DNA of 39,671 bases, taken from the NCBI GenBank assembly GCA_045613605.1, contig JAZLBH010000033.1, forward strand, positions 1 to 39,671, in the 5' to 3' direction. A program made the translations under genes and the position numbers. A model generated the notes under the pieces. That model did not search any database and was not told where the DNA came from. It saw only the letters and a list, made by a program, of their open reading frames with translations. Source of the stretch: Eubacteriales bacterium. GTDB taxonomy: Bacteria > Bacillota > Clostridia > Oscillospirales > CAG-272. Shown here one piece after another: positions 1 to 39,671 of the stretch; position 1 is the stretch's first letter; each line of letters starts with the position of its first letter.

Positions 1-91
1 ATTATATGATATAATATAATGTCAAGATATAAATCTTGCCAACACAGTTAACAATTTACTTAATATAAAAAGACTTTAGAAAGGAGCAACA

Positions 92-817
92 ATGCTTGAA
101 TTAAAAAACGTGTCCTACGTCGTTAAGGATGAAAACGGCAAGGACAAGGAAATATTAAAGAATATTAATTTAACAATAGACGAGCGCTTTGTGGCAATTA
201 CAGGCCCCAACGGAAGTGGTAAAAGTACACTTGCGAAAATAATTGCCGGAATTTATCAGCCCACGGGTGGACAGATTCTTTTTGACGGTGAGGATATTAC
301 AAATATGAGTATCACTGACCGAGCTAAAAGGGGAGTTAGCTTTGCATTCCAACAGCCCGTAAGATTTAAGGGACTTACTGTTAAGGATCTCATCACACTT
401 GCGGCAGGCAAGCCAATAAGTGTAGCCGAAGCGTGCAACTATCTTTCTGAGGTAGGACTTTGCGCAAGAGATTATATTAACCGTGAGGTGAATGCATCTC
501 TTTCGGGCGGTGAGCTTAAGAGAATTGAAATTGCTCTTATCATCGCGCGCTCAACAAAGCTTTCCGTGTTTGACGAGCCCGAGGCAGGCATCGATCTTTG
601 GAGCTTTAACAATCTTATCAAGGTGTTTGAGAGAATGCACGAAAAGACACAGGGCTCAATTCTCATCATCTCCCACCAAGAGAGAATTTTGAATATTGCC
701 GATAGAATTATCGTAATTGCCGACGGTGAGATCCGCGAGAGTGGAACTAAGGACGAGATCATGCCCTCAGTTCTCGGCTCGGGTGCGCCTTGCTCGGTGC
801 TTACCGATAATATATAA
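92..817 (+). CDS. sufC: SufC-like Fe-S cluster assembly ABC-type ATPase
   Basis: 241-aa soluble ORF with Walker A GPNGSGKST, ABC signature LSGGELKR, Walker B LSVFDEPEAGID and H-loop ISHQ. GAAAGGAG RBS just upstream of ATG 92. Immediately followed by a SufB/D-family gene. Confidence 0.85.
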   Translation: MLELKNVSYVVKDENGKDKEILKNINLTIDERFVAITGPNGSGKSTLAKIIAGIYQPTGGQILFDGEDITNMSITDRAKRGVSFAFQQPVRFKGLTVKDLITLAAGKPISVAEACNYLSEVGLCARDYINREVNASLSGGELKRIEIALIIARSTKLSVFDEPEAGIDLWSFNNLIKVFERMHEKTQGSILIISHQERILNIADRIIVIADGEIRESGTKDEIMPSVLGSGAPCSVLTDNI

Positions 818-827
818 GGAGGTTGCC

Positions 828-1745
828 ATGGATCAGATCAAGAAGAATTTGCTTATGCAGGTAGCCGACCTCCACACAGTTCCCGAGGGAGCATATAACA
901 TTCGTGAAAACGGCTCAGCGGCAGGTAGAAAGACCACCGCGAATATTGATATCGTTTCAAAGACGGACAAGCCCGGCATTGATATCATCATCAAGGCAGG
1001 CACAAGGAATGAAAGCGTGCATATCCCCGTAATCATCAGTGAAAGCGGACTTAAGGATATGGTCTATAACGATTTCTATATCGGTGAGGGTGCCGACGTT
1101 ACGATTATCGCAGGATGCGGTATTCATAACTGTGGCGATCAGGATTCTGCTCACGACGGTATTCACTCCTTCCACGTTGGAAAGGACGCGCGCGTAAGAT
1201 ACGTTGAGCGCCACTACGGTGAGGAAGAGGGAACGGGTGAAAATATTATGAATCCCACGACCATCATCGAAATCGACGAGGGTGGATATCTTGAAATGGA
1301 AACCACACAGATAAAGGGTATCGACTCTACGATCAGAAACACAAGCGCAGTTGTTGGCAAGGGCGCAACTCTCATCGTTAAGGAAAAGATCATGACACAC
1401 GGAAAGCAGCATGCCGAAACCGTGTTCAATGTGGATCTTAACGGAGAGGGCTCAAGCACAAACGTTATTTCCCGTTCAGTTGCAAAGGATGCTTCAACTC
1501 AGACCTTCCTTTCCAAAATCAACGGAAATGCCGAATGCTACGGCCATACCGAATGTGACGCTATCATTATGGATAACGCGTCCGTTCGTGCGATCCCTGA
1601 AATTACTGCAAACGATATAAATGCATCCCTCATTCACGAGGCGGCAATCGGCAAGATTGCAGGTGAGCAGATCATCAAGCTTATGACCTTGGGACTTACC
1701 GAGCAAGAGGCTGAGGAGCAGATCGTTAACGGATTTTTGAAATAA
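828..1745 (+). CDS. SufB/SufD-family Fe-S cluster scaffold protein, short form (305 aa)
   Basis: C-terminal SufB/D hallmark SLIHEAAIGKIAGEQIIKLMTLGLTEQEAEEQIVNGFL. Start moved from track ORF 717 to ATG 828 because of the AAGGAGG RBS at 816-822 and because 717-817 would overlap sufC. Confidence 0.8.
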   Translation: MDQIKKNLLMQVADLHTVPEGAYNIRENGSAAGRKTTANIDIVSKTDKPGIDIIIKAGTRNESVHIPVIISESGLKDMVYNDFYIGEGADVTIIAGCGIHNCGDQDSAHDGIHSFHVGKDARVRYVERHYGEEEGTGENIMNPTTIIEIDEGGYLEMETTQIKGIDSTIRNTSAVVGKGATLIVKEKIMTHGKQHAETVFNVDLNGEGSSTNVISRSVAKDASTQTFLSKINGNAECYGHTECDAIIMDNASVRAIPEITANDINASLIHEAAIGKIAGEQIIKLMTLGLTEQEAEEQIVNGFLK

Positions 1746-1754
1746 TCATATTAA

Positions 1755-1785
1755 AACGGGCGGTTTTTTATCCGCCCGCTATTTA
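1755..1785 (+). terminator. Possible weak intrinsic terminator after the suf pair
   Basis: GGGCGG (1758-1763) pairs with CCGCCC (1772-1777) across a T-rich loop. The trailing T-run is poor. Confidence 0.4.
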
Positions 1786-1814
1786 CAAAAGCCTTAAAAG
1801 AAAGGAAAATAACT

Positions 1815-3053
1815 ATGTCAAAGCTTATAGGTAATGCAATAGTAGGACAAAGCGGAGGACCCACCGCGGCAATCAACGCGACCTTGGCGGGAGTCATTCG
1901 CGGAGTGCTTGAAAATCACCATAACGGATGCATAAATACCCTCTACGGTATGAGAAACGGAGTTGAGGGCTTGCTTCAAGAAAATATTGTCAACCTTTCT
2001 GAATTTTTTGCCGATAGAGAAAAAATAGATATCCTTGAGCAAACTCCCGCGGCGGCTCTCGGCTCTTGCCGTAAGAAATTGCCCAATATAGACGAGGGTA
2101 GAGAAACCTACGAAAGGCTTATTGAAATATTTAAGAAGTACGATATCAGATATTTCTTCTACATCGGTGGAAATGACTCTATGGATACCGTTGCAAAGCT
2201 TTCCGAGTACACTAAGGAATGCGACTATGAGATGCGAGTTATCGGTATTCCCAAAACCATTGATAACGACCTCGTTGGCACCGACCATACACCCGGATTT
2301 GCCTCCGCGGCTAAATATATTGCGACCACAATGACCGAGATAATTCGCGACTGTGCCGTTTATACTACAAAGGCGGTTACCGTGGTTGAGATTATGGGAC
2401 GCGACGCGGGCTGGCTCACAGCATCCGCAGGAATTCCCAAGGCGTTCGGCGGTGAGGTTGCAGACCTTATCTATTTGCCCGAAAGAGCTTTCGATAAAGA
2501 AGAATTTTTCGTGGATTTAAAAAATATCCTTGAAAAGAAGCCCAACGTTGTTGTTGCGGTAAGTGAAGGTATTCGCTTTGCTGACGGAACTTACGTTTGT
2601 GAGGGCTTTGGTATTGCTTCAACCGACGTTTTCGGTCATAAACAGCTTTCAGGTACAGGAAAAGCTCTTGAAATAGCAATCAAAAACGAGTTCGGATGCA
2701 AGGTTCGTTCAATTGAGCTTAATCTTCCTCAAAGATGCGCTTCCCATATCGCGTCAAGAACCGATATTGAAGAATCCGTCCTTGTGGGAAAGAGCGCGGT
2801 CAAAGCCGCAAGTGAGGGCACTACACGTCAAATGATGACCATCGAAAGAGTGTCAACTGAATCTTACAGGGTGGAGATCTCACACCGCGACGTAAGTGAA
2901 ATTGCCAATAAGGTTAAGTACGTTCCCGATGAATTTATAAACGAAAGAGGAAGCTCCGTAACTGACGAATGTGCAAAATATCTTTTGCCCTTGATTCAGG
3001 GTGAGCTTGATGTCAAGTACGAAAACGGAATCCCTAGGCACGTGATTATATGA
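1815..3053 (+). CDS. pfk: 6-phosphofructokinase, PfkA family, residues predict a PPi-dependent enzyme
   Basis: 412 aa with GQSGGPTAAINA, IGGNDSMDT, IPKTIDNDL and MGRDAGWL motifs. Asp and Lys sit at the positions equivalent to E. coli Gly104 and Gly124. Confidence 0.85.
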   Translation: MSKLIGNAIVGQSGGPTAAINATLAGVIRGVLENHHNGCINTLYGMRNGVEGLLQENIVNLSEFFADREKIDILEQTPAAALGSCRKKLPNIDEGRETYERLIEIFKKYDIRYFFYIGGNDSMDTVAKLSEYTKECDYEMRVIGIPKTIDNDLVGTDHTPGFASAAKYIATTMTEIIRDCAVYTTKAVTVVEIMGRDAGWLTASAGIPKAFGGEVADLIYLPERAFDKEEFFVDLKNILEKKPNVVVAVSEGIRFADGTYVCEGFGIASTDVFGHKQLSGTGKALEIAIKNEFGCKVRSIELNLPQRCASHIASRTDIEESVLVGKSAVKAASEGTTRQMMTIERVSTESYRVEISHRDVSEIANKVKYVPDEFINERGSSVTDECAKYLLPLIQGELDVKYENGIPRHVII

Positions 3054-4018
3054 AGATAAAGCAATCGCAGATAAATCCCTTTGAAAATAGTGATAGTAAT
3101 AAAAGATACTATACCTATGACTATTTTCTAAAGAAGACCTACGGTGGCAAATGCGCGAAGATCCCGCTTGACGCGGGATTTTCCTGTCCAAATATGGACG
3201 GAAAATGCGGCATCGGTGGGTGTATATATTGCTCCTCTCGAGGAAGCGGAGATTTTGCTGAAAGCTCCGCATTATCCATTCGCGAGCAGTATGAAATCAC
3301 GAGAGGGAAGCTATCGTCAAAGTGGAGCACGGAAAGAACGATTCCGTATTTCCAAGCGCGCACTAATACCTACGCGCCACTTGAAAAAATCAAGGAAAAA
3401 TTTGAAGAGGCACTCACTCTTGACGGCGTCGTTGCAATGAACGTGGCAACCAGAGCCGACTGCTTGCCCGATGACGTTGTGGAATATCTTTCCGACCTTG
3501 CAAATCGCGTTGATTTGACGATTGAATTAGGACTTCAAACCGTGCACGACGATATTGCCGAGCTGATTAATCGTGGGCATACATACGCGCAATTCGTCGA
3601 AGGATATGAAAAATTAAGACGCGCAAATCCAAAGATCCGCATATGCGTCCATATTATTTTCGGACTTCCAAACGAAAATGACGATATGATGCTGCAAACT
3701 GCCAAGGTGGTGGGTGCACTTCGTCCCGATATGGTGAAAATTCATCTTTTGCACGTTATTAAGGAAACTGAGCTTGCAAGGTGGTATGAAGGTGGTGGAT
3801 ACACCCCACTTGAACGCGAGCGCTATATCAAGCTTGTCGCAACGGCTTTGCAGTATTTTCATAAGGATACAGTCATCGCAAGATTGACGGGTGACGGAGT
3901 TGCCGACGACCTTTTAGCGCCCGAATGGTCGCGCAAAAAGACCACCGTTATCAACGATATCGATAAATATCTCTTCACCCACGATATGTGGCAGGGAAAA
4001 TACTTAGATTATGATTAA
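3050..4018 (+). CDS. Radical SAM protein, TIGR01212 / YhcC-like family
   Basis: CPNMDGKCGIGGCIYCS cluster motif typical of the TIGR01212 family. ATGA start/stop overlap with pfk suggests translational coupling. Confidence 0.8.
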   Translation: MKIKQSQINPFENSDSNKRYYTYDYFLKKTYGGKCAKIPLDAGFSCPNMDGKCGIGGCIYCSSRGSGDFAESSALSIREQYEITRGKLSSKWSTERTIPYFQARTNTYAPLEKIKEKFEEALTLDGVVAMNVATRADCLPDDVVEYLSDLANRVDLTIELGLQTVHDDIAELINRGHTYAQFVEGYEKLRRANPKIRICVHIIFGLPNENDDMMLQTAKVVGALRPDMVKIHLLHVIKETELARWYEGGGYTPLERERYIKLVATALQYFHKDTVIARLTGDGVADDLLAPEWSRKKTTVINDIDKYLFTHDMWQGKYLDYD

Positions 4019-4083
4019 TCTATTGACAAGATGTTTTTGTAATGATGAAATAACAAGTAATATAAAAATAGTATAAAAATAAA

Positions 4084-4116
4084 GCAAGGAGACCTTAAAG
4101 GCCTCCTTGCTTTTTG
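4084..4116 (+). terminator. Intrinsic terminator
   Basis: GCAAGGAG (4084-4091) pairs with CTCCTTGC (4103-4110), followed by TTTTT. Confidence 0.75.
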
Positions 4117-4207
4117 TAAAACGAAAACCACCTGATAGACACATTGTTAAGCAGGAAATATTTCCGGTTATTAGAAAACAAATCAAAATCTTAAAACACA
4201 TCAACTA

Positions 4208-4236
4208 TTGACAATGCAACGCATTGATGATAAAAT
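4208..4236 (+). promoter_or_regulatory. Sigma-A type promoter upstream of the ICMT-like gene
   Basis: TTGACA 4208-4213, 17-nt spacer, TGaTAAAAT with -10 at 4231-4236. Confidence 0.65.
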
Positions 4237-4264
4237 AGATTATCAGATATGAAAGGTGAAGCTT

Positions 4265-4936
4265 ATGACACTTAAATTATTCCTTGAAGCAATTATCAAA
4301 TTCGCGCTTGGCGTTGTGCTTGTTGGCGTGCTTATTTTCTTGCCTGCGGGTACGTTTGCTTATGCAGGCGGTTGGCTTTTGATGGGGATTTTGTTTGTTC
4401 CCATGTTTTTGGCAGGTCTTGTAATGTTGGCAAAAAATCCGTCCCTTCTTGCAAGTAGACTTGATGCAAAGGAAAAGGAAAGGGAACAGAGCATAGTTGT
4501 CAAGCTAAGCGGACTTATGTTCATTGTGGGATTTATTCTTGCAGGACTTGATTTTAGATTTGGTTGGATAGAGCTACCGTTTTGGGTAAATACCGTTGCA
4601 TCAGTAGTATTTATTTCAGCATATTTGATTTATGCAGAGGTGCTGCGTGAAAACGCCTATCTTTCAAGAACAATCAAGGTCGTTGAGGGGCAAAAGGTAA
4701 TTTCAACGGGACTTTACGGAATTGTTCGTCACCCAATGTATTTTGCAACTGTCTTGCTCTTTATGGCAATGCCGCTTGTTCTTGGCTCTCTTGCTTCGTT
4801 CATCGTTTTCTTGGCTTATCCCTTTATCATAGCCGCAAGAATAAAAAACGAAGAAAGGGTGCTTTCCCGCGAGCTTGAGGGATATGAGGAATACAAGCAA
4901 AAGGTAAAATACAGAATGATACCGTTCATTTGGTAA
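4265..4936 (+). CDS. Isoprenylcysteine carboxyl methyltransferase (ICMT) / phospholipid methyltransferase-family membrane protein
   Basis: Multi-TM ORF with C-terminal GLYGIVRHPMYFATVLLFMAMPL...EERVLSRELEGYEEYKQKV motif typical of ICMT/PEMT-like enzymes. The track starts at GTG 4256. ATG 4265 is better spaced from the GAAAGG RBS (4251-4256). Confidence 0.7.
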   Translation: MTLKLFLEAIIKFALGVVLVGVLIFLPAGTFAYAGGWLLMGILFVPMFLAGLVMLAKNPSLLASRLDAKEKEREQSIVVKLSGLMFIVGFILAGLDFRFGWIELPFWVNTVASVVFISAYLIYAEVLRENAYLSRTIKVVEGQKVISTGLYGIVRHPMYFATVLLFMAMPLVLGSLASFIVFLAYPFIIAARIKNEERVLSRELEGYEEYKQKVKYRMIPFIW

Positions 4937-4947
4937 GGAGAAGATAA

Positions 4948-5649
4948 ATGAATTTTTTATTTGATTTGTACGGCACGTTAGCCGATATAAAAACTGATGA
5001 GGAGATGCAATCACTTTGGTTTGGATTTGCATGGCTTTTGGGCGAAAGCGACGTTAAAAAGGTAAGGGATGAATATCTTGAATTATGCAAAAAGCATTCT
5101 GATGCTCGCGCACACAAATTCGTAGAATTCGACCTTTTGCGCGTTTTTGAGGAAATGGTTGAAAACCGCGGTGCAGATAAAGAAAAGGCTAAGGCATTGG
5201 CAAGGGAATTCCGTCTTTTGTCACGTCAAAAGCTTAGACCCTTCCCCCACGTTGCTGAAATTCTCAAGGGGCTTAAGGAAAGGGGAGCAGGAGTATATCT
5301 TGTTTCAAATGCACAGGCGTGCTTTACCCGTGACGAGCTTGACGAGCTTGGTATAGCACATCTTTTTGACGGCATACTCATCTCAAGTGACGCGGGAGTT
5401 AAAAAGCCGGATACCGAGATATTCAGTATCGCATTTGATAAGTTTTCACTTGATAAAAACGAGTGCTTCTACGTTGGTAACGATCTTCACGATGATGTGC
5501 TTGGCGCGTCAAGTGCAGGACTAAAAACAGTATATATCGAAACCGAGCAATCGGGAAGATACCCCGACCTTTCAATTGTTCCGCACTATGAGGTTAAAAC
5601 ACACGAGGAAATGAGAAATCTTCTTTTTGAATTAGCGGAGAAAAAATGA
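4948..5649 (+). CDS. HAD-superfamily hydrolase (subfamily IA-like)
   Basis: Motif I FDLYGTL, motif II VSNA, motif IV GNDLHDDV. AAGGAG RBS. Confidence 0.8.
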   Translation: MNFLFDLYGTLADIKTDEEMQSLWFGFAWLLGESDVKKVRDEYLELCKKHSDARAHKFVEFDLLRVFEEMVENRGADKEKAKALAREFRLLSRQKLRPFPHVAEILKGLKERGAGVYLVSNAQACFTRDELDELGIAHLFDGILISSDAGVKKPDTEIFSIAFDKFSLDKNECFYVGNDLHDDVLGASSAGLKTVYIETEQSGRYPDLSIVPHYEVKTHEEMRNLLFELAEKK

Positions 5650-7049
5650 TTAGTGAAAAAGATTTAAGGCGAAGAGAAAGGATACTTAACGGCAATCTGG
5701 TTATGACTATAATCAGTATTTGCGCGCCGATATTTTTATATAATCTTTTCAATTCGTTCTATGCCATTATAGATGCGGTGGTGGTATCAAAGATAAACCC
5801 CACAAGCGTTAGTGCCGTTGCATCACTGTCACAGCTGCAGCATCTTCTTTCGTCCTTAGGCTCAGGACTTGCGGCAGGAGGCGGAATTTTGGTCGCGCGA
5901 CAGTTTGGCGCAGGAGATATGGAAAAGGCAAGATATCTTTCCAATCAAACGATATCATTGTCGAATATAATCATCGCGCTTTTGCTAGGTATTTGCGTTC
6001 CGTTTGCCGTTCCGATAATGAGGCTGTCGGGCGTTCCCGATGAGCTTATAAATATAGGCACGGGCTACTTTATAGTTCAGGTAATCACACTTGCCTTTAT
6101 GTTTTATAACAGCGTATTTATGGCTATGCAAAAGGCAAAAGGGAACACCAAAATTATGTTTTGGCTCAACATTCTTTCAATGATAGTCAAGCTCTCGTTG
6201 TCAATTTTGTTTATATGGGGACTTGGATTTGAAAACATTGTATGGGTGGCAATTTCAACACTTATCGGTCAGATGGTGATGTTTGCCGTGTTGCTTTCTA
6301 TGATGCTTCAAAAGGACAATGTTTTTGTTGTTAAGCTTGAAGAATTTAAGTTAAAAAAGCAAGAAATCAAAAGCATTTTGTCAATGTCACTGCCCATTTT
6401 TCTTGGCAAATTCATCTTTTCATTCGGAAAGGTGAGTATAAATGCCATGTGTAAGGCATACGGACCGCTTGTCGTTGGTGCGTTGGGCGTTTCCAATAAT
6501 ATTAACGGAATGGTCACCACCCCAATCAACTCGTTTGAGGAGGGAACGTCAACGATAATTAGCCAAAATATTGGCGCAAATAATATCAAGCGCGCAATAA
6601 AGACATTCAAGCATTCGTTTGTTATGGCAACTGCGCTTGGTATTGTGGGATATATTCTCGTCCGCTTCATTTGTCAGGATGCCATAATAAACCTCTATAA
6701 CCAAAATGCACAAGCTGAGGATACGGCAATGTTTTTGGCGCTGATTAAGAGTATTCACCGTTATGATTCACTTTCAATTCTTGCTTTGGCGGTGAATTCG
6801 GCAGTTCTTGGTGTGCTTTACGGCTTTGGACAAACGAAAATGACTATGGTGCTTAATATAAGCAGAGTTTTCGTGTTCCGAATACCCGTTTTATGGTATT
6901 TACAAACCTTCCATAAGGAGATTGGAGCCGAGGCGGCAGGCATATCAATGGGAATAAGCAATATTTGCATTGCGCTCGCGTCCCTTGCTTGTTTGGGCAT
7001 TTTCTTGCTTAAGGTCAAGAAAAAGGGATATGAAAGCATGGTTGCATAA
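5646..7049 (+). CDS. MATE-family multidrug/toxic-compound efflux transporter
   Basis: 467 aa, about 12 hydrophobic segments, internally duplicated architecture, N-terminal region typical of MATE (NorM/DinF-like). ATGA overlap with the HAD gene. Confidence 0.8.
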   Translation: MISEKDLRRRERILNGNLVMTIISICAPIFLYNLFNSFYAIIDAVVVSKINPTSVSAVASLSQLQHLLSSLGSGLAAGGGILVARQFGAGDMEKARYLSNQTISLSNIIIALLLGICVPFAVPIMRLSGVPDELINIGTGYFIVQVITLAFMFYNSVFMAMQKAKGNTKIMFWLNILSMIVKLSLSILFIWGLGFENIVWVAISTLIGQMVMFAVLLSMMLQKDNVFVVKLEEFKLKKQEIKSILSMSLPIFLGKFIFSFGKVSINAMCKAYGPLVVGALGVSNNINGMVTTPINSFEEGTSTIISQNIGANNIKRAIKTFKHSFVMATALGIVGYILVRFICQDAIINLYNQNAQAEDTAMFLALIKSIHRYDSLSILALAVNSAVLGVLYGFGQTKMTMVLNISRVFVFRIPVLWYLQTFHKEIGAEAAGISMGISNICIALASLACLGIFLLKVKKKGYESMVA

Positions 7050-7059
7050 AAAACAGCAC

Positions 7060-7088
7060 TTGACAAACCCGAAAAACTGTGCTAAAAT
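7060..7088 (+). promoter_or_regulatory. Sigma-A promoter driving the TPP riboswitch and thiT
   Basis: TTGACA 7060-7065, 17-nt spacer, TGcTAAAAT with -10 at 7083-7088. Confidence 0.75.
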
Positions 7089-7099
7089 ACATACACAAT

Positions 7100-7195
7100 C
7101 ACATAAAGTCAGGGGTGCTAATTGCTGAGATGACTTGTAGGAGTCAAACCCTTAACCTGATACGGATAATGCCGGCGTAGGTAGTACTTGGGAGA
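7100..7195 (+). promoter_or_regulatory. TPP (THI-box) riboswitch
   Basis: Conserved core AGGGGTGC...CTGAGA...ACCCTTAACCTGATACGGATAATGCCGGCGTAGG read directly. Sits upstream of a thiamine-transporter-like gene. Confidence 0.9.
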
Positions 7196-7213
7196 GAACT
7201 CTCTAAAAATACA

Positions 7214-7247
7214 ACCACACGGACTTTCGTGTGGTTGATTCTATTTT
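7214..7247 (+). terminator. Candidate expression-platform terminator of the TPP riboswitch
   Basis: 8-bp stem ACCACACG (7214-7221) / CGTGTGGT (7228-7235), then TGATTCTATTTT. The U-run is interrupted. The AAGGAGG RBS follows at 7248-7254. Confidence 0.5.
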
Positions 7248-7264
7248 AAGGAGGTTTTCTCGAA

Positions 7265-7924
7265 ATGAAAGAAAACAAAAAAAGAACACAAGCCCTCACC
7301 GTCAGCGCGATAATGGTTGCGTTTTCGGTATCCATTTCCGCAATTTGCGCGGTAATGCCATTTTTGAATTTGCCCTTCGGCGGCGGATTTACCATCGCGA
7401 GTATGTTGCCCATTATCCTTGTAGCCTATATGTACGGCGCGAAATGGGGAATACTCGCCGCGTTCACCTACTCCATTTTGCAAATGCTCCTCGGCTTTAA
7501 TACCGTCAGCGCATTTTTCTTGCCCGGGGATAGCCAAATGATTTGGTGGCGCGCAATTATCGTGTGCCTTGTCGACTACGTTATCGCATACACCGTGCTT
7601 GGCTTGGGAGGAATCTTCAGAAAAAAATATACCCCCACAAAAGCCATCGTCCTCGGCTCAATTTTCGCAATCTCACTCCGTTACGTTGCCCATGTAATAT
7701 CGGGCGCAATATTCTTTGGCGCTTGGGCGGAGTGGTTCTTCACACAGGAAGGATTCTACGCTTGGGGACAAAAGATACTCGAAGCCTTTTCGGGAGATGC
7801 GCTTGCCATCGTCTACTCAATAATCTATAACGGAACCTATATGATCCCCGAGATCATTATCACCGCCATCGTAGCTTGCTTAGTTACAAGAATCCCCCAA
7901 ATCAAAATGAGGGATGAAATTTAA
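7265..7924 (+). CDS. thiT: ECF-transporter S component for thiamine (ThiT-like)
   Basis: 219-aa, ~6-TM small integral membrane protein directly controlled by the TPP riboswitch. No ECF A/T genes are adjacent, as is usual for group II S components. Confidence 0.75.
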   Translation: MKENKKRTQALTVSAIMVAFSVSISAICAVMPFLNLPFGGGFTIASMLPIILVAYMYGAKWGILAAFTYSILQMLLGFNTVSAFFLPGDSQMIWWRAIIVCLVDYVIAYTVLGLGGIFRKKYTPTKAIVLGSIFAISLRYVAHVISGAIFFGAWAEWFFTQEGFYAWGQKILEAFSGDALAIVYSIIYNGTYMIPEIIITAIVACLVTRIPQIKMRDEI

Positions 7925-7958
7925 GCTTTATCACCGAGATAATTTTTGATATTTTGTA

Positions 7959-7987
7959 ACCCTCTCTTATCAAAGGGAGGGTTTTTA
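7959..7987 (+). terminator. Intrinsic terminator after thiT
   Basis: ACCCTCTCTT / AAGGGAGGGT stem followed by TTTTT. Confidence 0.7.
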
Positions 7988-8016
7988 TTGACAAATTTCA
8001 TATTGAGTGTTATAAT
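7988..8016 (+). promoter_or_regulatory. Sigma-A promoter of the Cys-repeat/LRR/SH3b gene
   Basis: TTGACA 7988-7993, 17-nt spacer, TGtTATAAT with -10 at 8011-8016. Confidence 0.75.
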
Positions 8017-8061
8017 ATTATCAGTTATTTGCCGACGGGCTAAAACGTGTAAAGGGAACCT

Positions 8062-9813
8062 ATGAAAAAGAAGTTGTTAATAGGAATAATTGCAGGTGCG
8101 GTGCTTATAGGAGTAGTAATTGCTTGTATTCTTTTGTTTAATAAGCACGAGCATACCGAAGTGATAGATAAAGCAGTAGCACCGACTTGTGAAGCAGTTG
8201 GAATGACTGAAGGTAAGCATTGCTCTGACTGTGGAGAAATTTTAGTAGCACAAAAGGCTATTGCGGCGCTTGGTCATACCGAGGTAATAGATCCTGCCGT
8301 TGCATCTACTTGTGCAACCGAGGGAAAAACTGAGGGCAAGCATTGTTCTGTTTGCAATAAAGCTTTGGTTGAACAGCAAACAATTGCAAAGCTGCAGCAC
8401 ACAGAGACAATTACTGTTGCTGTTGAATCAACTTGCACTTCAAAAGGACTTACCGAGGGCAAGCACTGCTCGGTATGTAATGCGGTTATCGTGGCGCAAG
8501 AAGAAATAGCAATGATTGACCACGTTTTCGATGACGAATACGATAGATTTTGTAACGTATGCAATTATGAAAGACAAATTAATTGCCATCATAATGTTCC
8601 TGAAAAAATAGTAAAAGTTGATGCGGTAGCACCTACTTGTATGTCAACAGGTCTTACTGAAGGATTGAAATGTACAATTTGTGACACCATGGTTGTACCC
8701 CAAACCGTTATTCCTGTAACAGAGTGTACCGATTTGAAGATCTTGCCATATAAAGCCCCAACCTGTCAAGAAAAGGGATATACACAGGGCAAGCAATGTA
8801 ACGTTTGCCAAAATATTATTGTTGCGCAAGAGGAAATACCCGTTATAGATTGTATTGAGGGTGGATTGATCATCTCCGTTGCTGCAACCAAAACCACTGA
8901 CGGTATGGCATTGGTAAAATGTACAATGTGTGAGCGTACTATCAAAGAAGCAGTTATGGGCGCAGGCTCACAGGGACTTACCTACACCTTGAATGACGAT
9001 AATAACAGTTATTGTGTTGCCGCACTCGGAACTTGCACAGATACTGATATAGTTATACCAAGTATTTATTTTGGATTGCCTGTAACAAATATTAGAGATT
9101 ATTTTGTTACAGATTATAATGACGTTAACAGCATATCCATTCCTACTTCAATTACGGATATTGATATTGATGCATTTAAATGGTGCGAAAACATTCAACA
9201 TATATACTATATGGGGGATATTTTTGGTTGGATAGCTATGAATTTTTATAGTTATTTTGAATCGGAATTATTTCTTGAAAATGATAGAATTTTCCCATTG
9301 AATTCTAATTTCTATATTAACAATGAATTAGTGAAAGATATAGAAATACCTGCCACAATAACTACAATTCCCAAGTATGCATTTGCAGGTTGTTCATCAC
9401 TTGAAAGCATTAAATTCAATAGTTCTTTAAGCAGTATTGGATGGAATTCTTTTTTGAGCTGTCAAAATCTTAAAAAGATAATTTATGATGGAACCATTGA
9501 ACAATGGAATTCCGTCACAAAGGGAAGCTATTGGAATTATAACACGGGTGATTATGCTGTATATTGCAATGACGGTAATACGGACAAAACAGGATATCGC
9601 TTTACAGAAACAAATGATACGGTTTATTTGATTTCGTCCTTTGGCTATTTTTATGACACTATGTATGGAGAAGCCTTGTACAAGGAGTCAGAAGGTACGT
9701 CGTTTTATAGAATAGGATACTATGATAACGGATGGTCAAAGGTTATTGATTCAAAAGACAGAACCGGGTATATTCAAACTGAATACTTAGCAGGCCCCGA
9801 CTCTGAAGTGTAA
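8062..9813 (+). CDS. Membrane-anchored surface protein: N-terminal TM anchor, seven Cys/His-rich modules, BspA-type LRR unit, SH3b domain
   Basis: 583 aa. TM helix [22 protein letters not shown], ~41-aa repeats, LRR_5/BspA-like IxIPxSITxIxxxAF repeats ending in the cap [10 protein letters not shown]...YCNDG. C-terminal SH3b-like segment ...[22 protein letters not shown]. Confidence 0.8.
8152..8961 (+). repeat. Seven tandem Cys/His mini-modules (three near-canonical 41-aa copies, four variants)
   Basis: HTEVIDxAVAxTCxxxGxTEGKHCSxCxxxLVxQxxIAxL repeated. Ligand spacing is H/C-x11-C-x10-C-x2-C. Confidence 0.8.
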
Positions 9814-10038
9814 TTTGAAGAATGTAATAATACTCTTGTTCTTGTAGCGGAGAGTGTTTGGTTGAGAAAATCGACAATTTTTACAGAGTCTGAAAAGGTT
9901 AAAAGTATTCCAACCGGAACCCAGCTTCAAGCAACACATATGGGAATAGAAAGTGACGGAACTATTTGGTATAAGGTTACTTATGAGGGAGATACATACT
10001 ATGTGATTTATAACGAAAGATATATTGATATAAAATAA
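9814..10038 (+). other. In-frame continuation after TAA 9811-9813 encoding a second SH3b-like domain (readthrough extension or truncated 3' part)
   Basis: Same frame as 8062. Translates without stops as FEECNNTLVLVAESVWLRKSTIFTESEKVKSIPTGTQLQATHMGIESDGTIWYKVTYEGDTYYVIYNERYIDIK, ending at TAA 10036-10038. It has no own start codon or RBS. Confidence 0.65.
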
Positions 10039-10049
10039 GATATTTTTTC

Positions 10050-10078
10050 TTGACATTTTTACAAAATTATATTATAAT
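10050..10078 (+). promoter_or_regulatory. Sigma-A promoter of rnpB
   Basis: TTGACA 10050-10055, 17-nt spacer, TATAAT 10073-10078. Confidence 0.75.
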
Positions 10079-10085
10079 ACAAACC

Positions 10086-10441
10086 GTAACCGCGCCGAAC
10101 GGTCGCGCGATATGTTGCCGAAAGGTGTTATCGCGAGGAAAGTCCGGGCTTCACAGGGCAGAGTAGCTGATAACGTCAGCCGCAGGCGACTGCCGGGAAA
10201 GTGCAACAGAAATAGACCGCCTCTTTTATAAGAGGTAAGGATGGAAAGGCGAGGTAAGAGCTCACCCGTTTCTATGGTAACATAGATCCGCTGTAAACCC
10301 TACTTGAAGCAACACCGAGCGCAGATGTCGGCCCGACACATATCTGCAGGGTGGCACGGGGGAGACCCCGAAGCTTGCTGGTGACAGTAAGCGAAGATAG
10401 ATGACCGTTTAAGACAGAACCCGGCTTATAGACGCGATTAC
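10086..10441 (+). ncRNA. rnpB: RNase P RNA, bacterial type A
   Basis: Universal CR-I GAGGAAAGTCCGGGC and CR-V ACAGAACCCGGCTTAT. GGAAAGTGCAACAGAAA...ACCGCC segment closely resembles E. coli-type M1 RNA. P1 pairing of GTAACCGCG (5') with CGCGATTAC (3'). Ends are approximate. Confidence 0.9.
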
Positions 10442-10446
10442 GAATA

Positions 10447-10478
10447 AAAAGCTCCTTGCGATGCAGGGGGCTTTTTAT
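10447..10478 (+). terminator. Intrinsic terminator after rnpB
   Basis: 9-bp stem GCTCCTTGC / GCAGGGGGC (with G-U pairs) followed by TTTTT. Confidence 0.65.
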
Positions 10479-10480
10479 TG

Positions 10481-10509
10481 TTGACAAAATTTTCATTTGG
10501 TGCTATAAT
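10481..10509 (+). promoter_or_regulatory. Sigma-A promoter of the 1175-aa LRR gene
   Basis: TTGACA 10481-10486, 17-nt spacer, TGcTATAAT with -10 at 10504-10509. Confidence 0.75.
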
Positions 10510-10541
10510 TGTCTTGTCATTTTTTTTGAAGGAGAAGCATT

Positions 10542-13500
10542 ATGAAATTCTTAGCTAAACTCTTTGCAACAAAGGCGGCGCTGGCAGGTACTATCGCAGG
10601 CGCGGTAGTGGTTGTCGGTGTGACCGCGGGCGTAATTTTTATGACTCCCGACGATAGCGCTGAAGCAACGACGACTACAACGGTAACTACGGTTGGAACC
10701 ACTGCGACAACTTCCGCTACCACCACAACAACTACAAGTAGTACAACAAGTGGTACAACTACAACTGTAAATCCCCCTGAGGATACTACAACAACTACCA
10801 CCGCTACAACTACTACAACTACTACAACAACTACTACAACGCAGAATCCTCCCGAGGATCCTCCGCAACAAAGCACAACGCCCACAACAAGCAGTAATCC
10901 TGCAAATCCTCCCGAGGATCCACCCGAGGACGAAAATTACTCCGAGGGCCTTGAATTTGAACTTAATGCCGACGGTGAAAGCTACATGGTAGTAGGCATC
11001 GGCACTTGTGAGGATACTGATATAGTAATCCCCGACACATATAATGGCAAGCCTGTTACGATGATTGGTTATACTGCGTTTTATAACTGCACCTCAATTA
11101 AAAGTGTAAAAATTCCTGACTCTGTAACGCTTATAGCTGAGTATGCCTTTTATAACTGTGAATCACTTGAAAGCATAGAAATTCCCGACTCCGTTACCAA
11201 TATATGCTATGCCGCGTTTGCAGAATGCCGTTCTCTTGAAGGCATAGACTTTGGTGAAAACAGTCAGCTGACAAGCATTGGTGACAGTGCATTCTATAAT
11301 TGCCGCTTTAAAAGCATAGAAATTCCAAATTCTGTTAAGAGTATCGGATTTGGGGCATTCGTATACTGTGTTTCACTTGAAAGTGTGAAAATTCCTGCCT
11401 CCGTCGAAAGTGTTGGTGAGGCTGCATTTGTAGAATGCACCTTGCTTGAAGGCGTAGAGGTTGATGAAAATAATGCTTATTATAAATCAATAGACGGTTA
11501 TCTTTACAATAAGGATGTAACAACCCTTGTACAGTCATTTAATAAAAGAAATAAGACCTTTACAATACCCGAATCTGTAACCGAGATAGGAGCTTATGCA
11601 TTTTATCATCATATTTATCTTGAGAGCGTAGAAATTCCCGACACTGTTGAAATTATCGGTGATTATGCATTCTATAACTGTCTCTCGCTCGAAGATATAA
11701 ATATTCCATCTTCCTTGATAAGTATCGGTGAAGGCGCTTTCCATAATTGTCACTTAATTGATAGTTTAGAGCTTCCCGATTCGTTGACAAGCATTGGTGA
11801 GGGCGCATTCCAACACTGCACAATAACAAGTGTAACGATAGGCAAATCCGTTGAGGTTATCGGCACTTGGGCATTTTATTCTTGCAATTTACTCACAAAT
11901 ATATACGTTGATGAGGAGAATGAATACTATCAATCAATAGACGGAAATCTTTATAATAAAGACGGAACTGCTTTGATACAGTATGCAATCGGTAAACAAG
12001 ATACGTTGTTTACAATTCCCGACACTGTGACGAGTATTTCTGCAGGTGCATTTGCATATTGTACGTCTCTTCTTAGTGTGGAAATTCCCGAATCTGTAAC
12101 CGAAATAGGTTCTTATGCATTTGAAGACTGCAATTCACTTCAAAGCATATACATCCCCGACTCGGTAACAGCTATGGGGATCGGTACCTTCTATAACTGC
12201 ACATCACTTGCAAGTATAACGTTTGCTGAAAACAGTCAGTTGACATATATTGATGATTCTACATTTTACTGCTGCTACTCACTTGAAAGCATAGAAATCC
12301 CCGACTCCGTGATAACTATTGGCGATTATGCATTTGAAAGTTGCACGGCACTTACAAGCATAGAAATTCCAAGCTCCGTAGAAAGTATCGGTGATTATGT
12401 ATTTGCTTGGTGCGAATCACTCACAAGCATATATTATGATGGCACTATAGAGCAGTGGAATGATATTTATATCGCTTATGATTGGGACTATGTAACAGGC
12501 GATTATACTATCTACTGCATCGACGGTGAAATTTCAAAGGACGGTACGGTGACGTATTATCAGACTCCTTCTGAACTCCTTGTATATACCCTTAATGATG
12601 ACGGTCAAAGCTATTCTGTAACAGGTGTAAATTCTTACGATGTTACTAGCATAGAAATTCCCGCAATGCACGAGGATAAGCCCGTTACCGCCATTGGCAA
12701 TTATGCATTTTCAAATTGCACGTCACTCATAAGCATAGCAATCCCCGACTTCGTGACAACTATCGGTGATTATGCATTCAATTGGTGCACGTCGCTTACA
12801 AGTGTAACGTTTGGAGAGAATAGCCAATTGACAAGTATAGGTAATGATGCGTTTAATGAGTGTAGTTCACTCACGGATATAGATATACCCGACTCCGTGA
12901 CAACTATCGGTGATGATGCATTCAATTGGTGCACGTCGCTTACAAGTGTAACGTTTGGTGAAAATAGTCAGTTGACAAATATTGGTGATGATGTATTTTA
13001 TTTTTGCGATTCACTCACAACTATAGAAATCCCCACCTCTGTAACAACTATTGGTGAGTCTGCATTCTCATATTGTGAATTACTTTCAAGTGTAACGTTT
13101 GCTGAAAACTCTCAGTTGACGAGTATCGGTATGTTTGCATTTGAATCATGCGAGAAGCTTGCAAGCATAGAAATTCCGGATTCCGTGACGACTATCGGTA
13201 TGGCTGCATTTGCATACTGTATGTCTCTCGAAAGTATAGAGATTCCAAAATCAGTAACGAGCATCGGCGCTGCTGCATTTGGTGAGTGTAGTTCACTTAC
13301 AAGTATAGATGTTGATAAAGATAATGAATATTATACATCAATTGATGGCAATCTTTACAACAAAAATGGAACTGTTTTGGTGCAGTACGCAGCAGGTAAG
13401 CAGGATACGTCATTTGTGATTCCTGAATCTGTAACAATTGCTGAATATGCATTTATGGGTTGCATAAATCTCCAGAGCATTGAGATTCCCGACACCATTA

Positions 13501-14069
13501 CAAATATTCCTATGGGAGCATTTGGTGAATGCTTTGCACTCACTTATGTAGAAATTCCTTCCTCCGTAACGTCTATTGGCATTAATGCGTTCTATGGTTG
13601 TTTTTCACTCATTGAGGTGTGCAATAAATCATCAATAAATATTGAGATAGGTTCAACTGATAACGGTAATGTTGGATTTTATGCAAAGCATATTATCACA
13701 GATGAATCTGAATCTTATCTTAAATATGTAGGCGATTATTTATTCTATGATGATGGAACTGACGTATATCTTGTTAAATATTTGGGCAATGATACAGAAA
13801 TAACTCTCCCCGAATATGACGGCGGAAAAGAGTACGCAATTTGGCAGTGTGCATTCCTATATTGTACTTCCATCGAAAGCATAGAAATCCCCGCCTCCGT
13901 AACCTCTATTGGTGATTATGCATTTTATTATTGCGAATCACTGTCAAGCATTAATTTTGGCGGTACGGTAGAGCAGTGGAATCTTCTTACTCAAGATGTT
14001 GATTTGTTTTATATGATTCCCGCAACAGAGGTTGTTTGCTCTGACGGAACAGTATCTATAAATCAATAA
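10542..14069 (+). CDS. Giant surface protein: N-terminal anchor, Thr/Pro-rich stalk, two consecutive BspA-type LRR units
   Basis: 1175 aa. Dozens of ~23-aa repeats IEIPDSVTxIGxxAFxxCxSLxS. Recurrent module DGNLYNKDGTxLxQYAxGKQDT. Cap motif [10 protein letters not shown]...YCIDGE mid-protein and GGTVEQWN...VCSDGT at the C-terminus. Confidence 0.85.
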   Translation: MKFLAKLFATKAALAGTIAGAVVVVGVTAGVIFMTPDDSAEATTTTTVTTVGTTATTSATTTTTTSSTTSGTTTTVNPPEDTTTTTTATTTTTTTTTTTTQNPPEDPPQQSTTPTTSSNPANPPEDPPEDENYSEGLEFELNADGESYMVVGIGTCEDTDIVIPDTYNGKPVTMIGYTAFYNCTSIKSVKIPDSVTLIAEYAFYNCESLESIEIPDSVTNICYAAFAECRSLEGIDFGENSQLTSIGDSAFYNCRFKSIEIPNSVKSIGFGAFVYCVSLESVKIPASVESVGEAAFVECTLLEGVEVDENNAYYKSIDGYLYNKDVTTLVQSFNKRNKTFTIPESVTEIGAYAFYHHIYLESVEIPDTVEIIGDYAFYNCLSLEDINIPSSLISIGEGAFHNCHLIDSLELPDSLTSIGEGAFQHCTITSVTIGKSVEVIGTWAFYSCNLLTNIYVDEENEYYQSIDGNLYNKDGTALIQYAIGKQDTLFTIPDTVTSISAGAFAYCTSLLSVEIPESVTEIGSYAFEDCNSLQSIYIPDSVTAMGIGTFYNCTSLASITFAENSQLTYIDDSTFYCCYSLESIEIPDSVITIGDYAFESCTALTSIEIPSSVESIGDYVFAWCESLTSIYYDGTIEQWNDIYIAYDWDYVTGDYTIYCIDGEISKDGTVTYYQTPSELLVYTLNDDGQSYSVTGVNSYDVTSIEIPAMHEDKPVTAIGNYAFSNCTSLISIAIPDFVTTIGDYAFNWCTSLTSVTFGENSQLTSIGNDAFNECSSLTDIDIPDSVTTIGDDAFNWCTSLTSVTFGENSQLTNIGDDVFYFCDSLTTIEIPTSVTTIGESAFSYCELLSSVTFAENSQLTSIGMFAFESCEKLASIEIPDSVTTIGMAAFAYCMSLESIEIPKSVTSIGAAAFGECSSLTSIDVDKDNEYYTSIDGNLYNKNGTVLVQYAAGKQDTSFVIPESVTIAEYAFMGCINLQSIEIPDTITNIPMGAFGECFALTYVEIPSSVTSIGINAFYGCFSLIEVCNKSSINIEIGSTDNGNVGFYAKHIITDESESYLKYVGDYLFYDDGTDVYLVKYLGNDTEITLPEYDGGKEYAIWQCAFLYCTSIESIEIPASVTSIGDYAFYYCESLSSINFGGTVEQWNLLTQDVDLFYMIPATEVVCSDGTVSINQ
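10668..10931 (+). repeat. Low-complexity Thr-rich / NPPED stalk-coding region
   Basis: Runs of up to 12 Thr codons (ACN) interspersed with NPPEDxx. The 17-nt string AATCCTCCCGAGGATCC occurs twice. The poly-Val ORFs on the minus strand are its mirror image. Confidence 0.85.
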
Positions 14070-14075
14070 AAATAT

Positions 14076-14116
14076 AACGGCGAGCCGATGGCTCGCCGTT
14101 CCTTTTCGTTTTATTA
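14076..14116. terminator. Bidirectional intrinsic terminator (copy 1)
   Basis: AACGGCGAGCC-GAT-GGCTCGCCGTT perfect 11-bp stem, T-rich on the + side and A-rich upstream. Confidence 0.85.
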
Positions 14117-14164
14117 TTTTTTCACCGCGTACAAATTAAGATCCCACGCTGGGATATAGGGGAA
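14114..14164 (-). pseudogene. Relic 3' end (16 codons plus stop) of the FkbM-type methyltransferase gene
   Basis: The reverse complement encodes FPYIPAWDLNLYAVKK-stop, identical to the C-terminus of the intact gene at 15686-16771. Homology ends abruptly at 14164. Confidence 0.85.
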
Positions 14165-14280
14165 GAGTAAAATTGGGTTTGTTTGTGGGTTGTAGTACAG
14201 GGGGCACCTAGAACAATGTATTATTTGTTGTAGTATGGTTTGGACAAACCATTGTATACATTAAAATTTTCAAAAAAACA

Positions 14281-14309
14281 TTGCAATTGAATAAAAACTG
14301 TGCTAAAAT
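14281..14309 (+). promoter_or_regulatory. Sigma-A promoter of the LRR lipoprotein cassette
   Basis: TTGCAA 14281-14286, 17-nt spacer, TGcTAAAAT with -10 at 14304-14309. The string AAAAACTGTGCTAAAATA is shared with the thiT promoter at 7072-7089. Confidence 0.65.
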
Positions 14310-14506
14310 AAAAATATCACACAAATTGAATAGAAATCTTCTTAAAGTAGGTGCGAAGTATATCTTTTAATATGTGCTTCATATTAATGTGCTTTTCCTT
14401 GTTTTGGCAGTATTTGGATTCGATTTATGTGGTAACAATGGAGGCGTGCATTTTTCGGTGCGCTGACTCTGGTTGGCACACTTTTTATTTTCAAAGGAGA
14501 AAGGTT

Positions 14507-15637
14507 ATGAAAAAGACAATTAAAATATTACTATTTGCTATTATTGTTGTTAGTGCACTTTCGTTAACGTCCTGTTTTAGTAACAGTGAATCAAAAGGAC
14601 TTGTTTTTGAACTTAATGATGATAAATCAAGCTATAGTGTTGTGGGATTAGGTGGTTGCAAGAATTCAAATATTGTAATTCCAAACGAATATAAAGGATT
14701 ACCTGTAACGAAAATCGGGGAGTATGCATTTTCTACACAGAAAATAACCGGAGTGAAACTTTCCGACAATATAGAAGAGATAGGTGATTACGCATTTTCA
14801 AATTGTCCTAAATTGAAAACGATAAAATTTTCCGAAAGTGGCAAACTCAAAACCATTGGTGACTACGCATTTTATTGGCCAAGCTTTTGGCTTTGGGATT
14901 TATATATTCCTGAAGGGGTAGAAGAAATAGGACAGCATGCATTTGATCTGGCGTGGCCTATCAACGTCTCTTTGCCGAATTCACTAATGAGTGTAGGTGA
15001 GGGTGCTTTTGTGGGAATGAACGGAGCAGAGGGTAGCCACGAAGCATATTATTTTGATTTTATGACTCCTTATAATGTTTACGATAATGCTATCTATCTC
15101 GGAAATAAAACAAATCCTGAGCTTTTGTTATGTTCAATACATAATACAGAAGCATATAATTGTAGTATTAGTGAGAAAACTAAAATAATCGCGACTAGGG
15201 CATTTTTGGGTTCTAATAATTTGAAAAAAATAACGGTTCCTGCTTCTGTTAAAAATATCGGTTTTATAGCATTTGCTTTGTGTACTTCACTTGAATCAAT
15301 AAATGTTGATGAAAACAATACTGAGTTTAAGTCCATAGATGGTAACCTTTATTCTAAGGATGGCAAGTATCTTTTACAATATGCTATAGGAAAACAGGAT
15401 AGTACATTTTTTGTTCCGGACACCGTAAAGATAATTGAAAGTTATGCTTTTTACAAAGTACAAAATCTTAATGCTGTTTTTATTCCTAATTCGGTGAAAG
15501 TTGTAGGTAGCTATGTATTTTCTTCATCTTCATCTGATTTATACATATTTTGTGAAGCGGAATCTCAACCGGCAGATTGGCTAGAAGATTGGAATTTTTA
15601 TGATTGTCCAGTAGTTTGGGGATATAATCCCGAATAA
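14507..15637 (+). CDS. BspA-type LRR lipoprotein
   Basis: Start set to ATG 14507 (AAAGGAGAAAGG RBS). Signal peptide MKKTIKILLFAIIVVSALSLTS-C has a lipobox LTSC. LRR_5 repeats, DGNLYSKDGKYLLQYAIGKQDS module and C-terminal cap IFCEAESQPADWLEDWN...VVWGYNPE. Confidence 0.85.
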   Translation: MKKTIKILLFAIIVVSALSLTSCFSNSESKGLVFELNDDKSSYSVVGLGGCKNSNIVIPNEYKGLPVTKIGEYAFSTQKITGVKLSDNIEEIGDYAFSNCPKLKTIKFSESGKLKTIGDYAFYWPSFWLWDLYIPEGVEEIGQHAFDLAWPINVSLPNSLMSVGEGAFVGMNGAEGSHEAYYFDFMTPYNVYDNAIYLGNKTNPELLLCSIHNTEAYNCSISEKTKIIATRAFLGSNNLKKITVPASVKNIGFIAFALCTSLESINVDENNTEFKSIDGNLYSKDGKYLLQYAIGKQDSTFFVPDTVKIIESYAFYKVQNLNAVFIPNSVKVVGSYVFSSSSSDLYIFCEAESQPADWLEDWNFYDCPVVWGYNPE

Positions 15638-15647
15638 TATAAAATAA

Positions 15648-15688
15648 AACGGCGAGCCGATGGCTCGCCGTTCCTTTTCGTTTTATTA
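15648..15688. terminator. Bidirectional intrinsic terminator (copy 2), shared by the LRR lipoprotein gene and the convergent methyltransferase gene
   Basis: Same 11-bp stem-loop as 14076-14100, flanked by T-runs on both strands. Confidence 0.85.
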
Positions 15689-15736
15689 TTTTTTCACCGC
15701 GTACAAATTAAGATCCCACGCTGGGATATAGGGGAA
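15648..15736. repeat. 89-bp perfect direct repeat, copy 2
   Basis: Identical to 14076-14164. Here it overlaps the genuine 3' end of the methyltransferase gene. Confidence 0.95.
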
Positions 15737-16771
15737 TCTTCTCAAATAGAGGGAATATTCGGGATTTAACTCTTTAACCAATTCGGGAAGAGCAAACATA
15801 TCCTCACTCCTGTGGTAAAGGGAAACGAGGAGCTTTGGCGCGTGCGCCTTTATCGTTTGAGCCGAGCCTAAAAGAGCCTCCTTTTCCGATCCTTCAACGT
15901 CATATTTTATGTAGTCGACTCCTTGAGTGCAAAGCAAGGAATCAAATGAAACGACGGGAACCTCCTTGATTTTAGATACGATATTACCCTTTGAAACAAT
16001 ACCCGCATTTCTATTGCCACTCGCGTCAAAAAGCAGGGTGGTGTTTTCATTCCACGCACCCGCGTTAACGCATTTTATCTCACAATTTTCAACACCCTGC
16101 GCGTATTCTGTGAGCTTTCTGAAATTCCTCGCATCGGGCTCAAGCGCGATAGCGCTCTTCAAATCGGGATTGAAACAAAGCATCTCTCTTATCGTGTCTC
16201 CATTGTATGCGCCAAGATCCGCATAGCTTTTTATATTCTGGCAGTCAAGAATTTTCTCATAAACCTCCGCTTTGTCGCTTTCACTCTTCCAAAGATAACG
16301 AATGTCACCGCTTAGCTTGTAGGAAATCACGTTTTCATAAATTCTCTTCGATTCCTCGTCGGCAAGCAAGTCATAAACCGCCTCAAATCTCTCTCGATTT
16401 TCCTCAAAAAACTCCATCGTGAAAAGGGTTTCTCCAAAAACGGGCACGTCGGGAGCATATAGCTCGCACTCCTCGCCCACCGTTTTGAAAAGTTCCATAA
16501 CGTCGGGAAGAGAAGAGGCAAACGATAGCAAAACGATGGGCTTTTGCCCGTCGTATTTTTCTTTCATTGCGGAATACGAAATTACCGTCTTGCCGTGGAA
16601 GGAGTGCCCGCGCACGAATCCGTCACTCGCAAAAAAGTCGGAAATTTCAATTCCGTATTTGTCGCAAACGGCAATAATCTTGTCCGCACCGTTGCCCATG
16701 CCGTACATAACTATGGGCCTTTCACATGTAGCAAGATAATGCCAAAGGTCATTTTTTATATTGATATTCAT
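15686..16771 (-). CDS. FkbM-family SAM-dependent methyltransferase with an N-terminal Rossmann-like extension
   Basis: 361 aa. C-terminal half has FkbM-type motifs YADLGAYNGDT, ALEPDARNFRKL and DYIKYDVEGSEKEAL. AGAGGTGA RBS. Confidence 0.75.
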   Translation of the reverse strand: MNINIKNDLWHYLATCERPIVMYGMGNGADKIIAVCDKYGIEISDFFASDGFVRGHSFHGKTVISYSAMKEKYDGQKPIVLLSFASSLPDVMELFKTVGEECELYAPDVPVFGETLFTMEFFEENRERFEAVYDLLADEESKRIYENVISYKLSGDIRYLWKSESDKAEVYEKILDCQNIKSYADLGAYNGDTIREMLCFNPDLKSAIALEPDARNFRKLTEYAQGVENCEIKCVNAGAWNENTTLLFDASGNRNAGIVSKGNIVSKIKEVPVVSFDSLLCTQGVDYIKYDVEGSEKEALLGSAQTIKAHAPKLLVSLYHRSEDMFALPELVKELNPEYSLYLRRFPYIPAWDLNLYAVKK

Positions 16772-16799
16772 TGAATCACCTCTTAATATTTTCGTCTAA

Positions 16800-16828
16800 A
16801 TTATAACATATATGAATAAAAATATCAA
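16800..16828 (-). promoter_or_regulatory. Sigma-A promoter of the methyltransferase gene
   Basis: On the minus strand: TTGATA (16823-16828), 17-nt spacer, TGtTATAAT (-10 at 16800-16805). Confidence 0.7.
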
Positions 16829-16981
16829 GCCTTAATCTTCAAATTCACCCATAAAACGCCTCAAAATTCTCAAAAATGAGAACAAGAAGCGTTTTTATTT
16901 TTACTGACAAACCTTAATCATTTGGAAACACTTTGTTTACAAAAAATTAATAATTTTTTTCAACTTTTTTTGAAAAAACTA

Positions 16982-17010
16982 TTGCATTTTTTCTTTATAT
17001 TTAGTATAAT
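16982..17010 (+). promoter_or_regulatory. Pmra-like promoter of the dcw cluster
   Basis: TTGCAT 16982-16987, 17-nt spacer, TATAAT 17005-17010. Lies ~90 nt upstream of mraZ. Confidence 0.7.
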
Positions 17011-17039
17011 AGTGATGCTTCGTGGTGGAAAATCCCACG

Positions 17040-17056
17040 AAAGTGTATAAAAGTGG
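17040..17056 (+). promoter_or_regulatory. Candidate MraZ operator repeats
   Basis: AAAGTGT-ATA-AAAGTGG direct repeat with 10-bp periodicity, between the -10 element and mraZ. Confidence 0.4.
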
Positions 17057-17101
17057 TGAATTTCAGGATTTTGCCCATCCCAAAGAAAGGAGTTAAAGAG
17101 T

Positions 17102-17524
17102 ATGTTATCAAACAATTTCAAGCACAACGTTGATACTAAAAATCGTCTTTTTGTGCCTGCAAAATATCGCGAAGAGCTTGGCGAAACCTTCGTTGTTTCT
17201 CAAAGCATCCGCGGAAATTATCTTAAAATATACTCCCACGCCGAATGGGAAAAATATATAGCGCCCATCAAGCTCCTTCCCAGAAAAACAAGTGAAGAAG
17301 CACTTCGTTTCTTGATCGGTAATTCAATCGAGGTTTCACCTGACGCGCAGGGAAGAATCATTCTTCCTCCCACAATGCTTCAGTTTGCTTCAATCACAAA
17401 GGGAACCGTGATCATCGGCTGCGGTGATTACGCTGAAATTTGGGCTGAGGAAACTTATGAAAACAATCAGGAAGAGCAGGATATGGAAGCACTCCGCGCG
17501 GCTCTTGAAGATTGCGGACTTTAA
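17102..17524 (+). CDS. mraZ: Transcriptional regulator MraZ
   Basis: 140 aa with two SpoVT/AbrB-like halves (DTKNRLFVPAKYREEL and DAQGRIILPPTMLQFA). First gene of the dcw cluster. Confidence 0.9.
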   Translation: MLSNNFKHNVDTKNRLFVPAKYREELGETFVVSQSIRGNYLKIYSHAEWEKYIAPIKLLPRKTSEEALRFLIGNSIEVSPDAQGRIILPPTMLQFASITKGTVIIGCGDYAEIWAEETYENNQEEQDMEALRAALEDCGL

Positions 17525-17526
17525 TT

Positions 17527-18453
17527 ATGAGTGAGTTTTCACATTTTTCCGTGCTCTTAAATGAGTGCATTGAAAATCTTAACATAAAGCCCGACGGCGT
17601 GTACGTTGACGGCACTGCCGGCGGTGCAGGGCACTCCTCAAGGATTGCCGAGAGGATTGGGGGCGGATTGCTGATTCCCATCGACCAAGACGAAGATGCT
17701 ATAAGGGTTATCACTGAGCGCCTTGCTCCATTTGGAGATAAGGTGAAAATCGTTAGAGATAATTTTTCAAATATCAAGAATATTTTGAAAGATCTCGAAA
17801 TTGATAAGATCGACGGTCTTTTGCTTGACCTCGGTGTTTCATCATATCAGCTTGACACCGCTGAAAGAGGATTTTCATATATGGCGGATGCTCCGCTGGA
17901 TATGAGAATGGATAACAGAGCTATAAGGAGCGCGTATACAGTTGTTAATAATTATACTGCTGATGAGCTTAAAAAGGTTATTTACGAGTTTGGTGAAGAG
18001 AGATTCGCACCCAAAATCGTTGCGGGAATAATTGAAGCAAGACCTGTTGAAACAACGGGTGAGCTTGTTGAAATAATAAAAAGATCACTTCCTTCGTTTG
18101 CAAGAAAGGAAGAATGGAGCTCGGTTAAAAGAGTTTTCCAGGCAATTAGAATCGAGGTTAACAAGGAGCTTGACGTTATTGCGCCAACGATTGAGGCGGC
18201 AGTTAACGCAATGAACGCGGGCGGTCGAATTGTGATTATCACATTCCACTCGCTTGAGGATAGAATTGTTAAGCAAACCTTCAATTCACTTGCCACGGGC
18301 TGCACGTGTCCAAAGAATTTCCCTGTATGCGTGTGTGGAAACAAGCCCAAAATAAAGATAATCACTAAAAAGCCAATACTTCCAAGCGATGAGGAGCTTG
18401 CGGTGAACAGCCGTTCAAAAAGCGCAAAGCTCAGGGTTGCTGAGAAAATATAA
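17527..18453 (+). CDS. rsmH: 16S rRNA (cytosine1402-N4)-methyltransferase RsmH
   Basis: HFSVLLNE, YVDGTAGGAGHS, LLDLGVSSYQLD and ITFHSLEDRIVK motifs. Start set to ATG 17527 (the track starts at TTG 17512). Confidence 0.9.
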   Translation: MSEFSHFSVLLNECIENLNIKPDGVYVDGTAGGAGHSSRIAERIGGGLLIPIDQDEDAIRVITERLAPFGDKVKIVRDNFSNIKNILKDLEIDKIDGLLLDLGVSSYQLDTAERGFSYMADAPLDMRMDNRAIRSAYTVVNNYTADELKKVIYEFGEERFAPKIVAGIIEARPVETTGELVEIIKRSLPSFARKEEWSSVKRVFQAIRIEVNKELDVIAPTIEAAVNAMNAGGRIVIITFHSLEDRIVKQTFNSLATGCTCPKNFPVCVCGNKPKIKIITKKPILPSDEELAVNSRSKSAKLRVAEKI

Positions 18454-18471
18454 AAGAAAGGAAGCTCCGCG

Positions 18472-19389
18472 ATGAAAAAAGCTCAAAACGCATCTAATCA
18501 CGAAAAAGCGCTTGACGAGCTTGTAAAACGTTACGAGAAACGCGGTGAGGCTTACAATAAAAGTCCCGAATATGCTGAACAACAGAGTCGCGAGATGGAA
18601 ATGAGGGCAAACCTCAGAAAATCCAATAAAACCTCGACTCAGGAGATAGAAAATCTTAGAGGTGATAAAACGGTTGCCTCGAGGAGAAGCAATTCTTCTG
18701 ATGATGATGACTTTGCAGAGTATTACAGGGCATCTCGCGAATACACTCCGAGCACAACTGCTGAGCCGGATGCATTCGTTATGATGCACGGCATGGAGCA
18801 ATCGGGATATACTAAGAAAAGCAATATGAATAATAAAGACAGTAACGATATAAAGGCCAAGCTTCGTGCGGAGGCGGACCGAACCAATCCCAAAGGCACG
18901 GATAAGGCTTCGGCACCGAGTGAAAACGAAGAGGCAGGCAAGAAAACCTCTAAAATCAAGGAGGCGGCTAAGGTTGCGGCAAAGACCTGGCTACCTGTTG
19001 AGGACAGAAAAAGCGAGAACATAGTTAAGGGCGGTAAAAACAAAATACCCGTAACCTTGATACTTGCAATAATAGTAATTATGATATCTCTTTTTATGAT
19101 AGTTGGCTCAGCGGTGTTGCTGAGCTCCGCCAAGAGAGAGCAAAATGATCTTAAAGATAAAATTTCTGAAATAGACACTGAAATTTCAGAGCTTCGTACC
19201 GATCTTGATAAAAAGAATGCCGAAGCTGATATTGAGAAATTTGCTACCGAAGAGCTTGGTATGATAAGCAAGGAACACGTAAATTTTGAATATATAAACA
19301 GTAACAAAACAGATGAGCTTGAAAAGGAAGAAATAAAAAAGGTATCCTTTGGCTCATTGATGAAATGGATTTTTCAGCAATTCAAATGA
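18472..19389 (+). CDS. ftsL: FtsL/DivIC-like cell-division protein with a long N-terminal cytoplasmic extension
   Basis: Position between rsmH and the PBP gene. Single TM (IPVTLILAIIVIMISLFMIVGSAVLL) followed by a coiled coil and IEKFATEELGMISKEHV motif. About 200 aa of K/E/S/N/D-rich sequence precede the TM. Confidence 0.7.
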   Translation: MKKAQNASNHEKALDELVKRYEKRGEAYNKSPEYAEQQSREMEMRANLRKSNKTSTQEIENLRGDKTVASRRSNSSDDDDFAEYYRASREYTPSTTAEPDAFVMMHGMEQSGYTKKSNMNNKDSNDIKAKLRAEADRTNPKGTDKASAPSENEEAGKKTSKIKEAAKVAAKTWLPVEDRKSENIVKGGKNKIPVTLILAIIVIMISLFMIVGSAVLLSSAKREQNDLKDKISEIDTEISELRTDLDKKNAEADIEKFATEELGMISKEHVNFEYINSNKTDELEKEEIKKVSFGSLMKWIFQQFK

Positions 19390-19459
19390 AAAATCATAAA
19401 CAAGTCCTTCTTTGAATAATATGAAGAAGGCAGATTTCTTTCCATTTGCCACACTTGAA

Positions 19460-19563
19460 AAACGGTGAAGAGCAAACCGAGCGTCTTTCGTGAGGGTTGG
19501 CGCGAGGTGCGGAGCAAAAGCAACGGCCCATTTGCTTGAATCCGGCTCTCACCGTTTATTTTC
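19460..19563 (+). other. Unassigned structured RNA / terminator-like element between ftsL and the PBP gene
   Basis: 13-bp closing helix 19460-19473 / 19545-19557 (one bulged A) encloses ~70 nt with internal hairpins, followed by TTTATTTTC. Confidence 0.4.
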
Positions 19564-19597
19564 GTAAATGGTAAATAGTGAAAAGGAGCGTGATGAT

Positions 19598-21862
19598 ATG
19601 AATAATGAATCCATAAATCACGAAAGATTAAAAAGAGCTACCATAGTTCTTGTTGGAATATTGCTTGTATTTGCAATACTTCTTGGAAGAATTTTTTGGA
19701 TACAAACGGTTGACTTCGATAAATATCTTTCGAACGTCATGGATCAGATAACCACAGAAAATAAGGTTTCTGCCCAACGCGGAACAATTTATGATAAAAA
19801 CGGCAACGTGCTTGCCACAAATATAACAACGTACAGAGTATTTATTGACCCCCGTGTGATTTCTAATAATCAAAAGGAAGCCGATAAAGAGGGAAGCTCG
19901 GTGAGTTATGCCGAGCATATTTCAAAAGGCTTATCGGAAATATTGGGAGTTGATTACGATGAAATATATAAAAAGGCCTTGAAGGATTCCAAAGACCAAA
20001 CCATTTTGAAGGAGGTCATGCCCGAGAAGGCTATGGAGGTAAGTCAATTCATCTTAGATAACGATTACGATGATATGATTTACTTGGAAACGATGACAAC
20101 GAGATATTATCCGAATTACGAGCTTGCATCATCCGTTTTGGGATTTACCAACTATGACGGCGACGGTGTTTACGGGCTTGAATCGCAGTATAATTCAATA
20201 CTTGCAGGTACGGACGGATATTACGTTACGGCACGAGATTCCTACGGAAACGAGATGCCCTATGAATATGAAACCTACATTCCCGCGCAAAACGGCGGAA
20301 ATCTTACAACGACGATAGATGCCTACATTCAGCAGTGTCTTGAGGAGCAGCTTCTTGCAACTGTAAATGAATGCGGAGCCCAAAACAGAGCCTGCGGAAT
20401 CGTGGTTAACGTTAAAACGGGCGCGATACTTGCTATGGCGACCGTTCCCGGTTATGATTTGAACGACCCGTGGACGCTTAATGAATATTATTCTAACTTT
20501 CTTATAGAGGATGCGCTTGTAGAGGGAACGGACGAATACGAGGCGGCAAGGCAAAAGTACCTTATGGATATGTGGAGAAACAAGGCGGTTTCGGACTCCT
20601 ACATTCCGGGATCTACCTTTAAGGTCGTTTCATCCTCAATGGCATTGACAGAAAACAAGGTTCAGCTAGAGCACGACGACGTTTTTTGCGGCGGCTCACT
20701 TAATATGTATGGACACACCATCCATTGCCACGTCCTTCAAGGTCACGGACTTTTAAGCTTTGCGCAAGGTCTTGTTCAATCCTGCAACGTATGGTTTATG
20801 ACCATCGGAGAGCGCCTTGGAACGGCTAAATTCTTTGATTATTTCAAATCCTTCGGATATCTTGAAAAAACGGGAATCGATCTTCCTGCCGAGGGAAACA
20901 GTGTAATAAAATCACAAAATGACGTGACTGATCTTGACCTTGCAATTTATGCATTCGGTCAAAACTTCAATATCACACCCATTCAGCATATGATGGCAAT
21001 AGCGGCTGTTGCTAACGGCGGTTATTTGTTAGAGCCATATCTTGTTGAACAGATCACGGACAATGACGGCAACGTAACCTATCAGCACGAGGCACAGGTT
21101 AAACGTCAGGTTATCAGCCAAGACGTTTGCGATAAGCTTTCGGTTATTCTTGAAGAGGGCGTTTCCGGTGACGGAGGCGCGAAAAACGTTTATGTTGCGG
21201 GATACAAAATTGCAGCAAAAACGGGTACCAGTGAAAAGAAGGGTACTGAAATACGCGTTGACAACGTTGAGCCCTATATCTGCTCATGCGTAGCGTTTGC
21301 TCCTGCGGACGATCCCGAAATTGCAATTCTTATTATGGTTGATGAGCCAAGCCAAGGCGTGCTTTACGGAAGCGTTATAGCTGCCCCTTACATGGGTGCG
21401 CTTATGGAGGACATTCTTCCTTATATCGGAGTTGAAAAGGACGTTTCAACGGATAACAGCGTAAAGGTTCCTTATCTTATGGATCTTTCACTTGAGGAAG
21501 CGATCTTGCAGGCTGAGGATTATAATTACGAGGTAATCGTTAAGGGTAATGGAAATTACGTGACCGACCAAATGCCCAAGGGCGGATCGGTTATTGACAG
21601 AACGAATAAAATAATCACTCTGTATACGGGTGATGCCGAGCCCGAGGCTACGGTTACTGTGCCGAATCTTGTGGGCAAGGGTGCATTTGCGGCTAATCAA
21701 ATGCTTATAAATGCAAAGCTTAATATATGCATTGACGGTACCGACAATTATATGAGCGGTGCGGGTGCGGTAGTAATTGAGCAATCAATTCCCGCGGGAA
21801 CAAAGGTTGAACCGGGAACTATAGTTACTATAACGTTTAGATATTTAGATCCGGACGAATAA
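19598..21862 (+). CDS. Class B penicillin-binding protein (FtsI/SpoVD/PBP2B-type transpeptidase) with two C-terminal PASTA domains
   Basis: STFK, SCN and KTGT active-site motifs. N-terminal TM plus PBP dimerisation domain. Two PASTA-like repeats at the C-terminus. Start set to ATG 19598 (AAAGGAG RBS at 19582-19588); the track starts at 19568. Confidence 0.9.
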   Translation: MNNESINHERLKRATIVLVGILLVFAILLGRIFWIQTVDFDKYLSNVMDQITTENKVSAQRGTIYDKNGNVLATNITTYRVFIDPRVISNNQKEADKEGSSVSYAEHISKGLSEILGVDYDEIYKKALKDSKDQTILKEVMPEKAMEVSQFILDNDYDDMIYLETMTTRYYPNYELASSVLGFTNYDGDGVYGLESQYNSILAGTDGYYVTARDSYGNEMPYEYETYIPAQNGGNLTTTIDAYIQQCLEEQLLATVNECGAQNRACGIVVNVKTGAILAMATVPGYDLNDPWTLNEYYSNFLIEDALVEGTDEYEAARQKYLMDMWRNKAVSDSYIPGSTFKVVSSSMALTENKVQLEHDDVFCGGSLNMYGHTIHCHVLQGHGLLSFAQGLVQSCNVWFMTIGERLGTAKFFDYFKSFGYLEKTGIDLPAEGNSVIKSQNDVTDLDLAIYAFGQNFNITPIQHMMAIAAVANGGYLLEPYLVEQITDNDGNVTYQHEAQVKRQVISQDVCDKLSVILEEGVSGDGGAKNVYVAGYKIAAKTGTSEKKGTEIRVDNVEPYICSCVAFAPADDPEIAILIMVDEPSQGVLYGSVIAAPYMGALMEDILPYIGVEKDVSTDNSVKVPYLMDLSLEEAILQAEDYNYEVIVKGNGNYVTDQMPKGGSVIDRTNKIITLYTGDAEPEATVTVPNLVGKGAFAANQMLINAKLNICIDGTDNYMSGAGAVVIEQSIPAGTKVEPGTIVTITFRYLDPDE

Positions 21863-21898
21863 AGGAAGTGTAAAAAGTTTCTCATTGGGGAGGGCTTT

Positions 21899-23389
21899 AT
21901 GAGGCTTCTAGACATTTGTCAAAAAACAAATATTGATTGTCCAAAGCATCTTGAGGGCATTGAGGTGTTGGGCATTACGTCAAATTCCAAGAGGGTGAGG
22001 GAGGGCTACGTTTTCGTTTGCCTTTGCGGAAGCAAAAACGACGGTCACGGCTATATCAACGAAGCATTGATGAACGGTGCTTGTGCCGTGATTATTGAAA
22101 AAGAAATTTTTTCGTGTCACTGCTCAATATTGGTCAATGACACAAGAAGTGCTCTTGCAAAAATGATGAATGCTTTTTGCGGTGAGCCAACAAAAGATTT
22201 AAGATTTATCGCTGTGACGGGCACAAACGGTAAAACAAGCGTGTCCGTTATGATAAAAAATATATTTGATAAAGCAAATATACCTTGTGAGGTCATCGGT
22301 ACAATTCATAACTCGTCCTTTCTTGAAAATGACGATGACGTCACTTCAAATTTCACAACGCCCGATCCTGAGGAGCTATATCCTCAGCTTCGAAGGATCT
22401 TGGGCGCTGGGAAAAGGATCGTGATAATGGAAGCAAGCTCACACGCGCTAAAGCTTAAAAAGCTTGAACCGATTGAGTTTGAAATTGGTATTTTTACCAA
22501 CTTAACTGAGGATCATCTCGATTTTCATTTGACGATGGAAGATTATTTCAAGTCTAAACTTACCTTATTTGATAAGTGCAAGCGTGGAATAATAAATATC
22601 GATGATGAATACGGAAAACTGATTGTGAAATCTTCATCCTGCGCTCACACGACCTGCTCACTTAAGCAGCTTGCAAATTACCGGGCGTGTGACCTTGATT
22701 ATCAAGGCGAGCGCGGAGTTAAATATAAAATAAAAACGTTTGATAACAGCTTTGATATATTTTGCAAAGCTCCCGGTGAATTTTCAATTATGAATTCGAT
22801 GCAGGCGATTGCCTGCGCGCGTGAATTCGGCATAAATGAATATATCATAAAGGATGCCTTCAAAAGCTTTGATGGAGTCAAGGGAAGACTTGAAAAAATC
22901 GACCTTTTTGAGGGTTGGGGCTTTGCGGCCTTTATAGATTATGCTCACACTCCCGATGCCCTGCAAAAGCTTTTGAATACCGCGAACAGCTTCAAAAAGA
23001 AAGGGCAAAGAGTTGTTTTGCTCTTTGGTTGTGGCGGTGACAGAGAAAAGGAAAAACGAAAAATAATGGGTGATATCGCTTCAAAAAATGCGGATTTCGT
23101 TATAGTAACGAGTGACAATCCGCGAAGTGAAAATCCACAAGATATAATCAATCAAATACTTGAGGGAATGGCGGATGCAAGTAATTTTGCAGTGATTCCC
23201 GACAGAAAAAGGGCTATCGAATATGCGATAGCGACTGCGAGAGTGGGAGATATAATCCTGCTTGCAGGAAAGGGACACGAAAATTACGAGATAAACGCAA
23301 GTGGACGAATTCCGTTCGATGAGCGAGAAATCTTACGTGACTTATACAAAAAATACTACGAAAGGAAGTGTATGAACAATGAAAATTAA
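21899..23389 (+). CDS. murE: UDP-N-acetylmuramoyl-L-alanyl-D-glutamate--2,6-diaminopimelate ligase
   Basis: VTGTNGKTS P-loop. The DNPR motif (SDNPRSE) is associated with meso-DAP specificity. dcw synteny. Confidence 0.9.
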   Translation: MRLLDICQKTNIDCPKHLEGIEVLGITSNSKRVREGYVFVCLCGSKNDGHGYINEALMNGACAVIIEKEIFSCHCSILVNDTRSALAKMMNAFCGEPTKDLRFIAVTGTNGKTSVSVMIKNIFDKANIPCEVIGTIHNSSFLENDDDVTSNFTTPDPEELYPQLRRILGAGKRIVIMEASSHALKLKKLEPIEFEIGIFTNLTEDHLDFHLTMEDYFKSKLTLFDKCKRGIINIDDEYGKLIVKSSSCAHTTCSLKQLANYRACDLDYQGERGVKYKIKTFDNSFDIFCKAPGEFSIMNSMQAIACAREFGINEYIIKDAFKSFDGVKGRLEKIDLFEGWGFAAFIDYAHTPDALQKLLNTANSFKKKGQRVVLLFGCGGDREKEKRKIMGDIASKNADFVIVTSDNPRSENPQDIINQILEGMADASNFAVIPDRKRAIEYAIATARVGDIILLAGKGHENYEINASGRIPFDEREILRDLYKKYYERKCMNNEN

Positions 23390-24800
23390 GTTGGGACTCG
23401 GACGTCTTACGGCGGATAAGGTGGCTGAAATTTGTAACGGAACTTTATATGCTGTAGGATGCGAAAACAAGGTCCTTTTTGAAACTGTTTGCACTGACTC
23501 ACGCGAGGCTGACAATACGTCTATGTTTGTTGCTATTCGCGGTGAGCGCGTTGACGGTCATTCATATATTTCTAACGTAGTTAAGGCAGGCTGCCGTTGC
23601 GTTATTGCCGAAAGAGTACCCCTTGACGTTAAGGGTGTTGCAGTTATCATCGTTGAAAACTCCATTCGCGCTATCCGTGATATCGCAGAATACGTTAAGT
23701 CTCAGGTTGACATAAAAACCGTAGCTGTAACAGGCTCCGTTGGTAAAACTACCACAAAAGAATTTATTTCTTCAGTTCTTGACAGAGGATTTAAGCTTTA
23801 TAAGACGGAGGGTAACTTCAACTCAACCATCGGTATGCCCATGAGCATGCTCGAGCTCAGCCAAAGAAATGACGCGGCTGTGTTTGAAATGGGCATGAGC
23901 GGTCTTGGTGAAATTGAATATATGAGTGAGGCGGCAAAGCCCGACGTTGCAATTATTACCAACATCGGCTCCTCACACCTTGAGGCGCTTGGCTCAAGAG
24001 AGAATATTCGCCGTGCAAAAATGGAAATTACTGCAGGTCTTAAGGACGGCGGCACACTTTTCCTTAACGGTGACGAGCCTCTTCTTCAGGGACACGAGAG
24101 CGATAGATACAACGTTTTTTATTTCGGTATGCAGAATGAGGAATGCGACTATTTTGCAAGCAATATAAGAAATACTGAAAACGGTCTTGTTTTCGATATG
24201 AAGACACCTGCAGGTGAATTCAAAAATATTGAAATTAACCTTGCAGGCTCACACAACGTATACAATGCAATGGTTGCTTTCTCCGTTGGTCTTAAGATGA
24301 ATATGACAGAGGCTGAAATTCGCGAGGGACTTCTTTCCTACAAGGCGGCAAAGATGCGTCAAAACATCTACTCCGTTGGCGGAATCACAGTTATCGAGGA
24401 CTGCTATAATGCAAGCCCCGAGTCAATGAACGCGGCTATCAACGTTCTTGGCGATCTTGCAAAAGCAAAGGGAGGCAGAATGATCGCGCTTCTTGGCGAT
24501 ATGAGAGAGCTTGGTACAACTACCGCTACTCTTCACGCGGGCGTTGGTTCATATTTTGCTTCAAAGAATCCCGATTATCTTTTCACATACGGCGAGCTTT
24601 CATCCGAAAATCTTGCTGACGGTGCCGTTAAAAACGGTATGAGTGAAAAGCAAATCTTCAGAAGCCCCATCACCGATGCTGAGGTGGTTGGCAAAAAGCT
24701 TCTCGGCGTTATTAAAGAGGGTGACGTTCTTCTCGTTAAGGCGAGCCGCGGTATCGCTGCGGAAAACGTTCTTAACTACGTTAAAGCTCAGCTTGCATAA
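23379..24800 (+). CDS. murF: UDP-N-acetylmuramoyl-tripeptide--D-alanyl-D-alanine ligase
   Basis: VTGSVGKTTTKE P-loop and Mur ligase domain order. 11-nt overlap with murE. Confidence 0.9.
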   Translation: MKIKLGLGRLTADKVAEICNGTLYAVGCENKVLFETVCTDSREADNTSMFVAIRGERVDGHSYISNVVKAGCRCVIAERVPLDVKGVAVIIVENSIRAIRDIAEYVKSQVDIKTVAVTGSVGKTTTKEFISSVLDRGFKLYKTEGNFNSTIGMPMSMLELSQRNDAAVFEMGMSGLGEIEYMSEAAKPDVAIITNIGSSHLEALGSRENIRRAKMEITAGLKDGGTLFLNGDEPLLQGHESDRYNVFYFGMQNEECDYFASNIRNTENGLVFDMKTPAGEFKNIEINLAGSHNVYNAMVAFSVGLKMNMTEAEIREGLLSYKAAKMRQNIYSVGGITVIEDCYNASPESMNAAINVLGDLAKAKGGRMIALLGDMRELGTTTATLHAGVGSYFASKNPDYLFTYGELSSENLADGAVKNGMSEKQIFRSPITDAEVVGKKLLGVIKEGDVLLVKASRGIAAENVLNYVKAQLA

Positions 24801-24821
24801 TTAAATACGAGGTTATATAAA

Positions 24822-25808
24822 ATGATTATTGAGTTTATTTCAGTCGCTCTTGCGATATTTGTTTTGACAGTTATACTTGAAAAGCTCATAATCCCGATAC
24901 TTCAAAGCCGCAAGGTAGGACAGAGAATTCTTGAAATCGGTCCCCGTTGGCACAAGAATAAAGCAGGTACTCCCACAATGGGCGGCATCTGCTTTATTAT
25001 GGCAATATTGGTGGTTATGGCTGTTATGTCCGTTATTATTGCAGTTAATGGGCAGGCTAAGGAGCTTATTCCGTTGGCTCTTGCCTTGGGACTTGCAACC
25101 GTGAACGGCTTGATCGGATTTTTTGACGACTATACAAAGCTTATCAAAAAGCAAAACGAGGGCTTTACTGCAAAGCAGAAGATAGCTCTTCAGTCGCTTG
25201 CCGCAATTATTTATCTTGTGGCAATGGGACTTACGAATAATATAAACACAGCGCTTCATATTCCTTTTACAAGCGTTAATTTGGAGCTTGGTGCGTTCTA
25301 TTACGTATTTGCATTTGTTCTTATCATTGGATTTGTAAACAGTGTAAATCTTACTGACGGTATTGACGGACTTGCAAGCTCGGTTACGTTGGTCGTTGGT
25401 ATATTCTTCAGCGTTGTGGCATTTACATTGGGAGATAGAATCCTTGGTCTTATCGGTGCGGCTCTCATTGGCGCAACGGCAGGATTTTTGGTATACAATT
25501 TCTATCCCGCAAGAGTATTTATGGGTGACACGGGCTCGCTCTTCTTAGGTGGACTCGTTGTGGGTGCAACGTTTGTGCTCGATGAGCCGATGATTATTTT
25601 CCTTATCGGCATAATCTATCTTATCGAAGCGGCATCCGACATTATTCAGGTCGGTGTATTCAAGCTTTCGGGAAGAAAGATCAGAGTGTTTAAGATGGCT
25701 CCCATTCACCATCATTTTGAAAAGTGCGGTTGGAGTGAGATAAAGATCGTTGTTATCTTCTCACTTGTAACGCTTGCATTCTGTACTTTAGCATATTTCG
25801 GAATTTAA
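24822..25808 (+). CDS. mraY: Phospho-N-acetylmuramoyl-pentapeptide transferase
   Basis: 328-aa polytopic protein with GFFDDYTKL, NLTDGIDGLA, VFMGDTGSL and APIHHHFE motifs. Confidence 0.92.
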   Translation: MIIEFISVALAIFVLTVILEKLIIPILQSRKVGQRILEIGPRWHKNKAGTPTMGGICFIMAILVVMAVMSVIIAVNGQAKELIPLALALGLATVNGLIGFFDDYTKLIKKQNEGFTAKQKIALQSLAAIIYLVAMGLTNNINTALHIPFTSVNLELGAFYYVFAFVLIIGFVNSVNLTDGIDGLASSVTLVVGIFFSVVAFTLGDRILGLIGAALIGATAGFLVYNFYPARVFMGDTGSLFLGGLVVGATFVLDEPMIIFLIGIIYLIEAASDIIQVGVFKLSGRKIRVFKMAPIHHHFEKCGWSEIKIVVIFSLVTLAFCTLAYFGI

Positions 25809-25827
25809 TTTATTTGGAGGTAAGGGT

Positions 25828-27138
25828 ATGAAAAATAATAAAAATACTAATACACCTATGACTTCCAATAAAAAAAGCATTAAAAATATAATAGACGAAT
25901 ATACGGAGAAAAGGCGTGAGAGCAGATATGCCAACGATGAGGCATTTCATAAGTCAATCACGCCCGACCGTGATCCCTCAAGCGAGGGAGATAACAAAGG
26001 GGTTATATATAGAAATGGCGTGGACACACGCTTTCTTGTGTATGTAATCCTTTTGCTTTGTTTTGGGGCGGTTATGATGTATAGTGCGACCTGTGTTTCC
26101 GCAGAGCAAAGATTTGGCGACAGCGCGTATTTCATAAGTCGATATTTGTTGTTTGCCGTTGCGGCAATTGCCATTACCGTACCCTTTGTTCTTTACGGAC
26201 GTCCTTGGTTTTGGAAATGCTTTGGTACTGCCGCTTACGTGGGCTCTGCATTTCTTCTCGTACTCGTTTTGCTTCCCATTCCCGGTATCAGAGGCGAGTT
26301 TAACGGTGCACAAAGATGGATCGACTTGGGATTTATAACCATTCAGCCCTCTGAAATAGCAAAAACCGGTGTCGTTATGATGCTTGCGTTCTATTTATCA
26401 AAATATCACAAAAAGCTTGTCAATGACAGAAATACTGTAAGTGAGTTCAAATACGGCGTTTTTTATCCTGCGCTCATATTTGGTATAATTTGTGTACTCG
26501 TTATGCTTGAAAAACACATTTCGGGCGTAATGATCATCGGTATGATGGGTATTGCACTTATGTATATGGGTGGAACCCGTACAAAGTGGATATTTATGAT
26601 TATTGCAGCGATTGCTGTTGCAGGATGTCTTCTCATCTTAGTATCGGGATATGCTCAAGAGCGTGTTTACACATGGCTGCACATTGAGGAGGACCCTCTT
26701 GGAAGCTCATATCAGACGCTTCAAGGTCTTTATGCCATTGGATCCGGAGGATTATTTGGCGTGGGTCTTGGAAACAGTAGACAAAAATACGGTTACATAT
26801 TAGAGGTACAAAACGACTTTGTATTTACGATCGTTTGCGAGGAGCTTGGCTTTTTCGGCGCGGCTTTGTTGATTACATTGTTTGCGCTCGTCGTTATAAG
26901 AGGATTCAAAATTGCATCAAGAGCCCCTGATAAATACAGCTCACTTTTGGTGTTTGGACTTGTGTTTAAGCTTGCACTTCAGGTGGCTTTGAATATAGCG
27001 GTAGTTACGAATTCCATGCCCAACACGGGTATATCACTTCCGTTCTTTAGCTCGGGCGGTACGGCGCTTGCTCTTCAAATTTTTGAGATGGGAATTATTC
27101 TTTCCGTTTCAAGATTTAGCACGGTAAAGAAGGACTAA
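25828..27138 (+). CDS. ftsW: SEDS-family peptidoglycan glycosyltransferase FtsW/SpoVE
   Basis: QRWIDLGFITIQPSE, LEVQNDFVFT and SLPFFSSGGT motifs. A ~65-aa hydrophilic N-terminal extension precedes TM1. Confidence 0.88.
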   Translation: MKNNKNTNTPMTSNKKSIKNIIDEYTEKRRESRYANDEAFHKSITPDRDPSSEGDNKGVIYRNGVDTRFLVYVILLLCFGAVMMYSATCVSAEQRFGDSAYFISRYLLFAVAAIAITVPFVLYGRPWFWKCFGTAAYVGSAFLLVLVLLPIPGIRGEFNGAQRWIDLGFITIQPSEIAKTGVVMMLAFYLSKYHKKLVNDRNTVSEFKYGVFYPALIFGIICVLVMLEKHISGVMIIGMMGIALMYMGGTRTKWIFMIIAAIAVAGCLLILVSGYAQERVYTWLHIEEDPLGSSYQTLQGLYAIGSGGLFGVGLGNSRQKYGYILEVQNDFVFTIVCEELGFFGAALLITLFALVVIRGFKIASRAPDKYSSLLVFGLVFKLALQVALNIAVVTNSMPNTGISLPFFSSGGTALALQIFEMGIILSVSRFSTVKKD

Positions 27139-27153
27139 AAGGAGTAAAAATAT

Positions 27154-28263
27154 ATGAGAGTTTTAATGACAGGCGGTGGCACGGCAGGGCACATTAATCC
27201 CGCGCTTGCTATAGCTAATACGATAAAAGCTAATATTCCCGATGCCGAGATTGAATTTGTCGGTACGGCTCGCGGACTTGAAAATACACTTGTAACAAAA
27301 GAGGGATATAAGCTCCATCACGTGAATATCAGAGGAATCAGCCGTTCGCTTTCGCCAAGCAATATCAAGGCAGTTATGCTTATGTTCACCTCTCAAATCG
27401 AGGCTAAGAAAATCATAAAGGAGTTCAAGCCCGATATCGTTATAGGTACCGGTGGATACGTTTGTTGGCCTGCCCTTAAGGTTGCCGCAAAGATGGGAAT
27501 TCCAACCGTTGTGCACGAATCAAACGCGCGTCCCGGTCTTGCAATAAAGCAGCTTCAGGGTAATCTTGACAGAATTTTGGTAAATTTTAAGGATACCGAA
27601 AAATATATCAAAAGCAAAGAAAAGGTAATGCACGTTGGAAACCCCATTAGAGGGGGATTTGGCGGACTTGATTACAGTGAGGCAAGAAAAATGCTAGGTA
27701 TCAAGGATGACGAGACCTACGTTCTTGCCTTTGGCGGAAGCCTTGGCGCTCAAAGAATGAACGAGATCGTTTTTGATTATATGAAAAACCATGCAAGAAA
27801 TGACAGCAAGGTCGTTTGCCATCTTGCAACGGGAAGAATATATTATCAAGAATTTTCTCAAATGTATAAGGACGCAGGACTTGAAGACTGTGAAAATCTT
27901 TCTATGATGGAATATATCCACGATATGCACGTAAGAATGAGCGCCGCGGACCTTATTATTTGCCGAGCGGGAGCTATGACGATTTCAGAGCTTGCAATGA
28001 TGAAAAAGGCATCACTTATTATTCCTTCACCCAACGTTGTTGACAATCACCAATACAAAAACGCAAAGGTTCTTGCTGATGCGGGCGCTACCGTATTGAT
28101 TGAGGAAAAGGATCTTAACGGTAACACCTTTGCAGACGCTGTTAATGAGCTTGTTGCAAATCAAAGCAAGAGGGAAGAGCTTAGACGTAATATCGTTCAG
28201 TTTGCAAATACCGATGCAAACAAATTAATTTATGATGAGATAATTAAGCTCACGAAAAAATGA
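27154..28263 (+). CDS. murG: UDP-N-acetylglucosamine--N-acetylmuramyl-(pentapeptide) pyrophosphoryl-undecaprenol GlcNAc transferase
   Basis: TGGGTAGHINPALA N-terminus, GT28 architecture, ICRAGAMTISEL motif. Confidence 0.92.
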   Translation: MRVLMTGGGTAGHINPALAIANTIKANIPDAEIEFVGTARGLENTLVTKEGYKLHHVNIRGISRSLSPSNIKAVMLMFTSQIEAKKIIKEFKPDIVIGTGGYVCWPALKVAAKMGIPTVVHESNARPGLAIKQLQGNLDRILVNFKDTEKYIKSKEKVMHVGNPIRGGFGGLDYSEARKMLGIKDDETYVLAFGGSLGAQRMNEIVFDYMKNHARNDSKVVCHLATGRIYYQEFSQMYKDAGLEDCENLSMMEYIHDMHVRMSAADLIICRAGAMTISELAMMKKASLIIPSPNVVDNHQYKNAKVLADAGATVLIEEKDLNGNTFADAVNELVANQSKREELRRNIVQFANTDANKLIYDEIIKLTKK

Positions 28264-29084
28264 TTATGGAAGAAAAAATAAATCAAAACGAAGAAAACCT
28301 CAAAAAGCATTCGTTGGCAAGTAAGCTTATATTTGCTATTGCTTTAATTCTTGCGGCTGCGATTATCCTGGGAATTATATCCACCGGTATTCTTTTGTGC
28401 TTTCCCGTTAAGCAAATTGAGGTCTCGGGAGATAGCAGATATACCTATTCTGAGATAATTGAAGCATCGGGAATAAAAAGTGGGGCAAGACTTTATTTTT
28501 TGAATGAAAAGAAGGCTGAGAGAGCGCTTTTGGCATCATTCCCATATCTTAAAGACGTTAAGATAAATTCGTACTTTCCCAACAGAGTAAAAATTGATAT
28601 TGAGGAGTTTGAAGATATATATCTTGTTCCTCACGTCAACGGATTTTGCTACGTTAACGGTGATTTTGAAATATTAGAGATAATAGAATCTGCGCCGGAA
28701 TACGAAAGATTCTCCGGTATATTCATTAAGCTTGAATTTCCGATTGAGGGAGAGATAGGGGCCCTTTCTATGAATGATGACGCCCAAAGAGCAACGGAGC
28801 TTATAGAATTTATTAAGGAATACGGATTCTATAGCCACCTCAATATTGTGGACGTGGAAAATAAATATGACAATGCGTTTATTGTTGACAAGCAGTATAA
28901 ATTCATTATTGGGTCCATGACGGATATTTCCGAAAAGATTGACGTTGCCTTTAAGGTGTGCTTTAGCAATAGCTTTGTTAAAGAAAATAATGCTATTATC
29001 GATGCAACGGACAAGAAAAAGGTGACTTTGCGTTACGTTGATGATGAAAATATACGCTTAGAATTTGATTTTTGTCAAAAATAA
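28260..29084 (+). CDS. ftsQ: Cell-division protein FtsQ/DivIB
   Basis: Single N-terminal TM followed by a POTRA-like segment (IEVSGDSRYTYSEIIEASGIKSGARLYFLN...). ATGA overlap with murG. An alternative ATG lies at 28266. Confidence 0.8.
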   Translation: MIMEEKINQNEENLKKHSLASKLIFAIALILAAAIILGIISTGILLCFPVKQIEVSGDSRYTYSEIIEASGIKSGARLYFLNEKKAERALLASFPYLKDVKINSYFPNRVKIDIEEFEDIYLVPHVNGFCYVNGDFEILEIIESAPEYERFSGIFIKLEFPIEGEIGALSMNDDAQRATELIEFIKEYGFYSHLNIVDVENKYDNAFIVDKQYKFIIGSMTDISEKIDVAFKVCFSNSFVKENNAIIDATDKKKVTLRYVDDENIRLEFDFCQK

Positions 29085-29125
29085 TAAAAAAATTAAAAAT
29101 TTTTTATAAAAAAACAAAAAAAGTC

Positions 29126-29154
29126 TTGCAAATATTACAAAAATATATTATTAT
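29126..29154 (+). promoter_or_regulatory. Candidate internal promoter for ftsZ
   Basis: TTGCAA 29126-29131, 17-nt spacer, TATTAT 29149-29154, in a very AT-rich 123-nt gap. Confidence 0.5.
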
Positions 29155-29207
29155 ATATATTAAGGACGAACTTCTATATATTTTGTGAAATTTGGAGGAT
29201 ATTTATT

Positions 29208-30293
29208 ATGATTTTCGAACATGACGATAGCATGAACTGTGGCGTTAATATAAAGGTTATTGGCGTCGGCGGTGGCGGTAACAATGCCGTTAACCGTATG
29301 ATCAACACAAATATTAAGGGTGTTGAATTTGTGGCTATTAATACTGATAGACAGGCACTCAGAAGAAGCGATGCTTCAGTTCAGCTTGTTATCGGTGAAA
29401 AGGTAACTAAGGGATTTGGCGCAGGCGCTAACCCCGTTATCGGTACTCGTTCAGCTGAGGAATCAGTTGAAGAAATTAAGGCTATTCTTACAGGTGCAGA
29501 CATGTGCTTCGTTACTGCCGGTATGGGCGGTGGCACAGGTACAGGTGCGGCTCCCGTAGTTGCCAGAATAGCAAAGGAGCTTGATATTCTTACTGTAGGT
29601 ATCGTTACAAAGCCCTTTGCATTTGAAGGCGCAAAGAGAATGAATCAGGCAGAAGACGGTATTGCTGCTCTTTCTTCCTACGTTGACGCTCTTGTTGTAA
29701 TTCCCAACGAAAGACTTAAGCAGGTTTCTGATACAAGAATCACACTTGCAAACGCTTTTGAGGCTGCTGACGACGTTCTTCGTCGCGGTGTTCAGAGCAT
29801 TTCTGAGCTTATCTCCGTTCCCGCATTCATCAACCTTGACTTTGCTGACGTAACTTCTATCATGAAGAACGCAGGATATGCTCATATGGGTGTTGGTAGT
29901 GCAACAGGTAAGGATAAGGCTGAGCTTGCTGCTAAGGCTGCTATCTCCAGTCCCCTTCTTGAAACAACAATCAAGGGTGCTACAGGCGTTATCATCAGTA
30001 TCACAGCTTCTCCTGACGTTGGACTTCAGGACGTTGACGTTGCATCTGCAATGATTTCTGCAGAAGCAAATCCCGAAGCAAACGTTATCTGGGGTGTTGC
30101 ATTTGATCCTGAGCTTGAGGATGAAATGAGAATTACAATCGTTGCTACAGGCTTCGAAAAGAAGTTTGAGGATCAGCCTGCTGCTAAGAAGGCAGATGAG
30201 GTTAAGAGCACAAAGGCTGCTAAGACAAGCGCTCCTGCTCAGGAAAGCAACGATCTTGATTTTGATGACCTTTTCTCAGTATTTAAGAGATAA
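29208..30293 (+). CDS. ftsZ: Cell-division GTPase FtsZ
   Basis: [13 protein letters not shown] and tubulin signature [11 protein letters not shown]. Disordered linker and conserved C-terminal peptide [13 protein letters not shown]. Confidence 0.95.
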
Positions 30294-30308
30294 TTAATTA
30301 CACAAAAA

Positions 30309-30338
30309 ATCGCTCACGGTCGTGGGCGATTTTTTTTG
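30309..30338 (+). terminator. Intrinsic terminator ending the dcw cluster
   Basis: 9-bp stem ATCGCTCAC / GTGGGCGAT followed by TTTTTTTT. Confidence 0.8.
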
Positions 30339-30383
30339 TTGCGGCATATAATGAGAGTAGCGACTTTACAAAGGAGATATATA

Positions 30384-30947
30384 ATGGATAACAATAATAT
30401 AAGCAATCATATATGCAACAACAATCATAAAAGAATGGAAAGAAATTATAACCTGCGGGTTGCTAATGAAGGAATGCCGAGAAAAGAAGAAAACACCAAC
30501 GATGATAGATTGAACACTCACAAGGATTATTGCGATTTGTGTGTGGATAGATGCAAGAACGAGCACGGTGGTGAGGTGTACGGATTGAACGTTGAAAAGA
30601 GTGCGTTTAGGAACCGCAATTTCAGGGAAAGCGTATGGACGGGTAAATATTTGCAAATGACTTTGATGAATATTTTGCGAGGCGATGACATTGGGGTTGA
30701 GCGACACGAGGACACCGACCAATACATTAGGGTGGAGCACGGAAATGCTATTGTAATAACGGGGAGTACGGAGCAGTGCCTTGATAATAAAATAAGACTT
30801 GGCAAGGGCGATGCAGTGCTTATTCCTGCAGGCACTTGGCATAACGTGATTAACGTGGGTAGGTGCGATTTGAAGCTTTCATCGGTATATGCGCCGCCAC
30901 ATCATCCCAAATGCACAGTGGAAAGAAGCAGGGGCGATCGGTGTTGA
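30384..30947 (+). CDS. Cupin-domain protein
   Basis: Cupin_2-like core GVERHEDTDQYIRVEHG...GDAVLIPAGTWHNVINVG. Start set to ATG 30384 (AAAGGAG RBS); the track starts at TTG 30336. Confidence 0.7.
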   Translation: MDNNNISNHICNNNHKRMERNYNLRVANEGMPRKEENTNDDRLNTHKDYCDLCVDRCKNEHGGEVYGLNVEKSAFRNRNFRESVWTGKYLQMTLMNILRGDDIGVERHEDTDQYIRVEHGNAIVITGSTEQCLDNKIRLGKGDAVLIPAGTWHNVINVGRCDLKLSSVYAPPHHPKCTVERSRGDRC

Positions 30948-30959
30948 TAATAATAAGAT

Positions 30960-30984
30960 AGCAGGGCATAGCCCTGCTTTTTTG
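30960..30984 (+). terminator. Intrinsic terminator
   Basis: AGCAGGGC-ATA-GCCCTGCT followed by TTTTTT. Confidence 0.8.
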
Positions 30985-30985
30985 G

Positions 30986-31014
30986 TTGACAACGTCCTTG
31001 TGTTGTGTTATAAT
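30986..31014 (+). promoter_or_regulatory. Sigma-A promoter of the collagen-like/SBP gene
   Basis: TTGACA 30986-30991, 17-nt spacer, TGtTATAAT with -10 at 31009-31014. Confidence 0.75.
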
Positions 31015-31060
31015 GTACACATGATATTTTAACGTAGTTAAATGTGAAAGGAAAAAGACT

Positions 31061-32740
31061 ATGAAGGCAATACTTTTGAAATGGCTTCCTTTAATATTAT
31101 CGTTGGCAGTATGTATAACGACGTTGGCTGTTACCTTTAGTGCTAAATCAGAGCCTGCTGATAACGGCAAATCCGCATATGAGATAGCCGTTGAGCACGG
31201 ATTTGAGGGAACTGAAGAGGAATGGCGTGCGTCCCTTAAGGGAGAAGCAGGCATTAAAGGCGACAAGGGCGACACAGGTGAGTCAGGCGCTCAAGGTGAA
31301 AAGGGCGACACGGGTGAAACAGGTGCTCAAGGTCCTAAAGGCGACAAGGGTGACACAGGTGCTAAGGGCGAAAAGGGTGACAAGGGTGACACAGGTCCTC
31401 AGGGAGAAAAGGGTGACAAGGGCGACAAGGGTGATACATTGTCATATGACGGCTCAGAAGTAACGATTACATTTTGGCACGCAATGGGGGCTGATAACAA
31501 AAAGCTGCTTGATGAGGCAATTGCACGATTCAACGAAAAATACCCCAACATCACTGTTGAGCATCAGTCCTACGGTGACTACGACGGCGTATTTGACCAG
31601 ATCAGAACAAAGCTCACAGCAGGCAAACAGCCCAACTTGGCATTCTGCTATCCTGACCACGTAGCTACTTACAACAAGGCAGGCGCCGTTTTGACTCTTG
31701 ATTCCCTTATTAACAATCAGAATGTTATTGCAGGATCTAATGAAATAATGGGCTTTACACAGGCTCAAATCGATGATTTTATACCTGCATTTTATGAAGA
31801 GGGCAGAATGTTTGGCGACGGCAAGATGTATTCACTTCCGTTTATGAAATCAACTGAGCTTCTCTATTATAATAAGACGGTGTTTGATTCACTTGGCCTT
31901 GAAGCTCCCGAAACGTGGGACGACGTTGAAGCTATAATCAAGGTCCTTAAAGAAGAATATCCAAATTCTATTCCTCTTGGATATGACTCCGAGGAAAATA
32001 TGTTCATCACACTTGCCGCTCAGTACGGTTCTGAATACACAAGTGCAACAGGTGACCACTATACATTTGTAAACGATACAAACAAGGAATTCCTTGCTAA
32101 GTTTGCTGAATGGTACCAGACGGGTTGGTTGACCACATCTGCTCTTATGGGTGGTTCTTACACATCCGACGGCTTTACTAAGGATAATGATGAAATCGGT
32201 AAGATTTTCATGTCTATCGGTTCTTCTGCAGGTGCTAGATATCAGAGACCTAACAAGGTTGATGGCGAATACCCCTTCGAAGTGGGAATCGTTTCTGTTC
32301 CTCAGGTAGATCCTTCTAACCCCAAGGTTATTTCTCGGGGTCCCTCTATCTGTATCTTTGAAGACGAAAACGTTCAGGAAGTCTATGCTTCTTGGCTCTT
32401 CCTCAAATTCCTTACAACTGATTTGGAATTCCAAGCTGAATACTCTGAGAAGTCCGGTTATGTTCCCGTAATCCAGTCCGTTGTGGAAACAGAGCAATAC
32501 CAAGACTTGCTTGAAAAAGCAGACGGCGGTGAATTTATTACTGCTCTTGCAATAAAGGTTTCCTGTGAGCAATATAATGCGTATTTTAACACTCCCGCAT
32601 TTTCAGGCTCTGCAAATGCTCGTGAACAGGTTGGTCTTCTTCTTCAGTCCGTATTTGCAAAATACAGCCTCGTAAATGATAACACAGCTATGATAAACAG
32701 TGAATTCCAAAAATATTATGAGTATTGTATAAATGACTAA
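31061..32740 (+). CDS. Membrane-anchored collagen-like repeat protein fused to an ABC-type extracellular solute-binding domain
   Basis: 559 aa. Hydrophobic N-terminus, then [26 protein letters not shown], then 22 Gly-X-Y triplets. The C-terminal part is a family-1 SBP-like domain ([31 protein letters not shown]...). Confidence 0.8.
31241..31438 (+). repeat. Collagen-like (Gly-X-Y)x22 coding repeat
   Basis: Uninterrupted [24 protein letters not shown] ... GDK GDK GDT. The DNA is built from imperfect 9/18-bp units GGYGAYAARGGYGAYACN. Confidence 0.9.
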
Positions 32741-32745
32741 TAAAT

Positions 32746-32783
32746 AAAAGCAAAAGGCGTTCATTTGAACGCCTTTTGCTTTT
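32746..32783. terminator. Bidirectional intrinsic terminator between convergent genes
   Basis: 17-bp perfect stem AAAAGCAAAAGGCGTTC / GAACGCCTTTTGCTTTT. Confidence 0.85.
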
Positions 32784-33648
32784 AGAATATTGGTAATACG
32801 TCGATTATTAAGCCTGAGATAACTGATATTGTGAAAAGGAGCGCAACGATCAAGATATTGTTCTTTCTTGGACGGTTGGTTCTGAAAAGAACTGCAAGTG
32901 CAACTCCCGAATTTGCCAAAAGACCTGAAAGCATTATGCCTGCAGAAAGTATTCCGTCGACGTAAAGCTCACTTATTATTACGCTTGATGCACAGTTGGG
33001 AATTAGTCCGACCAACGCGGAAAGGATGTTTGCGAGTATTGGCTTGTTTAATATCAAATCTGCTATATTTTCTTTACCGATGCCGTGAATTATCAGGTTG
33101 AGCACAAGGGTAAGGGCAAAGATAAACGTGCCGATTTTGAGCGTGTGAACCAGGGCAGGCTTGAATACGCTGTGGTGACAGTGGCAATCCTCTCTTTCAC
33201 AAAATTCCTCAATTTTGCTTTCAAGCTTGATTGATTTTTTACTGTAAATAACTTTTATGGCAAGGTCGATGGCAATTCCCATAACAAGAGCAATGGCAAG
33301 CTTTATAAGAAGCACCTTAATGATTACATTAAAGCCGATGCTGTGGGAAAGAAAGATGGGAATCATCTCATCACTTGTCGATAAAAACACCGCAATTAAG
33401 GTGCCAAGTGAGATCACCCTTGCGCTGTAAAGCCCTGCAGCGGCGGAAGAGAATCCGCACTGCGGCAAGAGTCCAAGGGAGGCACCTATGAGTGAGCCAA
33501 ATTGTCCTGAGCGCTTTAATACGCGCTCAGCCACGTCCTCAGAGCGATGCTCAAGATATTCCATTAAAAGATAGGTTAAAAACAGGAACGGAATCAGCTT
33601 TATTGATTCAATAAAGCTATGCTCCAATATATGAATAAATTCAGGCAT
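32782..33648 (-). CDS. Polytopic membrane protein, putative ArsP_2-type (10-TM) permease / metal exporter
   Basis: 288 aa, ~8-10 TM. GLLPQCGFS and LIPNCASS motifs in two pseudo-repeats. Central loop CEREDCHCHH (nt 33172-33201). Family assignment is from memory only. Confidence 0.55.
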   Translation of the reverse strand: MPEFIHILEHSFIESIKLIPFLFLTYLLMEYLEHRSEDVAERVLKRSGQFGSLIGASLGLLPQCGFSSAAAGLYSARVISLGTLIAVFLSTSDEMIPIFLSHSIGFNVIIKVLLIKLAIALVMGIAIDLAIKVIYSKKSIKLESKIEEFCEREDCHCHHSVFKPALVHTLKIGTFIFALTLVLNLIIHGIGKENIADLILNKPILANILSALVGLIPNCASSVIISELYVDGILSAGIMLSGLLANSGVALAVLFRTNRPRKNNILIVALLFTISVISGLIIDVLPIF

Positions 33649-33680
33649 TTATTTTCTCCAAAGTTATATATTGACGCATT

Positions 33681-33709
33681 ATTGTAACACAAAGAAAGTT
33701 TTTTGTCAA
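33681..33709 (-). promoter_or_regulatory. Sigma-A promoter of the permease gene
   Basis: On the minus strand: TTGACA (33704-33709), 17-nt spacer, TGtTACAAT (-10 at 33681-33686). Confidence 0.7.
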
Positions 33710-33722
33710 TAAGCAAAATTTG

Positions 33723-33751
33723 TTGACTTTTGTGTGCGAATGTTATATAAT
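33723..33751 (+). promoter_or_regulatory. Sigma-A promoter of the PHP gene
   Basis: TTGACT 33723-33728, 17-nt spacer, TATAAT 33746-33751. Confidence 0.65.
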
Positions 33752-33782
33752 ATTAGAAGAAATACAGCTTTTTGGAGAAAAA

Positions 33783-34568
33783 ATGTTTTACTACGAATTA
33801 CATTCACACACAAACGCCGCAAGCTTATGCTCCATAGTTGAGCCTGAGGCTTACGTTGGCTTTTATATTAAAATGGGTTATTCCGGAATGGTGGTTACAG
33901 ACCATTTTTATCACGGAAATACGTCGGTTAACAGACGAATGCCTTGGGATATGTTCATTGACGAATATTGTGAGGGATATTATAGAGCTAAAAGAGAAGG
34001 AGATAAGCACGGATTTACTGTGTTCTTTGGATTTGAACAAAAATTCACTGACGGTAATGATGAATATATTGTGCTTGGCATCTCCCCCGAATGGCTAAAG
34101 TCGCATCCCGAAATCAGAGATATGGACAGAATTCCGTTTTTTGAGCTTATGCATAAGGCGGGCGGCTTTGTTATTCAAGCGCATCCCTTCAGAGAAAGAT
34201 ATTATATTTCGGATATAAGATTATCACTCGATTACGTTGATGCTATTGAGGTATATAATCAGGGTGATACTGATCAGCAGGTCAGAAGAGCCTATGAATA
34301 TGCCAAAAATCTTAGCTTGCCCATGACGGCGGGAACTGATATACATTCAATCCACGATAGAGAAGTGGTTGGCGGTGTTGCTTTGGAAAAGAAAATAAAT
34401 ACCGTTGAGGAGCTTATTGAAGAAATAAAGCTCGGCAGAGCAAAAATAGCAATGGCGCAGGAGCTTGAAAGAATAAAGCAGCTTCCATTGGATAAAAATG
34501 TGGATCTTAAGGTTTATTGCCTTAAGGAAAACGGACTTGAGATAACGAATAATTATTTTGAAAAATAA
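33783..34568 (+). CDS. PHP-domain metal-dependent phosphoesterase
   Basis: N-terminal ELHSHTNAAS motif, later HPF...E and GTDIH motifs typical of the PHP fold. Start set to ATG 33783 (GGAGAAAAA RBS); the track starts at TTG 33720. Confidence 0.7.
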   Translation: MFYYELHSHTNAASLCSIVEPEAYVGFYIKMGYSGMVVTDHFYHGNTSVNRRMPWDMFIDEYCEGYYRAKREGDKHGFTVFFGFEQKFTDGNDEYIVLGISPEWLKSHPEIRDMDRIPFFELMHKAGGFVIQAHPFRERYYISDIRLSLDYVDAIEVYNQGDTDQQVRRAYEYAKNLSLPMTAGTDIHSIHDREVVGGVALEKKINTVEELIEEIKLGRAKIAMAQELERIKQLPLDKNVDLKVYCLKENGLEITNNYFEK

Positions 34569-34579
34569 AGCACGAAAAA

Positions 34580-34608
34580 GCGCTCTTTATATAAAGGGCG
34601 CTTTTTTT
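34580..34608 (+). terminator. Intrinsic terminator
   Basis: GCGCTCTTT-ATAT-AAAGGGCGC followed by TTTTTTT. Confidence 0.8.
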
Positions 34609-34691
34609 GTGCTTTTAGACAAATAGAAATGCAAAAAATAGGTGCTATTAAACAAATATTGTGAACAAATTATATATTTTTACAAAATATG

Positions 34692-34720
34692 TTGCTATTT
34701 ATATATATTTAAGTTATAAT
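34692..34720 (+). promoter_or_regulatory. Sigma-A promoter of the pectate lyase gene
   Basis: TTGCTA 34692-34697, 17-nt spacer, TATAAT 34715-34720. Confidence 0.6.
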
Positions 34721-34774
34721 AAAATGGGTATGTTCATAAAAAACAAGAGAATATTTCTCGAGAAAGGAAAAAAT

Positions 34775-37081
34775 ATGAAAAAAATACTTACACTTACACT
34801 TGTGTTAGTTATGCTTATTGGTGTAGTAGCTTCCTGCACACCTCAAAACAGCAATACTACGTCCTCAGGCATTAAGGAGGATCCTAACGGTCCTTCATGC
34901 GATATCCATACGGATATGGACGGAGATAACAATTGTGACGATTGTGGTGATATTATTCATAAGGATGATTCGACTCCGGATCCTGATGATCCGAATCAGA
35001 ATACCGGTACTACAACAACTACACCCACAACTGCAACTACAACTACAACACAAAAGCCCGATAATACTACAGAAACGGCTCCCGCCAGCTCTACAACTGC
35101 TACAACTACAGCAACCACACAAAAGCCAGTCGAGGATACTCCTGTTTCGGGCACTATCAACGTTTTCCTTGCAGGATATTCATTTGAAACAATCTATTTT
35201 GAGTGGAAGCCCCTTGCGGGAGCTGATAGCTACAACGTTTACTGTGACGGTAAAAAGGTTGATGGCGAGCTTATCAGAAATTATGGCTCATACTATAGAT
35301 GTGACATTCTTGGTCTTAAGGCGGGCTCTTACGATATTGAGGTTTATGCCGTTGATAATGGTCAAGAGGTAGCTGATTCTAAGACAGGCTTTACAAGAAG
35401 CACTATTGCTCATGTAAGAGAGGGATTTGCTTTCGTTAACGGTACATCAAGCGGTGCTTATAATGATGACGGTACGCTCAAGAGCAACGCGCAGGTGATT
35501 TACGTTACCGCGGCTAACGCAAAAACCGTAACCGCGAACGTTAACGGCGCGCTTCAAACGGGACTTCAGACCATTCTTGACGCAAAGCAAAAGGCAAACA
35601 CCTCAAACGACGTTTTGTGTATTCGTATTATCGGTATGATATCGGCTTCTGATATGGACCATTTTTCAAGCTCATCCGAGGGGCTTCAGATCAAAGGAAA
35701 AGCCGCATATACCGATATGAATATTACGATTGAGGGCGTTGGTAACGACGCTACCATCAACGGATTCGGCTTCTTGCTCAGAAACTGCAAGAACGTTGAA
35801 ATTCGAAATATTGCCATTATGAACTTTATGGACGACGGAATCTCGGTTGATACCGATAACTGTAATTTGTGGTTACATAATATTGATTTCTTCTACGGTC
35901 AGGCGGGCGGAGATTCCGACCAGAATAAAGGCGACGGTTCGCTTGACATAAAGAAATCACAGTATATTACGGTTTCATACAACCATTTCTTTGATTCGGG
36001 TAAATGCTGTCTTCTTGATGCTTCAACGGGCAATAATGCAGACTATATTTCATATCATCACAACTGGTTTGACCATTCCGACTCGCGTCATCCCCGTGTA
36101 AGAAACGCTAACGTTCACGTTTATAATAACTATTACGACGGGGTTTCTAAATACGGCATAGGCGCTGCGGGCGGAGGTAGCTCGGTATTCTCTGAGGCAA
36201 ACTATTTTGAAAACACCAAATATCCTATGCTTACCTCTATGCAGGGAAGCGATATCGCAGGTGATGGCGAGGGTACGTTCTCCGGCGAGGACGGCGGCGT
36301 GATAAAGAGCTTTGGCGACGTAATTGTTGGCGGTACGTTCCGCCCCTACAGCTCAACCAATACGGTTGAATACGACGCTTACGTAGCTGCAAGCAGAAAT
36401 GAAGCGCTTTCATCAAGCATCGCTTCAAAGCAGGGTGGATATACTTACAGCAATTTTGATACTGCAGACGATATGTATAGCTATAATCCTCATACCGCTG
36501 AGCAGGCAAGGGAAAACGTTATTGCGTTTGCGGGACGCGTTCAGGGCGGTGACTTCAAGTGGACGTTTACCGATGCCGACGATGCTTCTTATGCAATCAA
36601 TTCTTCTCTTCAAGCTGCCATAAACAATTATGAGAGCTCACTTGTTTCTACCAACGCGGGCAATACCTCATCCGGAGGAAGCGGAAGTGATGATAGCGGA
36701 AACGGTAACGGCGGAACAGATACACCCGTTGTGACACCTACTCCCGAGGGTGCTATCGTTCACAACTTCCACGAAAGCGGAAAGGCATCAAGCTTCTTTA
36801 CTATCAACGGAAATCTTTCAAGCTCAAAGGGTACAATTACATATAACGGTATGTCACTTACTCAGTGCTTGAAGATGGAGTCCTCTACCTCCATTACCTT
36901 TACGCTTACTGAGGCAAGAATGCTTACTCTTGTGTTTGGCACCGCGGGCAAAACCGTTAAAATTAACGGTCAAGCCTATACAACAGATGCAAACGGTATT
37001 GTAAGCGTTGCTCTTGGCTTAGGAAATCACACGATAACGAAGGGTGACTCAATCAACCTTTATTATATGATGCTTGACTAA
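34775..37081 (+). CDS. Secreted lipoprotein pectate lyase (polysaccharide lyase family 1-like) with Thr-rich linker and C-terminal accessory domain
   Basis: Start set to ATG 34775. Signal peptide with lipobox VAS-C. Catalytic core GDGSLDIKKSQYITVSYNHF...YHHNWFDHSDSRHPRVRNANVHVYNNYY matches the PL1 pectate lyase pattern (Ca-binding Asp residues, RxPxxR). Confidence 0.8.
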   Translation: MKKILTLTLVLVMLIGVVASCTPQNSNTTSSGIKEDPNGPSCDIHTDMDGDNNCDDCGDIIHKDDSTPDPDDPNQNTGTTTTTPTTATTTTTQKPDNTTETAPASSTTATTTATTQKPVEDTPVSGTINVFLAGYSFETIYFEWKPLAGADSYNVYCDGKKVDGELIRNYGSYYRCDILGLKAGSYDIEVYAVDNGQEVADSKTGFTRSTIAHVREGFAFVNGTSSGAYNDDGTLKSNAQVIYVTAANAKTVTANVNGALQTGLQTILDAKQKANTSNDVLCIRIIGMISASDMDHFSSSSEGLQIKGKAAYTDMNITIEGVGNDATINGFGFLLRNCKNVEIRNIAIMNFMDDGISVDTDNCNLWLHNIDFFYGQAGGDSDQNKGDGSLDIKKSQYITVSYNHFFDSGKCCLLDASTGNNADYISYHHNWFDHSDSRHPRVRNANVHVYNNYYDGVSKYGIGAAGGGSSVFSEANYFENTKYPMLTSMQGSDIAGDGEGTFSGEDGGVIKSFGDVIVGGTFRPYSSTNTVEYDAYVAASRNEALSSSIASKQGGYTYSNFDTADDMYSYNPHTAEQARENVIAFAGRVQGGDFKWTFTDADDASYAINSSLQAAINNYESSLVSTNAGNTSSGGSGSDDSGNGNGGTDTPVVTPTPEGAIVHNFHESGKASSFFTINGNLSSSKGTITYNGMSLTQCLKMESSTSITFTLTEARMLTLVFGTAGKTVKINGQAYTTDANGIVSVALGLGNHTITKGDSINLYYMMLD

Positions 37082-37092
37082 ATTATATAAAT

Positions 37093-37127
37093 AAGCGGAG
37101 CTCAAATGAGCTCCGCTTGTTTTATTT
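37093..37127. terminator. Bidirectional intrinsic terminator between convergent genes
   Basis: AAGCGGAGCTC-AAAT-GAGCTCCGCTT 11-bp stem, T-rich on both strands. Confidence 0.85.
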
Positions 37128-38078
37128 ATTTAAGAATCCGACCTCATTAGCAAAGTCTCTTAAGGATTCCACGTATTTTTCTTGATTTACAGGGAAGGCA
37201 AGACCGTGTCCTGCGCCTTCAATGGTAACCAGCTTTTTAGGTGCTGTAGATACGTTAAAGCAATCAACACTCATCGAGTGGGGAACAAAATCGTCATTGT
37301 CACCGTGTATGAAAACTATGGGTGTTTTGGATTTTGTCACCGCTTCTATGGGTGTTGTTTCTTCAAGGTCAAATCCACCAAATGTTGATGCGCCAAGCTT
37401 AATAAAGGGATAGATGAGCTTTACAGGGAGCTTCATCTCTTTAACTACCTTACAAATAATATCCTTTTGAGAGGAATAACCGCAATCTGCCATAACGCAC
37501 ACAACGTTCTCGGGGAGATTTTCACCCGATGCCATCATAACAGTTGCAGCGCCCATTGAAATGCCACCAATAATGAGAGGACGCTCTTTGCCGAATTTTT
37601 GTGTTGCAAATTCAATCCAATAAAGGCAATCGCGACGTTCGTTTACACCGAACGAGCAAACCTTTCCCTCACTCATTCCCGCTCCTCTTTGATCGATGAG
37701 AATACAGCTTCTGCCAAGGGCAAAGCAACGGTCAACGCCACCTGAAAGGTCGCGTTCGGCATTTCCGCTGTATCCGTGGAAGATAAGCTCAAGGGGAGAG
37801 TCGGGTGAATATTCATAATAGTATCCGCGAAGCTTTAATCCATCGAAGGAGGTGATTTCAAAAAGCTCGCGCTTCATTGAACGAATGCTATCGGTCCATG
37901 CTTTCATTTGTGGGTAGAAGGGCTCGTATATTTTCCCGGGAGGGAAGTCATATTCACCCTCTTTTAATATTTTTCTCTTTGGAGTTTTGAAAACCATTGA
38001 AAAGCAAATATAAGAAGCTAGCGTTATTATAGATAACAACAAAAACAAAGCACCGAAAATTATAGTTGGTATTAACAT
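37122..38078 (-). CDS. Membrane-anchored alpha/beta-fold hydrolase
   Basis: N-terminal TM, nucleophile elbow GISMGAAT, HGDNDDFVP and GAGHG motifs. Start set to ATG 38078 (GGAGA RBS 8 nt upstream); the track starts at 38126. Confidence 0.75.
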   Translation of the reverse strand: MLIPTIIFGALFLLLSIITLASYICFSMVFKTPKRKILKEGEYDFPPGKIYEPFYPQMKAWTDSIRSMKRELFEITSFDGLKLRGYYYEYSPDSPLELIFHGYSGNAERDLSGGVDRCFALGRSCILIDQRGAGMSEGKVCSFGVNERRDCLYWIEFATQKFGKERPLIIGGISMGAATVMMASGENLPENVVCVMADCGYSSQKDIICKVVKEMKLPVKLIYPFIKLGASTFGGFDLEETTPIEAVTKSKTPIVFIHGDNDDFVPHSMSVDCFNVSTAPKKLVTIEGAGHGLAFPVNQEKYVESLRDFANEVGFLNK

Positions 38079-38116
38079 GATTGATTCTCCGTAACAAATA
38101 AATCGTATTGAAATAT

Positions 38117-38145
38117 ATTTTACCACAAACCCGATAAAATAACAA
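38117..38145 (-). promoter_or_regulatory. Sigma-A promoter of the hydrolase gene
   Basis: On the minus strand: TTGTTA (38140-38145), 17-nt spacer, TGgTAAAAT (-10 at 38117-38122). Confidence 0.6.
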
Positions 38146-38248
38146 GGGGTGATTTTTTGTCTTTTCTCAATAATTATTGAAAAACGGACTGAAATTTATT
38201 AATAAAATATAAATTTTGCTTTTTTATGTCTTTTTTTGATTTTTATTA

Positions 38249-38277
38249 TTGAAATATATTAATATATGTGATATAAT
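38249..38277 (+). promoter_or_regulatory. Sigma-A promoter of the ABC exporter gene
   Basis: TTGAAA 38249-38254, 17-nt spacer, TGaTATAAT with -10 at 38272-38277. Confidence 0.65.
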
Positions 38278-38312
38278 AAAATTTAGATTTTTTGAAAAAA
38301 GGAGGGATTGCC

Positions 38313-39671
38313 ATGGTATTTGGAAAGTACGTTAATAAGTATTATCGAAAGCACTTTTTTGCACTTCTTTTGGGTGTTATAGCGCTTGTTGCGGTTGACT
38401 ATTTTCAGCTTAAGATACCTGAGTTTTATAACTATGTTGTGACGGGTATCAGTGAAGGCTCAGTTCAAATAGGCGACGAGATGCTTGCGTTTGATTTGGA
38501 TTTTTTGCTTGATAAAATTTGTGCTCCTATGATATTTACTATCCTTGTTATGGCAGTTGGTAGATTTTTGTGGAGAGTTTGCATGTTCGGAACTGCAATA
38601 AAGGTTGAAACCGACCTTCGTGAGAGAATGTTCGATCATTGCAAGGATCTTTCACAGCAATATTATCAGGTCAACAAGGTTGGTAATATGATGTCGCTCT
38701 TTACGAACGATTTGAGCACAATAAATGAGTGCTTCGGTGACGGTACGCTTATGCTAATCGACGCGGTGGCACTTACCGGTCTTGCGATATACAAAATGTC
38801 AACGCTTGACCCCATGCTTACCTTACTTGCGTTTATTCCCATGCTTTTGCTTTTCGCGGTGGGTTCATTCGTTGGTAAATATATGACTAAGAAGTGGGAG
38901 GAAAGACAGGAGAAATATTCTGAGCTTTCCGACTTTGCACAGGAGAATTTCTCTGGAATTGCAGTTATCAAGGCATTCGTAAAGGAATTTAAGGAGCTTT
39001 GGGCATTTAAAAAGCTCAACAAGGAGAATGAAAAGGTAAATATAGAATTTACAAAGATATCTACTCTTTTGCACATTTCCGTTACATTCTTCGTTAACTC
39101 CGTAATTTGTATTATTCTCGGATACGGCGGTTATCTCGTTTACAAGGGTGAATTTCAGGTAGGTCAGCTCATTGAGTTCTACGGATATTTCACATCAATC
39201 GTATGGCCCGTTATGGCTCTTTCAATGCTTATCGATATGACCAGCCGCGGCAGAGCCTCATTGAAGAGAATTTCAGAGCTTCTTGATGCAAAGCCCGACG
39301 TTAAAGATAATGAAAGAGTTGAGAGCGTTGAATCTATCAAGGGTGATATTGAATTCAGAAACCTCAGCTTCACATATCCTGACGGAGATTACGACGTGCT
39401 TGAAAATGTCAATTTCAAGATTAATGCCGGTGAAAACGTCGGTATCATAGGTAAGACGGGCTCAGGTAAGACCACGATTGTTGACCTTATTTTGAGAGTG
39501 TACAATGTGCCCGACGGCACACTCTTTATCGACGGAAAGGATGTTAATACAATCTCTATTAAAACGCTCAGAGATTTTTGCGCTTACGTTCCGCAGGACA
39601 ATTTCCTTTTCAGTGATACAATTGAAAACAATATTGCATTCTCACGCGACAGCGCAAGCTCGGATGAGGTG
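38313..39671 (+). CDS. ABC exporter, fused permease-ATPase (MsbA/LmrA type), 3'-truncated by the window end
   Basis: Not in the ORF track because it has no stop. I translated 453 codons by hand from ATG 38313 (AAAGGAGGG RBS) with no stop. TMD with ERMFDHCKDLSQQYYQVNKVGNMMSLFTNDL, then NBD start DIEFRNLSFTYP and Walker A GKTGSGKTT. Confidence 0.85.
   Translation, partial: MVFGKYVNKYYRKHFFALLLGVIALVAVDYFQLKIPEFYNYVVTGISEGSVQIGDEMLAFDLDFLLDKICAPMIFTILVMAVGRFLWRVCMFGTAIKVETDLRERMFDHCKDLSQQYYQVNKVGNMMSLFTNDLSTINECFGDGTLMLIDAVALTGLAIYKMSTLDPMLTLLAFIPMLLLFAVGSFVGKYMTKKWEERQEKYSELSDFAQENFSGIAVIKAFVKEFKELWAFKKLNKENEKVNIEFTKISTLLHISVTFFVNSVICIILGYGGYLVYKGEFQVGQLIEFYGYFTSIVWPVMALSMLIDMTSRGRASLKRISELLDAKPDVKDNERVESVESIKGDIEFRNLSFTYPDGDYDVLENVNFKINAGENVGIIGKTGSGKTTIVDLILRVYNVPDGTLFIDGKDVNTISIKTLRDFCAYVPQDNFLFSDTIENNIAFSRDSASSDEV

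Follow-up and report, generated by a model that had tools for sequence, protein, structure and literature searches.

A lineage-specific paralogue of an importer solute-binding protein carries a collagen-like Gly-X-Y stalk in uncultured gut Clostridia

Solute-binding proteins (SBPs) are generally regarded as monomeric shuttles that work close to the membrane. Gram-positive bacteria also possess accessory, or orphan, SBPs and tethered or fused ones, found in multi-SBP systems and in fusions of the GlnPQ/OpuA type, and to our knowledge none of these has a collagen-like, potentially trimerizing tether. Phage tail-fibre proteins are trimeric. KGD and KGE pairs are reportedly stabilizers of proline-poor triple helices (Persikov et al. 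2005; Mohs et al. 2007). The joining of collagen to an SBP is a rare design but has a precedent: it is already known in silico as Bucl13, a collagen-like protein with an SBP_bac_3 domain in Burkholderia pseudomallei/mallei (Bachert et al. 2015, PMC4565658). A preliminary description of the locus studied here had taken its architecture as undescribed, a view that has to be given up in the light of Bucl13 and of the frequent N-terminal decoration in the family of its binding domain. A dinucleotide-binding SBP of Thermus thermophilus is represented by the PDB 7C0F series (Chandravanshi et al. 2021, as cited in PMC12718374).

We have analysed a 39.7-kb stretch of DNA, referred to as the window, in which one open reading frame joins a hydrophobic N-terminus, a short motif, a Gly-X-Y block and an SBP head. 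The protein is called COL-SBP and the features of the locus are as follows.

30948..32744, plus strand: lineage-specific cassette comprising a new terminator, a promoter and the whole COL-SBP gene (blastn against empty sites)
30960..30978, plus strand: hairpin and T-run that now end the upstream cupin gene (terminator scan; 8-bp stem with 6 GC pairs)
30986..31014, plus strand: sigma-70-type promoter, TTGACA-17-TATAAT with an extended -10 TG, a 12/12 match
31047..31052, plus strand: Shine-Dalgarno-like AAAGGA, 8 nt 5′ of the ATG (read from sequence)
31061..32740, plus strand: COL-SBP open reading frame, 559 aa plus stop, uninterrupted
31061..31141, plus strand: hydrophobic N-terminal helix, aa 1-27 (hydropathy; AlphaFold2)
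31166..31240, plus strand: pre-collagen SAYEIAV motif, 25 residues, aa 36-60 (AlphaFold2; PHROG; motif counts)
31241..31438, plus strand: collagen-like stalk, 22 unbroken Gly-X-Y triplets, aa 61-126 (sequence; Pfam)
31439..32737, plus strand: family-1 (CUT1-type) SBP head, aa 127-559 (Pfam, AlphaFold2, Foldseek, homologues)
31527..31678, plus strand: gene-conversion footprint, a 152-nt tract with at most one mismatch to the canonical SBP genes of loci L013 and L103, overall identity being 81%
32336..32338, plus strand: codon for Arg426, which is Gln in 117 of 118 homologues and in the other two alleles and aligns with Gln274 of the Thermus protein
32745..32784: bidirectional terminator common to the COL-SBP gene and the convergent ArsP_2 gene, homologous to the empty-site terminator

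The preliminary description had read the parts of this reading frame correctly in every observed detail, down to exactly 22 uninterrupted triplets. It was equally right that the gene has a promoter and a terminator of its own, that no permease is adjacent and that the next gene, encoding ArsP_2, is convergent. The promoter is the sole perfect site in the 3.6 kb scanned (30200-33800). A spore-coat or exosporium role resembling that of BclA was considered and rejected: there is no such signal, the N-terminus is a transmembrane helix and the promoter is of housekeeping type.

The cassette is a 1.8-kb insert that lies downstream of the cupin stop codon and ahead of the ancestral shared terminator. 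In blastn comparisons with the empty sites of L017 and L020 homology ends at about 30924-30927 and restarts at about 32742-32752. In the empty-site loci (L017/L018/L019 and L020) about 35 bp separate the cupin gene from the ArsP_2 gene, and the hairpin at 30960..30978, missing there, belongs to the insert. For these relatives FtsZ is 96% identical and amino-acid identity over the locus is about 80%. The one feature seen at both insert junctions is a TAATAA microhomology. The insert is a single gene with neither an integrase nor phage genes, observations against its being cargo of a prophage or mobile element. Nor is a recent horizontal acquisition of the head from a remote lineage supported, as identity to the SBPs of related species (74-80%) is about that of the locus at the amino-acid level (80-81%) and the composition is unremarkable. 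The COL-SBP gene is thus a recent, lineage-specific paralogue, transcribed on its own, of the gene for the lipoprotein SBP of a CUT1-type importer; a hydrophobic helix, a motif of phage-tail-fibre type and 22 Gly-X-Y triplets have taken the place of its lipoprotein signal and short linker.

The site is filled in the window and in two further loci, L001 and L016, each from another independent metagenome assembly and each with the same 559-aa architecture in the same place. This bears on whether the gene might be an assembly chimera, a concern raised in the preliminary description, or a decaying pseudogene. The architecture is rare and repetitive Gly-X-Y DNA could mis-join contigs, but in the three assemblies, at 96% nucleotide identity, the gene has the same architecture, the same length and the same neighbours. 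Its reading frame is unbroken and evolves under purifying selection, with dN/dS of the head across the three alleles at 0.15-0.19, and the promoter and Shine-Dalgarno sequence are consensus-like. An artefact or relic is thereby effectively refuted and we regard it as extremely improbable. It is restricted to a single species-level lineage of uncultured gut Clostridia, in which these three metagenome alleles are known.

The head scores as an SBP by profile and by fold, which answers the doubt the preliminary description had attached to the C-terminal 430 residues. Pfam matches are to SBP_bac_8 (E 2e-35, 123 bits, cut-off 27) and SBP_bac_1 (E 4e-28, 99.7 bits, cut-off 26). Together with Collagen PF01391 (39.1 bits, cut-off 27.2) these are the matches that had been expected. 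AlphaFold2 models the two-lobe periplasmic-binding-protein fold with pLDDT above 90, and Foldseek returns more than 1000 SBP matches from the PDB, the top ones with E 1e-24 and a target-normalised TM-score of about 0.8.

Is the head an orphan? By position it is. No BPD_transp_1 permease is encoded in the window, where the flanks of the gene are permease-free over about 30 kb upstream and 7 kb downstream, and the sole ABC ATPase adjoins a SufBD-core gene at 92-817 and is SufC-like in appearance. By descent the answer differs. The head is 74-80% identical to lipoprotein SBPs of related species (e.g. P0003, P0004, P0007), which are encoded with a cognate permease and ATPase, and about 80% identical to the operon-encoded SBPs. 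The order of this canonical operon is ATPase, two permeases, SBP, a lipoprotein SNase nuclease and a large lipoprotein; the SNase protein and the large protein both have lipoprotein signals, and DHH/DHHA1 and SurE genes adjoin. Eight canonical loci were retrieved (P0003-P0007, P0059), each with a permease upstream and/or SNase downstream as far as the contigs reach; the longest contigs give the full ATPase-two permeases-SBP-SNase order. The canonical operon SBPs stem from uncultured Eubacteriales.

The two kinds of gene have exchanged sequence. Besides the 152-nt tract there is a second conversion tract of 97 nt that also matches the L013/L103 canonical type, and none of 5000 codon shuffles reached either length. 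Between the alleles, synonymous sites diverge 3-10 times more in the head than in the N-terminal module, the pattern predicted when a paralogue passes sequence to the head alone. One metagenome, ERZ27297584, is the source of both the canonical locus L013 and the COL-SBP allele L016. A cognate importer is very probably present in the same lineage, judging by the head identity of about 80%, the 190-195 of 203 family-conserved columns that the COL-SBP heads keep and the conversion tracts; the case for a canonical operon in the same genome is built on those tracts and on one metagenome-level co-occurrence. The same observations run counter to the earlier proposal that the protein is unlikely to be a classical transporter subunit, and the orphan status claimed for it applies to gene position only. 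In a neighbour-joining tree of heads the COL-SBPs occupy a long branch joined to the decorated long-branch variants P0095 and P0100, a placement we judge unreliable because of mosaicism and long-branch attraction.

With respect to ligand, the sequence places the head nearest to the dinucleotide-binding and UgpB sub-group. The best PDB match in sequence and fold is the Thermus dinucleotide-binding SBP with UpG (7C0x, so identified from the Foldseek descriptions), followed by UgpB; a literature search with the code 7C0F returned nothing relevant. Eight ligand residues have been mutated in the Thermus protein (Tyr56, Phe79, Asn81, Ser127, Tyr224, Thr240, Tyr246 and Gln274). Mapped by an alignment at about 20% identity in which one site (Tyr224/Phe372) lies in a gapped region, the eight columns do not vary in 104-118 of the 118 family members, and at each the consensus of the family has an identical or conservative residue. 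Seven of the eight putative ligand residues are kept in the window allele, the exception being Gln426 to Arg426. The ligand is likely to be of nucleotide or phosphodiester type and not a glycan, as indicated by sequence, fold, binding-site residues and an operon context with SNase, DHH/DHHA1 and SurE. The glycan capture preferred in the preliminary description is disfavoured on these grounds. We note that each allele has changes at putative ligand positions with 99-100% conservation across the family (Gln426 to Arg in the window, Asp199 to Glu with Ser264 to Ala in L001, and Asp199 to Glu in L016) and that the alleles deviate at 8-13 conserved columns each, compared with a median of one in the 60 closest homologues. 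Such changes suggest that specificity may be altered or relaxed.

The N-terminus departs from that of a Gram-positive lipoprotein. Residues 1-27 reach 19-residue Kyte-Doolittle means of up to 2.1, and AlphaFold2 places a helix at residues 2-26. The only cysteine of the N-terminus, Cys18, lies mid-helix in the context L-A-V-C with Val at -1, so there is no standard lipobox; the lipobox cysteine column is 97% Cys in the 118 homologues. This segment is probably an uncleaved signal-anchor that replaces the canonical lipoprotein signal.

The SAYEIAV motif that follows is modelled as a helix-loop-helix (helices 39-45 and 52-59, pLDDT about 82) and is a candidate nucleation or trimerization element. 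It matches PHROG tail-fibre families, as does the collagen block, and is abundant in viral contigs. The preliminary description held that it commonly precedes Gly-X-Y rods, and this is borne out: at least four triplets directly follow 212 of the 316 motif copies in the retrieved proteins. The motif is absent from solved structures and a literature search with its sequence found nothing relevant. A scan of viral contigs for a donor of the N-terminal module gave hundreds of relatives with motif and collagen, none nearer than about 60-70%. A protein search with aa 1-135 matched only proteins shorter than 240 aa and missed the cluster of the query itself, so that C-terminal partners could not be revealed in this way.

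In the DNA of the stalk a 36-nt unit is repeated in tandem 4.8 times. The encoded block contains 11 KGD/KGE pairs, 61% charged residues at X and Y and two prolines, a composition fit for a triple helix free of hydroxyproline, and in the three alleles no glycine is lost and no indel has occurred. If triple-helical the stalk would be about 19 nm long. With 22 triplets and two prolines its stability at 37 °C may be marginal in the absence of a strong trimerization domain. Might the block be a mere extended, charged spacer, making COL-SBP a monomeric SBP on a long tether with ordinary transporter function? The small number of triplets and of prolines would suit this, as would the hypervariable anchor-head linker of the family, which can be short, rich in T/P/S (P0022, P0029, P0034), rich in G/E (P0434, P0399) or carry Cys-rich or Ig-like inserts. 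AlphaFold2 gives aa 61-125 no structure (stalk pLDDT below 35), but the prediction was of a monomer, in which a triple helix cannot appear. Perfect triplet periodicity over 66 residues and the 11-fold KGD/KGE pattern count against a spacer, and a dedicated pre-collagen motif common to phage tail-fibre families points to a genuine triple-helix module gained as a block. We consider the spacer rather unlikely; to read COL-SBP as a stalk-displayed, probably trimeric binding module is reasonable.

Our preferred interpretation, to which we assign an even chance, is that COL-SBP is a stalked, trimeric accessory receptor of extended reach for an importer encoded elsewhere in the genome. The N-terminal helix would anchor the protein in the membrane and the SAYEIAV motif would nucleate a parallel collagen triple helix, so presenting three heads on a rod of about 19 nm that could extend into or across the cell wall. 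A rigid rod of this length, anchored in the membrane where the permease also lies, would impede head docking on the permease unless it were hinged; with a hinge at the flexible residues 27-35 the heads might instead sweep a radius of 20 nm. The heads would bind the ligand class of the canonical SBP, most likely short phosphodiesters of nucleotide type (dinucleotides, oligonucleotides), a reading that depends on the about 20% identity to the Thermus protein. Such ligands could be released by the surface nuclease of the canonical operon, and COL-SBP may act as a high-avidity accessory receptor that still serves the importer.

A less probable alternative is that COL-SBP has been uncoupled from transport and is a surface adhesin or sensor, the former transporter head now being a trimeric, lectin-like module. 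Its target would more probably be extracellular nucleic-acid fragments than glycans. The stand-alone promoter and terminator, the permease-free flanks, the lost lipobox, the raised deviation at conserved columns and the substitutions at putative ligand residues all suit this idea, and the wider family offers parallels. Extensions of more than 100 residues precede the head in 48 of 120 cluster representatives (40%), some holding LRR_5, Big_2 or Flg_new surface-protein domains; one other member has the motif and nine triplets. The decorated members P0079 and P0095 are likewise encoded away from permeases and likewise deviate more at conserved columns. Yet the COL-SBP head remains about 80% identical to canonical SBPs under the selection noted above, most conserved columns and seven of eight putative ligand residues (window allele) are kept, no adhesin-type target can be inferred and neither a histidine kinase nor a chemoreceptor adjoins the gene.

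More speculatively, COL-SBP might be a bacterial counterpart of the collectins: a homotrimer that is anchored in the membrane, stands on a collagen rod and catches extracellular nucleic-acid fragments at the cell surface by avidity with its three former transporter heads. It would then also be the most striking case of a so far undescribed wider family habit, represented by the 40% of cluster representatives noted above, of using the head as the modular C-terminal unit of large surface proteins away from transporters. We hold this to be improbable, to about the same degree as the spacer. If true, gut Clostridia would have a class of proteins that could be called 'SBP as surface receptor'.

If the stalk trimerizes, COL-SBP would be a naturally oligomeric SBP, with a collagen module of phage-fibre type grafted onto a working transporter component, and would be relevant to the influence of tether length and avidity on the capture of ligands in Gram-positive envelopes. 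The protein would also be a compact natural scaffold for the display of binding domains. In the canonical operon a dinucleotide-binding-like SBP is paired with a surface nuclease, and DHH/DHHA1 and SurE genes are close by; this suggests extracellular nucleic-acid scavenging in the gut and thereby a possible physiological role for dinucleotide-binding SBPs.

How does COL-SBP compare with known systems? It shares with Bucl13 a short N-terminus, a collagen-like region (12-25 triplets in Bucl13) and a C-terminal SBP domain, both proteins being described from sequence alone. Bucl13 differs in its SBP family (family 3, whose ligands are amino acids and opines), Gram-negative host and triplets of GIR/GVR/GSG type, and no SAYEIAV motif is reported for it. 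The COL-SBP domain belongs to family 1/8, which makes the protein an analogue and not a member of the Bucl13 type.

Scl1/Scl2, BclA, Lcl and the phage tail-fibre modules similarly have a proline-poor, charge-rich stalk next to a non-collagenous element and present a globular domain. The Scl, BclA and Lcl proteins use an LPXTG or exosporium signal and a V or C1q-like domain where COL-SBP has an N-terminal helix and an SBP head. The NCBIfam models for Lcl and Scl1/Scl2 score 49-51 bits against cut-offs of 325-500, with matches over the repeats only, and COL-SBP falls outside these families.

The Thermus SBP and UgpB are the best matches in sequence and fold, and at the eight ligand positions the family has the same or a conservatively substituted residue. 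They are about 20% identical, soluble and periplasmic, and lack a stalk; at the Gln274 position the window allele has Arg426. The canonical lipoprotein SBPs are far closer, sharing conserved columns, putative ligand residues and exchange by gene conversion. They have a classical lipobox, a linker of 10-20 aa and no collagen and are co-transcribed with permeases, whereas COL-SBP combines a transmembrane helix with the motif and 22 triplets, and its gene is on its own at the ftsZ-cupin locus. It is in this last respect that COL-SBP resembles the accessory and tethered SBPs of Gram-positive bacteria, where an extra SBP is encoded away from the permease genes that it presumably serves and tether length is a functional variable.

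COL-SBP, the window gene for a solute-binding protein (SBP) with a collagen-like stalk, joins four elements in one open reading frame: an N-terminal helix, a motif, the stalk and the SBP head.

31061-32740, + strand: COL-SBP open reading frame, 559 aa
30986-31014: promoter of COL-SBP, 12/12 consensus with an extended -10 TG
32745-32784: bidirectional terminator 3′ of COL-SBP
30960-30978: second hairpin, terminator of the upstream cupin gene
aa 36-60 of COL-SBP: pre-collagen motif
31241-31438 (aa 61-126): collagen-like block, exactly 22 unbroken Gly-X-Y triplets

Residues 1-27 are hydrophobic (19-residue hydropathy up to 2.1) and AlphaFold2 places a helix at aa 2-26, suggesting that the protein is anchored in the membrane. 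Pfam models match Collagen with 39.1 bits (cut-off 27.2), SBP_bac_8 with E 2e-35 and SBP_bac_1 with E 4e-28, the families anticipated for an HMM search. The reading frame, Pfam, hydropathy and AlphaFold2 thus bear out the architecture of the preliminary description, and the dedicated promoter and terminator are likewise confirmed.

The gene follows a dcw (cell-division/cell-wall) cluster, mraZ to ftsZ, and a cupin gene, and faces a convergent ArsP_2 permease, beyond which lie a PHP protein and a pectate lyase with CBM77. No BPD_transp_1 permease is encoded within the window, in keeping with the reported absence of an ABC permease beside the gene. Farther upstream are Suf genes, PFK, a MatE transporter, a thiamine transporter and three successive BspA-type LRR_5 genes (8062-9813, 10542-14069 and 14351-15637; one of 1175 aa), which form a cluster of surface-protein genes ahead of the dcw operon. 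The pectate lyase (34661-37081) is an 806-aa lipoprotein-like protein with a long Thr/Pro-rich linker and C-terminal CBM77; it shares only 59% identity with its orthologue in L020, a related locus lacking COL-SBP, compared with about 80% for neighbouring genes. The cupin protein is poorly conserved (58-63% identity) relative to its neighbours. Its mechanically called frame (30336-30947) has a TTG start and 203 aa; gene callers give 187 aa on the allelic contigs and 133-167 aa in relatives with the empty site.

The same 559-aa architecture occupies the same locus in two independent metagenome assemblies, L001 (ERZ28018852) and L016 (ERZ27297584), each sharing 96% DNA identity with the window. 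All three alleles carry 22 triplets with no glycine substitution or indel, and dN/dS among their heads is 0.15-0.19, which rules out both an assembly chimera and a pseudogene. In the closest of the other genomes found (L017/L018/L019, and L020 from MAG GCA_045637205.1) FtsZ is 96% identical to that of the window, amino-acid identity over the locus is 80-81%, and the site is empty, with cupin and ArsP_2 about 35 bp apart and sharing one terminator. Judged from this comparison, ~30948-32744, comprising a new terminator, the promoter and the gene, is a 1.8-kb insertion directly upstream of the ancestral terminator, and it is conserved across the alleles. TAATAA occurs at both junctions (30945-30957 and 32738-32746), overlapping the cupin and SBP stop codons; it could be insertion microhomology or merely stop-codon-rich sequence. 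L001 is mosaic upstream of ftsZ: over 124-2053, compared with window 27154-29084, MurG is 89% and FtsQ 65% identical, against 97-98% for FtsZ, cupin and ArsP_2, which implies recombination with a breakpoint between the ftsQ and ftsZ genes.

The DNA of the Gly-X-Y block is a tandem array of 36-nt period and 4.8 copies. In the protein 61% of X/Y residues are charged, with 11 KGD/KGE pairs and two prolines; such pairs stabilise triple helices that lack hydroxyproline. At 0.286 nm per residue the 66 residues would span about 19 nm, and the first strand of the head begins only some seven residues after the last triplet. COL-SBP probably trimerises, which would give the head a reach of about 19 nm. 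One of the two main rival readings makes the block a non-trimeric spacer; AlphaFold2 predicts no structure for the stalk, the expected outcome since a monomer was modelled. The motif is predicted as a helix-loop-helix (pLDDT ~82); no solved structure contains it and no paper in the searchable literature prints its sequence. Residues 28-126 match many PHROG tail-fibre families, and viral contigs hold hundreds of relatives of the N-terminal module, the best about 60-70% identical, so the viral-contig scan yielded no close donor. Some short cellular proteins (P0158, P0185, P0156 and P0225) likewise combine a lipoprotein signal with the motif and collagen. At least four GXY triplets directly follow 212 of 316 motif copies in the retrieved, query-biased set.

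A search of 5.8 billion proteins gave over 100 homologues sharing 58-80% identity, mostly 466-498-aa lipoproteins with a classical lipobox, a short variable linker and a conserved YDGSxVTITFWHTMG start of the head; eight have longer N-terminal inserts. Within this set Collagen is confined to the window protein and P0002 (93% identical). Across 118 homologues, 203 head columns reach 90% conservation or more, and the window head keeps 195 of them. The eight canonical loci that were retrieved (P0003-P0007, P0059) all share one neighbourhood as far as the contigs reach, and COL-SBP is a paralogue of their operon-encoded SBP.

Canonical operon in uncultured Eubacteriales, outside the window:
L002 6016-16022
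L013 327-6471
L014 6048-16124

On the longest contigs the order runs from an RDD protein through an ABC ATPase, two BPD_transp_1 permeases and the dinucleotide-binding-like SBP to an SNase-domain protein and a large Pfam-less protein, the last two with lipoprotein signals; next to the operon, SurE and a pair of DHH/DHHA1 genes are encoded on the other strand. The operon looks like an undescribed extracellular nucleic-acid scavenging system.

Alignment to canonical genes reveals the COL-SBP head as a mosaic.

31527-31678 (gene nt 467-618): conversion tract, with no more than one mismatch when aligned with the canonical genes of L013 and L103 (81% identity overall)

L001 has a separate tract of 97-100 nt that matches the same canonical type and L016 a 63-nt tract matching the L012/L104 type; none of 5000 codon shuffles reached 152 or 97 nt. 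Between alleles, the head shows a synonymous divergence of 0.17-0.25 and the N-terminal module only 0.02-0.07, as expected if a paralogous donor exists for the head only. L013 and L016 come from the same source metagenome, and L013 differs from L103 by 4% in DNA, equal to the difference between COL-SBP alleles at their own locus. Together these observations suggest that the canonical importer is present in the lineage as well. The orphan status proposed earlier holds for the window; if the importer is present, COL-SBP is an orphan by position only and presumably continues to serve an importer encoded elsewhere. The other main rival, an uncoupled surface receptor or adhesin, has on its side the permease-free window and against it a head that keeps most conserved columns and has a dN/dS of 0.15-0.19.

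The top PDB match, by sequence (E 2e-15) and fold (E 1e-24, target-normalised TM-score ~0.8), is a Thermus thermophilus 'dinucleotide-binding protein of ABC transporter' holding uridylyl-3′-5′-phosphoguanosine; UgpB of E. coli and M. tuberculosis follow, with sugar binders lower. The Thermus UpG-binding protein has been placed beside UgpB in the CUT1 family (PMC12718374). N81A, S127A, T240A and Q274A were located by aligning the four deposited variants with the wild type, and Y56, F79, Y224 and Y246 were placed through the resulting numbering offset. The Thermus residues correspond to Tyr174 (Y56), Tyr197 (F79), Asp199 (N81) and Ser264 (S127) and, given as window column with family residue, Phe372 (Y224), Ser388 (T240), Tyr394 (Y246) and Gln426 (Q274). 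This binding-site signature is evident in the alignment, the eight probed columns being invariant in 104 to 118 of the 118 members of the family. Taken together with the surface nuclease and the neighbouring DHH/DHHA1 and SurE genes, it favours, as the best-supported guess for the ligand, a nucleotide or phosphodiester released by the nuclease; the glycan capture first envisaged is less likely. COL-SBP alleles are altered at otherwise invariant putative ligand sites (Q426R in the window, D199E and S264A in L001, D199E in L016) and deviate at 8-13 conserved columns each, compared with a median of one (maximum eight) in the 60 closest homologues. Such changes suggest that specificity may be shifting.

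Decoration of this head is common. The 120 full-length representatives of clusters at 50% identity include 48 in which over 100 residues precede the head and 28 in which over 200 do; these stretches mostly lack Pfam matches, and some contain LRR_5, Flg_new or Big_2/thioredoxin. About 40% of representatives (P0362-P0401 and others) carry the head C-terminal to extensions of 100 to over 800 aa, which include Cys-rich repeats, and nine have C-terminal extensions too. The two decorated members examined, P0079 and P0095, likewise lie apart from permease genes, and their conserved columns also show more deviations. The head of P0400, a distant member, is 49% identical and is preceded by a lipobox, a variant motif, nine GXY triplets and further domains. 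Nor is the combination undescribed, as had been supposed: Bucl13 of Burkholderia pseudomallei/mallei, described in silico, has 12-25 GXY triplets followed by SBP_bac_3 (PMC4565658). Like COL-SBP it pairs a collagen-like region with an SBP domain, although the SBP family and the kind of host differ. With this precedent and such frequent decoration, we regard COL-SBP as a rare and clean version of a wider theme and not a unique invention.
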